Below are positions 1 through 64,000 of a DNA stretch of 64,000 nucleotides, in pieces. How positions within the stretch are numbered: position 1 is the first letter of the stretch; each line of letters starts with the position of its first letter. The notes beneath the pieces are model-generated. The model saw only the letters and a list, made by a program, of their open reading frames with translations, did not search any database and had not been told where the DNA came from. The DNA comes from Pyrinomonadaceae bacterium (GTDB lineage Bacteria > Acidobacteriota > Blastocatellia > Pyrinomonadales > Pyrinomonadaceae). The stretch covers positions 342 through 64,341 of the forward strand of contig JAYVKL010000045.1 in NCBI GenBank assembly GCA_043768465.1, written 5' to 3'. The translations under genes were made by a program, and so were the position numbers.

Positions 1-256
1 GTCATTTTCGCCCGCAGGAATCGGTTCCAGAGATGAAAAAGCCCTTTTTTTCGCAACCGATGTCGGAGGCGTAGTTGAATTTTATCCGTCAAAGCGAACG
101 GTTTTGCGTTTTGACATCGGCGACACGATCATCGTTTACAAAGCCGGTATCCAGCCCAAACAGTTTAATCCGGGCTTTACGCGCCACACTTTTCAATTCA
201 GCACCGGCTTCGGTTTTCGCTTTTGAGATCGTCAAGCCCGCGCTCGATAAAATGTT

Positions 257-1402
257 ATGAACAAATTTAGAAAATGGTTTCTTATCGTCTTTATCAGTTT
301 GTTTTCTCTCGACGGTTTCGCTCAAAATCCGTCGCCGACTCCGCCAGACGAACGGATCAATGTTTTGACCGAGGAAGTTCGGCTGAACGTCTCGGCGCAG
401 TCTGCCGACGGGCGGTTTGTGCCGACGCTGCGAGCGGACGATTTGCTGATCGTCGAGAGCGGCGACCCGCAGACGATCACGAGTATCAAGCGCGTTCCCG
501 CCAATGTTTTGCTTTTGCTGGATGCGGGCGGCGAACCGAATTTCGTTAAAAACGCCGCGACGACGCGCATCACGGCGAAGATCGTCGTCGGAAATCTTGC
601 GCCGACCGACACTTTTGCCGTGATGCAGTATAACGACAAAATCGAAACACTGGTGGATTGGACGGCTAAAGGGGCGTTCGATTTATCGAACTTGGACAAT
701 AAACTTTTAAGCGGCAAGCGGTCACGTTTTTCGGAAGCATTGAACGCGGCGGTCAACGCCTTCAAATCGCGCCCTTCGGAAAATCGTCAGTTAGTTCTGA
801 TTACGGACGGCACGGAAAGCGTCGCCGACGAAGCCGAACAGCAGAAAGCCTTGCAAAATCTGCTCGCCGCCAATATCACCGTTCACGTCATCGGCTATAC
901 GCAGCTCGAAGAACAAAAAGCGCAGCAGGCGACGCAGAGAATCAAGCTCAACAAAGAGAAAACGCAGCCGCGGCTTCCCGATTATATTATCGAGCCGCTT
1001 TTGCAGATTTTGCCGGAAACCGAACACAATAAAGCGCGAACCATTTTGAAAACGATGAACGAATCGCGGCGCATCGTCATCATCCAATTCGACAACGCGA
1101 TGATCAAAGTCGTGCGGCGCAGGTGGGCGGCGTGGCGATTGAGCGAGCCGAGGCTGCAAGGCTTAGCCGACGATTCGGGCGGCGTTTTTCTCGCTCCCGA
1201 ATCAATCGAATCAATGTGGAAATTTGCATCGGAAGTCGCCCGCATCATCGGTTCGCAATACGTCGTTACCTACACGCCGAAAAAAGCCATCGCCGATTCG
1301 CCGAAAAATAATCCGCGAAAGGTGCGCGTCAGTTCGCACTGCGACGGCGTGCAGATTCGTTCGAGACAAAAGATTTACACCGACTTCGGTAAATTGAATT
1401 AA
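257..1402 (+). CDS. Secreted VWA (von Willebrand factor A) domain protein
   Basis: 381-aa ORF with an N-terminal signal peptide (MNKFRKWFLIVFISLFSLDGFAQ). VWA-type core (VLLLLDAGG ... QLVLITDGTES ... VHVIGY). Same architecture as the ORF at 26541-27743. Confidence 0.75.
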   Translation: MNKFRKWFLIVFISLFSLDGFAQNPSPTPPDERINVLTEEVRLNVSAQSADGRFVPTLRADDLLIVESGDPQTITSIKRVPANVLLLLDAGGEPNFVKNAATTRITAKIVVGNLAPTDTFAVMQYNDKIETLVDWTAKGAFDLSNLDNKLLSGKRSRFSEALNAAVNAFKSRPSENRQLVLITDGTESVADEAEQQKALQNLLAANITVHVIGYTQLEEQKAQQATQRIKLNKEKTQPRLPDYIIEPLLQILPETEHNKARTILKTMNESRRIVIIQFDNAMIKVVRRRWAAWRLSEPRLQGLADDSGGVFLAPESIESMWKFASEVARIIGSQYVVTYTPKKAIADSPKNNPRKVRVSSHCDGVQIRSRQKIYTDFGKLN

Positions 1403-1429
1403 CTCGTATTCGATGCGAAACAGAGATTA

Positions 1430-1467
1430 AAAAAAGCGGACGTTTGTAATCAACGTCCGCTTTTTTT
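1430..1467. terminator. Bidirectional rho-independent terminator between convergent genes
   Basis: aaaaaagcggacg-tttgtaatcaa-cgtccgcttttttt: GC-rich stem flanked by an A-run and a T-run. Lies between the VWA stop (1402) and the PpiD-like stop (1486). Confidence 0.75.
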
Positions 1468-1485
1468 GATCGGATTATTTGACTT

Positions 1486-3552
1486 CTATTTCGCCGGAGC
1501 CTGCTGCTGCGACTGTTTTTGAAGCTGCTCCTGAATTTGCTTTTGAAGCTCCGGCGGAATTTTCGATTGCGACGGCGATTTCGGAGCGTCGGAATCCGCC
1601 TCGTCCGCCGTGTCGAGTTTCGCCAGCACGTCCTGATAAATCACGATGTCTTTTTTCGCTTCCATCTCGCGCTTGACCGATGCCAGATAATCGGTAAAAA
1701 TTCGACCGCGTTTTTCCGACACTTTCTGCTCGACGAGTCGGTCGCGCTCTTTGGCGAAATCTTCCGTTTTCGCTTCTTGGCGGCTGTTGACTCCGATGAT
1801 ATAAAAATTATCGCCAATCTTGATCGGCGTTTTGGTGACTTCGCCCGTTTTCAGCGCGTAAACCGCGTCTTCCAACGCCGACGAGGTTGCCGCGCTCGGA
1901 CCGTTCCCAAGCGGCGAGCCTAAAATAAAAGTTTTCGCGTCCTGCGCCTTCAAACCTCTGCTCTGCGCGGCGGCTGACAGATTCGCCGCCGAAGCTGCAC
2001 CCGAAGCGATTTCTTTGGCGATTATTTCGACTTTGGCTTGCGCCTGCTGAATCTTCAAGGTTTCGGCGACCTGCGACTTTACTTCGTCAAACTCGGCATC
2101 GCGCGGCTCGCGTTTTTCCACCAGCAGCGGAATCGCAAAACCGTTTTGAATCGGTGTCTTTTCGCCGACATCGTTCGGATTATTCAAATTGGCGATGCCT
2201 TCTTCAAACTGCGGCGAGTTGCCGACGTTTTCCACCGTGTCGCCCGGTTTGACGAAGCCGGTTTCGCGCACCATATCTTTCGCGCTTAGATTCGCCTGCG
2301 CCGCAAACTCTTCCGCCGTTTTCTGGACATCTTTGGTCTCCTTTAAACGGTCATCAATTTTCTGCGCGAGTTCGGCGGCGGCGGCGTAGCCTTTGCGATT
2401 TCTGAGGGAAACTTCAATCTCTTTTTTCGCGGCTTCAAAAGTTTTCGGAACGGCTTCGCCGCGCCGCAGAATAAAGTATCTGTTTTCGTATTTGATCGGC
2501 TCGGTTACTTCGCCCGGCTGCATCGCCAGCAGTTTCTGATATGGATCATTCGGATTCTGTTTGTTTTCCTTGACCAAACCCGCCAATTTGCCGCCTCTGG
2601 CTTTACTCGCCGCGTCTTCCGAATAACCGTTGACGAGCTGCGTAAAGGCTTCTTCGGAAATCGTGTCGCCGTCTTTTTTAGCTTGCGTCGCAATGTCGTT
2701 GGCTTTCTGCGCGATTTGCGCTTCGAGTTCCGGCTTCGGGATTCTGAGAACGATTTGCTGTCCTTCGACACCGGCTTGTTTTTTATCCGCCGGGATATTG
2801 GCGAACTCGCTTTGCAGTTCCGCGTCGGTCAAAGGGATTTTTTCGCCGAGCTTCGACGTGTTGACGAAAATATAGCGAATCTTTTTCTGCGGCGAATTGA
2901 TGTAATAATTTTTCTTGTTCTGCTCAAAGTAGGTTTTCAGTTCCTCATCGGACGGTTTGATATTCTGCGCCACATCGGTCGAAGTCACGGGAACGTAAGT
3001 TAGATCGAATTTGCTGTTTTTGCGCTGGTAATCTTCCAGAACTTCCTGTTCGGAAACGCTTGCGCCCGATGTGACGAAGGCTTCGAGTTTTTGCGAAGAC
3101 AGATAATCGCGGACGGCTTCTTCATATTTCTGAACGCTCCCGTTTTGTTCAGTCACATTCTGCTCGTAACGCTGCTGATCAAACGGCTTGCCGTCGGTTG
3201 ATTTGAATTGTTTGCGGATAAAACCCGCCACTTCCGCATCAGTCGTCGTCAATCCCAGACGCGCCGCTTCGACGCGCATCAGACGGTCGCGGACGAGTTG
3301 GTCAATCAACAATTTGCTCGGTGTCGGTCGCCCGCCGCGACTCATATTTTCCTGCTGCAACGCGGCATCGCCGAGCGTCACTCTTTCGCCGCCGACTTTC
3401 GCCGCCGTCTCTTCGCTGCGCGTCAAACCGCCGGAGGCGACGTTGCGGCTCGAAGGAGCGTAGAAAAACACCAAACTCGCCGCCATCAAAATGGCGAAAC
3501 CCAAAATGAAGAAATTGCGCGTTTTCTCTAAACGACTGAAAAACTTTAACAT
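1486..3552 (-). CDS. PpiD-like periplasmic chaperone / parvulin-type peptidyl-prolyl isomerase, membrane anchored
   Basis: 688-aa ORF. N-terminal single TM helix (FFILGFAILMAASLVFFYA), SurA-N-like region, degenerate parvulin segment and a long acidic/Gln-rich tail. Confidence 0.7.
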   Translation of the reverse strand: MLKFFSRLEKTRNFFILGFAILMAASLVFFYAPSSRNVASGGLTRSEETAAKVGGERVTLGDAALQQENMSRGGRPTPSKLLIDQLVRDRLMRVEAARLGLTTTDAEVAGFIRKQFKSTDGKPFDQQRYEQNVTEQNGSVQKYEEAVRDYLSSQKLEAFVTSGASVSEQEVLEDYQRKNSKFDLTYVPVTSTDVAQNIKPSDEELKTYFEQNKKNYYINSPQKKIRYIFVNTSKLGEKIPLTDAELQSEFANIPADKKQAGVEGQQIVLRIPKPELEAQIAQKANDIATQAKKDGDTISEEAFTQLVNGYSEDAASKARGGKLAGLVKENKQNPNDPYQKLLAMQPGEVTEPIKYENRYFILRRGEAVPKTFEAAKKEIEVSLRNRKGYAAAAELAQKIDDRLKETKDVQKTAEEFAAQANLSAKDMVRETGFVKPGDTVENVGNSPQFEEGIANLNNPNDVGEKTPIQNGFAIPLLVEKREPRDAEFDEVKSQVAETLKIQQAQAKVEIIAKEIASGAASAANLSAAAQSRGLKAQDAKTFILGSPLGNGPSAATSSALEDAVYALKTGEVTKTPIKIGDNFYIIGVNSRQEAKTEDFAKERDRLVEQKVSEKRGRIFTDYLASVKREMEAKKDIVIYQDVLAKLDTADEADSDAPKSPSQSKIPPELQKQIQEQLQKQSQQQAPAK

Positions 3553-3711
3553 CTTTTATTTTCCTAATTTTTACCGATTGAAATTTATAGATTGGACAAA
3601 GCGTGTATTTTATCCAAATTTTCCGGCAAAGTCCAAAGCGTAACGGTTTGATGCCCGAATCGGATGATTTGAAACCTTGCAATCTCGACTTAAACATCTA
3701 AAATGTGAGAG

Positions 3712-5058
3712 ATGAATTTTTTAACGACTGCCGAACAACTGAAGAACGAATTAGATGAATTGCGCCCGCTCGACGCGGAAGCCGAAGCCGGAATTATGCA
3801 GAAATTCCGGCTCGACTGGAATTATCACTCGAACAATCTCGAAGGCAATTCGCTGACTTACGGCGAGACGAAAGCCTTGATTTTGTTCGGCATCACGGCG
3901 CAGGGCAAGCCGCTCAAAGATCATTTTGAAATCACCGGACACAACGAAGCGATCAACTGGATTCTGGAAATCGTCAAGGGAGAAACTGTTTTGACCGAAG
4001 CGTTTATCCGCCAACTGCACACGCTTCTGCTCAAAGAATCAAGTTGCAAAGAAGCCTTAACGCCCGAAGGAAAACCGACGCGCCGCAAAATCGAAGTCGG
4101 CAAATACAAAACGCAGCCGAATCACGTTATCACCGTTACGGGCGAAACTTTCTACCTTGCCACTCCAGAGGAAACTCCGGCGAAAATGCACGATTTACTC
4201 GAATGGTTTAGAAAGGAAAAAGAGAAAGCAACCGTCAATCCGGTAATTTTAGCCGCGCTTTTTCATTACCACTTCATTCGCATTCACCCGTTCGACGACG
4301 GCAACAGCAGAGTCGCCAGAATTTTAATGAACTTTGTCCTAATGCAGTTCGGCTATCCGCCCGCAATTATCAAAACCGAAGACAAAGAAAATTATTACGC
4401 CGTTTTGCGCCTCGCCGATGCGGACGAACTTGAGCCTTTTATCGAATATATCGCACAAAACCTTACTCGTTCGCTTGAGATTATGATCCGCGGCGCGAAG
4501 GGCGAGAATATCGAAGAGCCTGACGATTTGGATAAAGAGTTGGCTTTGCTGGAAAGAAATATTAGGGCAATCGGAAAAAAAATTGAGATACAAAAAGACA
4601 AACCCGTTGTTTTAAAAATTTTTGACAATTCAATTACCCCTTTAGCCAACGAGTTTTTTGTTCAATTCAGAGTATTTGATAAGTTTTATTTAGAGAATCA
4701 CGCCCGGATAATTCTCAACAATAAAGCAGTTCTTGGAGAGTATGACAATGCTCCTCATTATGCGAAAAAAGAATTGGAGGAATCACCAAACGCCAATTTC
4801 AGTGAAATTGAACTTGTCTATTCGAGTAATTATTTTAATCAAGATGGTTTTGGACATTTTAACTATGAATCTAAATTAGTTGTTTATCTTGAGCAGACGG
4901 GTTATAAAATTGCTGACAAGGAGAGAAAACTGATTTATGAAAAACTTTATTCTGAACAATTAAGTGTGGAAGAAATACAAAGCATTATTTCAGACGAAAA
5001 AAGAAAACACATTGAAGTTATACAAAATCGATATGAACGAGCAATGAGAAAAACTTAA
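3712..5058 (+). CDS. Fic family protein (putative AMPylase) with N-terminal inhibitory motif and an unassigned C-terminal extension
   Basis: Fic active-site loop HPFDDGNSRVARIL. The upstream SNNLEG matches the (S/T)xxxE(G/N) auto-inhibition motif. The last ~165 aa (from ~4560) are encoded by visibly AT-rich DNA and have no motif I recognise. Confidence 0.85.
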   Translation: MNFLTTAEQLKNELDELRPLDAEAEAGIMQKFRLDWNYHSNNLEGNSLTYGETKALILFGITAQGKPLKDHFEITGHNEAINWILEIVKGETVLTEAFIRQLHTLLLKESSCKEALTPEGKPTRRKIEVGKYKTQPNHVITVTGETFYLATPEETPAKMHDLLEWFRKEKEKATVNPVILAALFHYHFIRIHPFDDGNSRVARILMNFVLMQFGYPPAIIKTEDKENYYAVLRLADADELEPFIEYIAQNLTRSLEIMIRGAKGENIEEPDDLDKELALLERNIRAIGKKIEIQKDKPVVLKIFDNSITPLANEFFVQFRVFDKFYLENHARIILNNKAVLGEYDNAPHYAKKELEESPNANFSEIELVYSSNYFNQDGFGHFNYESKLVVYLEQTGYKIADKERKLIYEKLYSEQLSVEEIQSIISDEKRKHIEVIQNRYERAMRKT

Positions 5059-5061
5059 TTC

Positions 5062-7071
5062 TCAACCGACCATTTCTTTAAATTCATCCTCGCTCAAAAC
5101 TTTTACGCCGAAAATTTCGGCTTTCGTCAATTTTGAACCCGCGTCCGAACCGGCAACGACGTAATCGGTTTTTTTGCTGACCGACGACGAAACGCGCCCG
5201 CCGCGTTCTTCGATGATTTTCGCGGCATCGTCGCGCGTCAATCGTTCGAGCTTTCCGGTCAGCACGAAAATTTTGCCGGCGAAATTTCCGTTTGAGTTTG
5301 CCGAGACATCGCCGTCAATTTCCGTTTTCACGCCCGCGGTTTTTAGTCTCTCGATTGTTTCGAGACTTTTCGGACGGCGGAAAAAATTATAAACCGAAAC
5401 GGCAACGGCTAATCCGATTTCGTGAATCGCGTCGAGTTCTTCAACCGACGCGGCGGCGAGATTTTCAATGTTTCTAAAGTTCCGCGCCAGGATTTTCGCA
5501 TAGCGTTCGCCGACGTGCCGAATGTCCAAACCGTAAAGTAATCGCTGCAAGCCGCGCGTTTTCGACAATTCGATTTGTTCGATCAGTTTCGTCGCCGATT
5601 TTTCGGCTTTGCGTTCGAGCGCGGCGATTTGCTCGAACGTCAAATCGTATAAATCGGCAACGGTTTTCGCCATTCCCAAATCTACCAGCGTCTCGACTAA
5701 AACATCGCCCAAACCTTCGATGTCCATCGCCTTCCGCGCCGCGAAAAAAAGAATTCGCGCTTTGATTTTCGCCGGACAATCGTCGTTCGAGCAGCGCGTT
5801 ACCGATTCACCAAGCGGGCGCACTGCCGGAAAGCGACAGACGGGACAAATTTTCGGAAACTCGTATTCGGTTTCCGTGCCGTCGCGTTTCGATTCGATCA
5901 CCTGCAAAATCTGCGGAATAATCTCGCCGGATTTTTCGATTAAAACCCAATCGCCGATCTTCAAATCAAGTCGTTTGATTTCGTCTTCGTTGTGCAGACT
6001 CGCCCGCGCCACGGTCGTTCCGGCGAGCGTCACCGGCGTTAGATAGGCGACCGGAGTCAACGCGCCGGTTCTGCCGACTTGAATATTTATCGCTTCGAGC
6101 CGCGTCGTCGCCTGCACCGCCGGATATTTATACGCGATTGCCCAGCGCGGAGCTTTCGTCGTCGCGCCGAATTCCTGCTGCAACTGCGTTTGATTGATTT
6201 TGACGACCACGCCGTCAATTTCGTAGTCGAGCGCGTCCCGAAGCGTTTGCATTTTACCGATGAACGCGGCGAGTTCGTCAAAGTTCGCGCACAAAGCGCG
6301 ATGCGGATTAACGTGAAAACTTTTCGCTGTGAGCCATTCAAAAATTTCCCAATGCGTCGGAAATATTTTCGCCGCGCCGCTCAATAAATCATACGGAAAA
6401 ACATCCAAGCCGCGAGATTTAACGACGCTCGAATCGAGTTGCCGCAGCGTTCCCGCCGCGCAGTTGCGCGGGTTGGCGAAAGTTTTTTCGCCCTGCATTT
6501 CCAGTTCGCCGTTGATTTTTTGAAACTGCGAGCGCGGCAGAAAAACTTCGCCGCGCACTTCGACTTGTTCAGGAAAATCGCCGTTTAATTTCAAAGGAAC
6601 CGACCAAATCATTTTGACGTTCGAGAAAACATCGTCGCCGACCGCGCCGTCGCCGCGCGTCGCGCCCGCCACCAAAACGCCGTTTTCGTAATGTAGCGCA
6701 ACCGATAAACCGTCAATTTTAAGTTCGGCGACGTAATCGAATTCGCGTCCGTCCGCTAGTTTCCGACAGCGTTCGTCAAAAGCCTGCAAATCTTCCAGAT
6801 TGTAGGAATTATCGAGCGACATCAACGGAACGCGATGGACAAATGGCTTAAAGCATTCGGCGCGTCCGCCGACTCGCTGCGTCGGACTGTCGGGTGTCAT
6901 CAATTCGGGATTGGCGGTTTCGAGTTCTTTTAGTTCGGAGAGCAGCGCGTCAAACTCCGCATCGGCGATTTCCGGCGCATTGTTTTGATAATAAAGTTCG
7001 TTGTGCCGATTGATTTCATCTCGTAGACTTGCGACCTTGGTTAACGAATTTTTTTCGGCGTGTTCGGGCAT
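5062..7071 (-). CDS. ligA: NAD-dependent DNA ligase
   Basis: 669 aa. Contains the adenylation motif KIDGLS, the Zn-finger Cys cluster (CPVCRF...RCSNDDCPA), HhH repeats and a C-terminal BRCT (FVLTGKL...SVSKKTDYVVAG). Confidence 0.95.
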   Translation of the reverse strand: MPEHAEKNSLTKVASLRDEINRHNELYYQNNAPEIADAEFDALLSELKELETANPELMTPDSPTQRVGGRAECFKPFVHRVPLMSLDNSYNLEDLQAFDERCRKLADGREFDYVAELKIDGLSVALHYENGVLVAGATRGDGAVGDDVFSNVKMIWSVPLKLNGDFPEQVEVRGEVFLPRSQFQKINGELEMQGEKTFANPRNCAAGTLRQLDSSVVKSRGLDVFPYDLLSGAAKIFPTHWEIFEWLTAKSFHVNPHRALCANFDELAAFIGKMQTLRDALDYEIDGVVVKINQTQLQQEFGATTKAPRWAIAYKYPAVQATTRLEAINIQVGRTGALTPVAYLTPVTLAGTTVARASLHNEDEIKRLDLKIGDWVLIEKSGEIIPQILQVIESKRDGTETEYEFPKICPVCRFPAVRPLGESVTRCSNDDCPAKIKARILFFAARKAMDIEGLGDVLVETLVDLGMAKTVADLYDLTFEQIAALERKAEKSATKLIEQIELSKTRGLQRLLYGLDIRHVGERYAKILARNFRNIENLAAASVEELDAIHEIGLAVAVSVYNFFRRPKSLETIERLKTAGVKTEIDGDVSANSNGNFAGKIFVLTGKLERLTRDDAAKIIEERGGRVSSSVSKKTDYVVAGSDAGSKLTKAEIFGVKVLSEDEFKEMVG

Positions 7072-7074
7072 AAT

Positions 7075-7245
7075 CTATAATTTATTTTGGTGATTTTCGT
7101 TTTCATTATCTTGATCCAAATGCGCTTCGGCAAGTTTCCTAATGCCCCTTTGACAGGGTTCGTCAAAACTAATGTTTAATTTATCAGTCAACTTTAAAGC
7201 TCGTTCGTAAGTCTCAACCGGAATATCAATTATAATTTTCTTCAT
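7075..7245 (-). CDS. Possible 56-aa small protein (RHH-like N-terminus), not in the supplied ORF track
   Basis: Hand translation: MKKIIIDIPVETYERALKLTDKLNISFDEPCQRGIRKLAEAHLDQDNENENHQNKL. ATG at 7245 and TAG at 7077-7075, 3 nt upstream of the ligA start. No homology check possible. Confidence 0.3.
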   Translation of the reverse strand: MKKIIIDIPVETYERALKLTDKLNISFDEPCQRGIRKLAEAHLDQDNENENHQNKL

Positions 7246-7344
7246 AATTTAAATTATTTTTCGTTTGTATAAAATCTTAACGAGAAAGTTCCAGTGCAGG
7301 CAATGTCAGGATTGATGTCAAAAATTCCGCTAAACTTCAAGCGA

Positions 7345-7803
7345 TTAATAACGGCGAATCAAGACCACGCCGACCGTAATCAACACCGCGCCGAGAACGC
7401 GAAATAGATTGATCGGTTTTTCGTTCGCGCCGAGCCAGCCGAAATGATCGATCAGCAGAGTTACGAACATCTGCCCGGCAATCGCCAGACTGAAAGCCAG
7501 CGCGACGGAGATGCGCGGAATAATGGTCGCCATCACGGACACGAAAAACGCGCCTAAAAATCCGCCGATTAACGCCACCGGCGGCGCGTTTTTCACCGTC
7601 GCCAAATCGCCGAGCGGAACGCCCGTCAAAATCATATAAACGAACAGCGCGACGGTTCCGATGCTGAAGGAAATGAACGCCGCGAGAATCGGATTGCCAA
7701 CCGAATCCGACAGTTTGCTGTTGACGACCGCCTGCGTCGGCATCGCCATTCCCGCCAGAATCGCTAAAATGATGAAAAAGTAATTGTTGAAAAATGAGGT
7801 CAT
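7345..7803 (-). CDS. DMT-superfamily membrane protein (YdcZ/DUF606-like)
   Basis: 152 aa with 4-5 predicted TM helices. The N-terminal PTQAVVNSKL pattern is typical of DUF606. Confidence 0.7.
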   Translation of the reverse strand: MTSFFNNYFFIILAILAGMAMPTQAVVNSKLSDSVGNPILAAFISFSIGTVALFVYMILTGVPLGDLATVKNAPPVALIGGFLGAFFVSVMATIIPRISVALAFSLAIAGQMFVTLLIDHFGWLGANEKPINLFRVLGAVLITVGVVLIRRY

Positions 7804-7820
7804 TTTTTAATGGATAGTAC

Positions 7821-7932
7821 TTACGCAGTTGAAACATTATTGAACGATTCTTTATTGAAAATAAATGACTTACGGTAAAGTAGCACTTTCCAAAATGCCT
7901 GCAAATCGTTGATTTTTCGTTCAACTGCGTAA
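7821..7932. repeat. Rep-C element copy 1 (TIR TTACGCAGTTGAA ... TTCAACTGCGTAA)
   Basis: 13-nt terminal inverted repeats shared with 33336-33450 and 46007-46128. The interior differs from the other two copies. Confidence 0.7.
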
Positions 7933-7940
7933 CTCCTAAA

Positions 7941-7997
7941 TGGATAATTGATGATTGATAAGTTGATTATCCATTATCCATTATCCATTATCCATTA
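7941..7997. repeat. Imperfect hairpin with tandem heptamer arm (ATTATCC x4 / GGATAAT)
   Basis: tggataattgatgattgataa ... attatccattatccattatccattatcca. The right arm overlaps the guaD stop codon. The same heptamer recurs at 33270-33293. Confidence 0.6.
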
Positions 7998-8471
7998 GTA
8001 TTCTGTTTTATCTTTTTTCGCCGTCCAATTTTTGAATGCCGCTAAACCTTCCGCGCGGAGAAAATTGATACTTTTAATTTTTCTTTTCCCGACGGGTAGA
8101 GCGATTTCCTCGTAAATAAATGAATCGTCGAAACCGGCGTTTGCCGCGTCGGTATGAGTGCAAGCGAAGAAAATTTCTTTTGGTCGCGCCCAGTAAATCG
8201 CGCCCAAACACATCGGACACGGCTCGCACGAAGTGTAGAGAACGCATTCGTCGAGTTGAAAAGATTTGAGTTTCCGGCAAGCGTTTCTGATCGCCACGAT
8301 TTCGGCGTGCGCGGTCGGATCGTTCGTCGAAGTAACCTGATTACAGCCTTCGCCGACGATTTCGCCGCCTTTGACGATGACCGCGCCGAACGGTCCGCCC
8401 GCGCCTCGATCAACGCCGGTTTGCGCCAATTCGATGGCGCGGCGCATAAAATTTTCGTCCTGTTCCGTCAT
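7995..8471 (-). CDS. guaD: Guanine deaminase-type CDA-fold nucleoside deaminase
   Basis: 158 aa. Carries the HAE ... PCPMC zinc motifs. Long near-identical stretches to my memory of B. subtilis GuaD (GGPFGAVIVK, NDPTAHAE, LYTSCEPCPMCLGAIYWARPK, AGFDDSFIY). Confidence 0.8.
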   Translation of the reverse strand: MTEQDENFMRRAIELAQTGVDRGAGGPFGAVIVKGGEIVGEGCNQVTSTNDPTAHAEIVAIRNACRKLKSFQLDECVLYTSCEPCPMCLGAIYWARPKEIFFACTHTDAANAGFDDSFIYEEIALPVGKRKIKSINFLRAEGLAAFKNWTAKKDKTEY

Positions 8472-8478
8472 TCGTCGT

Positions 8479-9345
8479 CTATTGTTTCGGCTTAATTTTT
8501 ATCTCGAAAAGTTTTTTCCAGTTTTTGCCGGTCACGAAAATTCTGTCGCGTTCCGCATCATACGCGATGCCGTTCAGAGTGTTTTCCGGGTCGCGTTCCA
8601 CGTCGTCCGGCGAGATGCCGCCCAAATCAATCCAGCCGAGCAGTTTGCCGGAGGTCGGATCAATCCGCGCGATGTGATTCGGTTTGCCGATTTCTTCGGA
8701 ATGCCAGACGTTCGCCCAAATCTCGCCTTTGATGTATTCGAGTTCATTGATTTTCATCAGAGGTTTGCCGTTTTCATTATTGACGACGATGGTGCGAATC
8801 GTCTTGAAAGTCTCCGGTTCGACGACGCGGATAATGTGCGTTCCATCGCTCATAATCGGATTTTTGCCGTCGTTCGTCAAACCCCAGCCTTCGCCCGCGT
8901 AGCCGAAATTACCGAGCAGTTTGAAAGTCGCCGCATCGTAAATAAAACCGTTGCCTTCCTGCCACGTCATCTGATAAATTTTGCCGTTTAAAACGGTTAT
9001 GCCTTCGCCGAAACTGCTTTTCGCCAGCCCGACTTTCTGCACGACTTTGCCGGTTTCGAGTTCGACTTTTCGCAAATCGGATTTGCCTTCCTGCCCGGTG
9101 CTTTCATACAAAAAACCGTTGTAGAAAAACAATCCTTCGGTGAACGCCGTCGGGTCGTGTTTGAAAGTATTGACGATTTCAAAAGTGTAAACCGGCACTT
9201 TATTATCAGCCGTTTGATTATTCGAGTTCACGGTTTTATTGACGCTGGCGATGTTGCCGGCGTTGACGTTCGTTCGATTTGGCGGCGTTCCGGTTTTGCA
9301 GGAAACAGCGAAAACGGTAAATATAATCAGTAAAAAAAAACGCAT
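8479..9345 (-). CDS. Glutaminyl-peptide cyclotransferase (beta-propeller type), secreted
   Basis: 288 aa with a signal peptide. FTEGLFFYNGFLYESTGQEGKSDLRKVELETGK is the typical bacterial/plant QC signature. Confidence 0.8.
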   Translation of the reverse strand: MRFFLLIIFTVFAVSCKTGTPPNRTNVNAGNIASVNKTVNSNNQTADNKVPVYTFEIVNTFKHDPTAFTEGLFFYNGFLYESTGQEGKSDLRKVELETGKVVQKVGLAKSSFGEGITVLNGKIYQMTWQEGNGFIYDAATFKLLGNFGYAGEGWGLTNDGKNPIMSDGTHIIRVVEPETFKTIRTIVVNNENGKPLMKINELEYIKGEIWANVWHSEEIGKPNHIARIDPTSGKLLGWIDLGGISPDDVERDPENTLNGIAYDAERDRIFVTGKNWKKLFEIKIKPKQ

Positions 9346-9352
9346 ATTGTTT

Positions 9353-9400
9353 TGAGTGGAGAGTCGAGATTTTCAATTCCGTATCTCGACTCTCGACTAT
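9353..9400. repeat. Short hairpin with GAGAGTC/GACTCTC units
   Basis: gagtggagagtcgagat-loop-atctcgactctcgact. The related tract ctctcgactctcgactctcgc sits inside the GT39 CDS at 31404-31429. Confidence 0.55.
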
Positions 9401-10722
9401 TTTCCCAGAGCTTGATCAATCGCCTGCCGAAAACCGGCGGGCGAAAAACGGCGCACTTTCACGCCGTTAACGTAAATCGTCGGCGTTCCCGAAATGCCGA
9501 GCGTTTTGCCGTCGGCAATGTCTTTTTCGATGTCGGGAGCGAACTTTTTGCTTTTCAAATCGGCGGCAAATTGTTTGACGTTCAACCCGACTTGCGCCGC
9601 GTATTCGATCAGGGACGTTTCATTGAGTTTAGCTTGATTGGCGTATAAAATCTCGGTATATTCAAAAAATTTTCCCTGCGCGTGCGCCGCATTCGCCGCG
9701 AGCGCGGCGGCATAGGCGTTTTCGTGAATCTGCACGAGGGGAAAATCGCGCACGACGAAACGGATTTTGTCGCCGTAGCTTTTCAAAACTTCCTGCAAGA
9801 CCGGATGCGCCGCCGAACACGCCGAACACTGAAAATCGGAAAACATCACGACCGTGACGGGCGCGTTTGCTTTCCCGCGCGACGGCTGATTTTCCGTGGA
9901 AACGATTTGGACAATCGGCGAAATCTGTTTGATTTTGAACTGCGCGGCGTATTTTTTAAACAATCTTTGGCGCAGAGTTGATTCGAGCGCGAGCCGTTCC
10001 GCGTCGGAATAATCTTTCAATTTATCGGTGATTTCGCGGGCGATGTAATCGCTCGCGTCAATATTTTGGGCTTTTGCTTCGACGGCGGCGAGATTGGAAT
10101 AAACGATTTGCTCCAAAGATTCGCGGGCATCGTCGTAAACGTCGGCTTCGAGTTCGGAGAGCGCGATTTTATTTTTCGCTTCGTAGTTTTCGACGGAAAT
10201 CTGCCGGTCGCCGACGGTTGCCAAAACTTCAAACCGGCTCAAGTTCGCCGCGTTGACATCTTTGCCGAGCGCGGCTTTAAACTTTGTTTTCAGACTTGCA
10301 ATCAAAACCGCATAAGCCTTCTGCTGCGAATCGCGCTGCAAAAAAGCGACGATTTGCGGTTTGACCTGTTCCAAAGTCTGGCTCCCGACGGCGGCGCGAT
10401 TCGCGTCGTAAACCGCTTGAACTTCCTTTCCAGACGGCGCGGAAACTTTGTTTTTAATTTCCGTTTCAATCAATTTTTCGACGGTAATTTTCCGCGCCGC
10501 CGATTCTTTTTCAAACAAAACATCGACGATTTGCTGTTCGAGCAAAACCTGCCGCGTGTTTTTCAAGGTCGCCGGAAGATTTTCCAGTTCGCCGCGAACT
10601 TCCGGCGCAAGGTCCTGGGCGGTGAAATTTCGCCCGTTCGCCGTCGCCAGAACTTCGTCGGACTTTTGGGCGAAAACAACTCCGCAAAATAGCAATAAGA
10701 AGACCGACAAAAACAATTTCAT
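9397..10722 (-). CDS. Secreted thioredoxin-fold DsbA-family protein with SurA-N-like domain
   Basis: 441 aa with a signal peptide. CxxC in VTVVMFSDFQCSACSAAH, followed by a DsbA-like C-terminus (GISGTPTIYVNG). Confidence 0.7.
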   Translation of the reverse strand: MKLFLSVFLLLFCGVVFAQKSDEVLATANGRNFTAQDLAPEVRGELENLPATLKNTRQVLLEQQIVDVLFEKESAARKITVEKLIETEIKNKVSAPSGKEVQAVYDANRAAVGSQTLEQVKPQIVAFLQRDSQQKAYAVLIASLKTKFKAALGKDVNAANLSRFEVLATVGDRQISVENYEAKNKIALSELEADVYDDARESLEQIVYSNLAAVEAKAQNIDASDYIAREITDKLKDYSDAERLALESTLRQRLFKKYAAQFKIKQISPIVQIVSTENQPSRGKANAPVTVVMFSDFQCSACSAAHPVLQEVLKSYGDKIRFVVRDFPLVQIHENAYAAALAANAAHAQGKFFEYTEILYANQAKLNETSLIEYAAQVGLNVKQFAADLKSKKFAPDIEKDIADGKTLGISGTPTIYVNGVKVRRFSPAGFRQAIDQALGK

Positions 10723-10769
10723 AATAAAAACTTTTCGCGCCTAACTTAGCTTATAATCCGAGTTTTTCA

Positions 10770-10871
10770 GCTTTCACTCTTCGTTCTGAGTTCAAACTTC
10801 AGTTTGTTCTTCCGCCAGCGAAGCGCAGCGGCAACACGCTCAAGCGTGAACTCAGAACGAAGAACGAAAGC
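10770..10871 (+). repeat. Rep-A element copy A
   Basis: gctttcactcttcgttctgagttca-CAAACTTCAGTTTG-..CCGCCAGCGAAGCGCAGCGG..-CACGCTCAAGCGTG-aactcagaacgaagaacgaaagc. Terminal inverted repeats enclose three sub-hairpins. Confidence 0.8.
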
Positions 10872-10881
10872 CTGAAGGTGC

Positions 10882-11862
10882 TTAATCGGCGAAATTCAAT
10901 CGCACTCGAATCGCTTCCTTTTCGTGCGGTGTGCCGAAAATTTCCGGGTGAAAAATCTTCGCTAAAATCTCCGCGCCGTCCACGATTCTCGGCGCGGGGC
11001 GCGAAAAATACGCGCTCGCGTCAACCGCCCAAACATTATTATTTACGACGGCGGGCAAATCTCGCCAGTTCGCCGGAAACGCGGTTTGCGGAAGTTGGCG
11101 CACGATGTCGGCGATGTAATAACCGCACGGAATCAACACTAAAATCTCCGGTTGAGATTCGTAAATCGCCGCGTAGGTTGTCGTCAGCGACTTTTTTCCC
11201 GCTTCGCCCAGTAGCGGAAAGCCGCCCGCAAGTTTGGTTTGTTCGGGAACCCAATGTCCGGGCGCGAACGGCGGCTCTAGCCATTCGAGCATAAAAACGC
11301 GCGGCTGTTTTAACTTGGAATTTGGAGTTTGGAATCTGGAATTCTCTTCGTCTTCGCGGATGCGATTTTGAATTACATTGAGGCGATTCTGTAAATTTTC
11401 GACGACTGATTTTCCTTTTTCAGGAACGCCGCACAATTCGGCGACGGTTTTTATGTTGTCCAAAACGTCGGCAATCGTGTTCGGCTCAAGCGAAAGAACG
11501 GTCGCGTCGCTGACAGACATTTTCGCCGCCTTCTGCACGGTTTTATACGAGACGGCGCAAACTTCGCAGAGTTCCTGCGTGATGATTATATCCGGTTTTA
11601 GCTCGCGTAAAAGCGATTCGTTTAAGTCGTAAATCGAACCGTGTCCGTCCAAATTCGAGCGGACGGCGTGGTCAATTTCCGCGCTCGACATCGTTTCGTG
11701 CGAAAGTCGGCTCGCCGTCAAAGCCGGGCGGTCGGCGATTGATTCGGGAAAATCGCATTCGTGCGTAATGCCGACGAGATTGCTCTCCAAACCTAAAGCG
11801 CAGATGATTTCCGTTGCCGACGGCAGCAGTGAAACGATTTTTAATGATGAACTTTTCGTCAT
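10882..11862 (-). CDS. Cobalamin/siderophore-type periplasmic-binding-fold protein without signal peptide
   Basis: 326 aa. SLLPSATEIICALGL ... LVGITHECDFP is typical of the BtuF/FhuD fold (PF01497-like). No signal peptide is visible. The inter-lobe linker carries a heptamer-tract-encoded peptide (SRFQTPNSKLKQ, DNA 11314-11344). Confidence 0.7.
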   Translation of the reverse strand: MTKSSSLKIVSLLPSATEIICALGLESNLVGITHECDFPESIADRPALTASRLSHETMSSAEIDHAVRSNLDGHGSIYDLNESLLRELKPDIIITQELCEVCAVSYKTVQKAAKMSVSDATVLSLEPNTIADVLDNIKTVAELCGVPEKGKSVVENLQNRLNVIQNRIREDEENSRFQTPNSKLKQPRVFMLEWLEPPFAPGHWVPEQTKLAGGFPLLGEAGKKSLTTTYAAIYESQPEILVLIPCGYYIADIVRQLPQTAFPANWRDLPAVVNNNVWAVDASAYFSRPAPRIVDGAEILAKIFHPEIFGTPHEKEAIRVRLNFAD

Positions 11863-11946
11863 AAATTATAGTGAAGGCGAGTTTTCATCCGATGTCAAGC
11901 CGTTCGGTTTCGAGCAATCGGCGGGCGGCGCATCACCCGGAAAATT

Positions 11947-12270
11947 ATGAACAACCTTTGCCGTAACACCGTAATCAAAGAACTGCCGACAAACTATTTG
12001 TCGAATAAAGTTATGGCTACTTACAAAGACCCGATTCAATGTTTTGCGCCGCTCGAAGTCATCGAGAGATTACTGGAGATTCGCGCCGAATTAGGTTTCC
12101 CGGCAGCGATCTACGTTGATAACTCGATGGATTTAGCCGAATTTCTGGACGCTTACGGATTTGATGTTTACTCGTTTTCAAGCGGCAGCGAAAAAATAAA
12201 TTACGGCGATTATCGCGCCTCGATTGTGCCGGGCGGCGATGCCGTTCACTGCTCGATGACGGCGCACTAA
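11947..12270 (+). CDS. Hypothetical protein (possibly starting at the internal Met, MATYKDP...)
   Basis: 107-aa ORF followed by a terminator-like hairpin. No recognisable motif. Confidence 0.3.
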   Translation: MNNLCRNTVIKELPTNYLSNKVMATYKDPIQCFAPLEVIERLLEIRAELGFPAAIYVDNSMDLAEFLDAYGFDVYSFSSGSEKINYGDYRASIVPGGDAVHCSMTAH

Positions 12271-12293
12271 AGATTTTACGATTCCCCAAACAA

Positions 12294-12352
12294 ACAGAAG
12301 GAACGCGGAAGGTGATTTTTCATAGGAAAGCCTTCCGCTTTCTGTTTTTACT
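12294..12352. terminator. Terminator-like hairpin between convergent genes
   Basis: acagaaggaacgcggaagg ... ccttccgctttctgt followed by a T-rich run. Confidence 0.5.
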
Positions 12353-12395
12353 TGGATTTTTTTATTTTTGAAACAGCTTCTGGATTTGATTTTTC

Positions 12396-13688
12396 CTAAA
12401 TCGCTTTGACGATGAATAGGGTTCCGTCGTCGTCCAGAAATTTTCTTTCCGTGAAATCCGCGACACCTTTTCTGATAAAATCAATCAGCTCTTTGGCGGA
12501 CAAATCTATTCCTTCCAGAACCCTTTTGGCGAAACGGTCGTTGCCGTATTCTTCGCCGTTGGCGTTCGCGCTTTCGACGATGCCGTCGGTGTAAAGAACC
12601 ATCAACTGATTTTCTTCAAACCGAATAAAATGCTGATGATAACGCGAATCGAAGAACATTCCGAGCGGCAAATCGCCGTATTCGACGAACCGATATTCGC
12701 CGTTCGGTTTGATGAGCAAAGGCGGATTATGTCCGGCGTTGGAGAAAACGAACGTCCGATTCGTCGCGTCCAGAATCCCGTAAATCGCCGTGATAAATTG
12801 ATTGTCGTCGACCGAATCCCAGAGCAGATTGCCGACTTTCGACAGAGCGATGTGCGGCGCATAGCCGATTTGAACGCTCGAACGGAGCGAAGCTCGCAGA
12901 AACGCCATCAAAAGCGCGGCGGGAATTCCCTTGCCGACGGCATCGGCGACGACGATGCCGATTTGGTCGTCGAACATTTTCACCCAATCATAGTAATCGC
13001 CCGAAACCTCTTCGGTCGGAAAAACATACGCGCTGATGTCGAAGCCTTCAAACTGCGGGTCGGCGGCGGGCAGCAATTCGAGTTGGACTTGCCGCGCGAT
13101 TTCAAGCTGCGTTTGCAAACGGTTTTTTTCGACGACCTGTTCGTGCAGTTGGACTTTTTCGATGATAATCGCCACCTGCGAAGCGAGCATAGTCAAAACC
13201 GATAAATCGTCTTCGTCATAAGCGTTCAGCGAATCGCTCTCCAAATCGAACACGCCGATCACCTCGTCATTGGAAATAATCGGCGCGACCATCTCCGATT
13301 TCGTCAGTTCTCTGGCTCGAAAATAGCGTGAATCCTGACTGACATCCGCCGAAATAAGCGGCTTCCGACTCTGCGCGACGTAACCGATAAAACCTTCGCC
13401 GACCTTCAAACGCGGCTCGACCATTTCGGAACTTATCTGATAGCCGCGAATCGCTTTCGATTTGAAAACATACTCCGTTTCTTCGTCTCGGACGACTGAT
13501 TCGACTAAATAAATCCCCGCCGCGTCGTAGTGCATCAACGAGCCGAGCGTGTCCATCACGAGCGTCAGAACCTCGTCCAAATCCAGCGAACGGCTGATGG
13601 TTTTCGTAATATCGAGCAGCATCCGCAGTTTATCAACCGTCGAAAGTTCCGGGTCGGGCGGAGAATTTTGGGCAATCGGTTCAATCAT
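12396..13688 (-). CDS. GAF domain + PP2C (SpoIIE/RsbU-type) serine phosphatase
   Basis: N-terminal GAF (GEGFIGYVAQSRKPLISADV ... APIISNDEVIGVFDLES). C-terminal PP2C (SGDYYDW ... VVADAVGKGIPAALLM ... YTDGIVE). I place the start at ATG 13688 (MIEPIAQ...). The track start at 13730 would translate the heptamer hairpin. Confidence 0.85.
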   Translation of the reverse strand: MIEPIAQNSPPDPELSTVDKLRMLLDITKTISRSLDLDEVLTLVMDTLGSLMHYDAAGIYLVESVVRDEETEYVFKSKAIRGYQISSEMVEPRLKVGEGFIGYVAQSRKPLISADVSQDSRYFRARELTKSEMVAPIISNDEVIGVFDLESDSLNAYDEDDLSVLTMLASQVAIIIEKVQLHEQVVEKNRLQTQLEIARQVQLELLPAADPQFEGFDISAYVFPTEEVSGDYYDWVKMFDDQIGIVVADAVGKGIPAALLMAFLRASLRSSVQIGYAPHIALSKVGNLLWDSVDDNQFITAIYGILDATNRTFVFSNAGHNPPLLIKPNGEYRFVEYGDLPLGMFFDSRYHQHFIRFEENQLMVLYTDGIVESANANGEEYGNDRFAKRVLEGIDLSAKELIDFIRKGVADFTERKFLDDDGTLFIVKAI

Positions 13689-13695
13689 ATTGAGT

Positions 13696-13768
13696 AATGG
13701 TAAATGGTAAATGGTAAATGGTAAATACAAGATTCATATTTACCATTTACCATTTACCATTTGCCATT
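13696..13768. repeat. 73-nt hairpin: 32-bp stem of GGTAAAT heptamers, 9-nt loop
   Basis: Left arm 13696-13727 is aatggtaaatggtaaatggtaaatggtaaata. The right arm 13737-13768 is its complement with one G.T position. Loop is caagattca. It fills the ImmA-like/PP2C spacer. Confidence 0.9.
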
Positions 13769-13772
13769 TGAA

Positions 13773-14396
13773 TTATTCGCCACTCAACACTTTGACTTTG
13801 TATTCATCCCACAAACGCGAAATTTTCATTCGATATTCGACGAGTTCGCGGCTGACGTTAAAATGGCGGGCGATCTCACGCGAGGTTTTCCCCTGTGAAA
13901 TCATCGTCTGCAAAGCCGAATACGGCACGAGTGCCGCCGCGCCGACCGAATACGCCGCCTCTTCGTCGTCTTCGCGGTAATCCCGCGCAATCGGTTTGCC
14001 GTGTTTATTGACCGTTTCGACGGCGAGACGCGACGGCTGATGTCCGAGAAAAACGTGACAGATTTCCTCCATCAAAGTCGCGTTCTGCCGGTTTTCGCCG
14101 TGCGTCGGATTTAAGACAATCAATTTTCTGCCGTCAAACAACGCTTGCGAACACGCGCCGCCCGACCATTTATCGCTGCCCGCGCCGAGCAGGTGCGCCC
14201 TGGTTTCGGCGGTTAAAAACGGTTCGATTTGCTCGAACGAAGCGACGAGCAGATTGGCGTAACGCGCCAGCTCAAACGGATTTAGACGCTCGTCGTCGCG
14301 CCGCAGACCGGCGAATTCGCGCAAGCCGATGGCTCTGATTTCATACTGTCTGCCTTTGTTGCTCGGCGGCAAAATTGAAGTGTCCACGTCCGCCAT
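13773..14396 (-). CDS. ImmA/IrrE-family (COG2856-like) putative metallopeptidase with C-terminal HTH
   Basis: LMEEICHVFLGH sits at the HEXXH position, with Met where the first His would be. Downstream EEAAYSVGAAALVPY resembles the E..A..FA..LL.P motif. The C-terminal GKTSREIARHFNVSRELVEYR is HTH-like. Start placed at ATG 14396. Confidence 0.5.
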   Translation of the reverse strand: MADVDTSILPPSNKGRQYEIRAIGLREFAGLRRDDERLNPFELARYANLLVASFEQIEPFLTAETRAHLLGAGSDKWSGGACSQALFDGRKLIVLNPTHGENRQNATLMEEICHVFLGHQPSRLAVETVNKHGKPIARDYREDDEEAAYSVGAAALVPYSALQTMISQGKTSREIARHFNVSRELVEYRMKISRLWDEYKVKVLSGE

Positions 14397-14408
14397 TATA
14401 AATTGAAA

Positions 14409-14523
14409 AAAGGTCAAAGGTAAAAGGTCAAAGGCTTATCAAATCGTTTGATCGTTAATTTGATTTCAGAGATGACTTTTCAACGTTCATCATTTTGACG
14501 TTCTTACCTTTGACCTTTGACCC
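14409..14523. repeat. Hairpin with AAAGGTC heptamer arms and ~65-nt loop
   Basis: aaaggtcaaaggtaaaaggtcaaagg ... cttacctttgacctttgaccc, in the divergent ImmA-like/pgsA spacer. Confidence 0.7.
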
Positions 14524-14591
14524 GTTTCCTTGACACTGATTCGCTCTGAAACCTACACTTGGACTTTACCGGTAAACGAAGTTTTAGCATT

Positions 14592-15332
14592 GTGAATCTG
14601 CCGAATTATCTATCTTTAGCGCGTATCGTTCTCGTTCCGCTGCTGGTCGTCATCTTACTGACACCGTTTGCGGAAGATTATTTAGGCATCAGCAGCTACG
14701 CGCTCGCCATCGCTATTTTTCTCGCCGCCTCGTTCACCGATATTCTCGACGGACATCTCGCCCGCCGCCGCAATCAGGTTTCCGATTTAGGCAAACTGCT
14801 CGACCCGATTGCCGATAAACTGCTGGTTTCCGCCGCTTTAATCGTGTTGGTCGAAAAACATCTCGCGCCCGCCTGGGTCGTCGTCATTATTTTGGGCAGA
14901 GAATTTATCATCACGGGTTTGCGCTCGATGGCGGCGAGCGAAGGCATTATTATTCAGGCGCAGAAAAGCGGAAAAATCAAAATGTGGGCGCAGTGCGTCG
15001 CCATTGTCGCCCTGCTCGTGGCGGGCGCAAACGGCAATCCGCCGGTGTCGAATTTCGGCTGGGAGCTGCCGACTTTTCGCTTTTGGGAAGTCGCCGAAGT
15101 GCAGACGGCGTTCAACCATCTTTCAAATTTCGCGGTAGATACGGACGACTGGCGCGTCTTCGGGTATTTAGTCGGACGCGGCGGATTGTGGGTTTCCGTG
15201 ATCGCCGCCGCGTGGTCAATGTATGATTATTTCCGATATTTTTTCGTCGAAAACAAACGGCGCAAATCCTTAGCCGAATCAATTCTCGTCAACTCCAAAA
15301 CCGCTGAAATCGCGCCGCCTTCCAAAGTTTAA
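14592..15332 (+). CDS. pgsA: CDP-diacylglycerol--glycerol-3-phosphate 3-phosphatidyltransferase
   Basis: CDP-alcohol phosphatidyltransferase motif DILDGHLARRRNQVSDLGKLLDPIADK. Start placed at GTG 14592 (xNLPNYLSLARI, the usual PgsA N-terminus). The track start at 14559 is a TTG, 11 codons upstream. Confidence 0.85.
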   Translation: MNLPNYLSLARIVLVPLLVVILLTPFAEDYLGISSYALAIAIFLAASFTDILDGHLARRRNQVSDLGKLLDPIADKLLVSAALIVLVEKHLAPAWVVVIILGREFIITGLRSMAASEGIIIQAQKSGKIKMWAQCVAIVALLVAGANGNPPVSNFGWELPTFRFWEVAEVQTAFNHLSNFAVDTDDWRVFGYLVGRGGLWVSVIAAAWSMYDYFRYFFVENKRRKSLAESILVNSKTAEIAPPSKV

Positions 15333-15340
15333 AATAAAAA

Positions 15341-15377
15341 ACGAATGACGAACATTAAAGAAACATTCGTCATTCGT
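15341..15377. terminator. Bidirectional terminator-like hairpin
   Basis: acgaatgacgaa-cattaaagaaaca-ttcgtcattcgt, flanked by A/T runs, between convergent genes. Confidence 0.6.
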
Positions 15378-15398
15378 CATTTGAAATTCGCCTTTTGA

Positions 15399-16382
15399 TT
15401 ATTGAAGTTCCACGCTGTCGCCCGTGTGAATCTCCTGCGTCGTGCGGACGATCACCGCCGTCGCCGTTCGTTCCTTGACGTTCAAAATCACGATTTCGCC
15501 GAGGACGTTTCGCAGATTTGCCTGCCGACCGCGTTTGGCTTTTTCAGTCGTAACAACTTTTCCATTGGCTTTTTCGCCGCCTTTGCGCCCCGCCTGATTG
15601 GAAAATTTGCCGCCGCGATATTCGTAGCTTTGGAAACCTTCCTGTCTCGCGCTGACCGATTCGGGCGGCAAATCGTCGAGAATTTGTCCCGAACCGAGTT
15701 TGCGATAAATCGTCAGATAATCGCCGGTTTTTACGTTATCTTCCGCGCCTAAATCAATATAGACGATTTGTTCGCGCCCCAGGAGTTCCTGATTATCCCG
15801 CGCCATAAAAATTTTGCCGTTGGTTTTGCCCGACGAATCCGCAAAAAGATTTAACGCCGGACGCTTTTCAAAAACCGGACTCGTCCGCGACGGAATCGGC
15901 TGCACCAAATCGCCCAGAATCAGATTGTCGCACGACGAGACGACCCGCACGACCGAAGTCTCCGATTTGACATTGACAACCTCGACCGCGCCGATTTCCT
16001 GCACATAAAAACCGAGGTTTTTCTTTTTCGTCCAGCGCGTTTCGACGCGCCCGCGCGGACGAATAACCGACATCAAATCGCCGACTTTCACGCCCTTGTT
16101 CGCGCCCATATTGACGTAGAGAAAATCGTTCTGCGCGTAGATATTCTTTTCCTGCTCTTTGTCCGCGCCGACGATTTCATTTTTGACATCCACCGTGCCG
16201 GTTTCGACGTAACCGGCGCAGTATAAATTGTTTTTGCCGACAATCGGCAACTTCCGCACGTCTCGATTGACGACCAAACGCGGCGTGGGAGCCGGCTTCT
16301 GCGCCCAGGCGTTCGCCGCCAAAAAAAACACGATTAAAGAAAGCGTTCCGCAACTTGTTCTGTAGAAATTCTGAAAACTCAC
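15399..16382 (-). CDS. Secreted hypothetical protein
   Basis: 327 aa with a signal peptide (LSLIVFFLAANAWAQ). Repeated ...GD.V... beta-rich segments. No family recognised. Confidence 0.55.
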   Translation of the reverse strand: MSFQNFYRTSCGTLSLIVFFLAANAWAQKPAPTPRLVVNRDVRKLPIVGKNNLYCAGYVETGTVDVKNEIVGADKEQEKNIYAQNDFLYVNMGANKGVKVGDLMSVIRPRGRVETRWTKKKNLGFYVQEIGAVEVVNVKSETSVVRVVSSCDNLILGDLVQPIPSRTSPVFEKRPALNLFADSSGKTNGKIFMARDNQELLGREQIVYIDLGAEDNVKTGDYLTIYRKLGSGQILDDLPPESVSARQEGFQSYEYRGGKFSNQAGRKGGEKANGKVVTTEKAKRGRQANLRNVLGEIVILNVKERTATAVIVRTTQEIHTGDSVELQ

Positions 16383-16547
16383 GTTGTTCTCCTTTTTGTT
16401 TGACTGAATTTAAATTTGAAAAAAGACTGAGGCTAATTTGAAAAATCGGCTGTTCGCCCGGTTCGGGCAATTCCTATCGTAACCTTTTAGTTAAACAATC
16501 GTCAACAATTATTTTTTTCGTTCAACCAAATAATTTTATTCTCGCGC

Positions 16548-16576
16548 TTGCACTAATCAAAAGGATTTTGTAGTAT
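16548..16576 (+). promoter_or_regulatory. Sigma70-like promoter for tRNA-Thr
   Basis: TTGCAC - 17 nt - TAGTAT, ending ~25 nt upstream of the tRNA 5' end. Confidence 0.45.
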
Positions 16577-16601
16577 TTTTGCTGATCATTGAGTTTCGTC
16601 A

Positions 16602-16677
16602 GCCGGTGTAGCTCAGTTGGTAGAGCGTTTGATTTGTAATCAAAATGTCGGCGGTTCAAATCCGTTCACCGGCTCCA
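16602..16677 (+). tRNA. tRNA-Thr (anticodon UGU), CCA encoded
   Basis: Hand-folded cloverleaf. Acceptor GCCGGTG/CACCGGC, D-arm GCTCAGTTGGTAGAGC, anticodon stem TTTGA/TCAAA with loop TTTGTAA, T-arm GGCGG-TTCAAAT-CCGTT, then T-CCA. Confidence 0.9.
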
Positions 16678-16889
16678 GAAATTTTATTAAAAGGCGATTT
16701 CGGCGGGAAGTCGTCTTTTTTATTTGAGGCGAATAAAATTTCGCCGCCTGCCGATTCAAAAACGCTCTGACCTCTAAACGCATTGTCCTTAACCACAAAC
16801 AGTCGCTGCGATAGAAAAAATTCATATCATTTCTATTTCAAAAAATGCTAATCTTTAACCTGATTTGAAATCAAGGAGGAAGTTTTTTT

Positions 16890-17765
16890 ATGTCTTTAAT
16901 GATTTGTCCCGAATGCGCTCACGAAGTTTCGTCGTCAGCCGTCAATTGTCCGAACTGCGGTCGTCCGTTTGTCAAACCGATTGTGCAGCCGAAGGTAATC
17001 GTTCGGGAACTGCCGCCGGAGAAGGAAGGTTTTCCGACGTGGGCGTTTATCCCGCTCGGACTGCTCGGCTTGGTGCTGGTGTTCGTCGTGTTCGCCTTTA
17101 TGCGAAGCGGCGACGATGAAGCGCAGAAGAATATCAATATCAAAGTCGCCTCGCTGCCGCCGACCGCCAATTCACGCGAAACGACCGTCCGCGCCGACGC
17201 GCCGCCGAATCAGGTGATCGTGCCGTCAACTTCGCAGTTCGGTCAAGTCGCCGCGCCGCCGCCCGTTTCATCGCAGACGACGATCACGACTTTGCCTTCG
17301 ACGACAACCGCGACGACGACGGCTCCGCCGGTCGCGCCCGATAAAGGAACGGTCAGTTTAGAAGCGAAAGTGGTCGGCAGAAGCGGAGCGCAAGCCGTGC
17401 CGAAAGAAGTTTTTTACTTACTCGACAAAGATTTAGAAAGCATTCTGCGCGACGCGAACATCGAAGACGAAAGCGGGCAGGGATTGGTCAACGCCTTCGG
17501 ATTATCAATCGTTTACCCGGATCGTTACGGCGATGTCAGGAAAAAAGCGTTGGCGGCAATCGGCAAACATTCCAAATATAAAGTAACGACCGACGCCAGC
17601 GGCAAAGGTCAGATGAAGGATGTCAAACCCGACAATTATTATCTGTTTGCGATCACTAAAACCGCCAACGGCTTCGCCATCTGGAAAAATTCCGTCACCA
17701 TTCAGCCCGGTCAAAACGCGCTTGTTCTAGAGCCGGTCAGCCCGACGGAAATCACGCCGGAGTAA
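16890..17765 (+). CDS. Zinc-ribbon membrane protein with Pro/Thr-rich linker and beta-rich C-terminal domain
   Basis: CPECAHEVSSSAVNCPNCG zinc ribbon, one TM helix, a T/P-rich spacer and a C-terminal domain resembling carboxypeptidase-regulatory/Ig-like folds. Confidence 0.6.
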   Translation: MSLMICPECAHEVSSSAVNCPNCGRPFVKPIVQPKVIVRELPPEKEGFPTWAFIPLGLLGLVLVFVVFAFMRSGDDEAQKNINIKVASLPPTANSRETTVRADAPPNQVIVPSTSQFGQVAAPPPVSSQTTITTLPSTTTATTTAPPVAPDKGTVSLEAKVVGRSGAQAVPKEVFYLLDKDLESILRDANIEDESGQGLVNAFGLSIVYPDRYGDVRKKALAAIGKHSKYKVTTDASGKGQMKDVKPDNYYLFAITKTANGFAIWKNSVTIQPGQNALVLEPVSPTEITPE

Positions 17766-17786
17766 ATTTATTTTGCCAGGCGGACG

Positions 17787-17820
17787 AAAAGCAGAGATAT
17801 TGTTTATCTCTGCTTTTTTA
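17787..17820 (+). terminator. Rho-independent terminator
   Basis: gcagagata-ttgtt-tatctctgc followed by tttttta. Confidence 0.7.
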
Positions 17821-17849
17821 TTTTTCGTGCGGCGTTTTTTAACTTTGAT

Positions 17850-18794
17850 ATGAAGCCTGAAAAAATTTTCATCAACCGATTCGGACGCTTGCGAAGCGGC
17901 TGGCGATTCGTCGTTTTTACGATTTTGTTCGCTTGTTTCGGCGGCGCGTTCGCGGCGGTTGCCGAGTTTGCCTTGACGAAAGCGGCGATTGATGTCGGTT
18001 CGGGAAGCGTTCTGAATCTGCTTTTGAACAGTTTGACATCTTTCGCCGCCGCGCTGCTGGTCGGCTGGTTTTGCGGAAAGTATCTGGAAAATCTGCCGTT
18101 TCGCGCCCTCGGCGCGTGGTTTACGCGAAACTGGCTGAAAGATTTGCTTTTAGGAATTCTTTTCGGCGCGTTCGCGGTTGCGCTCGCCGTGCTGTCCGCG
18201 TTTATCGGCGGCGGCTTGAGTTTTCGATTGAATGAAACCAACGGGCAATCGGCGATTTTGCTGACGCTCGGCGTTTCGCTGGTTGTTTTTAGCGCGGGCG
18301 CGGCTTTTGAAGAAATCCTTTTTCGCGGCTATCTGTTTCAAACGCTCGCCCGCGCCGATCTCGCGTGGCTAGCGATTGCCTCGACCGCGCTGTTTTTCGC
18401 CGCCGCGCATCTCGGCAATCCGAACGCCACTTATATTTCAACTTTCAACACGGCGTTGGCGGGCGTTTGGTTCGGGCTGGCGTATCTGAAAACGCGGACG
18501 CTGTGGTTCGTTTTCGGTTTGCATCTGGCGTGGAATTGGTTTCAAGGCGCGATTTTCGGCATCGAAGTCAGCGGCATCACATCGCTGACGACCGCGCCGC
18601 TATTGCAGGAAATTGACGGCGGTCCGGCGTGGCTAACCGGCGCAAACTACGGCATCGAAGGCGGAATCGTCTGCACCGTTGCGCTGATTACCTCGATTTT
18701 GTTAATTTGGTTTTTGCCGATTCTCAAACCGACGGCGGAAATGCTGATTTTGACGAGTGAAGAAAAGCCGGCAAAAAAATCGCTTGACGGTTAA
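17850..18794 (+). CDS. CPBP-family intramembrane glutamic endopeptidase (CAAX protease-like)
   Basis: Motif 1 is EEILFRGYLF. Motif 2 is FFAAAHLGN. Motif 3 is HLAWNW. Multiple TM helices. Confidence 0.85.
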   Translation: MKPEKIFINRFGRLRSGWRFVVFTILFACFGGAFAAVAEFALTKAAIDVGSGSVLNLLLNSLTSFAAALLVGWFCGKYLENLPFRALGAWFTRNWLKDLLLGILFGAFAVALAVLSAFIGGGLSFRLNETNGQSAILLTLGVSLVVFSAGAAFEEILFRGYLFQTLARADLAWLAIASTALFFAAAHLGNPNATYISTFNTALAGVWFGLAYLKTRTLWFVFGLHLAWNWFQGAIFGIEVSGITSLTTAPLLQEIDGGPAWLTGANYGIEGGIVCTVALITSILLIWFLPILKPTAEMLILTSEEKPAKKSLDG

Positions 18795-18855
18795 TCGTCA
18801 AACGATTTTTAGCCTCCAAATTTCTTATTTGAATTCGTCAATCATTCGGTGAGAG

Positions 18856-18949
18856 GTTAATTTTACATTCTAAATTCGTCATTCTAAATTTTTATCCGAT
18901 AAAAATAATCTATCGGAACAAAATGAGAAATGATGAATGTAAAATTAAC
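18856..18949. repeat. Rep-B element, diverged copy (core hairpin only)
   Basis: gttaattttacattctaaattcgtcattctaaatttttatccgataaaaa...aatgagaaatgatgaatgtaaaattaac. The core is shared with 43163-43313, 54344-54467 and 59306-60683. Confidence 0.6.
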
Positions 18950-18982
18950 TGTTTCTTCGATTTTTCAAACAACACATAAAAT

Positions 18983-21424
18983 TTAAAATCCGAAACTCAA
19001 ACCGATTCTGCCGTTGCGATCAAACGTGCGAAAGCCATTTTCGTAATAATTGTCGCCGAACAGATTTTCAATCGTGCCGAAGACGCGCAGATTAAAGCGT
19101 TCGCCTTTCAAAGGGAAATTATAGCCGCCCGTCAAATCGCCGCGCCGGTTGCCGCGAAAGCGATAAATATAGGTCGAAAAATTCTGCCCGCTGAAAATCG
19201 GCGCGAGATAATCGCTCGACGCGAGCAAGTCGAAATTCACCCAGGCGCGTTTGAACCGCTGCGTCGCCACCAACGTAAATTGATGTTTCGGAATTCCCAA
19301 AGTTTCGATGTTTCGATTGGAAGCAACCTGCGGAACGCGCTGGTCGCTGTTCGTAAAAGTGTAGGATGCGAAAATGTCAGTCGAGTCGGTGGCGCGAGCT
19401 TGCCCGCTGAATTCGCCGCCGCGAGCGATGCCGCCTTTCGTGTTCAAATAACCGCCGAAATCGCGCCGCGTTGTTCCGATATTCGGGACGACGTTGCCGA
19501 AACCAATCGTCTTAATCAATTTCGTATAGAAATAAACCGCCGTTAATTTGGCGCGATTGCCGAACAAATTTTGTTCGATGCCGCCGTCAAAAGCGATGGT
19601 TTTTTCCGGCTTTAGATTCGGGTCGCCGAGTGCTTCAAAACGCGGGTTAGTGTCAGGAAAGGTGAAAGTATTGTAAAAAGTTCCGAAACGTTCAAAAAGC
19701 GACGGCACGCGGTAGCCGTTGCCGACGTGAGCGCGGATTTTCGTTCCCGAACGGTTGAAAAAATACGAAGCCGCGCCGTCAAAAGTATAGGCGTTCGGCG
19801 GATTCGCCAGCGTCAGATTCGTGTAAGGCGCATTATTCAAACTGAAGCTCGGCGTTTTCAGATTGAAAAATTGAGCGCGAAAACCGCCCGCCAATTGCAG
19901 TCTGTTTCTGAATAATTTCAAGAGATTCTGCGCGTAAATCGTGTTGCTCGACTGTTTGGCGCGGGCGAAAAAATTGTTCGTGCCGCTCGGCGTGAAACCG
20001 TCGTTGCCGTATTTTTCGTTCTCGAATTCGTAGCCGACGGTCGTCTCAAGGTAGCGGCTCGGTGTCCAATTTAATTGCCCGTTCGCCGTATTTATCAAAC
20101 CTTTGAAAACGCTCGTCGAAGCACTCTGAAAACCGCTGCCGAGAATGCCGTTGTCGTTTTTGCGCCGCGTTCGCAAGCCTTGATACGAAGCGCGAAAAAA
20201 TAATTTGTCGGTGATAACCTGGGTCAGCGCGAGTTGTCCGACCAAGGTCTGCGATTTTTGAAAAGCGTCCGGGTCGTTTACGTCCGGGAGAAAGTTGGCG
20301 TTGCCGCGATTCGTAACATTTTGCCCGTTATCGAGACGTTTCAACTGTTCACGCGAAAGCGGCACGGCATCGAGAATTTCCGAGGCTGAAGGAAAAACTG
20401 CACCGAAAAAGGTATCGGGACTCGAATTCAAACGGACGTAAGCGTCGGTGACGAAAATTCTGCCGGAGATGTTGGTTTTAGAAAACGGATTGTATTCGAC
20501 GCGAGTTTGAAAATTCGTGTTGTGCGCGTCGTCCTGCCCGTCAATTCCTTTGGTGTAAACCGTCCGCGCACCGCCGACGTTAAAGCCGATTTTGCCGTCT
20601 TTTGTGCCGTCGGAAATGTTGGCGCGAAAGCGTCCCAAACCGTAACCGCCGAACGCGCCGCCGACTTGTCCGTGAAAGCCGGGCTGCGGTTTCGGAGTCT
20701 GAAAATCAATCGTGCCGCCGACGGCGTTCGTGCCGTAAAGCGACGAACCCGAACCGCGCAGAACTTCGATTCGATCAACGCTCGTCAATGTAAAATCCGA
20801 CAAAAACGGCGACGCATCGCCCGTAATCGCCGCCGCGTCCCGAAACCGAATCCCGTCAATCAAAATCGCCGTATCCTGATTTCGCAAACCGCGAGTTTTG
20901 ATATTCGCCGTCCGCCCGAAACCGCCGAGCTGCTGAACGCGAAAACCCGGAATCGAGCGCAACGATTCGACCAAAGAGAAATCGGCGCGGTCGCGTAATT
21001 CCTGCGCCCCGATGATGTTGACGGTTTTGGAAACTTCGTCGAGCATTTGCGTTGTGCCGGAGGCAATCACCGAAACTTCTTCTCGGATCGGTTGATAAGA
21101 ATTTATTTGCAGATCAACTGTTTCCAGTCCTTCGTATAGCAAATTAACCGTTATCGTCGGCGAAACTCCGTTTTTATTTTCTCGAACCCGACTTGCCGAC
21201 AGGAGATATTTTCCCGCCTGCATTCCGCTGAAATTATATTCACCGTTTGTATTGGTTGAGGTTGTGTATTTAACTTTATTATCCTTTTCAGAAATCAAAG
21301 TAACTGTTGCATTAGCGATTACGCCATTTTCACCAGTAACTTTCCCTTTCAGATAAATGCTTTCTTGTGCAAAAATTCCGATTGTCAAAAAGCAAATTAA
21401 ACTTAAAACTTTTATAGTCTTCAT
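18983..21424 (-). CDS. TonB-dependent outer-membrane receptor with carboxypeptidase-regulatory-like N-domain (probable BtuB-type cobalamin receptor)
   Basis: 813 aa. Signal peptide, CarboxypepD_reg-like segment (TVTLISEKDN...TNGEYNF), plug (VSKTVNIIGAQELRDR ... RVQQLGGFGR), beta-barrel and terminal ...GLSFGF. The cobalamin assignment comes from the riboswitch immediately upstream. Confidence 0.85.
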   Translation of the reverse strand: MKTIKVLSLICFLTIGIFAQESIYLKGKVTGENGVIANATVTLISEKDNKVKYTTSTNTNGEYNFSGMQAGKYLLSASRVRENKNGVSPTITVNLLYEGLETVDLQINSYQPIREEVSVIASGTTQMLDEVSKTVNIIGAQELRDRADFSLVESLRSIPGFRVQQLGGFGRTANIKTRGLRNQDTAILIDGIRFRDAAAITGDASPFLSDFTLTSVDRIEVLRGSGSSLYGTNAVGGTIDFQTPKPQPGFHGQVGGAFGGYGLGRFRANISDGTKDGKIGFNVGGARTVYTKGIDGQDDAHNTNFQTRVEYNPFSKTNISGRIFVTDAYVRLNSSPDTFFGAVFPSASEILDAVPLSREQLKRLDNGQNVTNRGNANFLPDVNDPDAFQKSQTLVGQLALTQVITDKLFFRASYQGLRTRRKNDNGILGSGFQSASTSVFKGLINTANGQLNWTPSRYLETTVGYEFENEKYGNDGFTPSGTNNFFARAKQSSNTIYAQNLLKLFRNRLQLAGGFRAQFFNLKTPSFSLNNAPYTNLTLANPPNAYTFDGAASYFFNRSGTKIRAHVGNGYRVPSLFERFGTFYNTFTFPDTNPRFEALGDPNLKPEKTIAFDGGIEQNLFGNRAKLTAVYFYTKLIKTIGFGNVVPNIGTTRRDFGGYLNTKGGIARGGEFSGQARATDSTDIFASYTFTNSDQRVPQVASNRNIETLGIPKHQFTLVATQRFKRAWVNFDLLASSDYLAPIFSGQNFSTYIYRFRGNRRGDLTGGYNFPLKGERFNLRVFGTIENLFGDNYYENGFRTFDRNGRIGLSFGF

Positions 21425-21444
21425 ATTTTTCCTTTTCCGCCCAG

Positions 21445-21655
21445 CGCGGAAGTGGTTTCGGTAATAAACAAGCCGCGTAAAGTTCCCGACTTTGCGATTT
21501 TAGATTTTAGATTTTGGATCGGAAGATTCGCCAACTCTAAATCTGAGCCACTGAAATCAAACAATCCAAAATCCAAAATCGGTAATCTAAAATCGCCTTC
21601 ACGGTTGCGTGGGCAGTCGCGGATTTGCGCCGCGTTCCTTTGCGCCGGTTGCTCG
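21445..21655 (-). promoter_or_regulatory. Cobalamin riboswitch (leader of the TonB receptor gene)
   Basis: Minus-strand reading gives aaaGGAAcgcGGCGcaAATCCgcgaCtGcCCaCGCAACcGTGaagg. A long hairpin follows at 21496-21594, then the B12-box-like AAAGTCGGGAAC... This parallels the riboswitch at 24600-24806. Confidence 0.7.
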
Positions 21656-21656
21656 T

Positions 21657-21738
21657 CTTTGTTCTGAGTTCAAACTTCAGTTTGCTTGCCGCCAGCGAAG
21701 CGCCGCGGCTTTTGCACGCTGAAGCGTGAACTCAAAAC
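21657..21738 (+). repeat. Rep-A element copy B
   Basis: ctttgttctgagttca-CAAACTTCAGTTTG-..CCGCCAGCGAAGCGCCGCGG..-CACGCTGAAGCGTG-aactcaaaac. Abuts the ATPase stop codon. Confidence 0.8.
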
Positions 21739-21739
21739 T

Positions 21740-22510
21740 TTAGTAAATCGTCGTCATTCGTCTTTTTCCGCTCGCCGGATTTTCGTCGAGCAAAACTCTG
21801 ACGTTGAAAACCTCCTGTAAGTTTTCGCGGGTCAAAACCGTTTCGGGCGCACCTTTTGATAAAATCGCGCCGTTTTTTAATAAAATAATTTCGTCGGCAA
21901 ATTCCGATGCCAAATTCAAATCGTGCGTGATAACGATTGCCGCGCTTTCGCAGCTTTCGCAACGCGACTTTATCAGGCGAAACAGCAACACCTGATGCGC
22001 CAAATCGAGATTTGCCGTCGGTTCGTCGAGCAGTAAAATTCGCGCTCCCGTCGTCAAAGCTCTGGCTAGAACGACGCGCTGCCGCTCGCCGCCGGAAAGC
22101 CGGTTCATCAAACGATTTTCGTAATTCGTCAAATCGCACTGCTCTAAATTACTCAAAGCAATCTGCCAATCGTCGCTCGTTTCCCAACCGAAAGCCGCGC
22201 CGTGCGCGAATCTACCTGCCAGCACGAATTCTAAAACCGACACGGGAAAACTCGTTTCCGTTTCTTGCGCGATAACGGCGATTTCGCGGGCGATTTCGCG
22301 GCGGGAAAAATCTTTGACAGGTTTGCCGTTTAATAAAATTGTGCCTTTCGCTACCGGCAAACCGCCGTTCAAAGATTTCAGAACCGTTGTTTTCCCTGCG
22401 CCGTTCGCTCCTAATAGAGCGATGATTTTCCCCGTTTCCAATTTAAACGAAACGTCCTGCACGACCGCAAACACGCCGTAGTTTATCGAGATGTTTTGAA
22501 CTTCGAGCAT
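21740..22510 (-). CDS. ABC transporter ATP-binding protein (BtuD/FecE type)
   Basis: Walker A GANGAGKTT, signature LSGGERQR, Walker B ILLLDEP. Confidence 0.9.
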   Translation of the reverse strand: MLEVQNISINYGVFAVVQDVSFKLETGKIIALLGANGAGKTTVLKSLNGGLPVAKGTILLNGKPVKDFSRREIAREIAVIAQETETSFPVSVLEFVLAGRFAHGAAFGWETSDDWQIALSNLEQCDLTNYENRLMNRLSGGERQRVVLARALTTGARILLLDEPTANLDLAHQVLLFRLIKSRCESCESAAIVITHDLNLASEFADEIILLKNGAILSKGAPETVLTRENLQEVFNVRVLLDENPASGKRRMTTIY

Positions 22511-22517
22511 TTTTCAG

Positions 22518-22586
22518 CCACGAGCAAACACGAAATTTCACGAAAAAGGATTTTAAATTTTCGTGTCTTTTCGTGTTTGTTCGTGG
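22518..22586. repeat. Rep-D hairpin (ACACGAAA-type ~10-nt units), copy 1
   Basis: ccacgagcaaacacgaaatttcacgaaaa - loop - ttttcgtgtcttttcgtgtttgttcgtgg. The right arm is near-identical to 47195-47228. It fills the permease-stop to ATPase-start spacer. Confidence 0.75.
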
Positions 22587-23561
22587 TTAATTCTTCCTCA
22601 ATAAATAAATAAACAACGGCGCACCGATTAGAGCGGTAATCGCGCCGACGGGCAATTCACGCGGCGCGATTGCCGTTCGCGCCATCGTGTCCGCCGCGAC
22701 GACGAAAACCGCGCCCGCCAATGCCGAAAACGGAATCACCAGACGATTATCGCTGCCAATCGTCAGACGAATCAGATGCGGCACAATCAGCCCGACGTAA
22801 CCGACCGAACCGCTCGCTGCAACCGAAATGCCGACGAGTGCCGAAGCCGTCGTGAAAACAATCAGGCGAACTTTACTGGTTTCCACGCCGAAATCGAAGG
22901 CATCGCGCTCGCCGATCATCATCAAATTCAACGCTTTCGCCTGCGAAGATAAAATAATCGTCCCGCCAATCGCGCAGATCAGAGTCGTGTAAAATCCGTT
23001 TTTCGTCGCTTGCGACAAATCGCCGAGCAGCCAGAACGTAAACGAGCGTAGTTTTGCCGCGTCCAAAAGCGTCGTCAGCAAAACCAGAATCGAAGACAAA
23101 AACGTCGTCACGATCACGCCCGCTAAAACGAGGCGTTCGACGCTCATTCCGGCGCGGCTTTTCGCCATTTGATAAACCGTCAAAGTCGCCAAACCTGCGC
23201 CGGCGATGGCGAAAATCGGACGCGCCCAAGCGGAATCGGCAAAGAAAACAAAAGCCAGCATCGTTCCCAAAGCCGCGCCGTTCGACACGCCCAACAGATA
23301 CGGCTCCGCCAAAGGATTCCGCAAAAGCGATTGCAGCGACGCGCCCGCCAACGCCAGACTCGCCCCGACGGCTCCGCCGAGCAAAACTCGCGGCAGACGA
23401 ATATCAAAAAGAATCGTCTGCTGATTCTCGTCCAATTCAAAGAACGCGAGCTTTTCACTGCCAAATAAAACGGCAATCGTCAAAACAATCAACAGCAAAA
23501 TCAGGAGACCAACGCCAAAACGCCAACCTCGAACCTTGAACCTTGAACCTTGAATTTTCAC
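22587..23561 (-). CDS. FecCD/BtuC-family ABC permease
   Basis: Typical BtuC pattern (LPRVLLGGAVGASLALAGASLQSLLRNPLAEPYLLGVS). Start placed at GTG 23561, which overlaps the upstream stop as GTGA. The first codons are encoded by GGTTCAA heptamers (KIQGSRFKVRGWRF). Confidence 0.85.
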   Translation of the reverse strand: MKIQGSRFKVRGWRFGVGLLILLLIVLTIAVLFGSEKLAFFELDENQQTILFDIRLPRVLLGGAVGASLALAGASLQSLLRNPLAEPYLLGVSNGAALGTMLAFVFFADSAWARPIFAIAGAGLATLTVYQMAKSRAGMSVERLVLAGVIVTTFLSSILVLLTTLLDAAKLRSFTFWLLGDLSQATKNGFYTTLICAIGGTIILSSQAKALNLMMIGERDAFDFGVETSKVRLIVFTTASALVGISVAASGSVGYVGLIVPHLIRLTIGSDNRLVIPFSALAGAVFVVAADTMARTAIAPRELPVGAITALIGAPLFIYLLRKN

Positions 23562-24484
23562 TCGTGCAAATCCTTCGCCAGCAGTTCGAGCGCGTCCACG
23601 ACGCGCGGACCCGGACGCGAAAGCCAAGCGGCGTTAAGGTGAAAAACTCGCTTGTTTTTGACCGCGCCGGAATTTACAAAAACGTCGTTCGGTTCTCTAT
23701 TATCTTCGCTGTCCGACAAAATTATCGCGTCGGGATTTAACGCCAGAGCCGTTTCCTTGCTCAGTTTTGGATACGCCGCTGCGACCTCTTTCGTCGCCGA
23801 TTCGCCGCCCGCCCGTTCGATAATTTCGGTGATAAACGAATCTTTGCCGACGGTGAACAGCGGCTCTTTCGAGATTTGCACGAAGACTTTTGTTTTCGGT
23901 TTGTCTTTGACTTTTTCGGCGACGGCTCGGACGCGCCTTTCCAAATCGGCGATTAACTTTTCGGCGTTCGTCGGCGTTCCCAAAATATCGCCGAGTTGTT
24001 TTAAGTTTCGCAAAATACCTTCAAAATCATTCGGGTTGGTGATGAAAACGGCGATATTCTGCCGTTCGAGCGTGGTCGTGAAATTTTCGATTTGCGAGGC
24101 GGTCGAAACGAAAACGATCTGCGGCTTGAGCGCGATAATCGTTTCGATATTCGGATTGATCGTGTCGCCGATTTTCGGGATTCTCTGTGCCTCCGCCGGA
24201 TAATCGCAAAAAGAAGTTACGCCGACGAGTTTGTCGCCCGCGCCGACGGCAAAAATGTTTTCCGTCAGATTCGGAGCGAGGGAGACGGCGCGGTTAATCG
24301 TCAGCGGAATTTTTATCGTTCTGCCCAAATCGTCGGTTATTTCGCGCGTCGGCAAAGCGGTTGGCACGGCTTGATCGGCACTCCGGCAATCGGTCAGCGC
24401 GAGCAGCGCGAACAGCAGAAAATACGACGCGGCGGCGCGTTTGAAAAGATGGCGATTTGAATGGGTAAGTTTCGTGGTCAACAA
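23558..24484 (-). CDS. Periplasmic substrate-binding protein, BtuF/FhuD fold (probable cobalamin-binding lipoprotein)
   Basis: Signal/lipobox-like LLALTDC. RAVSLAPNLTENIFAVGAGDKLVGVTSFCDYP is typical of PF01497-like binding proteins. TTG start. A cobalamin riboswitch lies upstream. Confidence 0.8.
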   Translation of the reverse strand: MLTTKLTHSNRHLFKRAAASYFLLFALLALTDCRSADQAVPTALPTREITDDLGRTIKIPLTINRAVSLAPNLTENIFAVGAGDKLVGVTSFCDYPAEAQRIPKIGDTINPNIETIIALKPQIVFVSTASQIENFTTTLERQNIAVFITNPNDFEGILRNLKQLGDILGTPTNAEKLIADLERRVRAVAEKVKDKPKTKVFVQISKEPLFTVGKDSFITEIIERAGGESATKEVAAAYPKLSKETALALNPDAIILSDSEDNREPNDVFVNSGAVKNKRVFHLNAAWLSRPGPRVVDALELLAKDLHE

Positions 24485-24599
24485 ATAAAAAATCCTGCCT
24501 TATAATGCTTTTCGCAATCGGGACGAAAGGCAGTGCGGACAAGATTTTTTATTCACATTCGCGGAAAAAGGAGATAAAACAAAATGACACCCGTTAAAG

Positions 24600-24806
24600 C
24601 CAAACGTCCTGACGCGGGACGATTTTCGGCTAAAAAACTTCAGACAGGTTTCCAGACTTTGCAATTAGCAGTCATCAGTTAGCAGTTATCATAAAATCAA
24701 AATGATAACTGCTAGCTGATGACTGCTAATTGCTTCACTGTGGCGCGACCGTGCGGGATTGACACCCGACTTTCCCATATCTTTGCCGCTTTTTTCAAAA
24801 AGCGGC
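24600..24806 (-). promoter_or_regulatory. Cobalamin riboswitch (leader of the btuF/C/D-like operon)
   Basis: Minus-strand reading gives GGGAAagtcGGGTGtcAATCCcgcaCgGtCgCGCCACaGTGaagc. A 73-nt hairpin follows at 24661-24733, then the B12 box AAAGTCTGGAAACCTGTC (24660-24641). Downstream is a terminator-like stem ctgcctt...aaggcag plus U-run (~24490-24535). Confidence 0.8.
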
Positions 24807-24977
24807 GCATCCGAAGCGTTTTAGGCTGAAAAGAACAAACCGAAATTTACCGACGAATCTGTAAATAAGGTGAAAGGCAACTTAGCACGATGAATCGTCA
24901 CAAGTCAAAAGCAATCGAATTTTGCGCTGATTTTGCTTGATCTTCGGCTTCGCTTGCGGCTATCCTGAAAAGGTCGA

Positions 24978-26297
24978 ATGAACCGAAACATCAAAAATTT
25001 TATGGAAGAAACCGAAAACGTGATTGCGGTAATTTTAGGCGGCGGCGCGGGTTCCAGACTTTTCCCGCTGACCAAAGAACGGGCGAAACCGGCGGTTCCG
25101 CTCGGCGGTAAATATCGTCTGATTGACGTGCCGATTTCCAACTGCATCAATTCGAGCGTAATGCAGATTTTCGTTCTCACGCAATATAATTCCGCGTCGT
25201 TAAATCGTCATATCTCCAGAACCTATCGCTTTTCGAGCTTCTCGACCGGCTTCGTCGAAGTCCTGGCGGCGGAGCAGACCAAAGACAACCCGGAATGGTT
25301 TCAAGGAACGGCGGACGCGGTGCGCCAAATGCTGCCGCATATCCGTGACTGGCGCGTGAAAACCGTTTTAATATTGTCGGGCGATCATCTTTACCGGATG
25401 GATTACCGTAAATTTCTCGAACGTCATCACGAAACCGCCGCCGATGTGACGGTTGCCGTCATTCCCGCTAATCCGTCGGACGCGGAAGGTTTCGGACTGC
25501 TCAAAACCGACGCGGACGGGCGCATCGTCGAGTTTAAGGAAAAGCCGAAAGGCGCGGCTCTCGAAGCGATGCGCGTGGACACGACGCGGTTCGGTTTAAC
25601 AAAGGAAGAAGCGGCGAGCCGTCCGTTTCTGGCTTCGATGGGAATTTACGTTTTCAATTATCAAAAATTAGTCGAACTGCTTGACGAAGACCGAACGCGC
25701 TTTGATTTCGGCGGCGAAATTATCCCGTCGGCGATTGAGAAATTGAATGTCCAGGCGCATCTTTTCGACGGTTACTGGGAAGACATCGGGACGATCCGAG
25801 CATTTTATCAGGCGAATCTTGATCTGGCATCGCCCTTGCCGAAGTTCGATTTTTTCAACAACGACGACCCGATTTACACGCGCAGCCGCTATCTGCCGCC
25901 GTCCAAAGTTCACGCCTGCGACGTGGATAATGCGATGATTAGCGAAGGCTGTATTCTGAACGGCGTTTACGCGAGAAATTCGATTATCGGTTTGCGAAGC
26001 CGCATTGACGAAGGCACCCGGCTTGAAGATTCAATCGTGATGGGCGCGGATTTTTTTGAATCGCTCGACGAATTGGAAGACAATCTCGCCAATCGCCAAC
26101 CGCACGTCGGCATCGGTAAAAATTCGATTATTCGCGGCGCGATCATTGATAAAAACGCTCGCATCGGCAACAACGTCCAACTCGTCAACAAATATGACGC
26201 GGAAATCGCCGACGACGCAAACGGCTGCTGGTTCATCCGCGACGGCATCGTCATCGTCCCGAAAGGCGCGATTATTGTTGACGGAACTGAAGTTTAA
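24978..26297 (+). CDS. glgC: Glucose-1-phosphate adenylyltransferase
   Basis: [45 protein letters not shown], plus the C-terminal left-handed beta-helix region. Confidence 0.9.
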
Positions 26298-26354
26298 TTT
26301 AGGGAATCAAACGCGGAATGACGAATGTTTTCGTCTGTCAGCCGACTCAAAATC

Positions 26355-26452
26355 GCCCTCTTCGCGTCAGAGTCCACGCTTGAGCTTGTTCTTCCGTCGC
26401 GCTTCGCTGCCGGAGCAGACAAACTGAAGTTTGGACTCTGAACGAAGAAGGC
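26355..26452 (-). repeat. Rep-A element copy C (inverted orientation)
   Basis: gccctcttcgcgtcagagtcca-CGCTTGAGC-..CGTCGCGCTTCGCTGCCGG..-CAAACTGAAGTTTG-gactctgaacgaagaaggc. Confidence 0.8.
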
Positions 26453-26540
26453 GATTTCTCCTAATGTTGAGTTGGGTTTCAAAAGCGAAAGGCTGCCGGA
26501 GTGTGAACTCTTGACAGCCTTTCGCTTTAATCTTCGACTT

Positions 26541-27743
26541 CTATTTTGAAGCCCGTTCATTCTCGCCGACGATATAGCTGTTTTTCGCGCGCACGACTAA
26601 ATTCGGGCGTTTGACGCGGACGCGAATGGCTTTGCGCTCGCCCTTCGCGCCGACCGTTTCCGGGTAATATCCCAAAGAATACTGGCGGCGCAGTTCCTCG
26701 GCGATGCCGGAAAACGCCGCGTCCAGATTGTTGTTCGCTTCAAATTTTCTGCCGCCGCTGCTGCGCGCCAACGCTTCCAGATATTGTCTGCCCGTTTCAT
26801 ATTCGGCGCGTGTTCCGCCGCCGCCGCCGCTCGGAAAATTGCCGCCGTTGATTCCGATAGTGCCGCCGCTTAAAATATCGCCGAGAATGCCGCCCCAGCC
26901 GCCGCCGCGCCGCTGGCGTGGATACGGACTCGGATAATTGCCGCCGCTGCCGGCTCCCATTTCCGTCGAAGTATCGTAGCGCACCGGAAAGAAAAGGGCT
27001 TCGGTTTCTTCGGCGGCGCGGATGCTGCTTTGATAATCAGCCCGCCTCGAGGTCGTATCCACGCCGTCGGTGAACAAAACGACCGCCTTGCGTCCTTCGA
27101 TGCGCGTCAGTTCCCGATTGATAACGTAATCAACCGCTTCGTAAAGCGATGTGCCGTCGCCGAATCGCGTCCGTCGAATCGCATTTCTGAGCGCGTTGCG
27201 ATTGTTCGTCGCCGGACTCAGGATATTGACTTTCTCGTCAAACGAAATCACCATCACTTTATCGTTTCTCCCCAATTGGTCAACGAAAGCGATTGCCGCG
27301 TCCTGAATTTCATTGATTTGAAACTTCGTCGAAGGGCTGACATCGAGCATCAAAATCACCGTAAACGGAACTTCGACCGAATTGAAACTGTCAATCTGCT
27401 GCTGTTTGCCGTTCTCGAAAATCTGGAAATCCTCTTTTTTCAAGCCGGTGATAAATCTGCCTTCGCGGTCAATCACCGAGACGGGAAAAGTTACGAGATT
27501 CGTTTCAATCTTAATAACATCGTTGTCTTCCTCGATCACTTCGGCATTCGCCGGCGCGGGCGGCGCGGGCTTTCTCACCTCGCCCTTCAAAACCGGCGGC
27601 TGTTTTGCCGCCGTCGGATTTGGCGAATCGCTCGACGGCGCGGGATTCGGCACGATACGCGGGCGCGTCGAACGTGCGGTTTGCGCCGCCACCGGCAGCA
27701 GAAAAACCCCCAAACACACTAAAATAACGGCGTATCTTTTCAT
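26541..27743 (-). CDS. Secreted VWA domain protein
   Basis: Start placed at ATG 27743 (MKRYAVILVCLGVFLLPVAAQ signal peptide). VWA core (VILMLDVSPST ... VVLFTDGVDT) and a Gly-rich segment. Same architecture as 257-1402. Confidence 0.8.
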   Translation of the reverse strand: MKRYAVILVCLGVFLLPVAAQTARSTRPRIVPNPAPSSDSPNPTAAKQPPVLKGEVRKPAPPAPANAEVIEEDNDVIKIETNLVTFPVSVIDREGRFITGLKKEDFQIFENGKQQQIDSFNSVEVPFTVILMLDVSPSTKFQINEIQDAAIAFVDQLGRNDKVMVISFDEKVNILSPATNNRNALRNAIRRTRFGDGTSLYEAVDYVINRELTRIEGRKAVVLFTDGVDTTSRRADYQSSIRAAEETEALFFPVRYDTSTEMGAGSGGNYPSPYPRQRRGGGWGGILGDILSGGTIGINGGNFPSGGGGGTRAEYETGRQYLEALARSSGGRKFEANNNLDAAFSGIAEELRRQYSLGYYPETVGAKGERKAIRVRVKRPNLVVRAKNSYIVGENERASK

Positions 27744-27886
27744 AACTTCTGAATTCTCCAAACAATTATCGTCGGCGTTGGGAAGAGAATTTTTTGATTG
27801 TCGTTTGGTGTTTTTAGATGTCTTAAACTTTCGTTTCGGCAAGTTGAGTCAGGATTAAGCCGTAAGTTTTCATAAAGTCGGAACGA

Positions 27887-28996
27887 TTATCTTTCGTCCA
27901 GCATTTCCGCCGCTAATTCGTGAAACCGGCGGCGCACGGCATTGATGTTGGCGAACGGCAGTTCGCGGGCGTGCGTGCGGTTGGTCAGCAAAATAAAAAT
28001 CCGTTCGCTTTCCGGCTCAATCCACAGCGAAGTTCCCGTAAAACCTAAATGCCCGAAACTGTCTTTTGATAAAGCGTCCGAAGCCGTCGAATCTTTCGTC
28101 GCGCCGAGTTGAAACGCGATGGAACGCGCTTCGTTCAAATTCGGCGTGAAATTCGTGCGAAACAATTCGCACGTTTCCGGCTTTAGCAGAGTCGTCTGAT
28201 TCGCCAGAAACTGTTGCGCGATTACGAAAGTTTCAAACGCCGTTGAAAAAAGTCCGGCGTGTCCCGAAACGCCGTTCATAAAATAGCAATTGCCGTCGTG
28301 AACTTCGCCCCAAATCTGATATTCGCGCCATTTATATTTTGAAATGTCGAAACCTTTTTCAACGCACATTTGCTTTTCGTATTCATTCCCCTTTTCGCTG
28401 GCGGCGATTCTCTTTTGTAATTCAGGCGGCGGGTTATAAAAAGTATTTTGCAAAGCTAAAGGCGCGAAAACTTTTCTTTCAGCAATTTTGTCAATTCTTT
28501 CGCCACAGAGTCTTTCAAGTAAAAACGTCAAGGTTATAAAATTCAGATCGCTATATGTAACTGTCTGCTGATCCCAATTGAAAGGCGTTCTAATAATTTC
28601 CGCGAGAACTTCTGCACGATTTCTAGCTGATAAGTAAAAAGGTTTCCAAGCCGTATAGAAGGATTTATGCCCAAGCAATTCCTCAATTAGAACATCGTTT
28701 ATAAAGTTGCAGTTCAATTCAAATTCAGACAAATAAAAATCAATAAATTTTTCTAAATGCAGTTCGCCGCGTTCGATCAATTTCGCGCACAGCAAACCCG
28801 TTACGAGCGGTTTCGTCAAACTCGCCAAATCGTAAATCGTATCGAGATTCGCCGCAATTTTTTCCGGTTCGACAACAGCGAAACCGAGCGCATCGGTGAA
28901 AACGACTGCGCCTTTTTCCGCGACGAGATAGACGGCGGACGGGAAATCCTTCGCTTCGATGCGCGATTGCAGAAAGTCGGAAATTCTATTTTCCAT
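27887..28996 (-). CDS. Serine hydrolase, beta-lactamase/transpeptidase-like family
   Basis: SxxK motif in IYDLASLTKPLV. C-terminal HLGFTGTSLW (KTG-like region). The central ~95 codons (DNA ~28480-28770) are visibly AT-rich. Confidence 0.8.
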   Translation of the reverse strand: MENRISDFLQSRIEAKDFPSAVYLVAEKGAVVFTDALGFAVVEPEKIAANLDTIYDLASLTKPLVTGLLCAKLIERGELHLEKFIDFYLSEFELNCNFINDVLIEELLGHKSFYTAWKPFYLSARNRAEVLAEIIRTPFNWDQQTVTYSDLNFITLTFLLERLCGERIDKIAERKVFAPLALQNTFYNPPPELQKRIAASEKGNEYEKQMCVEKGFDISKYKWREYQIWGEVHDGNCYFMNGVSGHAGLFSTAFETFVIAQQFLANQTTLLKPETCELFRTNFTPNLNEARSIAFQLGATKDSTASDALSKDSFGHLGFTGTSLWIEPESERIFILLTNRTHARELPFANINAVRRRFHELAAEMLDER

Positions 28997-29018
28997 TAGT
29001 TTTTATTAATTTTGGAAT

Positions 29019-29113
29019 GCCCGGCTTCGTTCAGAGTCCACGCTTAAGCGTGTTTCCGCCGCGCTTCGCTGGCGGAAGAACAAACTAAAGTTTGGACTCT
29101 GAACGAAGCAGGC
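29019..29113 (-). repeat. Rep-A element copy D (inverted orientation; best-preserved copy)
   Basis: gcccggcttcgttcagagtcca-CGCTTAAGCGTG-tttCCGCCGCGCTTCGCTGGCGGaagaa-CAAACTAAAGTTTG-gactctgaacgaagcaggc. Confidence 0.85.
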
Positions 29114-29145
29114 AACTTGACTCTCAAAACTAAATTTACAAAACT

Positions 29146-30144
29146 CTAAACATTCAAACGACTGCGATGCTTTTCGATTTTGTCCAATACGCCCAACGCC
29201 AAACTCAAGGCGCGTCTGCCGTCTTCGGCGGTAATCGGCGGCGTTTTATCATTGGTGATGCAATCCAAAAACGCCGTAATTTCGGCGCGGAGCGGTTCGA
29301 CATCAACGATTTCCAAGCGATTGACCGAGATTCCGAGTAGCGGATGAATCGCGTTCGGCGCGAGTGATGTCACGGACGCGAATTTCGTCGCGTAATCTAA
29401 AACGACGTAAGAATTCGTTTGATAAAAGCGCGTTTTGCGAATCTTTTCCGTGCCGATTCTGGAAGCCGTGATGTTGGCGACCGCGCCGTTTTCAAACTCG
29501 ATGCGGGCGTTCGCAGCATCAACTTTGTCGGAAATAACCGGAATGCCGACGGCGTGAATTTCGGAAACTTTGACATCTTCGCCGACCAGCCACTGAACCG
29601 CGTCCAAATCGTGAATCATCACGTCCAACACGACATCAACATCCAAACTGCGATTCGGAAATGGCGAAACGCGATGAATCTCGAAATATAACGGGCGATC
29701 AACGTGCGGGCGCAGCGCGATCATCGCCGGATTGAATCTTTCCAAATGCCCGACCATCAGTTTCGCGCCGGATTTGGCGGCGGCGGCAATCATCAAATCG
29801 GCTTCATCCAGAGTTTTCGCAAACGGCTTTTCGACCAATACGTTCACACCGTTTTCGAGAAACGCGCAGGCGATTTCGCAATGCGTTTCAGTCGGCGTAA
29901 CGATGGAAACCGCATCAACTTTACCAATCATTTCGCGCCAATCGGTGAAAAACGCGCAGTTGTTTTTCTCGCCAATCGAACGCGCATTTTCTTCGTGTTT
30001 ATCGCAAACGCCGACGAATTCACTGTCGCCGTTTTGAGCGATTTCCGCGTAATTGCGGGCGTGATGCTGACCGAGCGAGCCGACCCCGACGACGGCGGTT
30101 TTTTGAATCTGGAATTTGGAATCTGGAATCTGTATTTCGTGCAT
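29146..30144 (-). CDS. Gfo/Idh/MocA-family NAD(P)-dependent oxidoreductase
   Basis: Rossmann motif VVGVGSLGQHHARNY, EKPFAKTLDEADLM and a C-terminal GFO_IDH_MocA_C-like region. The first 14 codons are encoded by GGAATCT-type heptamers (HEIQIPDSKFQIQ). Confidence 0.85.
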   Translation of the reverse strand: MHEIQIPDSKFQIQKTAVVGVGSLGQHHARNYAEIAQNGDSEFVGVCDKHEENARSIGEKNNCAFFTDWREMIGKVDAVSIVTPTETHCEIACAFLENGVNVLVEKPFAKTLDEADLMIAAAAKSGAKLMVGHLERFNPAMIALRPHVDRPLYFEIHRVSPFPNRSLDVDVVLDVMIHDLDAVQWLVGEDVKVSEIHAVGIPVISDKVDAANARIEFENGAVANITASRIGTEKIRKTRFYQTNSYVVLDYATKFASVTSLAPNAIHPLLGISVNRLEIVDVEPLRAEITAFLDCITNDKTPPITAEDGRRALSLALGVLDKIEKHRSRLNV

Positions 30145-30236
30145 AATTGAAAGTCGAATCTATTTCAGCGATACTTTCATTTTCATTGATGCTGTCGAGA
30201 ATTACAAAAACCGAACATTGATTCGTTGAGCCGCCG

Positions 30237-31988
30237 ATGACGGAAAATCCAAAATCCAAAATCCAAAATCCAGGATCCAGAATCCTTTGGCTGCTGTTCG
30301 CGTTGCTGATTGTCTTCGTCTATTTTTTCGGCTTGACGCTTCCGCTGTTGGGTCCCGACGAACCGCGTTACGCGCAGGTCGCCCGCGAAATGTATTTGCG
30401 CGGCGATTGGATTACGCCGACGCTCGGCGGTTTCGACTGGTTTGAAAAACCCGCGCTGCTTTACTGGCTCGAAATCGCGTCGTATAAAATCTTCGGCGTT
30501 TCGGAGTTTGCGGCGCGTTTCGGTTCGGCGGTTTTCGGGTTGGGAACGATTGCCTGTTTGTGGATTTTGGGGAAATCGGTTTCAGGTTTCAGGTTTCAGG
30601 TTTCAGGTGAAAAGATAGAAATCCTAAAGCAAACGTCTGAAATTCAGAAACCAGAAACCAGAGACCTGGAACCAGAAACCAGAAACCTGAAACCTGAAAC
30701 CAGAAACCTGAAACCTGAAACCTCCGTTTTTGCCAATTGGCTGGCTTTGATCGCCGCGTCATCAATTGGTTTGATCGTCTTTTCACGCGGCGCGAGTTTC
30801 GATATTATCCTCACTTTTCCGATTACCGCTGCGCTGGTTTGCTATTTTCTTTTTGAATCTTTGCTCCAAAAGCATTATTTTTGCGCCGTCCCGAATTCAA
30901 TTGTTCTTTCGAAATCTACGGCGGCAAACCTGATCGCTGCCGCGCCGCCGATTGCCTGGGCGAGCTTGTTTCTCGCCGGTTTTTACTTTTTTATCGGTTT
31001 CGCATTGCTTGCCAAAGGCCTGATCGGGTTGATTTTCCCGCTTACCATCGTGTTTTTTTATCACCTTCTGAAGTTTGAACTGCTGCCGGGCAAAGTATTT
31101 CTCATCAGTCTGATTTGGGGAACGATTATCAGTTTGCTCGTCGCGTCAATCTGGTATCTGCCGATGTATCGGGCGCACGGCTGGAAGTTCGTGGACGAGT
31201 TTTTTATCCAGCATCAATTTCAGCGTTTCACGTCCGACAAATATCAGCATCAGCAGCCGTTCTGGTTTTTCTTCGTCGTTCTGCCGCTGATGACTTTGCC
31301 GTGGCTGCCGTTTTTTCTGGCTTCGATCTGGAATTTTTTCAAGGTTCAAGGTTCAAGGTTTAAAGTTCAAAGTTCAAGATTTAATGTTCAAGGTTCAAAT
31401 AATCTCTCGACTCTCGACTCTCGCCTCGCTCCTTTCGCCTTCGCGTGGCTCGCCGTGCCGCTCGTTTTTTTCTCGCTTTCCGGCTCGAAACTTCCCGGCT
31501 ATATTTTGCCGGCACTGCCCGGCGCAATCGTTTTAACGGCGATTTATGTGGCTGATTTTGTGCGGAAATCGCGGACGCGAACGCGTGTTTTGCAGATTGC
31601 GGCAGCTTCGACTTTTCTATTCGTCTTCGTCGGTCTGCAATTTTTCGCGGCGGATTATACAAATTACGAAACCGTCAAAAATATGATTGCGGCGGCGGAT
31701 GCCAAAGGCTTTGCCGATGCCGAATTCGTCAGTCTCTACACGGTTTCGCACAATCTCGAATTCTACGCCGCCGGCAGATTAGAACGCGACGCGGACGGCA
31801 AACTCAAACGCTACGACGATTTTTCCGTGTTGATAAAAGCGGTCAAAACGGCAGGCGACCAACGAATTTTAGTCGTCGTGCCGCAAGCCAATGTGCCGAA
31901 TCTGCAAAAGGAAAACGACTTGGCGGACATCGAAACGATTGCCGAAAACGGCGAATCAGCGATTATCTTGATTAAGCCGAAACGGTAA
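30237..31988 (+). CDS. Glycosyltransferase family 39 (ArnT/PMT-like) membrane protein
   Basis: GPDEPRYAQVAREMYLRGDWITP signature and more than 10 TM helices. Carries three heptamer-tract-encoded segments (N-terminus, 30577-30725 and 31340-31429). Confidence 0.8.
   Translation: MTENPKSKIQNPGSRILWLLFALLIVFVYFFGLTLPLLGPDEPRYAQVAREMYLRGDWITPTLGGFDWFEKPALLYWLEIASYKIFGVSEFAARFGSAVFGLGTIACLWILGKSVSGFRFQVSGEKIEILKQTSEIQKPETRDLEPETRNLKPETRNLKPETSVFANWLALIAASSIGLIVFSRGASFDIILTFPITAALVCYFLFESLLQKHYFCAVPNSIVLSKSTAANLIAAAPPIAWASLFLAGFYFFIGFALLAKGLIGLIFPLTIVFFYHLLKFELLPGKVFLISLIWGTIISLLVASIWYLPMYRAHGWKFVDEFFIQHQFQRFTSDKYQHQQPFWFFFVVLPLMTLPWLPFFLASIWNFFKVQGSRFKVQSSRFNVQGSNNLSTLDSRLAPFAFAWLAVPLVFFSLSGSKLPGYILPALPGAIVLTAIYVADFVRKSRTRTRVLQIAAASTFLFVFVGLQFFAADYTNYETVKNMIAAADAKGFADAEFVSLYTVSHNLEFYAAGRLERDADGKLKRYDDFSVLIKAVKTAGDQRILVVVPQANVPNLQKENDLADIETIAENGESAIILIKPKR
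30577..30725. repeat. Heptamer-arm hairpin (GGTTTCA / TGAAACC) lying in frame inside the GT39 CDS
   Basis: cggtttcaggtttcaggtttcaggtttcaggtg ... cagaaaccagaaaccagagacctggaaccagaaaccagaaacctgaaacctgaaaccagaaacctgaaacctgaaacc. It translates as [11 protein letters not shown]...KPETRDLEPETRNLKPETRNLKPET. Confidence 0.9.
31340..31429. repeat. Tandem GGTTCAA-type heptamers plus CTCTCGA units, in frame inside the GT39 CDS
   Basis: caaggttcaaggttcaaggtttaaagttcaaagttcaagatttaatgttcaaggttcaaat...ctctcgactctcgactctcgc. It translates as KVQGSRFKVQSSRFNVQGSNNLSTLDSRL. Confidence 0.85.
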
Positions 31989-32020
31989 AAGTTAAGCAGG
32001 TGAACAGAAATAACCCGTTG

Positions 32021-32124
32021 TTTTGCTTCGTTCAGAGTCCAAACGCGAAACGCAATTTGTCTTCGTCCGCCAGCGAAGCGCGGCGGAAACACGCTGGAGG
32101 CGTGGACTCTGAACGAAGACCAAA
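32021..32124 (+). repeat. Rep-A element copy E
   Basis: ttttgcttcgttcagagtcca-AACGCGAAACGCAATTTG-..CCGCCAGCGAAGCGCGGCGG..-CACGCTGGAGGCGTG-gactctgaacgaagaccaaaa. Confidence 0.8.
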
Positions 32125-32301
32125 ATATCTCGGAACTTTCAACTAGAGCAGATTGCGAATTAGTGTCTGGCAGACTGTTAGTCTGCCGCATATTTTTGAC
32201 GGAAATTTCGATGGTAGCAGACTAACAGTCTGTCATACATTCGATCCAAATTTGATCGAAATGATTATCAGCCGTTCCGAATCTGCCGCAAAAACGTCGT
32301 T

Positions 32302-33282
32302 TCAATTTTGCGCCGCCCGTTTCAATCTGTCCGTTAAAGCCGCGCCGATTCCCGCATCCGCCACTGTTTCGCAATAAATCGTCTTGATATTCCGTCGGTC
32401 GCATTCCCGAAAAAAGGCGAAAACTTCGTGCGCGTATTCGTCAACCGACGCGCAAATTTTCACCGAATCAAACGGCTGATGCGGTTCATTTAATCCGATA
32501 AACGCGCTTGATCTGGAATCTGAAATCTGAAATCTGGAATCTGGAATTAAAACTACTCGCGCCGTCGGCGAATAATGACGATGTTTCAAACCCGGACTTT
32601 TCGGCGTTTCATCATTTCCGGCTTGATAATTTCGCGTTTCTGGAACGATCCTCTGCAAATCGCGCAGTGAAATCGCGCCGCTTCGCAAAACCAGAGGCGC
32701 GTTCGCAGTGCAGTCAACGACGGTTGACTCCAATCCGATTTCCGTCATTGCTCCCTTCAGAATGCAGTCAATCACACCGTCTAAATCTTCAAACACGGCT
32801 TGCCACGTCGTCGGCGAAGGCTTGCCCGAAAGATTTGCCGACGGCGCAACAATTGGCGTTTCGCAAGCCGTCAGGAATTCCCGCGCCAGTTCACTGCGCG
32901 GCATTCGCACGCCGATTGTTTCGAGATTCGCCGTCGCAAGCAAAGGCACTCGCGCCGCTTTCGGTAACACTAAAGTCAAAGGCGCGGGGAAAAACGCCGC
33001 GATAAACTTCTCCGCCGACGGCGTAACTTCGGAAACAAGAAGCTTGATTTGTTCCAGACTTCCGACGTGCGCGATCAGCGGATTATCGTTCGGTCGCCGT
33101 TTCGCCGCAAAAATTTTAGCAATCGCCGCCGCATCGAAAACATCTGCGCCCAAACCGTAAACCGTTTCGGTCGGAAACGCGACGATGCCGCCGCTTTTAA
33201 TAAATTCGGCGGCTTCAGTCGGCGATTCGGTTAGGACGGTTTTCATTTTCACAGTTAAAACTTTTACGACTTCATTATCCAT
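32302..33282 (-). CDS. L-threonylcarbamoyladenylate synthase (Sua5/YwlC type, YrdC domain + Sua5 C-domain)
   Basis: GGIVAFPTETVYGLGADVFD and IAHV motifs. The inter-domain linker contains the heptamer-encoded IPDSRFQISDSRSS (DNA 32510-32547). An alternative start is ATG 33246 (MKTVLTES...). Confidence 0.85.
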   Translation of the reverse strand: MDNEVVKVLTVKMKTVLTESPTEAAEFIKSGGIVAFPTETVYGLGADVFDAAAIAKIFAAKRRPNDNPLIAHVGSLEQIKLLVSEVTPSAEKFIAAFFPAPLTLVLPKAARVPLLATANLETIGVRMPRSELAREFLTACETPIVAPSANLSGKPSPTTWQAVFEDLDGVIDCILKGAMTEIGLESTVVDCTANAPLVLRSGAISLRDLQRIVPETRNYQAGNDETPKSPGLKHRHYSPTARVVLIPDSRFQISDSRSSAFIGLNEPHQPFDSVKICASVDEYAHEVFAFFRECDRRNIKTIYCETVADAGIGAALTDRLKRAAQN

Positions 33283-33335
33283 TATCCATTATCCGTTTTC
33301 CATTTCGCCGCCGCTTTCGTTAAAGTTTATAGAAG

Positions 33336-33450
33336 TTACGCGAGTTGAAAATTAAAGGGATATTTTAACAGGATGGACAGGATGAACAGGATCAGCAGAC
33401 AATTCGGCAAGTCTCCTGTCCATCCTGTTAGTTTTCTTTCAACTGCATAA
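33336..33450. repeat. Rep-C element copy 2
   Basis: TTACGCGAGTTGAAaattaaagggatattttaacaggatggacaggatgaacaggat...ctcctgtccatcctgttagttttcTTTCAACTGCATAA. The interior is a CAGGATG-unit hairpin. Confidence 0.75.
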
Positions 33451-33466
33451 CTCGTAATTTAACCAA

Positions 33467-35302
33467 ATGACATTAGAAGAAAAACTCAAAAACCTGCCGA
33501 CTTCGCCCGGCGTTTACTTACACAAAAACTCGGACGGCAAAATTATCTACGTCGGCAAGGCGAAGAACCTGAAAAACCGCGTCCGCTCGTATTTCCAATC
33601 GAATCGCGGACACGATAGAAAAACGCGCGAACTCGTCAAACGCATCGCCGATCTGGAATTCATCGTCGTTGACAACGAAGTCGAAGCGTTGGTTTTAGAA
33701 TCGAATCTCATCAAAAAACACAAGCCGCGCTTTAATGTTTTACTCAAAGACGACAAACAGTATCCGCATTTGAAAATGACGAACGAGCCGTTTCCGAAAG
33801 TCGTCATCACGCGCAAGATCCTGCGCGACGGCGCGAGTTACTACGGACCGTTTCTGCCCGCCAGTTTAGCCAGACGAACGCTCGATTTAATCAACCGGAC
33901 GTTTCAGATGCGAACCTGCGACATCGAAATCAACGGCAAACTGCCGCGCCCGTGCCTTGAATATCACCTGAAACGCTGTCTTGCGCCGTGCGTCAAAGAG
34001 CTTTGCAAGCCGGACGAATACAGCCAGGCGGCGAGCGATGTCAAATTATTATTGGAAGGCAAAAATAAGGAACTCGCCGACAAATTGCAGTTGCGAATGT
34101 GGCATTTCGCCGAAAACGAAAACTACGAAATGGCGGCGAAATACCGCGATTTGCACAAAACCGTGCTGGCTTTGGGCGAACAGCAGAAAATGGCGATGAC
34201 GGCTGACCGCGACGTTGACATCATCGGTTTTTACCGCGAAAAACAGCGGCTGGCGATGCAGCTTTTCACGATGCGCGAAGGCAAAATCGTCGGGCGGCGC
34301 GAGTTTTTCTGGGAAGATTTGGACGGCGAAAACTTCGATGTTTCGGAATTTTTAGGCGAAGTTTTGTCGCAGTATTACTCGACCGATTATGTGCCTTTGG
34401 AGATTCACGTTCCGGCTGATTTCGCCGACCGCGACGTTTTGGAAAAGGTTCTAACGACGCGGCGCGGGCGCAAAGTTCGCATTTTCGACCCGAAACGCGG
34501 GCAGAAAGCCGAGATGATAACCTTAGTCGAAACCAATGCCAAAATCGCGTTTGAACAAAGATTTCGCGTTCTCAAACCCGATTCGCAAAAACTTCTGGAA
34601 GACTTGCAGGAACTGCTGGAGCTGCCGCATTTTCCCGAACGCATCGAATCGTTCGACATCTCGAACATTCAGGGTTCGGAGAACGTCGCCGGCATCGTCG
34701 TCTTTGAGAACGGCAAACCGAACCGCTCCGAATATCGCCGCTTGATTATCAAAACCGTCGAAGGTGCAAACGATTTCGCCTCGATGAACGAAGCCGTTTT
34801 TAGAAGGTATAAACGATTATTAAATGAAGAAAAACCGCTGCCGCAATTGATTTTCATAGACGGCGGCAAAGGTCAAATTTCGGCGGCGGCGGCGGCGATG
34901 CAGTCGCTTGACCTGGAGATGATTCCCATCGTCGGATTGGTCAAACCGCCGAAACATCACAACCAAATCTCGCACCTTTTGCGTTTCGGCTACGAAGACG
35001 CGCCCGTGCCGTTTGAAGTCGGCTTGCCCGTCTTTCGTCTAATCCAGCAAATCCGCGACGACACGCACAAAACCGCTATCGAATTTCACCGCAAACGCCG
35101 CGAAACCCGCGATTTTACATCGGAATTGACCGCCATTCCCGGTGTTGCCGAAAAGCGCAAAATGAAATTACTGCGAAACTTCGGTTCAATCGAACGCATC
35201 GCCAAAGCATCAATCGAAGAACTTTCGCCGTTCATCGGCGCGAAAACCGCGAAGATGGTTTACGATCATTTTCAGAAGCAAAAGAAATTAGCTAATAAAT
35301 AA
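33467..35302 (+). CDS. uvrC: Excinuclease ABC subunit C
   Basis: GIY-YIG domain (GVYLHKNSDGKIIYVGKAKNLKNRVRSYF), UVR domain, RNase H-like endonuclease region and C-terminal HhH. Confidence 0.95.
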   Translation: MTLEEKLKNLPTSPGVYLHKNSDGKIIYVGKAKNLKNRVRSYFQSNRGHDRKTRELVKRIADLEFIVVDNEVEALVLESNLIKKHKPRFNVLLKDDKQYPHLKMTNEPFPKVVITRKILRDGASYYGPFLPASLARRTLDLINRTFQMRTCDIEINGKLPRPCLEYHLKRCLAPCVKELCKPDEYSQAASDVKLLLEGKNKELADKLQLRMWHFAENENYEMAAKYRDLHKTVLALGEQQKMAMTADRDVDIIGFYREKQRLAMQLFTMREGKIVGRREFFWEDLDGENFDVSEFLGEVLSQYYSTDYVPLEIHVPADFADRDVLEKVLTTRRGRKVRIFDPKRGQKAEMITLVETNAKIAFEQRFRVLKPDSQKLLEDLQELLELPHFPERIESFDISNIQGSENVAGIVVFENGKPNRSEYRRLIIKTVEGANDFASMNEAVFRRYKRLLNEEKPLPQLIFIDGGKGQISAAAAAMQSLDLEMIPIVGLVKPPKHHNQISHLLRFGYEDAPVPFEVGLPVFRLIQQIRDDTHKTAIEFHRKRRETRDFTSELTAIPGVAEKRKMKLLRNFGSIERIAKASIEELSPFIGAKTAKMVYDHFQKQKKLANK

Positions 35303-35303
35303 T

Positions 35304-37373
35304 CTAAGAATTTTGATCCTCAGCATATTTAATTGTTAACTCATCTTCAAAATCGAACAGTTGCAAAGCGTATTTTAGCCTATCGAATTTTACGGTGTTA
35401 CTTAAATGCGACTCAATAGAGTAAGTATCATTCAGTTGAACAGGTTGTCTTAAATTGTTTTCAGCAAGATTTTTAGTCAAGCCAATTTTCTCACCTAAAC
35501 CTGTAGTAAAAAATGTTTCAGGCTGCAATTCAAATAACTGTTTGCATATCTCTAAATAAAGTTTGGTAATTTCTCTGACTTCAATTTTTTGATCGAGAAA
35601 AATCGCATAATCTAATTTTTTATGAGTTGGGTCATCAGCATCGAAAATGCTAACTTCACCATTGCTTAGTTCATCTAAAATAGTAATTGCAGGAATTTGC
35701 CAAACTTTTAAAAATCTTTTAGCGATCAAATCGGAACGCTTTTCTATTTCAGCCTTGTCCCATTTTTCCAGACTTGCAAGGTATTTATTGAGCCAAAGCC
35801 GACTGTCTTTATATCCGGCATTCTCCAAATCTCTTTTGAAGGAAAATGTTTTATTGCTTAATTTTCCGTTATTACCGGACAAAGTTAAATTTCCGACTGT
35901 GTTTAAGTAATTCTCTTTGATGAACTTGTGATCCTCCGCGCCTATCTCCGTTTTCCATTTTGGATCAGGATTTTGTGGAAAAATATGTTCAATTGTTATG
36001 TCAGAATTATCATCAATAACAACCGGCTCTTTATTCTGGAAATTTTCCAACCGTTCAAGCAAGTATGTTCTGTTCTTTGCTTTGATGTTGTAAACGTCTT
36101 TTTCTTTGAGAGCATTTATTGTTTCAGTATCTCTTGGAAAACGACTATTGCCAATCAATTTAAGCAACGCTTTCTGAACAGAATACAAATAGTTTTCTTT
36201 TTCAACTTTGTCGTAAAGCGTCATAAAGATTTTGTTTCTACCTTCCGTTCCAAATCCGACAATAAATCTTCGCCAAGTGAATGACTGCACCAAATCCAAA
36301 ATTGAAACAAAAGTCGGCTTGTCAATAATAGAGTTTGCGTAATCTTCATATACTTTCATCAAAAAAGGGTAGGCGACGTTTATTTCCAACCGATTAATAT
36401 ACTCAAGTTGAATTCTTATGTCCTTATCCGGTTCATTTTGTGGGTTAATTAACTTGTTGTAATACTTAACCAATGACTTGATTTTTAACAAAACATCCTC
36501 CAATTGTGCAATTGAGGATGTTGGATATTTTGATTTAAATTCAAGATAAACTTTTCCTTTGTTCGGAATTTTGTTGTTTTCAAGCGTTAAGTAATCACGG
36601 ATAAAATCTGACACTCGACTAAGGTTTGAAGTTTCATCTTTAGCCAGTTTCTCGATGACTTCCCAGTAATTTTGGTAAATCAAGTTTTGGTCTCTTCTAT
36701 TTAACCCGATCAAAATATAATTGCGAATCAAATCCGCCGGCGATAATGTCAAACCAGTAGAATTTAGGCTCTCAAAGATTCTTTGCGGATTATCTTTTTC
36801 TCTATCGAGCGAAACTTCAACGAACATTAGTTTTGATAAGCCCGCCAAAACTGTCTTATAGTTTTCTTCATTTATTCTTCCCTTAAAATAATCAAAGTTA
36901 TCGGTTATTTTTGAGTAATCATTATATTCTTCAGTCTGATCGCTTCTGAGTAGATACTTTAAGGCTCGGTCGTTGTTATCTGTCGGTCTGAGTTTTAACT
37001 TTTCTTCCTCACGAGCAAACTTGTTAATTAAATACGTTTCACTTATTTCGCTGACAAGTTCATCGTCTTTCAATTCGATTGCCAAACTATAGATGGCTAA
37101 ATAAATTAATGTCAGCGTCGTTAATCTTTGCTGTCCGTCAATAATTGTAAGTTCCTTGATTCTCGAAGTTATGTAATCGTCATCGTGAACATAAACTATA
37201 CTTCCAATAAAATGAGCATTCATCTCACTACTCACTCCAACTTCAAAAATGTCATCAAGTAGTTGTTTACAATGGCTTGGAGACCAATCATAATTCCTTT
37301 GATAAACAGGAATTACAAACTGAGTTTTGTTAGAAGACAAGAAATCTTCGACTTTTGTTTCATTAGCTTTCAT
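35304..37373 (-). CDS. GmrSD-like DUF262 + DUF1524 protein (putative type IV, modification-dependent restriction endonuclease)
   Basis: N-terminal DUF262 motifs FVIPVYQRNYDWS and IIDGQQRLTTL. C-terminal His-Me/HNH-like DUF1524 (ITIEHIFPQNP ... VGNLTLSGNNGKLSNKTF). The DNA is visibly AT-rich. Confidence 0.8.
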   Translation of the reverse strand: MKANETKVEDFLSSNKTQFVIPVYQRNYDWSPSHCKQLLDDIFEVGVSSEMNAHFIGSIVYVHDDDYITSRIKELTIIDGQQRLTTLTLIYLAIYSLAIELKDDELVSEISETYLINKFAREEEKLKLRPTDNNDRALKYLLRSDQTEEYNDYSKITDNFDYFKGRINEENYKTVLAGLSKLMFVEVSLDREKDNPQRIFESLNSTGLTLSPADLIRNYILIGLNRRDQNLIYQNYWEVIEKLAKDETSNLSRVSDFIRDYLTLENNKIPNKGKVYLEFKSKYPTSSIAQLEDVLLKIKSLVKYYNKLINPQNEPDKDIRIQLEYINRLEINVAYPFLMKVYEDYANSIIDKPTFVSILDLVQSFTWRRFIVGFGTEGRNKIFMTLYDKVEKENYLYSVQKALLKLIGNSRFPRDTETINALKEKDVYNIKAKNRTYLLERLENFQNKEPVVIDDNSDITIEHIFPQNPDPKWKTEIGAEDHKFIKENYLNTVGNLTLSGNNGKLSNKTFSFKRDLENAGYKDSRLWLNKYLASLEKWDKAEIEKRSDLIAKRFLKVWQIPAITILDELSNGEVSIFDADDPTHKKLDYAIFLDQKIEVREITKLYLEICKQLFELQPETFFTTGLGEKIGLTKNLAENNLRQPVQLNDTYSIESHLSNTVKFDRLKYALQLFDFEDELTIKYAEDQNS

Positions 37374-37397
37374 ATTTATTCTATTTTGTAAGTGAAT

Positions 37398-37652
37398 TTA
37401 AGTGTGTTTCTCAGGCAGGAGCGCAATCAAACCGCGCAGAGCGTTGTTGACCGCTTTCGTGTCGGGAAAATATACTTTCACGTCTTCGTCAAGAAAAATC
37501 GGGCGCGTTTCTTTGATAACGGTTGAGCCGTCCGATTGATGAATAATCGTCGTGTAACCGTTTTTCATCGCCTCATAATACTTTCCGCGAATACCTTTTT
37601 TGCCGCAAAAATCGTATTCGGCTCGCATTTCGTCTTTAGGATTGTTCTTCAT
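37398..37652 (-). CDS. BrnA-like antitoxin
   Basis: 84 aa. Overlaps the BrnT stop by 17 nt. AEYDF..KKGIRGKY and the C-terminal IFLDEDVKVYFPDTKAVNNALRGL resemble BrnA-family antitoxins. Confidence 0.55.
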   Translation of the reverse strand: MKNNPKDEMRAEYDFCGKKGIRGKYYEAMKNGYTTIIHQSDGSTVIKETRPIFLDEDVKVYFPDTKAVNNALRGLIALLPEKHT

Positions 37653-38004
37653 AAATCTTTCTCTCTAAAACAGTCGCGTTACGGCAACTGATAATTCTAA
37701 TCGAAATTTCGCCGCCGTTAACGGAAACTTCCGTGTGAACGACGAGCAGAATGCGATTGACACTTGAAAGACCGATGCTGATAGATATTTCTTCTCCAAT
37801 CGAATGAAATTCGTCGGCGAATGTTACAAGCAGCAGATCGTTGAAAACCGTTTCGGCTTCGTCAAAATCAATTTTATGTTTTCGCAGATTCGCTTTCGCT
37901 TTATTTTCGTCCCATTCAAAAATCACTCTGCCATTATATGACAGAATCTTACTGCAATCTACAAATTCATTTTCCTCATATAGGCGCGAAGACAGCTTGC
38001 CCAA
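37636..38004 (-). CDS. BrnT-family (DUF497) toxin
   Basis: FEWDENKAKANLRKHKIDFDEAETVFND is the BrnT signature. A GTG at 37926 (xIFEWDE...) is a plausible alternative start. Confidence 0.8.
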   Translation of the reverse strand: MGKLSSRLYEENEFVDCSKILSYNGRVIFEWDENKAKANLRKHKIDFDEAETVFNDLLLVTFADEFHSIGEEISISIGLSSVNRILLVVHTEVSVNGGEISIRIISCRNATVLERKIYEEQS

Positions 38005-38063
38005 CGCAGTGATAAACGCTTTGCAAGTCTCAATTGACGATTTCGCAGCGACAAGTTAAAAAC

Positions 38064-38098
38064 AGAAAAAGAGACGCAAAACGCGCCTCTTTTTTTTG
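38064..38098. terminator. Bidirectional terminator-like hairpin downstream of the acyltransferase gene
   Basis: aaaaagagacgc-aaaac-gcgcctcttttttttg. One mismatch in the stem, with A/T runs on both sides. Confidence 0.55.
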
Positions 38099-38254
38099 TT
38101 TTATCTATAATGACTTCAAAAAGTCAGGATTCTTATCCTTTCTCGTTTGAAGTGGTTTTATGTTTATCTATCATATATTTACCACCCCCTGAAAAAGATT
38201 ATAGAAAATTGCGCGGAGAAAATGCAAGCGTTATTTTCGATGCCCGCAAATAAT

Positions 38255-39175
38255 TTAGTAAAGCGGCTTTTCACCTTTCGGGCGCGTGTTCCAGCGTTTG
38301 TGAATCCACAACCACTGTTCCGGGTATTTTCTGACGTAGCGTTCGACGACGTTCGTAATTGCCTGTGTCAGTTCACCGATGTTTTCGTCGGAATTGTCGC
38401 CCGCTCGATATTCGACCGGCGGTTCGAGGTGAACGACGTATTTGTTTTTCGCTTCGTTCCAGACGGCAAACGCGGGCAATACAATCGCGTTGGTTTTCAA
38501 CGCCAATTTAGCGATGCTCGTCGTCGTCGAAGCCGGAATGCCGAAAAAATCAACGAACGTGCCTTCGCGTTCCTGCACGTTCAAATCGGCTAAAATCCCC
38601 AATAGTTCGCCGTTTTCCAAAACCCGGAACATCGTTCGTGCCGACTTGGTTTTATCCAAAGTTACCGAACCGAAACGGGTGCGAAAATTGTCCACGAAAC
38701 TTTCGATCAGAGGATTGTCAATCCGGCGCACCAGAATGTTCATCCCGAAACCGAACGCAGGCGGCAAAAGATTGAAAACCTCCCAACTACCGAAATGTCC
38801 GGTGAAAAATAAAATCCCTCTGCCGGTTTCTCTGGCGCGGTCGAAGTTTTCGCGCCCGTCGAGTTCGACTAAATCTCGAATGTCTTCGTGCCGGAATTTT
38901 CGGAAATGCGAGACGAATCCGAGATGTCTGCCGAGACTTTCAAACGTGCCGCGAATAATTTTTCGGCGTTCGGTTTCGGGCATTTCGGGAAACGCGATTT
39001 CCAGGTTGCGCCGCGCCGTTTCGGTTAACTTCGGGAAGCTCGAACCGATCAGTTTGCCGAGCGATTTGCCGAACTTCATCGAAGTTTCGAGCGGCAGCGC
39101 GCCGACTGCGCCCAGGAATGACCGCACGGCGAGCAGTTCCGATTTGTTTTGTAAAATGCTGCGTTTTTTCGCCAT
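38255..39175 (-). CDS. Lipid A biosynthesis (LpxL/HtrB-like) lysophospholipid acyltransferase
   Basis: HX4E/D motif in FFTGHFGSWE. Family-typical C-terminus YPEQWLWIHKRW. Start placed at ATG 39175 (MAKKRSIL...), which avoids overlap with the upstream gene. Confidence 0.8.
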   Translation of the reverse strand: MAKKRSILQNKSELLAVRSFLGAVGALPLETSMKFGKSLGKLIGSSFPKLTETARRNLEIAFPEMPETERRKIIRGTFESLGRHLGFVSHFRKFRHEDIRDLVELDGRENFDRARETGRGILFFTGHFGSWEVFNLLPPAFGFGMNILVRRIDNPLIESFVDNFRTRFGSVTLDKTKSARTMFRVLENGELLGILADLNVQEREGTFVDFFGIPASTTTSIAKLALKTNAIVLPAFAVWNEAKNKYVVHLEPPVEYRAGDNSDENIGELTQAITNVVERYVRKYPEQWLWIHKRWNTRPKGEKPLY

Positions 39176-39185
39176 TAAAATTAAA

Positions 39186-39677
39186 TCAACTCCACCGAAA
39201 AAATCTTTTCGCCAGCGGTAAAAGCCCATGTCCGGCAACGGTTTCCCTGAAGAAAATTTCGTGTTCGCCTTCGATCCGCGACATTTCCATCATCTCGTCG
39301 AAGCAGTCGGACATCTTCAATTCCCTAGCGTATTCCGCCGCGTCAACGTATTCCTGCACGTTTTGACTTTCCAGTCTGCCCGCAAAATACATCGGAAAAA
39401 ACCAGCCCGCCGCGTAACAGGTCAAACCTAAACTTCTGCCAAGCGTCCAAAAGATTTTTTCGCGCCATCGGTTTGGTTTCGCGTTGAATTTTTTGAGCCA
39501 TCGCGCGACGTTTTCGCGGTGCGACCATTCTTCGGCTTCGATTGCCTCGATCCTCCGGCGTTCCGCCGAAGGTTTCAACGATTTCCAATGTCCGCGATAC
39601 GCATAAGCCGCCGCCATTTCGCCGGCGTGAGCGTTCTGCAGAATACGGATGAGATTCTTTTGCGCGTCGAGTTTCAT
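39186..39677 (-). CDS. Ferritin-like/di-iron (COQ7-like) domain protein
   Basis: 163 aa. EMAAAYAY ... EAEEWSHRENV ... EGEHEIFF fits a paired E...ExxH arrangement. The assignment is tentative. Confidence 0.4.
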   Translation of the reverse strand: MKLDAQKNLIRILQNAHAGEMAAAYAYRGHWKSLKPSAERRRIEAIEAEEWSHRENVARWLKKFNAKPNRWREKIFWTLGRSLGLTCYAAGWFFPMYFAGRLESQNVQEYVDAAEYARELKMSDCFDEMMEMSRIEGEHEIFFRETVAGHGLLPLAKRFFRWS

Positions 39678-39695
39678 AGGTCTTCGAGAGTTTTT

Positions 39696-40730
39696 TTATC
39701 CGGTAATCAACACACAATCGCCGTAACTGTAAAAACGGTAGCCGGATTCGACCGCGTGGCGATACGCCCGCATCGTTAAATCGTAACCCGCAAACGTCGA
39801 AACCAGCACCAACAAGGACGATTGCGGCAAATGAAAATTAGTCAAAAGTCCGTTGATAATCTTAAATTTATAGCCGGGCGTAACGGTCAGATGCGCCGTA
39901 AATGCTCCCGCCGCGATGTGCGCGTTCTCGTCGGCGACCGATTCTAAAGCCCGCGTTGTCGTCGTGCCGACGGCGATTATTCGCCGGTTCCCGGCTTTTG
40001 CCCGGTTGATAATATCGGCGGCGGCATCGGAAATCTCGCCGCTTTCCGCCGACACTCGATGTTCCGACAAATCGGCGACGCGCACCGGTTCGAAAGTTCC
40101 GTAACCGACGTGCAAAGTGATTTCCGCGATTTCCACGTCGAGATTTTTGATTTCCGCCAAAATTTCCGGCGTGAAATGCAGTCCGGCGGTCGGGGCGGCG
40201 ACGGCTCCACGCTGTTTGGCGAAAACGGTTTGGTAACGACTTTTATCCGCCTCCGAAATGCCGTCGGCGCGTTTGATATACGGCGGCAAAGGCGTGCTGC
40301 CAACGCGCTCTAAAATCTCGTCGAGATCGCCGTCCGTTTTAAATTCGACGATGACGCGACCTTCGGCAGTGCGGTCGGTAACTGTGGCTGAAAGATTTTC
40401 GCCGAACGAAATTCGCTTGCCCGTTTTCAATCTTCGCGCCGGTTTTGCCAATGTTTCCCAAATCCGATGTTCGATTTCGCGCACTAGAAAAAGCTCGACT
40501 TTGCCGCCGGTTTCGCTGATGCCGAGCAGCCGCGCCGGAAAAACTTTCGTATTATTGAGAACGAGAACGTCGCCCTTTTTCAGAAACTGCGGAAAGTTGT
40601 AAAAGTGTTCGTCGTAAAAATTTTGCCCGCCGCGATCAACGATCAGCATCCGCGAAAACTCGCGTTTCTCCAAAGGATTCTGCGCGATCAAGGCTTCCGG
40701 CAGATTATATTCAAATTCTGAAATCAACAT
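39696..40730 (-). CDS. queA: tRNA preQ1(34) S-adenosylmethionine ribosyltransferase-isomerase
   Basis: MLISEFEYNLPEALIAQNPLEKR, PLPPYIKR, AAPTAGLHFT and SYGDCVLI. Confidence 0.95.
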   Translation of the reverse strand: MLISEFEYNLPEALIAQNPLEKREFSRMLIVDRGGQNFYDEHFYNFPQFLKKGDVLVLNNTKVFPARLLGISETGGKVELFLVREIEHRIWETLAKPARRLKTGKRISFGENLSATVTDRTAEGRVIVEFKTDGDLDEILERVGSTPLPPYIKRADGISEADKSRYQTVFAKQRGAVAAPTAGLHFTPEILAEIKNLDVEIAEITLHVGYGTFEPVRVADLSEHRVSAESGEISDAAADIINRAKAGNRRIIAVGTTTTRALESVADENAHIAAGAFTAHLTVTPGYKFKIINGLLTNFHLPQSSLLVLVSTFAGYDLTMRAYRHAVESGYRFYSYGDCVLITG

Positions 40731-40790
40731 AAAACAGATTTAATTATGCACCGTCTTGAGAAATTAGGCAGTCACGCAAAATTATCTTGA

Positions 40791-40860
40791 TGTTCAGAGT
40801 TCCAACTTTAGTTGGCTCTTAAGCGCGGCGAAGAACCAACTAAAGTTGGAACTCTGAACG
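40791..40860. repeat. Rep-A element copy F (short, degenerate)
   Basis: tgttcagagttccaactttagttggctcttaagcgcggcgaagaaccaactaaagttggaactctgaacg. Confidence 0.6.
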
Positions 40861-41151
40861 CGGCTTCGTTTTTTTATAAAAATAATTCTGTCTGACTGCT
40901 TAACAAAAATATGTCGTGAATTCATACAAACCTGCTTTATTTGTGAAGGTCGAGAATTTCAAACACTGAACAAATGCCGTGATTGATGAGCTTTTCCAAA
41001 GTGGAATAAATGTTGCTGTGGTCAAAAACCTGATATGTAGAATTTCAATATGAAATAAAATTCTGCGGCGATTTGTTTGGTGGATGACAGAAACAGATTG
41101 TCTGTTTTGTTACAAATAATAAAACACAGAACGAAAAAGGAGAGATGAATT

Positions 41152-41754
41152 ATGGAAGTAGATAAACAAAATTCGGGAACGATAAACCCGGTGACAGACA
41201 GCAAACCGGCGAGCGGTGAAACAGCGGCGGCAGTCAAGCCGATGGCGGAAAGAACGGCGGCAGGAAGCGGCGAATCAATCAAAGAGACATTGAATCAGGC
41301 AAAGGACGCTGCTGGACAAGCGGCGACGCAGGTTGTCGGACAGGCGAAGGAAAAAGCCTCGTCGCTGCTCGGCGAGCAAAAAACCAACCTGGCGGCGGGC
41401 ATTAACACCGTCGCCGACAGCATCCGGCAAATCGGCGAGAATTTGCAGGGCGGCGACGGCGGCGAAAAAAATCAGATTGCGGCGTTGGCGGGCAAATACG
41501 GCGATTCTTTAGCCGGACAAGTCGAAAAAATCTCGCACTACGTCGAAGACAAAAACTTCGGAGAATTGGCGCGTGATGCCGAACATTTTGCGCGGCGCAA
41601 TCCGGCGGTATTCGTCGGCGGCGCGTTCGCACTGGGAATTTTAGCGGCGCGATTTTTGAAAAGTTCCGGTTCGCAGCGGACAAATGGAAATCAGTTGTCG
41701 GGCAATTCAAACGGCAAAAAGGCTTTGAACAGAACGGCGGTGCAAGCGTCATAA
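41152..41754 (+). CDS. Hypothetical stress-cluster protein with C-terminal TM helix
   Basis: 200 aa, Ala/Gly/Gln-rich helical repeats, C-terminal RRNPAVFVGGAFALGILAARFL. First gene of a three-gene cluster with DUF1469-like and DUF3618-like genes. Confidence 0.5.
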   Translation: MEVDKQNSGTINPVTDSKPASGETAAAVKPMAERTAAGSGESIKETLNQAKDAAGQAATQVVGQAKEKASSLLGEQKTNLAAGINTVADSIRQIGENLQGGDGGEKNQIAALAGKYGDSLAGQVEKISHYVEDKNFGELARDAEHFARRNPAVFVGGAFALGILAARFLKSSGSQRTNGNQLSGNSNGKKALNRTAVQAS

Positions 41755-41779
41755 AACAGGAGTTATCGGGAGGTATTTT

Positions 41780-42178
41780 ATGGCACAACAAAAACTCGCT
41801 GAAGAACGCTCGCTGGGCGATTTGTTCTCCGAACTTGCCGCCGAAACCGGTATACTCGTCCGGCAGGAAGTCGCGCTGGCGCAAACCGAATTGACTCAAA
41901 AGGCGACCAGCGTCGGCAAAAACGTCGGCTTTTTAGTGGTCGGCGGCGCGGTCGGTTACGCAGCTTTGCTCGCCGTTCTCGCGGCGGTGGTTATCGGGCT
42001 GGCGAATTTCATTCCGGCTTGGGCAGCGGCTTTGATCCTCGGAGTGATCGTCGGCATCGTCGCTTTTCTGATGGTTTCTTCGGCATTAAAATCATTAAAA
42101 ACGACTGAATTAACGCCGCACGAAACGGTTAAATCATTGAAGGAGGATGCAGAATGGGTGAAAAATCAGGTGAGCTGA
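41780..42178 (+). CDS. DUF1469 / holin-X-like small membrane protein
   Basis: LFSELAAETGILVRQEVALAQTEL followed by two TM helices. Confidence 0.65.
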   Translation: MAQQKLAEERSLGDLFSELAAETGILVRQEVALAQTELTQKATSVGKNVGFLVVGGAVGYAALLAVLAAVVIGLANFIPAWAAALILGVIVGIVAFLMVSSALKSLKTTELTPHETVKSLKEDAEWVKNQVS

Positions 42179-43164
42179 ACGACACGGAACGAATGGATAC
42201 GAATCTGACAAAAGCGAATTTCGACGAAAGCGACGATTTGTTGGAAATTCAGACGGAAGCCGCCGATGTTGATAAAACTTCGTCCGACGATGCCGAACAG
42301 ATTCGTGAGCGTATCGAAGAAACGCGCTCGCAGATGAGCGAAACGATTGACGCGATTCAGGATAAATTAAGTATCGCCAACATCACCGAACAAGTTAAAG
42401 ACCAGGTTTCGGAGCAAATCGGCAGTGCTGTCGAAGGCGCGAAAGATGCTTTTTTCGGAAGCGCGGCGGATGTCGTCAACAGCATCGGCAGAGGTTTCAG
42501 GCAGGTGGGCAGATCGGATTTAGCCAGAAAAGCGCAAGCTCAACCGTGGCTTTTGCCCGTCGTCGGAATGGGAATCGGCGCGATTTTAGTTCGGGCGTTA
42601 TTCGGCGGCGGCAAGCAGAAAAAGTATGCTTCTTACCGTTACGAAAACTTTGAAGGCGGTTACAATCCCGACGAAAGCAGGTATCCCGATCGGACGCGCC
42701 GGAAGTTTCAGTCGGACAAGAAAAGCGAACCGGGTTACAAAGCGACGCGCGGCAAGGTCGAGGACGCGGCGAACACGGCATACGATAGCGCGGCGGAGTT
42801 TGCCGGTTCAGCGTATGAAGGTGTCGGCAGCGCGGCGAGCAAAACGTATCAAGGTATCGGCAAAGCATCAGGTTTCGCCTACGAAAAAGCGGGCGATTTA
42901 GGAGAAGAAATGAAAAAAAATTACGAACATTACATTGAAGAAAATCCTTTGGTAGTCGGCGCGGTGGCGTTCGCCGTCGGCGCGGCGGTCGGTTACGCGA
43001 TTCCTTTGACCAAAGCCGAAAACGATTGTCTGGGCGAAATGCGCGATAACGTCCTAGACAAGGCGCAAGCCTCGGCGCAGGACGCAATCGGCACGGTCAA
43101 ACAGGTAGTCGGCGATGTTCAGCAAACAATTGTTGACGAAGTTAAATCGAAAACCGCTGCTTAG
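42154..43164 (+). CDS. DUF3618-like protein with TM segments
   Basis: EQIRERIEETRSQMSETIDAIQDKLS is DUF3618-like. Start uncertain (alternative ATG at 42193). Confidence 0.6.
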   Translation: MGEKSGELNDTERMDTNLTKANFDESDDLLEIQTEAADVDKTSSDDAEQIRERIEETRSQMSETIDAIQDKLSIANITEQVKDQVSEQIGSAVEGAKDAFFGSAADVVNSIGRGFRQVGRSDLARKAQAQPWLLPVVGMGIGAILVRALFGGGKQKKYASYRYENFEGGYNPDESRYPDRTRRKFQSDKKSEPGYKATRGKVEDAANTAYDSAAEFAGSAYEGVGSAASKTYQGIGKASGFAYEKAGDLGEEMKKNYEHYIEENPLVVGAVAFAVGAAVGYAIPLTKAENDCLGEMRDNVLDKAQASAQDAIGTVKQVVGDVQQTIVDEVKSKTAA

Positions 43165-43313
43165 AGCGTGTTTGGAAATTCAAAAGGATTGGCAATTTTG
43201 CATTTTACATTCTTCATTCTAAATTTTTATCCGGTAAAAATTAAAAATGTAAAATGAAGAATGTAAAATTAAGCCGTCAACTTTTCGACCGAACGACTTT
43301 CCAAACACGCCCT
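43163..43313. repeat. Rep-B element, intact ~151-bp copy
   Basis: TIRs are AGAGCGTGTTTGGAAA ... TTTCCAAACACGCCCT. The core hairpin is aattttgcattttacattcttcattctaaattttt-atccgg-taaaaattaaaaatgtaaaatgaagaatgtaaaatt, built from TACATT-type heptamers. Confidence 0.8.
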
Positions 43314-43328
43314 TAGATTGTAAGCTAC

Positions 43329-43386
43329 AAAAAGCACGAAGGACGCTGAGATAGATCAATTTATCTCAGCGTCCTTCGTGCTTTTT
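43329..43386. terminator. Bidirectional rho-independent terminator (24-bp perfect stem)
   Basis: aaaagcacgaaggacgctgagata-gatcaat-ttatctcagcgtccttcgtgcttttt, between the DUF3618 gene (+) and serS (-). Confidence 0.8.
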
Positions 43387-43390
43387 GCAA

Positions 43391-44683
43391 TTATTCTTCT
43401 TTTTCGATTCTGTTCAAATTGTTCATATACGGCTGAAGAATTTCGGGAATCCGAATTGAACCGTCAGCGTTCTGATAATTCTCTAAAATCGCAATCCAGG
43501 TTCGCCCAACCGCCAAACCCGAACCGTTGAGCGTGTGAACAAACTCCGGTTTCGCGCCGCCCGTGCGACGAAAGCGCAGGTTCATTCGCCGGGCTTGAAA
43601 ATCGCCGCAGTTGGAACAACTGGAAATTTCCCGATAGGTTTTCTGGCTGGGAAGCCAGACCTCGATGTCATAAGTTTTCACTGCCCCGAAACCTAGATCG
43701 CCGGTTGATAAAACGACGGTGCGATGCGGCAAACCTAATTTCTGCAAAATCGTTTCGGCATTCGCCGTTAGTTTTTCGTGTTCTGCGACCGAGTTTTCGG
43801 GCGCGGATAACTTCACCAGTTCGACTTTTTCAAATTGATGCTGGCGAATCAAACCGCGCGTGTCGCGCCCGTAACTGCCCGCTTCCGAACGAAAACACGG
43901 CGTGTAAGCCGCATAGTGTTTCGGCAAATCCTTCGCGTCCAGAATTTCTTCCGAGTGATAATTCGTTACCGGAACTTCCGCCGTCGGAATCAGGGCGAAA
44001 CCGCGTTCGTCTTTGATGTGAAACAGTTCGTCTTCAAATTTCGGCAGTTGATTCGTCCCGAAAAGCGATTTGCGGTTAACCAGAAACGGCGGCAGCGTTT
44101 CGGTATAGCCGTGTTCGACGGTGTGAACGTCGAGCATAAAATTAACCAGAGCGCGGCTTAATCTCGCGCCCGCGCCGTTCAGAATCGCAAAGCGCGAACC
44201 CGTGATTTTCACGGCGCGTTCCAAATCCAGAATGCCCAACGCTTCGCCCAAATCAACGTGATCTTTCACTTCGTAGTCGAAATGTTTCGGCTCGCCCCAT
44301 CTGCGGATTTCGACGTTTGCCGCTTCGTCCGCGCCGATTGGAACATCGATGGCGGGAATGTTCGGCAAGTGTGAAAGCAGATCGCGCATCGCGTTTTCGG
44401 CTTCGTCGCGCTGTTTTTCGCGGGTTGTTTGTTGGGCTTTTACCTCCGCGACTTGCGCCTTCAGTTCATCGGCTTGTTCGCGTTTCCCGGCTTGCATCAG
44501 ACCGCCGATAACCTTACTCATCCCGTTGCGGGCTTGGTTCATCGAATCTGCTTCGCTGATAACGCGCCGCCGCGTGGCATCCAATTCGGCGAATGCTTCA
44601 AGGCTTTCAATTGGAAAATTGCGATTCTGTAAAGCGGTTCGCACCGCATCTAAATTTTCTCGGACGTAATGTAAATCAAGCAT
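43391..44683 (-). CDS. serS: Serine--tRNA ligase
   Basis: N-terminal coiled-coil arm. Class II motifs ([33 protein letters not shown]). Confidence 0.95.
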
Positions 44684-44882
44684 CTTTTTATAAAATTACC
44701 TTTTAAAGCGAATCGGCACTTGGTAATCAAAAATTATACAAGTCCCTCTCTGCGTCCTCTGCGCCTCTGCGTGAGAAAGTATTTCACGCAGAGGACACAG
44801 AGAAAAACTCAACTCTATTGATATATTCTCAACCGCCGCTCGCATTTTAATCGTCTATTCAACCGAATTTTATGATTGGCGC

Positions 44883-44912
44883 AAAATAAAACGGCGGTCA
44901 AAAACCGCCGCG
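44883..44912 (-). terminator. Rho-independent terminator downstream of the hydrolase gene
   Basis: Minus strand reads cggcggt-ttttga-ccgccg followed by ttttatttt. Confidence 0.6.
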
Positions 44913-44937
44913 ACTGTCTTTTGTAAAATTACGTTTT

Positions 44938-45987
44938 TCAAGGACACGACGAGCCTTGCGCGTAAGTGCATTTCTGACTCCACAGAAACGACGGGCTGCT
45001 CTGCGAATTGACGACCGGCGCGTCCGTTGATTCGAGCGGCGAAATTGTTCGCCCGCCGACGATGCCGCGCCATTTGCCCATTCCCGAATCAACGCCGAAA
45101 GCGACGTTTTTCGCCGTTTGATTCGCCGTGAAAGTGTAAACGGAAAGCGCGTGCAGTCTGCGCCAAACGCCCCACGCATCATAGCCGTCAGTGGCGGCGG
45201 CGGTTTGTCCCAAGCCGTCGGTTACGGGAACGGTATGTCCGGCGTTCAGCGAACAATAAGTTTGCGAAGCGCGAATCACCTGCCATTTTCGCTCGGTAAT
45301 TTGCGGCAGACGGTTCCACACATCATTCTGCCCGATCAAATGCTGGTTGGTTGCGTCATCCCAATAAACCTGCACGATCATTTTCGCACTTGCCGGAAGT
45401 TGTTCCATATTCGTTCCCCAGTTATACCAGGGAGCCATTATAAACATAAATAATCCGTTTGCACCCCAGCCCTGCGCGACCCCGCGCCGCGCCATTTCGG
45501 GAGTCGCGCCCGCGCCGTAGGAATGTCCGGCGAAACCGACTTTGGTCGTGTCCATAATCGCCGCGTTCTGCTGGACGGCGGTCAAAAATCCGTTCCAGAG
45601 TTGGTTGTAGCGAATCGTGTGCGTCGTCAATAAACTCTGAGTGTAAGGAGAAAAAACGACGATGTAGCCGTTGCTCGCCAATTGGCGCATCAGGGTTTCG
45701 TAAAATTGATAACTCGTGCCGCCGAAGCCGTGCGCGAAGAAAATGACTGGGACTTTATTCTGCGCGGTCGCATTGCCTGGTATGAAAACCGAAATCGGCG
45801 CGGGCGCGGATGGGTCGGGATTGGTGATCGTCTGGCGCGTCACGCTCAATTGCCCGAAGCCGCCGTATTCGCCGGAGAGCGGCAGCGTCGTCGCCTTCAA
45901 ACCGCATTGCGCGATTTGCGCCTGAACCGTCGAGACGTTAAAAACCAGAATCGCCGCTGCTAATAAAATCAGGATTGCTTTTTTCAT
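44938..45987 (-). CDS. Secreted alpha/beta hydrolase (chlorophyllase/PAF-acetylhydrolase/dienelactone-hydrolase-like)
   Basis: Signal peptide. VIFFAHGFGG oxyanion region. Nucleophile elbow GHSYGAG. Confidence 0.6.
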   Translation of the reverse strand: MKKAILILLAAAILVFNVSTVQAQIAQCGLKATTLPLSGEYGGFGQLSVTRQTITNPDPSAPAPISVFIPGNATAQNKVPVIFFAHGFGGTSYQFYETLMRQLASNGYIVVFSPYTQSLLTTHTIRYNQLWNGFLTAVQQNAAIMDTTKVGFAGHSYGAGATPEMARRGVAQGWGANGLFMFIMAPWYNWGTNMEQLPASAKMIVQVYWDDATNQHLIGQNDVWNRLPQITERKWQVIRASQTYCSLNAGHTVPVTDGLGQTAAATDGYDAWGVWRRLHALSVYTFTANQTAKNVAFGVDSGMGKWRGIVGGRTISPLESTDAPVVNSQSSPSFLWSQKCTYAQGSSCP

Positions 45988-46006
45988 TTCGATATTTCTT
46001 TAAAAG

Positions 46007-46128
46007 TTAAGCAGTTGAAAAATTAAGGGCATATTTTAACAGGATGAACAGGATTAACCGACAATTCGTCAAATCTCTTTTATCCTGTCTGTCCTGTCCA
46101 TCCTGTAAATTTTCTTTCAATTGCGTAA
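46007..46128. repeat. Rep-C element copy 3
   Basis: TTAAGCAGTTGAAaaattaagggcatattttaacaggatgaacaggat...cctgtctgtcctgtccatcctgtaaattttcTTTCAATTGCGTAA. The interior is homologous to copy 2. Confidence 0.75.
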
Positions 46129-46257
46129 CTCGTATTCTTGTTTAGTTCTCGAATTCGCTCGCCGAAAATTTGTTTCTCAACCGTCTTTCACCTAAAATTA
46201 CAGTTTCGTCTGATTGCTGACTGACGCAGCCTAGAATCATAATTTATCAGTATTTAT

Positions 46258-47130
46258 ATGAAACAAAAAATTCGCAAAGCCGTTTTTCCCGCCGCCGGTC
46301 TGGGAACGAGATTTCTGCCCGCCACCAAAGCCTCGCCCAAAGAGATGCTGCCGCTGGTTGATAAGCCTTTGATTCAGTATTCGATTGAAGAAGCCGTCGC
46401 CTCCGGCATCGAATCAATTTTGATCGTTACCGGGCGCGATAAATCGGCGATTGAAAATCATTTCGACATTTCCTACGAACTCGAACATATTTTGCGGGAG
46501 AAAGGCAAAACCGAGTTTTTCGATCAGGTTCGCGCCATTTCCGAACTCGCCAAAATCTGCTACACGCGCCAGAAACAGGCTCTCGGTTTAGGACACGCAA
46601 TTTATCAGGCGAAGGATTTTGCCGAAAACGAACCGTTCGCCGTGCTTTTGGCGGATGACATTGTGGACGCGGAAAAGCCCGCGCTCAAACAGATGATCGA
46701 GGTGTTTGAAGAATTCAACGCGCCCGTTATCGCCACGATGCAGATCGCGGGCGCGGCGATTTCGCGGTTCGGCGTGATTGATGCCGACGAAGTTGCGCCG
46801 AACGTTTACAAAATAAAAGATATGGTCGAGAAGCCGAAATACGAAGACGCGCCTTCGGATTTGGCGATTATCGGCAGATATATTTTAACGCCCGACGTTT
46901 TCGACGCGATTGAAAGGACGGAAAAAGGCGCGGGCGGCGAAATCCAAATCACCGACGCGATGCGTTTAATGCTCAAAGAAAATAAACCGTTCTACGCCGT
47001 CAAACTCGAAGGCACGCGCCACGACGCGGGCGACAAACTCGGATTTTTAATCGCCACGGTCGAATTCGCCTTGAAGCGCGAAGATTTGAGCGGCGACTTT
47101 CGGGAATACTTGAAAACTTTAAAGTTGTAA
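46258..47130 (+). CDS. galU: UTP--glucose-1-phosphate uridylyltransferase
   Basis: AVFPAAGLGTRFLPATKASPKEMLPLVDKPLIQY, with VLLADD and GRYILTP motifs. Confidence 0.95.
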   Translation: MKQKIRKAVFPAAGLGTRFLPATKASPKEMLPLVDKPLIQYSIEEAVASGIESILIVTGRDKSAIENHFDISYELEHILREKGKTEFFDQVRAISELAKICYTRQKQALGLGHAIYQAKDFAENEPFAVLLADDIVDAEKPALKQMIEVFEEFNAPVIATMQIAGAAISRFGVIDADEVAPNVYKIKDMVEKPKYEDAPSDLAIIGRYILTPDVFDAIERTEKGAGGEIQITDAMRLMLKENKPFYAVKLEGTRHDAGDKLGFLIATVEFALKREDLSGDFREYLKTLKL

Positions 47131-47146
47131 TTCCAAAACAATTTTT

Positions 47147-47228
47147 AGCCGCGAACAAACACGAAAAAATACAGAAAATAAATTGACCTTTATTTTTCTT
47201 TCGTGTCTTTTCGTGTTTGTTCGCGGCT
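47147..47228. repeat. Rep-D hairpin, copy 2
   Basis: agccgcgaacaaacacgaaaaaa ... tttctttcgtgtcttttcgtgtttgttcgcggct. Between galU (+) and the convergent histidine kinase gene. Confidence 0.75.
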
Positions 47229-47237
47229 CAATCTTTT

Positions 47238-49316
47238 TTACAGGCGCGGCAGCGTGAAGCTAAACCGCGAACCCGCGCCGATTTCCGATTTAACTTCGAC
47301 CGCGCCGCCATGCTGTTCGATGATTTCCTTGACCAAAGATAATCCGAGTCCGGTTGATTCTTCTTCTTTATCGAAACCGTCACGCGCCACGCGATAAAAT
47401 TTTTGCCAGATTTTATCCTGTTCTCCCATCGGAATGCCGTAACCGCGGTCTTCGACGACGACGCGCAGAAAATCCGATTCCAGCATCGTCGAGATAATAA
47501 CGCTCGTTCGTTCCGGGCTGTAGCGAATCGCGTTGTCAATCAGATGCCTGACGGCGCGCGTAATCAAACCTTTATCGGCGGCGACCGGCGGCAGGTGCGT
47601 GTTCGCCTGTTCGACCAGGCGGATGCGCTTGCGTTTGGCATGGTCCTGCAAATCGCCGACCACTTCGCTGACCACCGCGTCGAGTTTGACCGGCGTTTTA
47701 ATAAATTCCTGTTTGTCGGATTGTTCGAGATTGGAAACCGACAGAAACGTCGAAAGCATTTTCGATAACCGCTGCGATTCGTGGGAAATGATTGTTAAAA
47801 ATTCGCGCGATTCTTCTTTGATGGCATCGTCCATCAACAACAGTTCGGCGAAACCGCTGATCGAGGTGATCGGCGTGCGAAGTTCGTGCGACATCAAACT
47901 CGCCATATCGCTGCGGAGCTTTTCGTTTTCTTTGACGGCGGAGACATCGCGGAAAGTAAGCAGAAAACACGCCGGTTTCATCAGTGCGCTCGTTTCGTGA
48001 ATCGCCGTATCGTCAAACGGAACTTTCACCAGGGAAATCTGCATATCGAGGGTTTTATTGGTCTTCGCAAAATAAAGTTCGCTCTTGAAAGTATCGCCCG
48101 TTTGCAGAACGCGCCGAATCGCCAGTTGCGGCTCGCTGAAAACGTCGGTCTTAAAGCGGTCAAGCAGCCCGAACAAATCAATTTCGTAAAATTCCTGATG
48201 GCTCAATTGCGCGAAACGCCGAATCTGCCGGTTCAGATACGCGATGGTTCCATCCAGATAGGCGACGGCGTAGGCTTCGTTCAGATATGAACTTGCCAGT
48301 GCGCTGAACGCCTGTTCCTTGATATTCGTGTGGACGAGACTGATGATGGCAAGCCGGTTTTCCGCCGATTCGCTCGAAAACGAACTTTGCCAAGACTCGT
48401 GCGGCAGCATTCGCCCGCGCAATTCTTTACGCTGAAAATTTCGGGCTAACTGCTCGCTGAACGCTTCGAGCAGATGCTGGTCGCCGCGTTCAAAATTTTG
48501 ATTGATCTGCACGAATAAAACGCCGACCGCAGCACCCGCAAAAATCAGCGGAATGGCGATTCGCGCCGATGTTTCCTCGTTTTCGGCGGTTTGCACAATC
48601 GTTTCGAGCCGCGCCAACGCCGCCTCGCAGAACCCGACGTTTTCGCGCCACGACGACTGTCTTTCGATGAAAGAGTCCGCCGATTTACCGTTTCGCGCCC
48701 GCCCGACCGGATGCAGATCGCCGTCCGCCGTGCGGCGAAAAATTATCGCTTCGGACAGCGGCAAAACCGTTTCGAGCAGGCGCAGACCGCTCTCGATTCG
48801 CAAATCCGCCGACTTTCCTTCCAACAGATAGCCTGCCGAGGCAAGCGTCACCAGGCTGTCCGTCAACGCGGTGTCAATCAGCCACAAAGTCTTAAAATGA
48901 ATAAAAACAATTGTCAGCAAAATTGTCAGTGCCATCGGAACGAACAGCAGGCTGACTTCAAAAAACCGCGCCGCGATAACACTCAAAACCAGCCACGCCG
49001 CCAGAAATTCCAGCGCATACCGCAAAGCTTTTTTCGGGCAGAATTTTTCGGTGAGCAATCCGGTAATCACGCTCACCGCGATTAAAATTAAAGGATTCCA
49101 CCAAACAAACACCGCGCCCAGCGGTTTGACAATTGCCGAAAACCCAGAGAACGCGGGAATCCAGAAGCGTCCCACCACTGAAACCAAAAGGGCAGCCGCC
49201 ACCGAAATCAACAGCGATAGCTTAATGCTTTTAAATTTAAATTTCGTCATAAAAGGAAGAATTTCGGCAGCAACGGAAGATTTGAGGTTAAAAAGAAGTT
49301 GGGTGGCGGCAAACAT
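47238..49316 (-). CDS. Membrane sensor histidine kinase (multi-TM N-domain, GAF/PAS-like middle, HisKA + HATPase_c); no adjacent response regulator
   Basis: H-box SHELRTPITSISGFAELL, N-box LIDNAIRYS and G-boxes EDRGYGIP / STGLGLSLVKEI. Start uncertain (alternative Met at MTKFKFK). Confidence 0.85.
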   Translation of the reverse strand: MFAATQLLFNLKSSVAAEILPFMTKFKFKSIKLSLLISVAAALLVSVVGRFWIPAFSGFSAIVKPLGAVFVWWNPLILIAVSVITGLLTEKFCPKKALRYALEFLAAWLVLSVIAARFFEVSLLFVPMALTILLTIVFIHFKTLWLIDTALTDSLVTLASAGYLLEGKSADLRIESGLRLLETVLPLSEAIIFRRTADGDLHPVGRARNGKSADSFIERQSSWRENVGFCEAALARLETIVQTAENEETSARIAIPLIFAGAAVGVLFVQINQNFERGDQHLLEAFSEQLARNFQRKELRGRMLPHESWQSSFSSESAENRLAIISLVHTNIKEQAFSALASSYLNEAYAVAYLDGTIAYLNRQIRRFAQLSHQEFYEIDLFGLLDRFKTDVFSEPQLAIRRVLQTGDTFKSELYFAKTNKTLDMQISLVKVPFDDTAIHETSALMKPACFLLTFRDVSAVKENEKLRSDMASLMSHELRTPITSISGFAELLLMDDAIKEESREFLTIISHESQRLSKMLSTFLSVSNLEQSDKQEFIKTPVKLDAVVSEVVGDLQDHAKRKRIRLVEQANTHLPPVAADKGLITRAVRHLIDNAIRYSPERTSVIISTMLESDFLRVVVEDRGYGIPMGEQDKIWQKFYRVARDGFDKEEESTGLGLSLVKEIIEQHGGAVEVKSEIGAGSRFSFTLPRL

Positions 49317-49449
49317 TGTTTGCTCATTAAATTATGCAATGGAACGCTCTGGAAAAGCAAGGAATTTTTCCGTCCGTCCGACGCTGCCGAATTCGACTTT
49401 TGCCCTTTGCGTCGAAAAACTTCATAATAAAAATCTTATCTGAGGCATT

Positions 49450-49962
49450 ATGCGAATACTTTCCGATTTCCGACTTCTACTGCTGGGACTGTGGTTGGGC
49501 GCGGCTTGTTTTTTGAGTTTCGCGCTGGCACCGAGTGCGTTCAGCGTTCTGCCTTCGCGCGAATCGGCGGGTGCCATCGTCAATCAAACATTGGCGATTC
49601 TCAATTACAGCGGCATCGTCAGCGGGCTGATTCTGCTGGCGAGTTCTTATCTTCCGAAGAATAATTTCAACCGCATCCGGCTGTGGATCGAACGAATTTT
49701 ACTGCTGGTCGTCACCGCCGCATGCGCTTTCGGACAATTTTTCATCGGCGCAAAGTTGCAGAATCTTCGCGCCGTTATCGGGCGACCGGTGGAAGAGTTG
49801 GCGGCGGATGATGCTTTGCGAATCGCCTTTAACGATTTGCACGGACAATCGGTGACGACCCTGAGCGCGGCGATGATTGCCGCCTTTATCGCCTTCTTTC
49901 TAATCGCGCGACGCGCCCGAAACTACGAAAATCAATTAAAAACAAATGTTGAACTCCATTAG
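49450..49962 (+). CDS. DUF4149-like membrane protein
   Basis: 170 aa with 4 TM helices. The N-terminal LLLLGLWLGAACFLSFALAPSAF pattern is typical of DUF4149. Confidence 0.55.
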   Translation: MRILSDFRLLLLGLWLGAACFLSFALAPSAFSVLPSRESAGAIVNQTLAILNYSGIVSGLILLASSYLPKNNFNRIRLWIERILLLVVTAACAFGQFFIGAKLQNLRAVIGRPVEELAADDALRIAFNDLHGQSVTTLSAAMIAAFIAFFLIARRARNYENQLKTNVELH

Positions 49963-50806
49963 AGAAAATATCGAACGCCGTCTCGGAATCGCCCGCGCCG
50001 CGCCGGTTGCCGAGAAAGCGTTGGTTGAAAATATCGTCACGATTGCCGGTCGTTACCGCAACTGGCGGACGAACGATAATTTGACGAATTATCCATTCGT
50101 CGAAAACAAAAACGTGCCTTTTACGCCGATGCGCCGCGCTCTGCCGATGCTGAATTTGGCGTTGATCTCCTCCGCCGGAGCGTATATTGACGGGACGGAA
50201 GCCTTCGATGTAACGGCGCGGGGCGGCGATGCGAGTTTCCGGGAAATTCCGATTGAAGTCGAAGCCGTCGATCTGCTTTACGCCGGGCGCGGCTACGATA
50301 TGACCGCCGTCCGTGCCGACCGCAACGCGCAGATTCCCGTTGACCGCCTGTTTGAATATCAGGAAAACGGCGTGATCGGACAATTAAATGACGTTTGGTG
50401 GAGTTTGAACGGCTGGATTCCGAATGTGCGACTCGTCGCCGAAGAACTCGCGCCGAAAATCGCCGAGCGCGTCGCCCGATACGAAGTACAAGCCGCGCTT
50501 TTGATTCCCGCCTCGCGTCTCTGTCATCAGACTTTAGGCATTGTCGCCCGCGCTCTGGAGTCGGCAAATGTTCCGACGATGATGCTTTCGGTTGACCGCG
50601 CCGCGACCGATTTGGTGCGCCCGCCACGCACGGCTTATTACACCGGCGAATTCGGCAGCGTCGCCGGCAAACCGAATTGGAGAGAATATCAACTGCGCGT
50701 TCTGGACGAAGCCCTGCGCTGGATTGAAACCTTCGACCAACCCGGCTCGAAACGGCTCGGAGTCAAGCTGGAAACCGAAATCGAACAGGAACGCGGCGAA
50801 CAATAA
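49946..50806 (+). CDS. GrdB/PrdB-like (glycine/betaine/D-proline reductase B family) protein, Cys-type homologue
   Basis: 286 aa. The family call is from overall resemblance (NLALISSAGAYI..., LIPASRLCHQTLGIVARALESANVPT). Low certainty without a search. Confidence 0.4.
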   Translation: MLNSIRENIERRLGIARAAPVAEKALVENIVTIAGRYRNWRTNDNLTNYPFVENKNVPFTPMRRALPMLNLALISSAGAYIDGTEAFDVTARGGDASFREIPIEVEAVDLLYAGRGYDMTAVRADRNAQIPVDRLFEYQENGVIGQLNDVWWSLNGWIPNVRLVAEELAPKIAERVARYEVQAALLIPASRLCHQTLGIVARALESANVPTMMLSVDRAATDLVRPPRTAYYTGEFGSVAGKPNWREYQLRVLDEALRWIETFDQPGSKRLGVKLETEIEQERGEQ

Positions 50807-50881
50807 AATTCTTTATTTCAAAAGGCAAAAGGCAAAAGTTTCAGATTGAAATTTTGCCTTCTGTTTTTTGCTTTTGCCTTC

Positions 50882-51008
50882 TATAACGGTTTTCAAATTC
50901 AAGCGACCGATTTTGCGGAAACCCGCACGAAGTAAGAGTGTTTTGACTGATGCACCATTACTTCGTGCGGGTTTCCGCATTAGTCGCACATTTCTGAAAA
51001 CCGCTATA
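50882..51008. repeat. 127-bp long inverted repeat between convergent genes
   Basis: tataacggttttca..gcgac..GCGGAAACCCGCACGAAGTA - 23-nt loop - TACTTCGTGCGGGTTTCCGC..gtcgc..tgaaaaccgctata. Includes a 20-bp perfect core. Confidence 0.8.
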
Positions 51009-51022
51009 AAAGAATCCGGTCG

Positions 51023-51904
51023 CTACCGCTTCCGGTTCTGATTTTTGAGCAATTGCCGCGTCGCCAGCCAGACGAAACGCGGATTCAGAAGCAAATATCT
51101 GCGCCAGAGACGTTTCGGTTCCTGCGTCAGGCGAAACAGCCATTCGAGTCCGAGTCTGCCCAACCATTCGGGCGATTCCTTGACTTCTCCCGCGTAGAAA
51201 TCGAACGACGCGCCGACACCGAGCATTACGGCGGAAACTTTGTCTTTATGCGCCGCCATCCAATTTTCCTGTTTCGGACAGCCCAAACCCATAAACAGCA
51301 AATCCGGTTTTTTTCGATTTATTTCCTTTGTGATTTCCGCGTCTTCTTCGCCGGTCAAAAGTCGAAACGGCGGTGAAAATGAATAAACGATATTTAATCC
51401 GGGAAAATCTATTTCAGCGCGTTTTGCAATCGCGTCAATCACCGTTTGCCGTCCGCCGTAAAATCCGACGGTCAAACCGTTTGCTTCGGCGAACGCGCAC
51501 AGCAAAATCATCAAATCGTTGGCGCGAACTCGACTGGCGTTTTTTGCGCCCTGCAATTTCTGCATCCAGACGAGCGGCATTCCGTCCGGGATTATCACGT
51601 CTGCGCCGTTGACCTTCGCGCCGTACTCGGCGTGGTCATACGATTCCATCACCATATGGACGGTCGAAAAGCAGACGTAGCCGCCGTTTCCGGCTTTCAC
51701 GAGTTCGTTGATTCGCCGAATCGCCGACTCCGCGCTGACGACGTTCGGAAACAATCCGACGACGCGGACGCGCTCTAATTCGACAGGTTTTTCCCTCGTT
51801 TCAGTTGCCTTGACAGACATTTCGCGGGTATTACAAACTGTCCGAATTTTTATTCGCCGAACCGATTTATCAGACTTTTTGATTTTAACTTTTATTTTCT
51901 CCAA
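51023..51904 (-). CDS. WecB/TagA/CpsF-family glycosyltransferase
   Basis: IIPDGMPLVWM and GLGCPKQENWM motifs. An alternative start at ATG 51820 (MSVKAT...) would remove the 20-nt overlap with tal. Confidence 0.8.
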   Translation of the reverse strand: MEKIKVKIKKSDKSVRRIKIRTVCNTREMSVKATETREKPVELERVRVVGLFPNVVSAESAIRRINELVKAGNGGYVCFSTVHMVMESYDHAEYGAKVNGADVIIPDGMPLVWMQKLQGAKNASRVRANDLMILLCAFAEANGLTVGFYGGRQTVIDAIAKRAEIDFPGLNIVYSFSPPFRLLTGEEDAEITKEINRKKPDLLFMGLGCPKQENWMAAHKDKVSAVMLGVGASFDFYAGEVKESPEWLGRLGLEWLFRLTQEPKRLWRRYLLLNPRFVWLATRQLLKNQNRKR

Positions 51905-53054
51905 TCGCTTTTTCGACCGCCGCGATCATCTTGTCGAACGGTTCGACGAACAGGCGCACGGCATCAATCAATAATTTATCGGTCGCCGCTTCCAAAGATA
52001 TTCCGGCTTTTTCCAAATTCGCCAGCGTCTCTTTCGCCGCTTCGACGTTTTCGATCAGACTTTCGCGCAGTTTGCCGTGATCGCGGAAAGCGTCCCAAGT
52101 GACGGGCGGAATCGTGTTCACCGTGTCTTTGCCGATGAGTTCTTCGATATATAAAACATCGCTGTAATCGGCGTTTTTCGTTCCCGTCGAAGCCCACAAA
52201 ACTCTCTGCGTCTGTGCGCCTTGTGCCGCTAAATTTGCCCAGCGTGTCCCGGAAAAGATTTCTTCATAAGTTTGATAAGCCATTTTCGCGTTCGCAATCG
52301 CCACTTTGCCGCGCAGATTTTCCAGCGTCGTTTTTTCGTCGCCGCTCGCCGCTTTTAATTTTTCTTCGATTTGTGAATCAACCAACGAATCAATCCGCGA
52401 CACGAAAAAACTGGCGACCGACGCGACCGAACTCAAATCGCCGTTTTCCGCCGCCCGTTTTTCGAGTCCGGCAACGTAGGCTTCGGCGACTTTGGCGTAG
52501 GCGGACTGCGCGAAGAGCAGCGTTATATTAATGTTTATTCCTTCGGAGATGAGTTGCTTGATAACGTCGAAACTGACGGCGGTTGCCGGAACTTTGACCA
52601 TTAAATTCGGGCGGTCAACGGCTTTCCACAAACGCCGCGCTTCTTCGAGCGTCCCGTCCGAATTATCGGCGAGCGCGGGCGAAACTTCCAAAGACACATA
52701 ACCGTCGCGCATTTTCGTCTGCTCGTAAACGCCGCGCAGAGCGTCCGCCGCCGTCCGAATATCTTCGATGGCGATTTTTTCGTAAATCTCGATTGCGCTC
52801 AAACCTTTTTCGTGCGCGAGTGCGGCAATCGAATCTTTATAATGCTCGCTGCCGATGGCTTTTTCAAAAATCGCCGGGTTTGAAGTCATTCCCTTCAAAC
52901 CGTCCTCGTCAATCAGACGTTTCAGTTCGCCCGTCGTAAAAAGGTCGCGGCGAATGTAATCGAGCCACGGCGACTGCCCGTATTCGGCAAGCTGTTTAAG
53001 CGAATTCTGTTGTGTTTTTGCTGATTCCATAAATCTCCTTTCCTGCTTTTCCAA
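51885..53054 (-). CDS. tal: Transaldolase
   Basis: GMTSNPAIFEKAI, active-site Lys context LMVKVPAT, and NITLLFA. Confidence 0.9.
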   Translation of the reverse strand: MEKQERRFMESAKTQQNSLKQLAEYGQSPWLDYIRRDLFTTGELKRLIDEDGLKGMTSNPAIFEKAIGSEHYKDSIAALAHEKGLSAIEIYEKIAIEDIRTAADALRGVYEQTKMRDGYVSLEVSPALADNSDGTLEEARRLWKAVDRPNLMVKVPATAVSFDVIKQLISEGININITLLFAQSAYAKVAEAYVAGLEKRAAENGDLSSVASVASFFVSRIDSLVDSQIEEKLKAASGDEKTTLENLRGKVAIANAKMAYQTYEEIFSGTRWANLAAQGAQTQRVLWASTGTKNADYSDVLYIEELIGKDTVNTIPPVTWDAFRDHGKLRESLIENVEAAKETLANLEKAGISLEAATDKLLIDAVRLFVEPFDKMIAAVEKAIGENKS

Positions 53055-53281
53055 AAATTATTTTGTAGATTTTCATTCGAGAGCGACGATTTAATTCAAA
53101 CGGCAAACGAACACTTCGATTTTACCGGAACCGTCGGCATCAACTCTTTATTTGATTCTACTCCAAAACGCCCGCGCGTCGAACGCCAAAATTTCAACGC
53201 GCCCGTCAAAGTCCTATTTTCTTTCCGCGCCGGAAACTTTATAATGGCGGCGACGGCAAAATATCACCGTCGCCTAAACTT

Positions 53282-54259
53282 ATGAAATCTTCGCACAAAA
53301 TAATCGTGACCGGCGGCGCGGGCTTTATCGGCAGCGCGATTGTCGAGCGGCTCAACCGACTCGGCGAAACCGATGTTTTAATCGTTGACCGGCTCGACGA
53401 AACCGACAAATGGAAAAATCTCGCGCCGCTGCGTTTCGGCGATTATATTGATGCCGACGATTTTATCGAAAGCCTCGATAATCTGGGCGAAACGCAGGTT
53501 TTGCTTCATTTGGGAGCATGTTCGGCGACGACCGAACGCGACGCAAATTTTATGATGCGGAACAATTACGAATTCACCAAACGACTGGCGAATTGGTCAA
53601 TCGAAAAAGACGTGCGGTTTATTTACGCTTCGTCCGCCGCGACTTACGGCGACGGAGCGAACGGAATGAGCGACGGCGCGGACGATTTGCAGAAATTGCG
53701 CCCGCTCAATGTTTACGGCTATTCCAAACATCTTTTCGATTGTTATGCGCGGCGGAATCGCCTGTTTGAAAAAATCGTCGGCTTAAAGTATTTCAATGTT
53801 TTCGGTCCGAATGAAAATCACAAGGGCGAGATGCGCTCGCTCGTCAACAAGGCTTTCGCGCAGATTCGGGAAACGGGGAAATTGCAGCTATTCAAAAGCG
53901 CGAGTCCCGATTATTGGGACGGCGAATTCGGACGTGATTTTGTTTATGTGAAGGACGCGGTGGAAATGACCGTCCATTTTATCGGTAATCCGGCGAACGG
54001 TTTGTTCAACGTCGGCTCCGGTGAAATGCACACCTGGAACGAACTAGCGAAAGCGATTTTCGCCGCGCTCGATCTGCCGCCGAACATCGAATTCGTCGAA
54101 ATGCCGGAGCATTTGCGCGACCGTTATCAGTATCACACGCAAGCCGATTTGACGAAAATCTATGAAACAGGCTACGAAAAACCGCCGACTTCGCTCCGAG
54201 ACGCGGTTGCCGATTATGTGCGAAATTATTTAATTCCCGATAAATTTTTAGGCGACTAA
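53282..54259 (+). CDS. hldD: ADP-glyceromanno-heptose 6-epimerase
   Basis: IIVTGGAGFIGSAIV Rossmann, YASSAATYG, YGYSK catalytic motif and GLKYFNVFGPNE. Confidence 0.9.
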   Translation: MKSSHKIIVTGGAGFIGSAIVERLNRLGETDVLIVDRLDETDKWKNLAPLRFGDYIDADDFIESLDNLGETQVLLHLGACSATTERDANFMMRNNYEFTKRLANWSIEKDVRFIYASSAATYGDGANGMSDGADDLQKLRPLNVYGYSKHLFDCYARRNRLFEKIVGLKYFNVFGPNENHKGEMRSLVNKAFAQIRETGKLQLFKSASPDYWDGEFGRDFVYVKDAVEMTVHFIGNPANGLFNVGSGEMHTWNELAKAIFAALDLPPNIEFVEMPEHLRDRYQYHTQADLTKIYETGYEKPPTSLRDAVADYVRNYLIPDKFLGD

Positions 54260-54343
54260 AAATCAGTCTAATGAGCGAGTTTCGTAGAGCGCAGCAGCGC
54301 GTATAACAGAAGTATCCGCTGTCGTTCGCTGTGCCGATTAAAA

Positions 54344-54467
54344 GCCGTCTCAAAAATCGGAAATTCTAAATTTTTCATTTTTCATTCTAAATTTTACCGA
54401 GGAAAAAATGAAGAATTGAGAATGTAAAATTTAGAATTTAAGACGACCGGCGGATTTTTGAGATAGC
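54344..54467. repeat. Rep-B-related element
   Basis: gccgTCTCAAAAATCgg...aaattctaaatttttcatttttcattctaaatttt-accgagg-aaaaaatgaagaattgagaatgtaaaatttagaattt...ccggcgGATTTTTGAGAtagc. Confidence 0.65.
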
Positions 54468-54474
54468 TTCCAGT

Positions 54475-54523
54475 AAAAAAGGAACGTCGTTCCATTGTCT
54501 TAACGAAACGACGTTCCTTTCTT
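54475..54523. terminator. Bidirectional terminator-like hairpin
   Basis: aaaaaaggaacgtcgtt-ccattgtcttaacga-aacgacgttcctttctt, between hldD (+) and the dksA-like gene (-). Confidence 0.7.
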
Positions 54524-54615
54524 ATTCCTTAATCTTTGCCTTTAAAAAAGTGAGCCGACAACGCGCTAAAAATCAACACATTTCAAACATTCGACTGCTT
54601 TTTCGACGCGCTTGA

Positions 54616-54969
54616 TTATTCTTCGTCAAACAAACCCTGCTCGACAAGCTGCTGGCAATCCAGACAATAACGCGCCCAGGGAACGGCATCGAGTCGTTTC
54701 GGATTCACCTCTTTTTCGCAGTTCTGGCAAATTCCGTATTCGTCATCGCCGAGGCGCGTCAACGCTTCGTTGATTAAAACCAATTGTTTGCTTTCGTTTT
54801 CCGACACCGCCAGCATGACGTTTTTAGAATAGTTTCTAACCGCCAAATCAACCGGATCAGGCGTTTCGGCATCGTCCACCGAAAGATCGTTGCTGCTTAA
54901 TTTGGATAAAAGAACCGCGCGCTCGGCGAGCAGTTTCTCTTTGATGCTTTCTAATTTCAAGTTGCTCAT
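54616..54969 (-). CDS. DksA/TraR-family C4 zinc-finger protein
   Basis: CQNCEKEVNPKRLDAVPWARYCLDCQ, preceded by a coiled-coil region. Confidence 0.8.
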   Translation of the reverse strand: MSNLKLESIKEKLLAERAVLLSKLSSNDLSVDDAETPDPVDLAVRNYSKNVMLAVSENESKQLVLINEALTRLGDDEYGICQNCEKEVNPKRLDAVPWARYCLDCQQLVEQGLFDEE

Positions 54970-55406
54970 TTCTGATATGGAAACCCTTTTATTATTGTAA
55001 ATGCGCGGTATAATTGCTCCGCTAAAATCACCCGCGCCGTTTCGTGCGTAAAAGTCAGAAGCGACAAGGATAAACTAAAATCAGCCTTTTCGACAACCGC
55101 CGCCGCGACACCTTCCGCGCCGCCGATGACGAAAGCGACTTCCTTCACTCCGCGATTCTGCCAAATTTCTATCTTTCCGGCTAAATCAAACGATGAAACA
55201 GCCTGTCCTTTCACGTCCAATAAACAGACGAATTGGCTTTGATTCACTTTTTCCAGAATTCGTTTGCTTTCACTTTCTACGGTTTCATCGCGCAGTTCCG
55301 TGATTTCGTATTTCACGAAATGCGACAGGCGTTGCAGGTATTCCGTCTGCAACGCCTGCCAGTTTTTGTCTCTGGTTTTACCGACCCAGACGAAGCGGAA
55401 TTTCAT
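54966..55406 (-). CDS. rlmH: 23S rRNA (pseudouridine1915-N3)-methyltransferase
   Basis: SPOUT fold. MKFRFVWVGKTRD start at ATG 55406, plus IGGAEG and PHETARVILAEQLYRAFTI motifs. The track start at 55439 would translate part of a hairpin repeat. Confidence 0.9.
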   Translation of the reverse strand: MKFRFVWVGKTRDKNWQALQTEYLQRLSHFVKYEITELRDETVESESKRILEKVNQSQFVCLLDVKGQAVSSFDLAGKIEIWQNRGVKEVAFVIGGAEGVAAAVVEKADFSLSLSLLTFTHETARVILAEQLYRAFTIIKGFPYQK

Positions 55407-55415
55407 AAAACATTT

Positions 55416-55486
55416 AGCCACAGAGATCACAGGGATCACCGAGAAAAATTTATAAACTCTCTGTGATCTCTGTGATCTCTGTGGCT
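55416..55486. repeat. Hairpin with ~9-nt tandem units (CACAGAGAT / ATCTCTGTG)
   Basis: agccacagagatcacagggatcaccgag - loop - ctctgtgatctctgtgatctctgtggct. ~29 bp with 2 mismatches, in the rsfS-rlmH spacer. Confidence 0.8.
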
Positions 55487-55489
55487 GAT

Positions 55490-55918
55490 TTAAATTTCTT
55501 CGGGAATTTCGACTTTTTTCGCGTCGCGCCAGAGTCGTTCCAGATCGTAAAATTCACGCGCTTTCTGCTCAAAGATATGAACGATAAAATCGCCGTAATC
55601 GAGCAAAATCCATTCGCCCGCCGTGTAGCCTTCGACGCGAATGACACGCGAATTCAATTTTTCTCTGAGTTTTTCGGTAATCTCGTCGGAGATTGCCTGC
55701 ACCTGCCGCATATTAGAGCCGCTGGCGATGATAAAAAATTCCGTAAAGCTCGCCACTTCGCGCAAATCAATGGCGGTAATCTCAAACGCCTTTTTCTCGT
55801 TCGCGCTGGTGATCGCCAGTTTTACCGCGTCGTCCAAGTCAGCGAACGGTGTCACGGCGGCGGCGATTTCGATGGTTTCCGTCGCGTGCTGTAAAGATTT
55901 TTCCTGTATTGCTTCCAT
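55490..55918 (-). CDS. rsfS: Ribosome silencing factor
   Basis: RsfS/iojap pattern [32 protein letters not shown] ... [14 protein letters not shown]. Confidence 0.9.
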
Positions 55919-55923
55919 AATTT

Positions 55924-55985
55924 CAGTTGTCAGTCATCAGTCGTCAGTCATTTTGTAATCAATGATAACTGATGACTGATAACCG
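55924..55985. repeat. Imperfect hairpin with CAGTCAT heptamers
   Basis: cagttgtcagtcatcagtcgtcagtcatt-ttgtaatc-aatgataactgatgactgataaccg. The same unit forms the hairpin inside the riboswitch at 24661-24733. Confidence 0.7.
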
Positions 55986-55986
55986 T

Positions 55987-56691
55987 CTAAATGTAAAGTT
56001 CGTATTTTTCGACGTATTTTGCAACCTCGTCCGGCACGAGTTCGCGCCAATCTGTTTGATTATCACGAATTTTCTGTCGAATCTCCGTTGCCGAAACGTC
56101 GAGATTGACGGCATCGGTGAGGTAAATTTTAGTTTCTCGCTTCTCGTTTCTCGTTTCTCGCTTTCCATCTGAAACCTGAAACCTGAAACCTGAAACCTGT
56201 CCGCGTAAATCAACGATTCGGGCGCGAATCGCTTCCGTCACCTGTGAAAATTCGATTTCGTAATCGGGGCGCGTGACGACGATGATATTGGTCTGCGTTA
56301 AAACCGTTTCCCACTCGCGCCAGGTCGTGATTTCCGTCCAGGAGTCCGCGCCGATGACAAAGTAGATTTCCGCGTCGGGCAAATTATTTACCAATTTCGC
56401 CTGCGTTTCAAACGTAAAAGGCTTTTCGGGAGCGTCGAGTTCGATGGTGGAAATTTCAATTTTAGCTTCGTTCGCCGTCGCCAGACAAAGCATCGCGTAT
56501 CGGTGAAACGCCGAAGTCGGCTGGCGGTCTTTTTTGTGCGGCGCGTGAAAAGCCGGAATGAAAACGAATCGGTCGAGCGCGAATAATTCGATTGTTTTTC
56601 GCGCAATCGCCAAATGTCCGTTGTGAAGCGGATCAAACGAGCCGCCGTAAAACGCGATGCGCCCATGTTTCACCGATTTGTTAAAATTCAT
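55987..56691 (-). CDS. nadD: Nicotinate-nucleotide adenylyltransferase
   Basis: [15 protein letters not shown] (HxGH) and the C-terminal DVSATEIR (ISST-like). Start placed at ATG 56691, with GTG 56673 also possible. Contains a ~25-aa heptamer-encoded insert. Confidence 0.9.
56133..56199. repeat. Two adjacent heptamer tracts (TTTCTCG x4, CTGAAAC x4) in frame inside nadD
   Basis: tttctcgcttctcgtttctcgtttctcgctttcc + atctgaaacctgaaacctgaaacctgaaacctg. Translated on the minus strand as [25 protein letters not shown]. The second tract matches the right arm of the hairpin at 58279-58351. Confidence 0.9.
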
Positions 56692-57727
56692 CGGCGTTCG
56701 GCGGCGGTTCCAAATCAATTTGCTCGCGCTTCATTTCGTCTAATTTTTGCGCGACGGCGTTGACCAATTCTTTGGTTCCCAAATTTGTCACGGCGGAAAT
56801 TTGCAGAAACGGTTTGCCGTCTTTTTCGGCGAGTTCGCGCAATTTTTCCAATCTTTCCGGCACGTCCAAAGCATCGAGTTTGGTGGCGACGACGATTTGC
56901 GGGCGCGTCGCCAGGTTTTGATCGTAATTCGCCAGTTCACGATTGATAATCTCGTAATCTTCGTTGGAATCGCGCCCGGAAATCGAAGAAACATCAACCA
57001 GATGGAGAATCAATTTCGTCCGCTCGACGTGGCGCAAAAATCGGTCGCCCAAACCCGCGCCTTCCGACGCGCCTTCAATCAAACCCGGAATGTCGGCGAC
57101 AACGAAGGTTTTGTATTCGCCCAAATCAACCACGCCCAAATTCGGCTCTAAAGTCGTGAACGGATAATCGGCGATTTTCGGTTTGGCGGCGGAAATAACC
57201 GAAATCAAAGTTGATTTCCCGGCGTTCGGAAAACCGACCAGCCCGACATCGGCGATCAATTTTAATTCAAGCTGCAATTCCTTTTCTTCGCCTTCGCGCC
57301 CCGTGTAATGATATTTCGGGGCGCGATTGGTGGACGTGGCGAAATGCTGATTTCCCCAGCCGCCTTTGCCGCCTTTCGCCGCCAAAAATCTTTGTTCGGC
57401 TTTGGTGAAATCGAACAGCAAATCTTCCGATTCCGCGTCGAAAACCTGCGTTCCGACCGGAACTCTGATAATCACGTCCGCGCTGTCTTTGCCGTGCCGG
57501 TTCGAGCCTTCGCCGTGCCGCCCGCGCTCGGCTTTGTGTTCGGGGTTATAGCGCAAGTGCAAAAGCGTGTTTAAACTTTCACCCGCTTCCATCCAGACAT
57601 CGCCGCCTTTGCCGCCGTCGCCGCCCGAAGGTCCGCCGCGCGGCACAAACTTTTCGCGTCGGAAAGCCGTTACGCCGTCGCCGCCTTTGCCGGAAGCGAT
57701 TTTAATTTTTACGCGGTCTATAAACAT
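56681..57727 (-). CDS. obgE: GTPase Obg/CgtA
   Basis: Obg fold ([18 protein letters not shown]), G1 GFPNAGKST and G3 DIPGLIEGA. Confidence 0.95.
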
Positions 57728-57773
57728 TGATATTTTCGATTTTCGATTGACTATTGGTGAATTTCAGATTCGA

Positions 57774-57852
57774 GGTTTTGAGCTCAAACTTCAGTTTGCT
57801 TTCTGCCAGCGAAGCGAAGCAGCAAAACACGCTCAAATGTGAACTTAGAACG
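57774..57852 (+). repeat. Rep-A element copy G
   Basis: ggttttgagctca-AACTTCAGTTTG-..CTGCCAGCGAAGCGAAGCAGC..-CACGCTCAAATGTG-aacttagaacg, in the rpmA-obg spacer. Confidence 0.75.
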
Positions 57853-57970
57853 GTTGACAAAATAAAAACGCGCCCGCCAAACTTTTGAAGATTAGCGAGT
57901 CGCGCCGTTTGATTATGCGAATCTTGCGAAGAATAATTCGCTTGACCGCCAACCCAAATTCGCAAATTAT

Positions 57971-58267
57971 TCAGGCGGCAACGGCGATTTCCTTCGGCGC
58001 GATTTCCGCCGCGCCTTCGGCGTAAACGCTGATAAACTTGCCTTTCTGACCTTTGTTTTCAAATTTAACGAAACCTTCGATCAGCGAAAATAACGTGTCG
58101 TCTTTGCCGCGCCCGACGTTTTTGCCCGGCTTCCATTTCGTGCCGCGCTGCCGCGCCAGAATGTTGCCGCCGAGAACGTGTTCGCCGCCGAATTTCTTCA
58201 AACCTAGCCGCTGCGCGTTCGAGTCGCGCCCGTTTCGGGATGAACCTACACCTTTTTTATGAGCCAT
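57971..58267 (-). CDS. rpmA: 50S ribosomal protein L27
   Basis: [29 protein letters not shown]. Confidence 0.97.
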
Positions 58268-58278
58268 AATTCTGTTCA

Positions 58279-58351
58279 GGTTTCAGGTTTCAGGTTTCAG
58301 GTTTCAGATTGCATTTTCCAATCTGAAACCTGAAACCTGAAACCTGAAACC
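58279..58351. repeat. 73-nt perfect hairpin: 32-bp stem of GGTTTCA heptamers, 9-nt loop
   Basis: 58279-58310 is ggtttcaggtttcaggtttcaggtttcagatt. 58320-58351 is its exact reverse complement. Loop is gcattttcc. It occupies most of the 96-nt rplU-rpmA spacer. Confidence 0.95.
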
Positions 58352-58363
58352 AACTCTCCTTTA

Positions 58364-58648
58364 CTAGTCAATTTTAATTTCCGTGTAACCTTGCCGATGA
58401 CCTTGTTTGCGTTTGTATTGTTTGCGGCGTTTCTTCTTGAAGACAATTACTTTATCGCCGCGTCCGTGTCCGAGAACCGTCGCGTTCAAGGTCGCCGCGC
58501 CGAACGTCATATCCGCGCCTTCGCCCGATGACAGAGCTTCGAGTTCGACCGTTTCGCCCTCTTTCTTAGCAATCGAAGGAACCCGTAATTTTTGTCCCGA
58601 TTCGACCGCGAATTGTTTGCCGCCTGTTCTGATAATTGCGTAACTCAT
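58364..58648 (-). CDS. rplU: 50S ribosomal protein L21
   Basis: MSYAIIRTGGKQFAV ... RRKQYKRKQGHRQ. Confidence 0.95.
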   Translation of the reverse strand: MSYAIIRTGGKQFAVESGQKLRVPSIAKKEGETVELEALSSGEGADMTFGAATLNATVLGHGRGDKVIVFKKKRRKQYKRKQGHRQGYTEIKID

Positions 58649-58704
58649 TTGTTTGTTATCTCCTTCACACCGGCAGTCTTTTCGTGCCGTGTCGAAAAAT
58701 GTAG

Positions 58705-58734
58705 ATTATACGAAATTATTTCCGGCGCGGTCAA
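58705..58734 (-). promoter_or_regulatory. Sigma70-like promoter for rplU-rpmA
   Basis: Minus strand reads TTGACC (58734-58729) - 18 nt - TATAAT (58710-58705). This leaves a ~50-nt leader with a small hairpin before the SD sequence GAAGGAG. Confidence 0.5.
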
Positions 58735-59392
58735 ACGCGGACAAAATATCCGTCAAGAAAAATTCACCGGTAAATGATATTTTCTCGCCTCGAACGGCGC
58801 GTTAGTAAATACGGAGACCGAGTTTGTCAGCCGACGGTGAAAAATTATGCGAATGCGATGACCTGCCAAAAGCCGCAGATATTTTAATGCTCGAATTATT
58901 TCTGAAATCCGAGCAGTTTTACAAGTATTTTTCATCATCGTGATTTTTATTTGGCAGTCTTTGACTTTGACTGAAGATTTTCGGGTTGCTGGTCCTGAAT
59001 TCAGCGCGTCAAAAACAGCACCGGATTATGAAAAAACTTCGATTTATTTTTTATTACATCAAACTGCGTTCGAGCGTTATGCTCGGCTTTCACCAAACGA
59101 GTTATCCGCTGAACTTGAAATGGCATTGGAAGTTCTGGAAATATCAGGAGAAACAGCGCAGCGGTCGTTGAGACCGATTCTTGTCCCGGTAGTTTTTTCG
59201 CGGCGTTCCCGGTCAGCTTTTTCAAATACTTCTTTCCCTGATCTTTTCCGCTCTTCAACCGAAAATTGACAGCTTTTCGTCCCGGCGCATCTTCATTTAT
59301 TTTTTAGAGCGTGTTTGAAAATTCAAAAAAGACCGGCAATTTTACATTTTACATTCTAAATTTTTATCCGGTAAAAATTTAGAATGTCGAAT

Positions 59393-60613
59393 AGGGCAAA
59401 CGCATTAAAATTTTAGAATTTTCAGCAGGTAACTTTCGTCCCAACCGGCTTTCAGGCGTTTGCTCTTGATTCCTTGTTTGCAACTTTTTTCTTGTTTCAG
59501 CAGATTTATTCCTAAATGCCTGATAATTGCCGGATTTTCTGCCGCATTGCCCGTCCGTGTCCGGCATTCATCTTCTCGAAACCCGATCTCTAAACACCAA
59601 TGCAACTCGTTTTCAATTGCCCAATGTCCTCTCACGGCGCGTAAGGCTTCTTTTGCATTTGCCCCTAAACTGCTGATGAAATATCGCCTTTCGACCGTTT
59701 TCTCGCCGCCGATAACTTCTCTGACAGCCTCGACCATAATCACACTTTTCAGATTTTTCCAGTCTTCTCGTTTCTCCAACCACTGGATTTCTTCGGTTAT
59801 CCAACACCGTCTTTGCTCGATTCGCCCGTGTCCTTTTTCCAATGTTTCACAGTAATCAAACGCTATCTCCCGGAATTTTGTGCGCTCCACCCAATCCAAA
59901 TAATCTTTAATGTCCTGATGTAAATTGCCTTGATTGCCTTTCAAGCTAATGACATAATCCGCGTCTTTTTCCGCTATTTCTTTGACGATCTCTTTTTGAC
60001 AACCCATCGCGTCAATCGTCACGATACAACCGGCAATCTCGATGATTTTTAACAGTTCGGGAATCGCCGTAATCTCGTTCGATTTATCTTCACACTTGAT
60101 TTGTCCCAACCCCACCGATTGCTCACTTGCCCACGCGCTGACCATATTTAACGCTTCTTTGCCGCTTGGCGTTGTCTTACTCCGTCGAATTACTTTCCCG
60201 TCAATGTTCACTAATTGCCCCGCACTCAAACTGACCGCCGAGCGAATCCATTCCAAAAACGATGTCTTTAACTCGTCCGCATCCAACAAAATAAACACCC
60301 GCCGAAAGGTGTCAGGCGACGGAATTCCGTTTTCCAACTCCAAAAACGAGGCTCACCATTCGCGTTTAGCGTGTCCGAATTCCTCGATGTCTTCCCAAGT
60401 TTCCGCCGCACAAATCATCGCACAAACCGCAATCACCAGAATATCCACCAACAGATGCCGCTGATGCTGCTCAATACGCGGGTCTTTGATAGCTGATATA
60501 TTTTCAAATAACGTCTTTACTTTTAATTGTCCCAAGTCATTGCTCCCATTTAGTAAATCTAAATGAAAGTTTGACACATCTTCTCTTTCTACAAAATTTA
60601 ATGCGTAAGCCCT
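59393..60613 (-). mobile_element. ISAs1-family insertion sequence (~1.22 kb)
   Basis: Terminal IRs AGGGCAAACGCATTAAAATTTT / AAAATTTAATGCGTAAGCCCT. Flanked by the direct repeat AGAATGTCGAAT (59381-59392 and 60614-60625). The duplication is 10-12 bp, depending on where the IR starts. Confidence 0.85.
59405..60577 (-). pseudogene. ISAs1-family (H-repeat-like) DDE transposase interrupted by one in-frame TGA
   Basis: The N-terminal 74 aa (...DPRIEQHQRHLLVDILVIAVCAMICAAETWEDIEEFGHAKREW) stop at TGA 60355-60353. The same frame continues ASFLELENGIPSPDTFRRVF ... DKSNEITAIPELL ... TIDAMGCQKEI ... RYFISSL ... HWAIENELHW. Confidence 0.8.
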
Positions 60614-60827
60614 AGAATGTCGAATGTAAAATGTAAAATTAAGCCGTCCAATTTTCGACTAGGTGAATTTCCAAACACGCTCTGATAAAAATCCGCCGGC
60701 AAGATCCGAATTAAACGCGGACGAACGCCGAGAGACACGGATAAAAGCAAAAAACTCAGAGAAAAATCGGCGTTCGTCCGCGTTTACGGGCGGTTAAATT
60801 TCCTTGTTTTTGATTTTCACGAGCGGT

Positions 60828-62429
60828 CTAAAGAATTTCCTTTGCCACTCGCACGCCGTGGTAAAACGCTTCTTCAAAAAGCGCGATGCCGCTCAAATCG
60901 GAATGCGCGAAATGGATGTTTCTAAACGGTTTCTGCGCTTGTTCCCGCGAGCCGTTCCATAAAAAATTTGTGCGCGGCGAAATCATCGCGTGTCCCCAGC
61001 GCATCACGTCAATTCGTTCGGTCAACTCTCGAATGTTCGGATGCGCTCTGGATAAATCGGTTAAAACGATGTCGGCGAGTTCCTGAAAATCAAGCCCGAA
61101 AAGTTTGGCGCGTCCGTTTTCTTCGCCGCACATCGGATAATAATAGGTGAAAACCGCCGCGCCGTAATCAACGCCTTTTTGATGCGTCGAATTGACGTAG
61201 CCGAGCGACGGACTTTCGTATAGAACATTGTCCCACGCGAGCGGAAAATCCTTCGGGAAACGGTTTTTCGGACGGTCTTTCAAAAACAGATTCGCCACAA
61301 ACCAGGCGTTATGTTCAAATTCCTTGACGTATTGGGGCGGATTCGTTTTGAAATCTCGAATCAAGTATTTCGCCGTAAAAACCGGCGCGGCGAAAATCGC
61401 CTTTTCCGCGTGAATGCCGCGAATTTCATTGGTTTCCGTGTTCAGATAAATCACGTCAACGCCTTTTTCGTGCGGAATAATTTCGAGCGCAAGCGTTTTC
61501 AAACGAGTTTTGTCTTTAACTTTATCGGCTAAAAAATTGACGAATCTGCCGTTGCCTTCGGGAAAAGTAATAAAAGGCTGCGATTCTTCGCCCGATTTTC
61601 GGACCCGCGAACAGAAATAAAAAAGTCCCGCCCAAGCCGAAGTTTGCTCCAACTTTAAACCGTAATCGTCGCGGGTGGCGTAATCGCAATACCAAAACAG
61701 ACGCTCCGACGAAAAGCCTTTCCGCCTGAGCCAATCGCCGAACGAAATTTTGTCGAGCGCGACGGCTTCCGCGTCATTTGAACAATCGGCAACCGGCAAA
61801 GTGAAAGCGCGTCTGCCTTGTGAATCGCGCCAATTAACCCAAAAATTAATTTCACTTTGAAACGATTTTAATTGATTTTTATCATCTTCCGACGCGCCGG
61901 TGTTCAAATATAAACCTTCATACCAGCGACCTTTATAGAAACTTCGTTCTTCCGGTTCGCGGCACAAAAACTGTTCTTTGACGATGATTTCGCCGTGTTC
62001 GTTTCTGCCTTCGGTCAGATTCATCTCGTCGAGCAGTGCGATCAATTCGGCGTTTTCCCGAAACGGAACCGGCAAATAATGTGCGCCCCACGGATAAGAA
62101 ACGATGCTTGAAGTCCCGCTCTGCGCCGTGCCGCCGATTTTATTTTCTAATTCTAAAAGCACGAAATCGTTGAAATTATTTTTCCGAAATTTCCAAGCCG
62201 CGCTCAAACCCGCCGCGCCGCCGCCGATGATGGCGACTTTCACGTTTTCCCAATTGTTCACGGGAACTTCCGAGTTTCGCAACTCGCGCAAAATATGTCC
62301 GACGTTGACGTTTGCACCGACGATTTCGCCGGCGATGGCAGAGTTTTCAAAATTTGATTTGCACGCCGCAAGCGCGAACGGCAAGCCTAAAAATGCTGCG
62401 AGAATTTCGCGCCGGGTGAATTTTGACAT
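60828..62429 (-). CDS. Tat-exported FAD/NAD(P)-binding oxidoreductase (amine-oxidase-like)
   Basis: Twin-arginine leader MSKFTRREILAAFLGLPFALAAC. Dinucleotide-binding VAIIGGGAAGLSAAW. Its ATG overlaps the PIN gene stop (TAATG). Confidence 0.7.
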   Translation of the reverse strand: MSKFTRREILAAFLGLPFALAACKSNFENSAIAGEIVGANVNVGHILRELRNSEVPVNNWENVKVAIIGGGAAGLSAAWKFRKNNFNDFVLLELENKIGGTAQSGTSSIVSYPWGAHYLPVPFRENAELIALLDEMNLTEGRNEHGEIIVKEQFLCREPEERSFYKGRWYEGLYLNTGASEDDKNQLKSFQSEINFWVNWRDSQGRRAFTLPVADCSNDAEAVALDKISFGDWLRRKGFSSERLFWYCDYATRDDYGLKLEQTSAWAGLFYFCSRVRKSGEESQPFITFPEGNGRFVNFLADKVKDKTRLKTLALEIIPHEKGVDVIYLNTETNEIRGIHAEKAIFAAPVFTAKYLIRDFKTNPPQYVKEFEHNAWFVANLFLKDRPKNRFPKDFPLAWDNVLYESPSLGYVNSTHQKGVDYGAAVFTYYYPMCGEENGRAKLFGLDFQELADIVLTDLSRAHPNIRELTERIDVMRWGHAMISPRTNFLWNGSREQAQKPFRNIHFAHSDLSGIALFEEAFYHGVRVAKEIL

Positions 62430-62875
62430 TATAATTCGAGGGTGTCGAGGATGATCATTCGGAGTTCGGTAACACGCCTTAAACCGTTGTCATTGCACAG
62501 AAAAGCATCGCAATTATTTTCCAAAGCGGTGGCGATTTGCAGCGCGTCCGGCGTTCGCAGATTGTATTTGGCGCGAAGTTCGGCGGCGCGTTCGGCGATT
62601 GAGGCGGTCAGAGAAAAAAGCTGAAAATTTGTTCCGTTGAAGAGTAAATCGCGGTAGTCGTCGGCTAAAGTTTGATTATTTCGGCGCAACGGTTGAACTA
62701 AAACTTCCGTGAGCGTGATGACCGAACTGCACGACTGAAAATCGCTGTCGGTGATGCGCTTGAAAATTTCGCGCATCAAATCAACGTAAAGCGGATTTTG
62801 TTCGACAAAATAAATAAACGGCGAAGTGTCAAGACTTAGAAAATCAACATTTTCCAGAGCATCGTCTAATTTCAT
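62429..62875 (-). CDS. PIN-domain toxin (VapC-like)
   Basis: LSLDTSPFIYF (N-terminal acidic residue), TLTEVL, and LRTPDALQIATA. Start placed at ATG 62875, overlapping the antitoxin stop (TAATG). Confidence 0.7.
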   Translation of the reverse strand: MKLDDALENVDFLSLDTSPFIYFVEQNPLYVDLMREIFKRITDSDFQSCSSVITLTEVLVQPLRRNNQTLADDYRDLLFNGTNFQLFSLTASIAERAAELRAKYNLRTPDALQIATALENNCDAFLCNDNGLRRVTELRMIILDTLEL

Positions 62876-63099
62876 TACGGACGATGCTCCCACTCGTTTC
62901 TTAACTCGTCAACGTATTCCTGCGCGTCTATGCCTTTCCAAACTTCCTTTCCCAAACCTTCGAGTTCGAGCAGACTGCGTTTCGGTTTCTCAGCCTCCGT
63001 TTCGGCTAAATCGCTTGAAACTTTTGCGATCAAACGCAGTTTTTCGCGGTTCGGCAAAGGTTTGACGTGCTGCTGATAAATTTCTTCGGCGGTCTGCAT
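62875..63099 (-). CDS. Putative antitoxin of the PIN toxin
   Basis: 74 aa, immediately upstream of and overlapping the PIN gene. The C-terminal LLELEGLGKEVWKGIDAQEYVDELRNEW resembles small antitoxins commonly paired with PIN toxins. Confidence 0.55.
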   Translation of the reverse strand: MQTAEEIYQQHVKPLPNREKLRLIAKVSSDLAETEAEKPKRSLLELEGLGKEVWKGIDAQEYVDELRNEWEHRP

Positions 63100-63139
63100 A
63101 TATTTTTCTCCTTGTCTCCAATACCGATTTTACAATAAT

Positions 63140-64000
63140 TTACTCGAATCTTCGCCATTCCGCTTCGTAATAGCGCACGAGCGATTGATTATCAAGCCGG
63201 TTGATTTCGATTGTTTCGTTCGGCAAATTTATGTCCGCCGAAAACTCGAACATCGCCGCCAGAGTTTTGTCGTTCAAAAATTTAAGTTCGATATTTTCGG
63301 GCAATTTCGAAGGTGCGTCGAACGGCTGAAGTTTTGCCAGCGCGTAGCCCCAAACGCCGAAACTCGGCACGGTCGTTTGGTAAGGTTTGACGGTAAAACC
63401 AACCGATTCAAGCGTTTTGATAATGCACCAGAAGGATTTTCGCGCCATCAGCGGCGAAGTCGTTTGGATGACGACTGCCGAATCGGGTTTTAATTTACGC
63501 TTCAAAAGATTGTAAAAGCGCGTCGTGTAAAGTTTTCCCAAAGCGAAATTGTTCGGGTCGGGAAAATCAACGATTGCTACGTCGAACGGTTCGGTTTCAA
63601 TCGAATCGAGCCAGACGAAGGCATCGGCGTTGACGACGGAAACCTTTGGATTGTCGAACGAATGCCGGTTTAATTCGCCCAACGCCGGAACCTTTTTTGA
63701 GATGCGCGTCATCGCCGGATCGAGGTCAACGAGTTGAATTGATTCGACTGACGGATACTTTAAAATCTCGCGCAATGCCAAACCGTCGCCGCCGCCTAAG
63801 ACTAAAACGCGCTTCGGATTTGCGCCGAACGCGGCAAACGGCGGATGCACCAACGCTTCGTGATAACGGTATTCGTCAAACGAATTAAATTGCAGGTTGC
63901 CGTTCAAAAAAAGGGCGTAGCCGGTTTTGCCTTTGGTCACGACGATGCGCTGATACGACGAACTTTCGGCGTAGATTATGTTGTCGGTAAAAAGCGAATC
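63140..64000 (-). CDS. Spermidine-synthase-like polyamine aminopropyltransferase (5' end outside the window)
   Basis: YHEALVHPP, VLVLGGGDGLALREILKY and LVDLDPAM motifs. The frame stays open upstream of the track GTG start (…SSSYQRIVVTKGK…) to the window edge, so the gene is truncated by the window. Confidence 0.8.
   Translation of the reverse strand, partial: DSLFTDNIIYAESSSYQRIVVTKGKTGYALFLNGNLQFNSFDEYRYHEALVHPPFAAFGANPKRVLVLGGGDGLALREILKYPSVESIQLVDLDPAMTRISKKVPALGELNRHSFDNPKVSVVNADAFVWLDSIETEPFDVAIVDFPDPNNFALGKLYTTRFYNLLKRKLKPDSAVVIQTTSPLMARKSFWCIIKTLESVGFTVKPYQTTVPSFGVWGYALAKLQPFDAPSKLPENIELKFLNDKTLAAMFEFSADINLPNETIEINRLDNQSLVRYYEAEWRRFE

Follow-up and report, generated by a model that had tools for sequence, protein, structure and literature searches.

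The three 73-nt hairpins H1, H2 and H3 of the window (the whole 64,000-nucleotide stretch of Pyrinomonadaceae DNA analysed here) are most likely heptanucleotide-repeat palindromes that grew locally, arising by slippage and being kept by template switching and selection, a reading to which we assign a probability of roughly 0.6. Judging from their sequences, they do not appear to be copies of one element. Their equal size reflects a soft size preference together with coincidence, and not a measuring machine.

The coordinates of the hairpins and of the other repeat features of the window are collected in Table 1. H1 (arms 13696-13727 and 13737-13768) and H2 (arms 24661-24692 and 24702-24733) each carry a single G.T position, and in H3 the innermost pair is formed by G58311 and C58319. 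The first-pass annotation had described three hairpins with 32-bp stems and 9-nt loops; its coordinates, the span of exactly 73 nt common to all three, and the 32/9 geometry of H1 and H2 hold, while H3 turned out to have the 33/7 geometry. Its statement that the three are unrelated in sequence was borne out, as H1, H2 and H3 have no sequence in common. What they share is a construction: each arm consists of four full heptamer units plus a partial or inner segment of 4-5 nt, and each centre is a 17-nt core made of 4-5 bp and a 7-9 nt loop. Four units per arm around such a core give 28 + 17 + 28 = 73 nt in all three cases, and the earlier argument that the common length is non-trivial since 32 is not a multiple of 7 therefore fails. 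The arms have a 7-periodicity of 0.64-0.96, and TRF reports AATGGTA x4.4 and ATTTACC x4.6 for H1, GCAGTTA-type units x4 for H2, and TTCAGGT x4.7 and CTGAAAC x4.1 for H3.

Table 1. Hairpins, repeat arrays and the riboswitch aptamer in the window.
Feature	Coordinates	Strand	Description or location
Hairpin, AATTGAT/ATTATCC units	7939-7997	-	overlaps dCMP deaminase stop codon
H1	13696-13768	-	palindrome (AATGGTA)x4.4 + complement, 32 bp, 9-nt loop, 73 nt
Inverted arrays AAAGGTC x3.7 / TTTGACC x4	14409-14522	.	59 nt apart; divergent intergenic region
Short GACGAAT-unit hairpin, then T tail	15340-15378	-	terminator-like, downstream of gene 15399-16382
Imperfect inverted arrays GATTTTA/AAATCCA	21491-21596	-	ABC ATPase / TonB receptor spacer
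10-mer-unit hairpin, 29/11/29, 69 nt	22518-22586	-	fills 76-nt fecCD-ABC ATPase spacer
Cobalamin riboswitch aptamer	24626-24829	-	Rfam RF00174, 38 bits vs gathering score 31.5
H2	24661-24733	-	TAACTGA-like heptamers GCAATTA, GCAGTCA, TCAGTTA, GCAGTTA; 32 bp, 9-nt loop, 73 nt
GGTTTCA x4.4, 36-nt gap, (CAGAAAC/CTGAAAC) x11	30578-30722	+	in frame, GT39/ArnT-like gene (30237-31988)
ATTTTAC-type hairpin, 4 units/arm, 28/12/28, 68 nt	43202-43269	.	between convergent genes
Imperfect 48/8/48 inverted repeat, 10-mer units	47136-47239	.	between convergent genes
AT-rich heptamer hairpin, 5 units/arm, 35/9/35, 79 nt, 4 mismatches	54361-54439	.	between convergent genes
9-mer-unit hairpin, 31/13/31, 75 nt	55414-55488	-	fills rsfS-rlmH spacer
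TAACTGA-like heptamer hairpin, 58 nt	55926-55983	-	fills nadD-rsfS spacer
Adjacent arrays GGTTTCA x4.4, CGAGAAA-type x4.3 (minus-strand reading)	56134-56199	-	in frame, NadD variable loop
H3	58279-58351	-	perfect palindrome (GGTTTCA)x4 + GATTG, 33 bp, 7-nt loop, 73 nt
Left part of 68-nt ATTTTAC-unit hairpin	59339-59392	.	split by IS4-family insertion; rest at 60613-60639

As RNA, H1, H2 and H3 fold with energies of -43, -51 and -60 kcal/mol, respectively, with z-scores of -11 to -13 against shuffled sequences. However, the "identical dimensions" of the three are true of the DNA palindromes and untrue of the transcripts. The flanking genes and the riboswitch all lie on the minus strand, where A.C mismatches replace the G.T positions of H1 and H2, and the loop of H1 shrinks to 3 nt as RNA; the transcripts of the three are therefore not identical. 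Selection at the RNA level, read from the G.T positions, was considered and rejected, since the transcribed strand has A.C there. An intrinsic terminator reading was likewise rejected: the three lack a T tail, are absent from the terminator scan, and lie within a 5' leader or in spacers separating genes of the same orientation. A tRNA-like reading was also discarded.

Almost the whole 84-nt spacer that separates the genes for an IrrE-like peptidase (13773-14396) and a GAF-SpoIIE phosphatase (12396-13688) is taken up by H1, which lies 4 nt past the upstream stop codon and 7 nt ahead of the ATG. Its orthologues have recognisably related units and span 85 nt in L249-252 and 63 nt in L254, and the hairpin is decayed in L253. 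When aligned to the RF00174 model, H2 is the variable peripheral stem of a cobalamin riboswitch, directly 5' of the B12 box. This riboswitch precedes a btuF-like gene (23558-24484; its homologues are named cobalamin-binding protein) followed by fecCD, ABC ATPase and TonB-dependent receptor genes, and L217 and L218 have orthologous riboswitches. The insert between the conserved flanks measures 74 nt in the window, 68 nt in L218, 85 nt in L214, 75 nt in L217 and L260, and 80 nt in L259. The window and L218 retain a common loop and inner stem, with the outer units replaced. The L217 hairpin is a perfect 30/13/30 structure, and the arms in L214, L218 and L259 are arrays of different heptamers that pair over merely 3-5 bp per unit.

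H3 sits in the 96-nt spacer from rplU (58364-58648) to rpmA (57971-58267), with an SD-like AAGGAG 5' of the hairpin and none beside the rpmA ATG. Among eight relatives whose L27 proteins are 82-100% identical, this spacer is 78-102 nt long and the hairpin spans 62-83 nt, with units that include GGTTTCA, ATTCCAG, TTGCCGA, AAAATCC, GGTCTTT and others; two further relatives have spacers of 34 nt and 9 nt without such a hairpin. Across related species, then, orthologous sites keep a hairpin but differ in its units, the length of its arms and its loop, and some orthologues are retained although only weakly paired (-15 to -23 kcal/mol). Change is also visible between very close strains. Over 16 kb at 99.7% identity, the window and L002 differ by 31 substitutions and three indels, two of which are single units, each in one hairpin arm: in that strain the hairpin at 55414-55488 lacks one 9-nt unit, and that at 55926-55983 carries an additional 7-nt unit. 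Of the three hairpins, L002 covers only H3, which shows no unit change. The orthologous-site series indicates that the hairpins are old residents of their sites which evolve in place, fast and by whole units, with their size drifting.

The three hairpins are part of a larger population. The window contains at least 11 hairpins with tandem-unit arms; by scan these span 47-79 nt, and looser pairs extend to 104-114 nt. Two neighbours of similar size pointed out in the first-pass annotation do exist: one of 69 nt with 10-mer units at 22518-22586, and one of 71 nt at 55416-55486, built of 9-mer units and reaching 75 nt if extended. The hairpin at 43202-43269 adjoins a strong bidirectional terminator (43328-43387). 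Perfect period-7 arrays of at least 16 nt number 30 in the window, against 3, 4, 0, 1, 0, 0 and 0 for periods 5, 6, 8, 9, 10, 11 and 12, and many arrays are paired in inverted orientation. The non-coding fraction, about 13% of the window, accommodates roughly half of the perfect arrays entirely or for the most part, an enrichment; the others are in frame at tolerant places in GT39, NadD and Sua5 (in the last within a loop) or at the starts of FecCD and GFO. The GT39/ArnT-like membrane protein has three array clusters, two of them at 30244-30285 and 31338-31427, and is 583 aa long, compared with 517-533 aa in orthologues. GGTTTCA, TAACTGA-like, AAAATCC and ATTTTAC units recur at unrelated loci and in distant phyla, and GGTTTCA arrays occur in 30 viral contigs, which yielded seven usable hairpins. 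In an Obg-based scan of metagenome contigs covering 80 loci, most relatives below about 70% Obg identity had no heptamer hairpins; what the scan contributed was the rplU-rpmA series. Homologues at 81-93% identity carry names that place the organism in Pyrinomonadaceae, Acidobacteriota.

The positions of the hairpins raise the possibility that they are functional RNA elements whose function sets their size, either as processing or stabilising stems (RNase III sites or REP-like 3' protectors) or as devices acting between a stop codon or SD and the next start codon (coupling or hairpin bypass). Five hairpins fill same-strand spacers almost exactly, lying 0-12 nt past the stop codon and 5-11 nt ahead of the ATG (0 and 7 nt for the one at 22518-22586). 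In most hairpin-bearing relatives a GGAGG-like motif lies just past the rplU stop codon, 5' of the hairpin, and none lies by the rpmA ATG, whereas a relative without the hairpin has an SD 8 nt from the ATG. In addition, a hairpin is retained site by site across species even though its sequence has turned over completely, and H2 occupies a native stem position of its riboswitch. RNase III processing would be compatible with the stems in one respect, a helix length above 20 bp. However, arrays and inverted arrays also occur in coding regions and between convergent and divergent genes, pairing decays in several orthologues, and the apparent wobbles are A.C mismatches on the transcribed strand. 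Moreover, the organism is mostly without SD sequences, an SD-like tetramer being found for 15 of 54 genes. We therefore regard a function that sets the size as unlikely.

The size itself was addressed by a census of about 1.4 Mb of loci, used as a proxy sample outside the source genome and drawn from GGTTTCA-array loci of many phyla, viral contigs and long-read Pyrinomonadaceae genomes. Under relaxed scoring, direct GGTTTCA arrays gave false hairpins through G.T pairing, and at most five G.T pairs were allowed. The census holds 79 unique hairpins with tandem-unit arms, 68 of them outside the window. Spans of these 68 are unimodal and broad (median 73 nt, SD 12, interquartile range 66-79 nt), with overall limits of 42 and 105 nt, and their loop lengths are distributed flatly between 2 and 30 nt. 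Three of the 68 measure exactly 73 nt, and one has the 32/9 geometry. These results do not support the suggestion of the first-pass annotation that a machine makes or trims the hairpins to a fixed 32/9 geometry, as its own length tabulation, run here on the proxy sample, is broad and unimodal with no excess at 32/9. Using the span distribution of 60 outside hairpins, the probability that at least three of the window's 11 hairpins share one span is about 0.12; for the three cleanest hairpins to be identical in span it is about 0.006, a figure that reflects a post hoc choice of hairpins.

At the same time, the distribution of arm lengths has structure. It forms a plateau at 18-31 bp, has its mode at 32 bp (9 of 77) and drops sharply past 33 bp, and no arms with one mismatch or less exceed 33 bp anywhere in the census, although direct perfect arrays reach 134 nt. 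Among clean long hairpins, 15 of 18 span 73-80 nt, stems and loops compensating for each other (25/25/25, 30/13/30, 32/9/32), and the arms measure 29-33 bp for both 7-mer and 9-mer units. Hairpins without periodic arms show neither the 32-33 bp arm feature nor the clustering at 73-80 nt. A 7-nt ladder in arm length is suggestive only, with weak support: the Rayleigh test gives p = 0.017 for the clean set but 0.29 overall, and control periods come near significance. A fixed heptamer phase at the arm ends was discarded as a criterion, the units being unrelated. What remains of the ruler idea is thus a soft arm mode at about 30-33 bp with a clean-arm ceiling at 33 bp. A size preference or ceiling is present, and there is no evidence of anything measuring 73 nt.

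A length-measuring process would be either a sequence-independent enzyme (RAYT-like, a hairpin nuclease or RNase III-type) or selection for a fixed-size ligand, acting on about 73-76 nt with arms of about 32 bp. It would accommodate the fact that three unrelated sequences, and also the riboswitch orthologues in L217 and L260, are all exactly 73 nt long, as well as the arm mode with its steep fall, the concentration of clean long hairpins at 73-80 nt through compensating loops, the equal arm length of hairpins with 9-mer and 10-mer units, and a co-resident palindromic family of about 76 nt whose arms are also 7-periodic. However, such a process is hard to reconcile with the broad spans, flat loops and single 32/9 case of the census, with orthologous hairpins that differ by up to 22 nt, with single-arm unit indels segregating in populations, with the persistence of weakly paired orthologues, or with the probability of about 0.12 given above. 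Nor does the window offer a candidate enzyme: among its Pfam-annotated genes there are no RAYT, IS200/IS605, reverse-transcriptase or RNase III genes, which were the partners suggested earlier. We consider a length-measuring process improbable. An equally speculative version is that a structure-specific but sequence-blind process in Pyrinomonadaceae and other heptamer-rich bacteria builds or maintains 7-nt-periodic arms of about 30-33 bp in hairpins of about 73-80 nt, candidates being a hairpin-binding recombinase or nuclease shared with the 76-nt family, or a limit set by a single-strand-binding or replication protein. If this were true, unrelated sequences would converge on one geometry, and the hairpins would be looped-out modules tolerated by ribosomes and riboswitches.

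Insertion of miniature mobile elements of the MITE or REPIN type at the three sites is very improbable. Real mobile or dispersed elements are co-resident: a 112-nt MITE seen in L005 is polymorphic between strains and has shared terminal inverted repeats and a target-site duplication, and the members of the 76-nt palindromic family are related in sequence and share the termini GTTCAGAGTTC. In addition, the two ATTTTAC-type hairpins (43202 and 59346) have inner-arm and loop sequence in common, and GGTTTCA arrays are present at several loci. H1-H3, however, have neither termini nor a core in common, whether among themselves or with any other locus, repeat searches found no other copies of them within the window, and no direct repeats or target-site duplication flank them. 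Their orthologous sites carry homologous but diverging hairpins (the loop is kept between the window and L218), which argues for evolution in place. No Y1/RAYT transposase is present among the Pfam-annotated genes of the window or in the further gene lists covered; the sole transposase of the window is a single-copy DDE IS4-type, which itself landed in a heptamer hairpin.

Artefacts of short-read metagenome assembly or sequencing at repeats can hardly account for the hairpins: contigs L003, L004, L005 and L010 do break inside H3, and the loop orientation of a palindrome is open to mis-assembly in de Bruijn graphs, but identical hairpins occur in independent assemblies from different samples (L001, L002, L009, L130) and equivalent ones in long-read complete genomes of relatives (L217, L249-L253, L259, L260). 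The loop of H3 is inverted in L009 and L005, this being the sole difference over 758 nt. Short-read assembly could have faked this flip taken alone. Long-read assemblies of four co-occurring strains, however, show another palindromic element whose centre is reversed in one strain between identical flanks, and centre flipping is therefore real in this group.

We thus favour local growth of the palindromes, which could proceed as follows: replication slippage in a 7-nt register would expand and homogenise each arm; intramolecular template switching (quasipalindrome correction) would copy one arm onto the other; and selection would keep the insert foldable wherever an unfolded 70-nt insert would be harmful. 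Arm-to-arm copying would explain the near-perfect complementarity over 32-33 bp, including the mirrored irregular units, as in the perfect arms of H2 and of the hairpin at 9752-9824 in L217. The sensitive sites would be the peripheral stem of the riboswitch and the short intercistronic spacers, where a folded stem may keep the upstream stop codon (or SD) near the next start codon. Growth would be checked near a clean arm of 30-33 bp, presumably through the instability of longer perfect palindromes or arrays, and mature hairpins would accumulate with about 4-4.5 units in each arm. On this view, the common length of 73 nt would be a typical (median) value reached three times and not a measured length. 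Template switching and the instability ceiling of palindromes are generally known phenomena, which we infer for these hairpins.

Two observations stand somewhat apart from this scheme. A simple slippage walk would not obviously produce clustering as tight as that of the clean long hairpins, and pure local slippage from random seeds leaves unexplained that a few heptamers recur across loci and phyla. The excess of heptamers in bacteria has itself been ascribed to polymerase slippage (cited in PMC4692102).

The closest described case is that of the inverted heptamer pairs of Xanthomonas. The genomes of X. campestris and X. axonopodis each contain 70-75 GGGAATC arrays, which are convergent inverted pairs capable of forming stem-loops, mostly intergenic and mostly transcribed (Rehm et al. 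2015, PMC4692102). Related species differ in the length and sequence of these repeats but preserve their genomic position and their type, whether single or inverted pair (PMC4692102). The hairpins described here likewise have arms of head-to-tail 7-nt units arranged as convergent pairs, at kept sites and with varying length and sequence; the period-7 excess and the whole-unit copy changes between close strains expected of Xanthomonas-type and STRR arrays were both observed here. They differ in that the Xanthomonas arrays use a single G-rich, quadruplex-capable unit, whereas the unit here differs from hairpin to hairpin and is mostly AT-rich, of the GG+W5 type, several are near-perfect palindromes of 32-33 bp, one lies inside a riboswitch stem, and the host phylum is Acidobacteriota.

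The TAACTGA direct repeats of Beggiatoaceae, Cyanobacteria and Bacteroidetes have a 7-nt unit in 2-6 copies per set (MacGregor 2015, PMC4679880). They are intergenic, often ending a few nucleotides before a start codon, or in some cases in frame in ORFs; they are also found in ribosomal-protein operons and in organisms with few SD sequences, and nearly all are direct (1 inverted in 170 sets) and of a single heptamer (PMC4679880). Like these repeats and the cyanobacterial STRR, the present hairpins have 7-nt units, which are TAACTGA-like in H2 and at 55926-55983, but here an inverted, hairpin-forming arrangement of many different heptamers dominates.

REP, REPIN and BIME elements resemble the hairpins as imperfect palindromes of tens of nucleotides in intergenic or intercistronic positions, and their transcripts can protect upstream mRNA. 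They share a consensus, however, and spread by a Y1 RAYT transposase, whereas H1-H3 have no common sequence; the 76-nt family of the window fits the REP description better. Quasipalindrome template-switch mutagenesis corrects one arm from the other to give perfect palindromes, and flip-flop loop inversion produces small inversions in chloroplast non-coding DNA, so that close relatives have the loop in both orientations. Both are general mutational processes that define no family, and in the present case the arms themselves are tandem arrays. In phage T4, genes 25 and 38 have stem-loops between the SD and the start codon, and the early mRNA of phage T7 has intercistronic RNase III sites. A stable hairpin looped out between translation signals or cistrons would be a candidate role for the rplU-rpmA hairpin as well, although the phage stem-loops are shorter, have specific sequences and have a demonstrated function. 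We found no literature on heptamer hairpins in Acidobacteria. Distinctive here are the many unrelated heptamers, the near-perfect palindromes, the different phylum and a hairpin built into a riboswitch stem.

The hairpins do not reveal a new molecular ruler. Rather, a mutational bias (7-nt slippage, probably together with palindrome correction) appears to write large, near-perfect hairpins into sensitive places without destroying these, among them the stem of a riboswitch, the spacer between rplU and rpmA, and loops in essential enzymes (for example NadD). For annotation, it matters that such hairpins break short-read assemblies, lengthen ORFs in frame, and may pass for mobile elements or small-RNA genes. 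Complete turnover of the sequence with the position kept makes these sites a natural test bed for asking what amount of additional stem can be tolerated in a riboswitch or at an intercistronic junction, what imposes the clean-arm ceiling near 33 bp, and why heptamers, and the same few of them, recur across phyla.

Beside the heptamer hairpins (palindromes whose arms consist of tandem 7-nt units), a second palindromic family was observed, the members of which are related to one another in sequence and measure about 76 nt each (range 68-85). The family is REP/MITE-like, resembling small dispersed palindromic elements. Its members share the termini GTTC[A/T]GAGT[T/C]C and a conserved core, CCGCCAGCGAAGCGC, and the terminal motif was matched 12 times in the window, with approximately 1 match expected. 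Their arms are also roughly 7-periodic, and the two kinds of palindrome belong to a common size class. In a set of long-read strains that come from a single sample, one such element has its centre inverted in L250 relative to L249, L251 and L252, together with a 5-nt indel, while the flanks are identical.

Both orientations of the 7-nt loop (58312-58318) of H3, the GGTTTCA hairpin between rplU and rpmA, are present among metagenome contigs (L009 206-278, and L005). The orientation of this loop is the sole difference between L009 and the window across 758 nt, reflecting either a real flip or an artefact of short-read assembly.

Exact (GGTTTCA)x3 arrays were found in more than 119 genomes (genome contigs L011-L129), including those of Flavobacterium, Pyrinomonadaceae/Blastocatellia, Desulfobacterales, Planctomycetota, Verrucomicrobiota and Kiritimatiellia, and in 30 viral contigs (IMG/VR, L219-L248). 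Across phyla it is the same small set of heptamers that keeps returning. Heptamer arrays are also translated in frame within real genes (GT39/ArnT-like, nadD and sua5). The GT39/ArnT-like protein exceeds its orthologues by 50-66 amino acids; the NadD insert lies within a loop whose length varies across relatives; and GGTTTCA arrays encode the peptide VSGFRFQVS in both of these unrelated proteins.

Coordinates of palindromic, mobile and array-bearing features (L005 and L010, metagenome contigs matching the H3 region; L217, L249 and L260, long-read genomes of related species)
Feature	Location	Remark
76-nt family member	window 10783-10858
76-nt family member	window 21661-21735
76-nt family member	window ~26367-26443
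76-nt family member	window 29029-29104
76-nt family member	window 32030-32114
76-nt family member	window 40792-40859
76-nt family member	window ~57775-57851
76-nt family member	L217 1022-1099
76-nt family member	L249 14237-14315
76-nt family member	L260 2728-2807
112-nt MITE-like element	L005 485-596; also L010	empty site, window 57846-57849
Related copy of 112-nt element	window 32139-32264
IS4-family insertion sequence	window ~59393-60612	transposase genes 59405-60343 and 60353-60577
GT39/ArnT-like gene	window 30237-31988	arrays 30244-30285, 30578-30722, 31338-31427
nadD heptamer array	window 56134-56199
sua5 heptamer array	window 32511-32547
28-bp non-repeat palindrome, T runs on both sides	window 43328-43387	flanked by convergent genes encoding a DUF3618 protein and SerS

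A 112-nt MITE-like element, missing from the window, occupies the rpmA-obg spacer of strains that are otherwise near-identical; it has terminal inverted repeats (GAGCAnATT) and carries the inverted repeats GGCAGACTnnAGTCTGCC inside. The IS4-family insertion, with terminal inverted repeats TAGGGC... and a 10-bp target duplication, GAATGTCGAA, lies within a 68-nt hairpin built of ATTTTAC units, interrupting its 3' arm and splitting the hairpin into two parts at 59339-59392 and 60613-60639. The low-GC stretch at 35304-38004 (0.36 versus about 0.49), encoding a GmrSD-type restriction endonuclease and a BrnT toxin with a small ORF upstream, is probably an acquired defence island. The 28-bp palindrome is a candidate strong bidirectional terminator, and 59 nt separate it from the heptamer hairpin at 43202-43269.

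Immediately 3' of the rplU stop codon, a Shine-Dalgarno (SD)-like GGAGG/AAGGAG motif is present in the window (58352-58363) and in five relatives (L134, L135, L138, L007 and L008). In these rplU-rpmA spacers, the SD-like motif lies 75-95 nt 5' of the rpmA ATG with the hairpin in between, and in L137, a hairpin-free relative, the SD is 8 nt from this ATG. When all gene starts in the window were considered, leaders were A/T-rich, and in only 15 of 54 genes did the 20 nt preceding the start include an SD-like tetramer. A scarcity of SD sequences also characterises heptamer-rich Bacteroidetes and Cyanobacteria.

Follow-up and report, generated by a model that had tools for sequence, protein, structure and literature searches.

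In heterocyst-forming cyanobacteria, STRR heptanucleotide repeats were reportedly described by Vioque (1997, Nucleic Acids Res 25:3471) within the gene for RNase P RNA, where they are said to be located in P12, and Vitreschak and colleagues are said to have described in 2003 a B12 element with facultative or variable stem-loops. GGGAATC heptamer repeats in Xanthomonas form convergent inverted pairs (Rehm et al. 2015, PMC4692102), and TAACTGA heptamer repeats are found in Beggiatoaceae, cyanobacteria and Bacteroidetes, those of the Beggiatoaceae being almost all direct with few inverted (MacGregor 2015, PMC4679880). Among cobalamin riboswitches, the classical Cbl-I type carries a P7-P11 extension that folds back and shapes the adenosyl pocket, whereas the Cbl-II and yvrC types have a simple stem-loop at P6 that points outward from the core (PMC7367189). 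A literature search found no published report of heptamer repeats inside a riboswitch aptamer. The closest parallel to repeats in the stem of a riboswitch is offered by the cyanobacterial RNase P repeats: they too are heptamer tandem repeats in the variable helix of a functional RNA, although they come from another phylum, have other units and lie in a ribozyme.

We examined a stretch of 64,000 nucleotides (the window) from a 4.5-Mb genome, labelled G000, of a soil acidobacterium in the Pyrinomonadaceae. The window contains the only two matches to the RF00174 cobalamin riboswitch model in the whole genome, and both lie 5' of B12-transport genes, one before a Peripla_BP_2/FecCD/ABC_tran set and the other before a TonB-dependent receptor. 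The features are as follows.

18983..21424, minus strand: TonB-dependent receptor, 813 aa (ORF; Pfam Plug and TonB_dep_Rec_b-barrel)
21431..21452, minus strand: candidate RBS-sequestering hairpin CUUCCGC-GCUGG-GCGGAAAAGG (read from sequence)
21480..21640, minus strand: second cobalamin riboswitch aptamer, in the TonB-dependent receptor leader, without P2 (RF00174, 26.6 bits)
21494..21596, minus strand: GAUUUUR-unit hairpin on P6 of the receptor leader (cmscan, TRF, folding, periodicity)
21641..21739, minus strand: spacer between btuD and riboswitch, with a non-heptamer palindromic element (alignment of G000 with G014)
21740..22510, minus strand: btuD-like ABC ATPase, 256 aa (Pfam PF00005 ABC_tran)
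22587..23561, minus strand: btuC-like permease, 324 aa as called in L242 (Pfam PF01032 FecCD)
23558..24484, minus strand: btuF-like periplasmic binding protein, 308 aa (ORF; Pfam PF01497 Peripla_BP_2 on the identical L242 gene)
24576..24621, minus strand: putative expression platform (consensus scan)
24626..24829, minus strand: cobalamin riboswitch aptamer of the btuF-btuC-btuD leader (RF00174, 38.0 bits, model positions 1-189)
24643..24660, minus strand: B12 box (AAAGUCUGGAAACCUGUC), including the P6 3' strand (asterisk in the cmscan posterior; conserved in congeners)
24661..24733, minus strand: 73-nt heptamer-arm hairpin, the P6 extension (cmscan, TRF, folding, periodicity)
24738..24740, minus strand: P6 5' strand (CAG), pairing with CUG at 24653-24655
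24785..24806, minus strand: P2 hairpin (GCCGCUUUUUGAAAAAAGCGGC; cmscan alignment)

The btuFCD leader passes the RF00174 gathering score of Rfam cmscan (31.5 bits) over the full model, which identifies P1, the P2 hairpin, the P3-P6 core and the B12 box. The sequence-only reading had placed a 73-nt hairpin between the core and the B12 box, and its coordinates and sequences for both hairpins proved correct; the hairpin (GCAATTAGCAG...CTGCTAATTGC) is flanked by ...GCGCCACAGUGAA on one side and by the B12 box on the other. Folded as sense RNA, the hairpin has 31 bp, a single C.A mismatch and a loop of 9 nt (-49.2 kcal/mol, z = -12.9 against shuffles). It appears in cmscan as an insert written [51], with its base GCAA/UUGC aligned to the second P6 helix of the model. 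What had been called a CAGTCAT unit does make up a heptamer hairpin, but the units form a degenerate family (CAGUCAU, CAGCUAG, CAGUUAU), and CAGTTAT/CAGTCAT is TAACTGA on the opposite strand.

With P2 (as found by cmscan) and a single unbranched hairpin on P6, this leader resembles the yvrC riboswitch of Bacillus subtilis, an atypical Cbl-I/Cbl-II hybrid (PMC7367189), which also combines a P2 loop-stem-loop with a simple P6 hairpin, lacks P7-P11 and lies upstream of a btuF-type ABC uptake operon. The likeness is one of architecture, and the P6 hairpin of the btuFCD leader differs in consisting of 73 nt of heptamer repeats that are different in every species. In the putative expression platform, a CGUCC-CGCGUCA-GGACG hairpin (24605-24621) overlaps a terminator-like stem, then AUUUUGUUUU (24576-24608); this hairpin is kept in all congeners and may well have a regulatory role. 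Within the operon, the btuC-like gene carries an in-frame array of four AACCTTG heptamers near its start (23525-23554; TRF).

The receptor leader is the weaker match. Although the btuFCD leader scores 38.0 bits in RF00174, the receptor leader reaches 26.6 bits, under the gathering score, in a local match to model positions 45-169; RF00174 is nevertheless its best clan match, and its P1 carries mismatches. In both leaders cmscan aligned the B12 box with high posterior probability. The scoring check proposed with the earlier reading thus succeeds for one leader and falls short for the other, whose orthologues in the same synteny reach 33-94 bits (32.9 in G008, 75 in G001 and 94 in G013). The insert-less orthologue in G009 is a full-length match to the AdoCbl-II model RF01689 (45.2 bits, with a threshold of 36.5 bits). 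Like AdoCbl-II, which has a simple short P6 and no P2, the receptor leader of G000 is without P2; it differs in bearing a 109-nt insert in its P6 loop, a position at which five congeners have a canonical Cbl-I extension. The hairpin in this insert, earlier read as a 99-nt GATTTTA-unit hairpin, was confirmed at that length (21496-21594), but its units are GATTTTR, it reaches 103 nt when the closing G-C pairs are counted (21494-21596), and it is imperfect, having asymmetric arms of 3 and 4 units around a 40-nt central part. It forms 39 bp, 6 of them G.U (-39.7 kcal/mol, z = -6.9 against shuffles). We considered whether the 40-nt centre, which has CAGUGGC, could be a relic of a canonical extension; its orientation and order relative to GGAAG are wrong, and we regard the resemblance as coincidence. 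The motif pair GCCACUG...GGGAAGG of the AdoCbl-selective Cbl-I class, in correct order and orientation, is present in neither G000 insert.

In cmscan the receptor hairpin is an insert written [80] at the same model position as the btuFCD hairpin, so that both map distal to P6 and outside the core helices, in the variable peripheral stem to which they had been assigned. The accompanying generalization, that cobalamin riboswitches tolerate a variable stem at this position, holds for the Cbl-II and yvrC types but not for the classical Cbl-I type, whose extension shapes the adenosyl pocket (PMC7367189). Between the receptor aptamer and its gene, the hairpin at 21431..21452 lies directly before an AAGGA ribosome-binding site and the ATG at 21424 and is also kept in the receptor leaders of congeners; it is a candidate element for sequestering the ribosome-binding site.

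Because both hairpins are identical in seven independent assemblies that encode identical BtuD, they are not assembly artefacts. Their copy number does not vary among these seven same-species assemblies, and this identity indicates that hairpin turnover is not fast at the strain scale. The sole strain-level SNP inside an aptamer falls in the imperfect P1 3' strand, and the position stays pairable as G.U.

We measured periodicity by autocorrelation at lags 2 to 12 against 10,000 shuffles, and by TRF. Lag 7 was the top lag in all four arms of the two hairpins (identity 0.64-0.80), a value reached at any lag by at most 7 of the 10,000 shuffles, and TRF gave periods of 7 or 14 at both loci. Across the genome there are 288 arrays of period 7, against 2-28 for periods 5, 6, 8 and 9. 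Adjacent arrays form inverted (convergent) pairs in 36 of 51 cases, the G-rich arm lying 5' in 35 of these 36, whereas the order C-rich then G-rich was not found among the 51 pairs; arm length is unimodal at about 31 nt. Like the repeats of Xanthomonas and the Beggiatoaceae, those described here have a period of 7, are mostly intergenic and change length between relatives, and the constant polarity of the pairs parallels the Xanthomonas inverted pairs, which are always convergent. They differ in that each genome holds many unit families and in that sites lie inside riboswitch aptamers and RNase P RNA. As a side observation, heptamer inserts trigger spurious microRNA-precursor matches.

The hairpins fold equally on either strand. 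Taken together, the riboswitch hairpins form 607 bp (31 G.U) in the sense RNA and 613 bp (39 G.U) in the antisense RNA, and the lone mismatch of the G000 btuFCD hairpin, C.A in sense, is G.U in antisense. Some inserts even fold better in antisense, for example that of G016 (-22 kcal/mol in sense and -45 kcal/mol in antisense). Because folding is equal on the two strands, we conclude that these hairpins are palindromes at the DNA level, and the symmetric counts of base pairs and G.U pairs led us to reject RNA-level selection on their pairing.

The comparison of orthologous riboswitches in relatives that had been called for was carried out with 17 congeners for the btuF leader, and the same two sites hold heptamer hairpins in most of them. 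Across 17 species whose BtuF proteins share only about 60% identity, the btuF-type core hardly varies. Compensatory double changes were found in P5 (GC to AU or the reverse, 5 sequences) and in P6 (AU to UA or the reverse, 4 of 16 sequences in one alignment and 5 of 17 in another), the middle P6 pair covarying between A-U and U-A in 17/17 congeners, and P6 of the receptor leader is found in three compensatory states, C-G, U-A and A-U. P2 varies in sequence while the hairpin is retained, except in G015, where it is deleted. Synteny with B12 uptake genes is maintained in all species compared. These patterns support aptamer cores that are intact and under structure-preserving selection. An attempt to find further orthologues through the glgC neighbourhood showed the riboswitch to adjoin glgC in only 3 of 80 loci.

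At the P6 tip, variation is extensive. In the btuF leader, 14 of 17 species have period-7 hairpins of 78-99 nt drawn from at least seven unit families (TAACTGA-type, GATTTTG, AAAAGKY, AATTAAA, CAAAGTC, GAACGAT/ATTCAGG and GGATGAA); shorter inserts are present in G015 (56 nt) and G018 (31 nt), and no insert is present in G010 or L104, the aptamer of G010 outscoring that of G000 (54.8 against 38.0 bits). The receptor leader ranges from a canonical GCCACUG...GGGAAGG Cbl-I extension (G001, G013, G003, G006 and G016) through a heptamer hairpin only (8 species) to the minimal AdoCbl-II form without insert (G009). Heptamer repeats also occupy the optional 3' hairpin of the canonical extension in G003, G006 and G016, and two other genera (L016 and L031) have them in the corresponding hairpin of their Cbl-I extensions. 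The two arms of one palindrome may come from different unit families, and in the G014 btuF insert the arms are non-complementary and scarcely pair (-15 kcal/mol). Beyond the cobalamin riboswitches, P12 of RNase P RNA carries heptamer repeats in 6 of the 20 congeners compared; these inserts form 117 bp (40 G.U) in the sense RNA and 36 bp (1 G.U) in the antisense RNA. The TPP riboswitch was considered as a further host RNA: P3 is normal in 17 of 19 matches and long, with only weak period 7, in the other two, and G000 itself has no TPP riboswitch match.

Comparison of close relatives allowed individual changes to be read. A single 7-nt unit in the 3' arm is the whole difference between the receptor hairpins of G000 and its sister species G014, and indels of 21 and 28 nt separate relatives at other heptamer sites; heptamer palindromes thus change by whole-unit slippage. 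Sister species also show whole cassettes swapped with sharp edges between flanks about 93% identical, and in the btuD-riboswitch spacer G014 has an AATTCGT heptamer hairpin in place of the non-heptamer element of G000. Between G010 and G012 a loop is reverse-complemented, and a nested element of about 150 nt interrupts the receptor aptamer of G012. The two riboswitch hairpins of G008 are 95% identical including the loop, while eight other GATTTTG hairpins in that genome have unrelated loops, a contrast that reveals copying between the two riboswitches. At 33 orthologous heptamer sites of G014 and G000, about 4 retain the unit family and about 15 have another family within conserved flanks; there are almost no clean insertion/empty pairs, most sites being replacements or unalignable. 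Intergenic sites stay filled by some palindrome while its identity changes, and the abundance of unit families differs sharply between sister species. It is clear that heptamer sites are rewritten in place genome-wide.

We therefore asked how the repeats came to lie in P6. The sequence-only reading had proposed that the repeat process acts on pre-existing stem-loops, remodelling or extending them; extension is poorly supported, since sister species show sharp-edged cassette replacement without outward growth and arms can be non-complementary, as in G014. The wider form of that proposal, in which the process recognises stem-loops such as the tips of hairpins or cruciforms and turns them into arrays of heptamers, P6 being hit as one such stem-loop, retains a minor share of our belief because the same loops have been filled repeatedly: P6 of two paralogous riboswitches, the optional 3' hairpins of Cbl-I extensions and P12 of RNase P. 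Intergenic sites that remain palindrome-filled would agree with it, and by our rough estimate from about 64 arrays per Mb, random placement in a given 10-nt loop would have a chance far below 1%. Even so, insertions outside a permissive apical loop would be purged from a functional RNA by purifying selection, so that survivorship alone explains the location, and for the occupancy a single gain in an ancestor, with rewriting in place thereafter, is explanation enough. A minimal P6 of 3-4 bp, like the tetraloop stem of P12, is moreover a poor substrate for cruciform formation; at filled sites the previous apex has been replaced, with no target duplication seen at the edges, and the non-complementary arms count against this process as well. 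We infer that the location reflects tolerance and not targeting. Transposition of a small mobile element (MITE- or REP-like) into the riboswitches would account for the exact 33-35-nt GATTTTG-GATTTTA-GATTTTG-GATTTTG arms found at dozens of loci in G008 and G011, for the sharply different family abundances of sister species and for the copying between the G008 riboswitches, yet we consider it improbable: BLAST of both hairpins against the whole G000 genome returned arm-to-arm matches only, with no full-length second copy of either, no target-site duplication was seen at element edges, loops were unique at every locus examined, and arms may belong to different families.

Whether the hairpins do anything in the RNA is a related matter. 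Stems of 31-38 near-perfect bp are long enough for RNase III, and selection for an RNA function, be it a clamp for a short P6, a substitute for P7-P11 or a duplex cut by RNase III to tune the mRNA, could be argued from such stems, from the invariance of the hairpins in seven assemblies and from the sense-only pairing of the RNase P P12 inserts, which indicates that pairing at the RNA level can be constrained in this lineage. The high occupancy of the btuF site (14-15 of 17 species), which could reflect selection for a long P6 stem, is likewise a point against a neutral hairpin. We nonetheless think a selected RNA function rather unlikely, since natural null alleles exist in G010, L104 and G009, whose cores are intact without any insert, pairing within the G014 insert is scant, several inserts fold better in antisense (G016), and overall there is no sense-strand G.U excess and no constraint on unit sequence. 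That one or both leaders are decaying relics, with repeats filling dead DNA, could be suspected from the sub-threshold score and imperfect P1 of the receptor leader, both of which also weigh against its being a working riboswitch, and from the split aptamer of G012; conserved cores with compensatory changes, the three compensatory states of the receptor P6, the synteny kept in all species and a strain-level SNP that leaves its P1 position pairable make this highly unlikely.

We believe, with good confidence, that both leaders are working riboswitches in which the P6 tip is filled by an inert heptamer palindrome rewritten in place. The btuFCD leader, with its P2 module and simple P6 hairpin, has the yvrC "hybrid" architecture, and the receptor leader, without P2, probably an AdoCbl-II-like core. 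In each aptamer the helix distal to P6 is the arm directed away from the ligand pocket, and it is taken up by a local member of the class of heptamer palindromes that pervades Pyrinomonadaceae genomes. As RNA the hairpin would be inert, or at most a coaxial extension that stabilises the P6 stem, in the manner of an expansion segment, and it would be dispensable for B12 sensing; inert P6 extensions are the most likely interpretation of the hairpins, their functional neutrality being judged from sequence comparison. At the DNA level the palindrome is rewritten by slippage, loop inversion, cassette replacement, copying between riboswitches and loss, while selection holds the flanking aptamer core constant. 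rRNA expansion segments and the stem-loops of the B12 element are likewise lineage-specific helices at the permissive periphery of a conserved core; here, however, the added helix is a genome-wide simple-sequence repeat exchanged wholesale between sister species. Where a heptamer hairpin has replaced a canonical Cbl-I extension, ligand preference or function may have changed.

The writing itself could also be an active, polar process specific to unit families, and not passive slippage, although we give this little weight. In such a process the tip of a palindrome would be cut, G-rich heptamers would be added to both 3' ends by copying either a trans-acting template or other arrays, and the ends would be rejoined. 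It would account for the G-rich 5' arm, the unique loops, the unimodal arm length of about 31 nt, arms of mixed family, cassette replacement and genome-wide shifts in the favoured family. If it is real, it would have natural and selectable reporters in P6 of the riboswitches and P12 of RNase P.

One practical consequence is that the inserts drag genuine riboswitches under Rfam thresholds (26.6 against 31.5 bits in the receptor leader). More broadly, the P6 variants found within a single genus at two orthologous B12 riboswitches amount to a natural allelic series. It includes a canonical Cbl-I extension, the minimal form known as AdoCbl-II and 80-nt hairpins of at least seven unrelated kinds, and this series is suited to testing the weight of a peripheral element in ligand choice and folding. 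The conserved aptamer flanks serve as exact, selectable boundaries within which slippage, flip, replacement, copying and loss can be read singly, and they expose rules beyond simple slippage in arm polarity, arm length and the shifts in favoured family between species. The P6 heptamer hairpin of these bacteria is most likely a tolerated passenger, fast-changing between species, and a natural record of repeat turnover.

Two leaders on the window's minus strand, in the order leader, btuF, btuC, btuD, leader, TonB-dependent receptor, are the only matches to RF00174 (the Rfam cobalamin riboswitch) in the 4.5-Mb assembly of the source genome, G000. All of the genomes compared here are metagenome-assembled, and the structures are predicted. 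The features are:

24626-24829, minus strand: btuFCD leader; RF00174, 38.0 bits, whole model aligned
24661-24733: btuFCD-leader hairpin; 73 nt, 31 bp, one C.A mismatch, 9-nt loop
Minus strand: btuF (PF01497)
Minus strand: btuC (FecCD)
Minus strand: btuD (ABC_tran)
21480-21640, minus strand: receptor leader; RF00174, 26.6 bits, local, model positions 45-169
21494-21596: receptor-leader hairpin; 103 nt, imperfect, GAUUUUR units

The sequence-only reading had taken both leaders for cobalamin riboswitches carrying a heptamer-arm hairpin on a variable peripheral stem. Its class assignment holds at the RF00174 gathering score (31.5 bits) for the btuFCD leader but not for the receptor leader, which falls below it. 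Its placement of the hairpins was borne out for both: in the cmscan alignments each hairpin is an unaligned insert ([51] and [80]) distal to the second P6 helix, with the GCAA/UUGC base aligned to that helix, and the hairpins therefore lie in the variable region atop P6, outside the core helices. A separate heptamer array, AACCTTG x4.3 (window 23525-23554), runs in frame through the first btuC codons, directly past the btuF stop codon.

Folding energies are -49.2 kcal/mol (z = -12.9) for the btuFCD-leader hairpin and -39.7 kcal/mol (z = -6.9) for the receptor-leader hairpin. Autocorrelation peaks at lag 7 in all four arms, and of 10,000 shuffles no more than 7 attain the observed value at any of the lags 2 to 12; TRF concurs. 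Because the same hairpins are found in seven independent assemblies with identical BtuD, they are not an assembly artefact. These assemblies differ by only two SNPs, one inside the spacer between btuD and the riboswitch and the other, in the 3' strand of the imperfect P1, replacing C with U at a position that can still pair as G.U; at strain level there was no hairpin movement. Each arm of the btuF-leader hairpin also contains a weak sigma-70-like hexamer pair (TTAGCA, 16-nt spacer, TATCAT; 9 of 12 positions match) at window 24665-24692 (+) and 24702-24729 (-). Were the minus-strand site active, transcription would begin within the aptamer; the hexamers are probably due to chance.

In most of the 18 same-genus genomes the two riboswitches lie about 3.2 kb apart. 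We extracted and oriented the btuF-type leader from 17 genomes and found its core nearly invariant (GGGAAAG.CGGGUGAAAAUCCCGCACGGUCGCGCCAC[A/U]GU ... AGUC[U/A]GGAAACCUG...GUUUUUUAGCC), with BtuF protein identity between most of these species only about 60%. According to RNAalifold, P5 has undergone compensatory double changes (GC<->AU, 5 sequences), as has P6 (AU<->UA), whose middle pair covaries in all 17 leaders. The earlier suggestion that the repeats do not destroy function is supported by aptamer conservation and covariation among congeners. The hypervariable insert sits between ...GU and AGUC.... It is 78-99 nt with period-7 arms in 14 species, 56 nt (two units) in G015, 31 nt with a single CAGTTAA/TTAACTG stem in G018, and 3 nt in G010, whose aptamer without the insert scores 54.8 bits, above that of G000. 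Three more leaders, adjoining glgC, comprise a GGATGAA hairpin, a GATTTTG hairpin and one empty site. The unit itself varies among species:

Unit families of the btuF-leader insert, by genome
TAACTGA-type: G000, G012
GATTTTG/A: G001, G004, G006, G008, G011, G013, G017
AAAAGKY: G007
AATTAAA: G009, G015
CAAAGTC: G016, G003
GAACGAT plus ATTCAGG: G014

The receptor-type leader, compared in 16 genomes, is even more varied. Five (G001, G013, G003, G006, G016) have the canonical Cbl-I extension (GCCACUG...GGGAAGG), with scores up to 94 bits, and the last three of these bear an additional heptamer hairpin where that extension has its optional 3' hairpin. In G000, G014, G005, G008, G011, G010, G012 and G017 there is a heptamer hairpin alone; G004 and G015 have short, non-heptamer hairpins; and G009 has no insert, its 81-nt aptamer being a full-length match to RF01689 (AdoCbl-II) at 45.2 bits. 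In outgroup genera of the same class the riboswitches are canonical and high-scoring, and in two of these genera a heptamer-arm hairpin fills the optional 3' hairpin of the canonical Cbl-I P6 extension (L016 of G025, 140-270, units CTGAGGA/TCAGTCC; L031 of G027, 150-260, units CATTTGT/CATTGGT). As a practical matter, heptamer hairpins push genuine riboswitches under gathering scores, and Rfam searches wrongly assign such hairpins to microRNA-precursor families of plants and animals at E-values as low as 2e-8 (locus L038, 1389-1468 and 4604-4714; window 21494-21594).

Comparisons between close relatives allowed individual changes to be read. G014 is the sister of G000 in a tree based on BtuF, BtuC, BtuD plus the receptor (identity 81% for BtuF, 89% for BtuD and 93% for the receptor). 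Between identical flanks, their receptor-leader hairpins differ by exactly one 7-nt unit, located in the 3' arm, and by four substitutions, a case of unit slippage. Their btuF leaders exhibit cassette replacement: flanks are about 93% identical, and the interval from CAGUGA to AGUCUG is unrelated, the G014 insert being (GAACGAU)4 and (AUUCAGG)4, which barely pairs (-15 kcal/mol); the ATTCAGG family is abundant in G014. Between the sister species G010 (L040) and G012 (L042, G012:C260:8831-9220), the receptor hairpin loop is exactly reverse-complemented (CAAAATAATAAATTG vs CAATTTATTATTTTG), and the btuF-leader hairpin, 79 nt in G012, is lost in G010. The 5' arm of the G012 receptor hairpin contains a nested element, about 150 nt long with inverted repeats at its termini (TTTAGAGGCGGTCTATGACCGCC...), which splits the aptamer. 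Inter-locus copying is seen in G008, where the two riboswitch hairpins are 95% identical, loop included, and the remaining GATTTTG hairpins examined have unrelated loops. The btuD-riboswitch spacer (window 21641-21739) also differs between the sisters, with a non-heptamer palindromic element in G000 and an AATTCGT-unit heptamer hairpin in G014 (L030) between nearly identical coding flanks.

These riboswitch inserts show equally good folding in the sense (607 bp, 31 G.U pairs) and antisense (613 bp, 39 G.U pairs) orientations, some of them folding better in antisense, and the lone mismatch in the G000 btuFCD-leader hairpin is C.A in the mRNA and G.U on the opposite strand. Their complementarity is therefore kept at the DNA level, and nothing in this comparison of riboswitch inserts points to selection on transcript pairing. 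Inserts in P12, a variable helix of RNase P RNA, behave differently. GATTTTG-type heptamer inserts of 37-74 nt are present there in 6 of 20 congeners (L069, G010; L070, G004; L071, G008; L064, G013; L078, G006; L079, G002), P12 being a GAAA-capped stub in G000 (L082), G007 and G012. They pair only as sense RNA (117 bp with 40 G.U, against 36 bp with 1 G.U as antisense), as would be expected if the inserts were old and kept in place by pairing in the RNA. A cyanobacterial precedent for heptamer repeats within RNase P RNA was reportedly described by Vioque in 1997. Two TPP riboswitches (L100, G014:C67:6110-6261; L099, G002) have P3 stems about 50 nt above the usual length with weak period-7 arms (AATGACA, AATGATG, GATGACG); the G000 assembly yielded no TPP riboswitch.

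Genome-wide, G000 contains 288 strict period-7 arrays (median 31 nt, unimodal) against 2-28 for periods 5, 6, 8 and 9. Adjacent array pairs are inverted in 36 of 51 cases, and G outnumbers C in the 5' arm of 35 of these (e.g., window 13696-13769 and 58275-58351); the C-rich-then-G-rich order occurs in none of the 51, mixed-family arms included. Heptamer repeats of Xanthomonas are reported to follow this same "always convergent" rule. Across 631 kb of G014 (L182-L241) we identified 33 orthologous heptamer sites: the unit family is unchanged at about 4, different at about 15, with flanks 80-100% identical right to the edge, and at 14 there is no G000 array. In-place rewriting is therefore the norm for the repeat class and not a peculiarity of riboswitches. 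Overall density is similar (64 arrays per Mb in G000, 55 in G014). The favoured families are AAACCTG (13.3 per Mb in G000, 1.6 in G014) and ACTCTCG (8.4 and 0) in G000, and AATCTGG (2.7 and 9.5) and AATCCTG in G014; each species' own favoured family is present at many orthologous sites.

We consider it quite probable that the heptamer hairpin in both leaders is an expansion segment, carried by a helix that permits such additions. A simple P6 stem-loop points away from the core in Cbl-II and in the yvrC hybrid of B. subtilis, and the P7-P11 extension of Cbl-I folds back and contributes to the shape of the adenosyl pocket (PMC7367189). The btuFCD leader matches the architecture of the yvrC hybrid (P2 plus a simple P6 hairpin), and the receptor leader, lacking P2, appears AdoCbl-II-like. 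Several observations agree with the expansion-segment reading: the riboswitch would not need the hairpin on P6, given the existence of natural null alleles; the sequence of the hairpin is unconstrained; and its upkeep and rewriting fall to a DNA-level process. That this process targets and extends existing stem-loops, as had been proposed, is possible but less probable. What we observed was replacement, and selection alone would limit survivors to such loops. In the receptor leader, replacement of the canonical Cbl-I extension may have shifted ligand selectivity. Heptamer palindromes and cobalamin riboswitches are each already known; we found no literature report of the former inside a riboswitch aptamer. 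Together they furnish an allelic series of natural origin at P6, and the conserved flanks make repeat turnover readable.

Follow-up and report, generated by a model that had tools for sequence, protein, structure and literature searches.

Rep-A, a repeat present in seven copies in the 64-kb stretch of DNA analysed here (the window), is very probably (about 85%) a REPIN-type element, presumably mobilised on single-stranded DNA (ssDNA) via a RAYT (REP-associated tyrosine transposase). It represents an apparently uncatalogued REP/REPIN family in soil Acidobacteriota. Repeats of the REP/REPIN kind are small, non-coding parasites of DNA, for the copying of which the RAYT is the dedicated ssDNA enzyme. 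The assignment follows from the observations that the units composing Rep-A flank RAYT genes in loci found through the protein, and that the stems of these units covary. The first-pass annotation had proposed a mobile element of the MITE, REP or Correia kind or a structured RNA module; the REP reading stands, because the units flank RAYT genes, while a classical MITE, a Correia element and an RNA module as the primary nature of the repeat do not.

Rep-A copies in the window

A sequence check located all seven copies where the first-pass annotation had placed them (Table 1). An unfiltered scan of the entire window with a covariance model derived from 27 members of the family gave exactly these seven sites, with scores of 41-100 bits and E values of ~1e-22 to 4e-8 over the two strands. 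Plus and minus strands are represented among the seven, in line with the claim that copies occur in both orientations. All of them lie between open reading frames of at least 100 aa, confirming their intergenic placement, and tandem, convergent and divergent intergenic regions all hold copies. The next-best model match (58282-58348, 27 bits) is not Rep-A and corresponds to an inverted array of the heptamer GGTTTCA, which is a different palindrome. The search for additional copies, as had been suggested, revealed one more copy, the eighth, which is partly decayed and sits 6 kb past the window on this metagenome contig (L206:2545-2633).

Table 1. Rep-A copies in the window, parts of the focal copy and neighbouring genes. 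The strand of copy 4 is the one reading from the CAAAC unit through the GCGAAGC centre to the CACGC unit.
Feature	Position	Strand	Model match and sequence features	Neighbouring genes
Copy 1	10770-10871	+	match 10777-10864, 94.4 bits; foot variant GTTCTGAGTTC	between stop of Peripla_BP_2 gene (10882) and start of DsbA-like gene (10722)
Copy 2	21655-21744	+	72.3 bits; feet GTTCTGAGTTC / GTTTTGAGTTC	abuts stop of ABC ATPase gene 21740-22510(-); 1 nt between copy end and stop codon
Copy 3	26355-26452	-	match 26358-26449, 77.3 bits; one foot degraded (CGTCAGAGTCC); 1 mismatch in hairpin 3	between convergent 24978-26297(+) (glgC-like) and 26541-27842(-) (VWA)
Copy 4 (focal)	29019-29113	-	match 29023-29110, 99.6 bits; complete REPIN-type doublet	27 nt upstream of start of beta-lactamase-family gene 27887-28996(-); 36 nt downstream of stop of GFO/IDH/MocA oxidoreductase gene 29146-30144(-)
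Copy 4, CACGC-type REP-like unit	29029-29052	+	read from sequence: foot GTTCAGAGTCC 29029-29039; CACGC 29039-29043; loop TTAA 29044-29047; GCGTG 29048-29052	
Copy 4, centre hairpin (h2)	29056-29075	-	CCGCC / A-GCGAAGCGC / GGCGG on minus strand	
Copy 4, CAAAC-type REP-like unit	29081-29104	-	minus strand: GTTCAGAGTCC-AAAC-TTTA-GTTTG	
Copy 5	32021-32124	+	match 32024-32120, 70.4 bits; hairpin-1 loop expanded	between convergent 30237-31988(+) and 32302-33282(-) (Sua5/TsaC)
Copy 6	40786-40865	.	53.8 / 51.1 bits on two strands; CCAAC stems in both arms (homodimer)	divergent region, queA 39696-40730(-) vs 41152-41754(+)
Copy 7	57769-57857	+	62.1 bits; most decayed copy	within rplU-rpmA-obg cluster, between rpmA 57971-58267(-) and obg 56681-57727(-)

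Copy 2 lies upstream of a sub-threshold cobalamin-riboswitch match (21480-21640) and a TonB-dependent receptor gene. In copy 6 the two arms have the same stem and the centre hairpin is truncated, which together make a nearly perfect 25-bp palindrome.

Rep-A is an inverted doublet of a short hairpin unit

Each Rep-A copy consists of two inverted units of 24 nt (~36 nt each including a semi-conserved outer flank). The unit is composed of an 11-nt foot, GTTYAGAGTYC, and a 5-bp hairpin with a TTYA loop, and the foot is itself made of two heptamers, GTTCAGA+GTTCAAA. Between the two units sits a GC-rich centre hairpin whose loop carries GCGAAGC, and in the Rep-A subfamily the two arms have different stems, CAAAC and CACGC. 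What had been described as terminal inverted repeats (TIRs) plus hairpins 1 and 3 is therefore two inverted copies of one REP-like unit. The individual sequence elements were all recovered as first listed, including the two TIR (foot) variants, GTTCAGAGTCC and GTTCTGAGTTC; hairpin 1 (CAAAC-TTYA-GTTTG, with TTCA, TTTA or an expanded 10-nt loop); the centre (CCGCC-A-GCGAAGCGC-GGCGG); hairpin 3 (CACGC-loop-GCGTG, with loops TCAA, TGAA, TTAA and TGGAG); and GCGAAGC in six of the seven copies. The layout, with foot and hairpin, spacer, and then hairpin and foot, is common to the seven window copies and ~70 doublets of other genomes.

With at most 2 mismatches, the foot pattern GTTCAGAGTYCA has 30 occurrences in the window, compared with 5.9 +/- 2.5 in shuffles. 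GCGAAGC, a heptamer reported to form a very stable ssDNA mini-hairpin, is not enriched in the window overall (20 observed, 27 expected). The palindrome reaches ~12 nt past the feet, reading ATTTTGC(TC)CTTC ... GAAG(AG)GCAAAAT, so the boundaries of ~80-100 bp given earlier are about right. Slippage of the foot heptamers also produces inverted heptamer arrays.

Singlets, doublets and tandem clusters are all found in the family, in which the CAAAC type is the commonest unit (115/238 units with a perfect local hairpin). Furthermore, four loci (L105, L011, L045 and L072) hold a longer form of ~140 nt with a third hairpin in each arm; the form with one such hairpin is 76 nt. Relative to the arms, the centre hairpin points either way, depending on the genome. 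The third hairpin may be a collapsed remnant of the ~140-nt form, which would explain both orientations.

Where a GTAG tag would be expected, the window copies read CTTC|GTTC... and do not carry the canonical 5' GT[AG]G. Among RAYT-flanking units, GTAG is present in 39/212 and G-N-A-G in about a third, with the tag positioned 9 nt from the stem. Since the GTAG tag is rare or displaced, the family is a non-canonical REP.

Covariation of the stems

Folding of single sequences yields one long hairpin for most copies and, with DNA parameters, is split between two folds, so the structure was decided by pair counts on 27 Rep-A-type sequences. In these sequences h1, h2 and h3 are 99.3%, 95.6% and 93.3% paired, respectively, and the outer stem is 87% paired; two pairs of the h2 stem are changed on both sides. 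In the competing cross-paired long hairpin, three columns are unpaired in 25-27 of the 27 sequences. The local sub-hairpins of Rep-A are genuine.

Across the wider family the stems covary, while foot and loop stay fixed. Specifically, in 212 unique units picked by foot sequence alone, three stem pairs covary: pair 12-23 is AT in 155 and CG in 35; pair 13-22 is AT in 149, GC in 35 and CG in 4; and pair 14-21 is GC in 97, AT in 56, CG in 28 and TA in 4. These units are 90.6% paired, compared with 73.5% in shuffle controls (maximum 76%) and 11-39% with the partner slid, and all 5 pairs are formed in 201 of 238 units picked by foot alone. The first-pass proposal of selection on structure thus holds both for Rep-A, in which the sub-hairpins are 93-99% paired, and for the wider family, in which they covary.

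Fold z-scores range from -4.8 to -11 for six window copies. The focal copy has z -9.2 as RNA and -8.4 as DNA, and its centre hairpin, as an isolated DNA oligo, has a folding energy of -10.6 kcal/mol (z -3.5). Copy 6 folds at -46.3 kcal/mol (z -11.3), the DNA-parameter fold of copy 5 contains the outer stem and the three sub-hairpins, and copy 7 (z +0.2) folds no better than shuffles.

Very stable folds of six copies and covarying stems would also be expected if Rep-A were primarily a structured RNA module, i.e., a terminator, an mRNA-stabilising 3' hairpin or a small RNA, selected as RNA and repeated through motif reuse. Six of the seven window copies do lie within ~120 nt downstream of a stop codon, several of them inside operons such as rpmA-obg, and effects of REPs on termination and mRNA stability have been reported elsewhere among bacteria (PMC6006769; PMC3733652). 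However, no copy has an Rfam match on either strand, at the gathering threshold or even at E <= 5, Acido-1 and Acido-Lenti-1 included; the only real Rfam matches in the window are a tRNA and a cobalamin riboswitch, and weak miRNA-like matches mark other palindromes. In addition, orientation relative to the upstream gene is unbiased (14:14), one window copy sits in a region of divergent promoters, the direction of the centre hairpin varies from genome to genome, and no U-tract follows the hairpins. An RNA motif also fails to explain the ~80-fold enrichment of units at a transposase gene described below. We therefore consider an origin as RNA very improbable, and regard an RNA-level role as a possible secondary effect rather than a rival origin.

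Units flank RAYT genes in related genomes

The unit is spread through genomes of Pyrinomonadaceae/Blastocatellia (Acidobacteriota). Among 114 loci found by DNA pattern, a RAYT was detected in one, L007, with a RAYT sequence as bait; the match was then verified independently with Pfam, NCBIfam and PDB 4ER8. The 199-aa protein (L007:5710-6309(-)) scores 24.9 bits against Pfam Y1_Tnp (cut-off 23) and 78.2 bits against NCBIfam REP_Tyr_transpos, just under the cut-off of 80, and aligns with E. coli TnpA-REP (PDB 4ER8; E 2e-5) across the HUH-to-Y core. Across 20 homologues there is no variation at H87-Y-H89, which form the HUH motif, or at N146-Y147, with the catalytic tyrosine. The gene is flanked by one unit on one side and by two inverted units on the other.

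A protein-driven test was carried out on 80 metagenome loci found only through RAYT similarity. In these loci, 237 units lie within 400 nt of the gene (4.15/kb), compared with 10 elsewhere (0.05/kb), an 81-fold enrichment. Where both flanks are available (n=66), units are present on both sides in 56 loci, on one side in 8 and on neither in 2. The units are oriented feet-outward, with 98 '+' upstream and 90 '-' downstream versus 30 and 20 in the opposite orientation, and additional RAYT homologue loci give the same flanking picture. The density of 0.05 units/kb outside the RAYT flanks of these metagenome loci indicates that high copy number is not universal in the family.

The two arms of Rep-A are each represented at RAYT genes. 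The CAAAC-type unit flanks the gene in L007 and in many of L115-L194, and the CACGC unit with the GTCC foot (GTTCAGAGTCC-ACGC-TTTA-GCGTG), as in the window, flanks RAYT P0014 in L196. Stems CAAAC, CAAGC, CAACC, CCGCC, CCGAC and CCGGC track different RAYT loci. The exact Rep-A layout (CAAAC, GCGAAGC hairpin, CACGC) was found flanking no RAYT in the protein searches and ~90 RAYT loci, L196 being the closest, and no GCGAAGC hairpin lies beside a unit in those ~90 loci. The RAYT-flanking units do not include the GCGAAGC centre, which is an accessory feature of a single subfamily.

The window itself contains no RAYT detectable by tblastn, in agreement with the earlier remark that it holds no candidate transposase for Rep-A; the best match (E 0.026) is a DUF4149 protein. 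The genes called in a further 8.4 kb of the contig include no RAYT either. In locus L048, a gene bracketed by two Rep-A copies is, on sequence inspection, of the glycoside hydrolase family 3 type and not a transposase.

Ends, flanks and sites of Rep-A

Small size, TIRs of at least 16 nt and dispersed intergenic copies in both orientations are features that Rep-A would share with a classical MITE, i.e., an internally deleted DDE-type insertion sequence with TIRs, moved in trans, and the window does contain a DDE_Tnp_1 insertion sequence (59300-60689). Nevertheless, the ends of this insertion sequence (TTTTTTAGAGCGTGTTTGAAAATTCA) are unrelated to Rep-A, and the 114 + 90 loci showed no element that combines Rep-A ends with a DDE gene. 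Target-site duplications, suggested earlier as a check, did not materialise: no direct duplication is present at the copies, and the flanks are inverted and belong to the palindrome. Furthermore, the 'TIR' holds a covarying hairpin with a conserved loop, and single arms occur alone and in tandem arrays beside RAYT genes, which is REP behaviour. A true MITE of the window, with TIRs and an 8-bp direct repeat (7817-7938), looks quite unlike Rep-A. Descent from a DDE-type element is thus highly improbable.

Correia elements are intergenic palindromic repeats of ~100-150 nt that occur in both orientations and are co-transcribed with neighbouring genes; their TIRs are 26 bp long, insertion duplicates a TA target, an IHF site is present, and they are not known outside Neisseria. 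By this general description Rep-A is set apart, as it is apparently without those features, has no TA duplication at its ends or flanks and contains a RAYT-linked hairpin unit. Rep-A is not a classical TIR/TSD MITE and very probably not a Correia element. An integron attC reading was rejected on inspection; the ends read GTT...AAC and not RYYYAAC...GTTRRRY, and the neighbours are housekeeping genes.

Comparison with L204, the only near-identical strain contig (99.5% identity over an 11-kb overlap), reveals that the single Rep-A copy it covers is in place. The two differ by heptamer slippage and by an unrelated MITE polymorphism, with no presence/absence difference for Rep-A; at the right end of copy 1, the heptamer AGAACGA is present twice in the window and four times in the 99.5%-identical strain contig. 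At an orthologous intergenic site, the more distant L056 is too diverged for an empty/filled reading, and the window has a different heptamer palindrome there.

Foot and loop are conserved across genomes in which the RAYT sequence differs by up to ~40%, as might be expected if the copies served the host as sites for binding a protein (for example a nucleoid protein, gyrase or a regulator that binds palindromes) or for genome architecture, with only a historical relation to RAYTs. PMC6006769 and other papers describe RAYTs as mostly single-copy and vertically inherited, which likewise suggests a benefit to the host. Against this, copies 3, 6 and 7 and the eighth copy are decaying, which is unlike site-by-site purifying selection, and the positions of copies differ between the window and L056 (86% identity). 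Host sites are accordingly a very improbable explanation.

Comparison with known REP systems

As a REPIN-type element, Rep-A invites comparison with the REPIN-RAYT system of Pseudomonas fluorescens SBW25 (Bertels & Rainey 2011, PMC3116915; PMC3337134). Both have two short inverted REP units around a spacer, with a long hairpin possible; dispersed extragenic copies; singlets, doublets and tandem clusters; and a Y1/HUH RAYT gene flanked by units with feet outward. Rep-A differs from that system in its short stem (5 bp), whose 4-nt loop is conserved; in the foot of 10-11 nt, conserved in the family, between any GTAG-like tag and the stem; in the absence of GTAG from the window copies; in its heterodimeric arms (CAAAC and CACGC); in a spacer that forms a conserved hairpin of its own, with GCGAAGC in the loop; and in its host phylum, Acidobacteriota.

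The arrangement of a gene with flanking REPs is also that of E. coli REP/BIME and TnpA-REP ('REPtron', PMC6006769), whereas each E. coli unit is a GC-rich imperfect palindrome of 35-40 nt, and GTAG lies immediately at the foot of its stem. In E. coli TnpA-REP, the GTAG-contact positions are W94, Q95, E100, H101 and R104 (PMC6006769). In the 4ER8 alignment, W-Q-P-R-F-W-E-H-A-I-R of E. coli corresponds to W-Y-N-C-F-E-R-A-M-K in the family RAYT. If the alignment positions are assigned rightly, the family RAYT retains W and E among the putative GTAG contacts and has substitutions at Q, H and R.

The GTAG-tagged REP super-family (Di Nocera et al. 2013, PMC3733652) likewise comprises small stem-loops in which a 5' tag stays unpaired. 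Most form head-to-head dimers, and many of these are heterodimeric, with units differing in stem or loop. The repeats are often downstream of genes and in some cases embedded in longer palindromes. The present family departs from it in that GTAG occurs in just the 39/212 RAYT-flanking units noted above, at a distance from the stem. GTAG repeats are listed there for Proteobacteria, Cyanobacteria, Chloroflexi and the PVC superphylum, with Acidobacteria not among them, and the Acidobacteria Y1 transposases in that study are 'TIRYTs', flanked by long TIRs (PMC3733652).

In IS200/IS605, a Y1/HUH enzyme recognises small imperfect sub-terminal ssDNA hairpins, and cleavage is guided by short sequences 5' of the hairpin (PMC6006769). 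Members such as IS608 and ISDra2 share the Y1/HUH enzyme with the present family, whose own layout, with a long conserved foot on the 5' side of a small hairpin, is similar. In contrast, they are autonomous, with the transposase between two different ends, and Rep-A has no gene and its ends are copies of one unit.

Proposed mechanism

The unit-flanked RAYTs are HUH/Y1 enzymes acting on ssDNA, in keeping with the earlier suggestion that an ssDNA transposition intermediate is conceivable. We infer that Rep-A is mobilised through ssDNA. By analogy with RAYT/REP and IS200/IS605, the RAYT would recognise the small hairpin and its foot on ssDNA, for example at a replication fork, and would then cleave and rejoin there. 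Doublets would be excised or copied and would thus spread to new intergenic sites. In single-stranded form the doublet, stabilised by the centre hairpin, would fold back on itself.

A distinct mode of RAYT-REP recognition is possible, although rather unlikely. Rather than GTAG next to a long GC-rich stem, the enzyme would read the 10-11-nt two-heptamer ssDNA foot and a 5-bp hairpin with a fixed TTYA loop. Stem and RAYT clade would co-evolve, and in the Rep-A subfamily the GCGAAGC third hairpin would nucleate fold-back of the doublet in ssDNA. Recognition by a foot and a minimal hairpin may be closer to the guide-plus-hairpin logic of IS200/IS605.

Significance

Rep-A leaves the known picture of how REPs work unchanged. 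It is non-canonical for REPs in that the window copies lack a GTAG tag, the foot is built of heptamers and a third hairpin is present. The finding adds a REPIN-RAYT system to the Acidobacteriota (Pyrinomonadaceae/Blastocatellia), abundant and little-studied soil bacteria for which the surveys consulted had reported only TIR-flanked Y1 transposases or generic palindromes. The more than 1,700 RAYT homologues on record (E <= 1e-60), each with its own flanking hairpins, constitute a large natural data set, and the combination of a covarying stem with a fixed foot and loop is usable to study the co-evolution of an ssDNA enzyme and its hairpin target.

Recognising repeats of the Rep-A type makes sense of broken and mis-assembled metagenome bins in this group and provides a marker for strain typing. 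The repeats also flag intergenic hairpins within operons, as in rplU-rpmA-obg, where effects on expression may occur; by analogy with other REPs, stable hairpins behind genes or inside operons may influence mRNA 3' ends or mRNA stability.

The Rep-A copies form one element

The seven Rep-A sites given in the first-pass annotation were read and aligned on a common strand, revealing one common element at all seven. Outermost in the element is an inverted repeat, CTTC-GTTCAGAGTCC (or GTTCTGAGTTC) ... GGACTCTGAAC-GAAG, inside which lie hairpin 1 (CAAAC-TTYA-GTTTG), the centre (CCGCC-A-GCGAAGCGC-GGCGG) and hairpin 3 (CACGC-TNAA-GCGTG). The palindrome continues ~12 nt outside the feet (ATTTTGC(TC)CTTC ... 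GAAG(AG)GCAAAAT), so the 80–100-bp boundaries originally drawn are fair. A covariance model made from 27 family members, with which the whole window was scanned without filters, matches exactly these seven sites at 41–100 bits, the next best match scoring 27 bits. The foot 12-mer, with ≤2 mismatches, occurs 30 times in the window versus 5.9 ± 2.5 times in shuffles. As had been claimed, every window copy is intergenic relative to ORFs ≥ 100 aa, and six of the seven contain GCGAAGC; this motif shows no enrichment in the whole window (20 observed, 27 expected). The neighbours of the copies are ordinary housekeeping genes.

An eighth copy, with a decayed left foot, lies within the 8.4 kb of the same contig past the window end (L206), and decay is also visible in copies 3, 6 and 7. 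That contig, in the ENA metagenome record ERZ27314299 k141_2793683 (87,411 bp), matches the window's opening 11.4 kb at 100% identity from contig position 384 onward. In a near-identical strain contig (L204; 99.5% identity), the one Rep-A copy that falls in the overlap is retained and differs only in how many AGAACGA heptamers it carries terminally (2 in the window, 4 in L204).

Coordinates of Rep-A copies and other features (window positions unless a locus is named)
Feature	Position	Strand	Remark
Rep-A copy 1	10770-10871
Rep-A copy 2	21655-21744
Rep-A copy 3	26355-26452
Rep-A focal copy	29019-29113
Rep-A copy	32021-32124
Rep-A copy 6	40786-40865
Rep-A copy 7	57769-57857
Rep-A eighth copy	L206:2545-2633
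AGAACGA heptamers	10858-10871		×2
AGAACGA heptamers	L204:12440-12470		×4
RAYT gene	L007:5710-6309	-
Heptamer-array palindrome	14400-14525		GGTCAAA variant (14.4 kb)
Heptamer-array palindrome	30580-30730		within ORF 30237-31988
Heptamer-array palindrome	58274-58350
Heptamer-array palindrome	L206:7212-7285
GTTCAAG/GTTCAAA heptamer run	31344-31397		within ORF 30237-31988
Long ORF	30237-31988	+
MITE segment	7817-7938		~122 nt
Insertion sequence	59300-60689		26-nt imperfect inverted ends
DDE_Tnp_1 transposase ORF	59405-60343	-
Cobalamin riboswitch	24626-24829	-	38 bits, over gathering score
Cobalamin riboswitch match	21480-21640	-	26.6 bits, sub-threshold
TonB-dependent receptor gene	18983-21424	-

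Rep-A belongs to a family of inverted unit doublets

A scan of 185,579 species genomes with GTTCWGAGTYCAAACTT returned at least 114 stretches; nearly all of the matches listed come from Pyrinomonadaceae, Blastocatellia or other Acidobacteriota MAGs. One Pyrinomonadaceae MAG (L056) is syntenic with the window at 13.8–17.9 kb, with 83–90% identity, but the intergenic site compared there has diverged too far for an empty-versus-filled reading. The refuting outcome named in the first-pass annotation, that additional copies would be lacking, is therefore not what the data show. The additional loci reveal one 24-nt unit, present in two inverted copies, behind the parts described earlier as "TIR + hairpin 1" and as "hairpin 3 + TIR"; in this unit the foot, GTTYAGAGTYC, precedes a 5-bp stem with a TTYA loop. 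Units of the family are also found single and in tandem.

The middle of the doublets varies: many have a short hairpin of unrelated sequence there, and the Rep-A subfamily has the GCGAAGC hairpin. GCGCAGC, GCGAAAC and GCGCGAGC occur as variants of the centre motif, and GCGAAGC is not universal. Read in arm orientation, the centre is GCGAAGC in the copies of the window, but many other genomes have GCTTCGC; ~140-nt relatives (L105, L011, L045, L072 and L010) carry a separate GCGAAGC-type hairpin on each arm. This two-hairpin form, by collapse, would account for both centre orientations.

In several MAG loci (L013, L014, L059, L078, L005, L043 and L065), a further conserved stretch (...CAAAACTTATGCTCACCTGC...) recurs downstream of Rep-A-type copies, so some copies may be part of a larger repeat or occupy a favoured target. 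In two Pyrinomonadaceae-type MAG contigs (L006 and L027), a single REP unit, GTTCAGAGTTCAAACTTTAGTTTG, precedes by ~15 nt the start codon of a gene that reads, by eye from its N-terminal sequence, as pyrH (UMP kinase); given the same position in two different genomes, this is a case of a lone unit conserved within a 5′ leader.

Units of the family flank RAYT genes

A sequence of a REP-associated tyrosine transposase (RAYT; HUH/Y1), run as bait against all ORFs of the 114 DNA-selected loci, singled out one ORF, in locus L007. Independent checks bear this out: the L007 protein exceeds the gathering score of Pfam Y1_Tnp, scores 78.2 bits against NCBIfam "REP-associated tyrosine transposase" (cut-off 80), and matches E. 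coli TnpA-REP (4ER8) with an E-value of 2e-5. H-Y-H and N-Y do not vary among 20 homologues. The L007 gene is flanked by a single unit on one side and by two inverted units opposite, and the same unit-flanked arrangement was seen in seven further homologues examined singly.

As the decisive test, we then retrieved 80 metagenome loci by similarity to the L007 protein alone (58–87% identity). Within 400 nt of the RAYT gene there are 237 units (4.15 per kb), versus 10 elsewhere in these loci (0.05 per kb). Among the 66 loci with at least 150 nt on both sides of the gene, units are present on both sides in 56, on one side in 8 and on neither in 2. The feet of the units mostly point outward (98 upstream "+" and 90 downstream "-", versus 30 and 20 in the opposite orientation). 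Stems vary among loci (CAAAC, CAAGC, CAACC, CAATC, CCGCC, CCGAC and CCGGC), and the flanking units of a further RAYT locus (L196) have both the GTCC foot and the CACGC stem of hairpin 3 in the window. The RAYT protein family is large (1,774 members at E ≤ 1e-60), and source records label part of it REP-associated tyrosine transposase, or transposase of Pyrinomonadaceae/Blastocatellia.

As the first-pass annotation had stated for candidate transposases, no RAYT was found in the window, and the gene calls for the 8.4 kb of contig beyond it include none either. Protein searches and homologue look-ups found no RAYT flanked by the exact Rep-A layout, and GCGAAGC is absent beside RAYT-flanking units. 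Rep-A consists of two REP-like units in inverted orientation; it is dispersed and intergenic, and its relatives flank RAYT genes. Its assignment to a REPIN-type (inverted REP doublet) family of Pyrinomonadaceae, linked to RAYT and having some non-canonical traits, is largely settled.

The small hairpins are under structural constraint

A copy could fold into three sub-hairpins or into one long hairpin. When single copies are folded as RNA, the minimum-energy structure is in most cases one long imperfect hairpin, and DNA-parameter folds give an outer stem with three sub-hairpins in two of four copies, so thermodynamics alone cannot choose between the structures. Across 27 Rep-A-type sequences, 91.8% of cells are paired under the local-hairpin model (99.3%, 95.6% and 93.3% for hairpins 1, 2 and 3), and three columns of the cross-paired model lack pairing in 25–27 of the 27.

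Because Rep-A itself varies little, pairing was examined in the wider family, using 212 unique units adjoining RAYT genes and picked by foot sequence alone. Their stems are 90.6% paired, versus 73.5% in shuffles (maximum 76%) and 11–39% with the partner slid. Three stem pairs alternate AT/GC/CG, and the foot and TTYA loop are constant. The small hairpins of Rep-A are therefore under structural constraint, in line with the conservation of stem structure first proposed. The centre hairpin, as an oligo, has a predicted energy of -10.6 kcal/mol with DNA parameters. As the first-pass annotation stated, d(GCGAAGC) is reportedly an unusually stable DNA mini-hairpin, a finding of Hirao and colleagues.

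Since copy 7 separates rpmA from obg, copies must be transcribed. A strand-specific RNA function is nevertheless argued against by the orientation of heterodimeric doublets between same-strand genes (14:14; n = 28), by tandem, convergent and divergent spacers (30/14/9) roughly like the background (250/78/71), by the flips of the centre hairpin between genomes, and by the lack of any Rfam family matching Rep-A. RNA-level side effects of the copies, such as 3′-end protection, are possible.

Other repeats and features

The earlier MITE/REP-like reading stands in its REP part, with units flanking RAYT genes; a TIR/TSD MITE was rejected as the identity of Rep-A. A genuine MITE in the window serves as contrast: it has 13-bp TIRs (TTACGCAGTTGAA / TTCAACTGCGTAA) and an 8-bp direct repeat, AATGGATA, at its borders, is missing from L204, and looks like a classical MITE insertion polymorphism without relation to Rep-A. 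The ends of the insertion sequence, TTTTTTAGAGCGTGTTTGAAAATTCA, are likewise unrelated to Rep-A.

A second palindromic repeat type consists of inverted heptamer arrays, (GGTTTCA)n ... (TGAAACC)n, one copy of which is located between rplU and rpmA; these arrays account for weak, miRNA-like matches to Rfam and for the covariance-model match at 27 bits. The REP foot can be read as two heptamers, GTTCAGA + GTTCAAA, heptamers at or beside it expand by slippage (AGAACGA), and (GAACTCT)n runs adjoin the RAYT gene of another locus (L197). The heptamer-array palindromes may have arisen from such slippage. The long ORF that holds two heptamer repeats may be wrong in its call or start, or else these repeats are intragenic. 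The sub-threshold riboswitch match lies directly beside copy 2, upstream of the TonB-dependent receptor gene.

Comparison with known systems and proposed mechanism

The closest known kinds are the REPIN-RAYT system (PMC3116915, PMC3337134) and the GTAG-REP heterodimers, arranged head to head, that Di Nocera et al. described (PMC3733652). Unlike in these, the stem of the Rep-A family is very short and its loop fixed, the foot is long, conserved and built of two heptamers, and Rep-A has a conserved third hairpin. Of the 212 RAYT-flanking units, a minority of 39 bear a GTAG tag, with 9 nt between tag and stem; the window copies lack it. The 2013 survey recorded GTAG REPs in phyla other than Acidobacteria, whose Y1 transposases it described as TIR-flanked "TIRYTs" (PMC3733652), and the RepRanger survey (2025) gives counts of generic palindromes only, for three Acidobacteriota genomes. 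We found no description of the Rep-A family in the searchable literature, a silence that is not proof of absence.

The E. coli TnpA-REP and IS200/IS605 mechanism, summarised in PMC6006769, is the source of the steps proposed here. It is doubtful that the family uses a distinct recognition mode, by foot and mini-hairpin with the GCGAAGC hairpin as nucleator. By analogy, a single-stranded doublet would fold back on itself, assisted in the Rep-A subfamily by the GC-rich centre hairpin. RAYT would bind the small hairpin and adjoining foot on single-stranded DNA and cleave and rejoin there, by which doublets may be copied into new sites.
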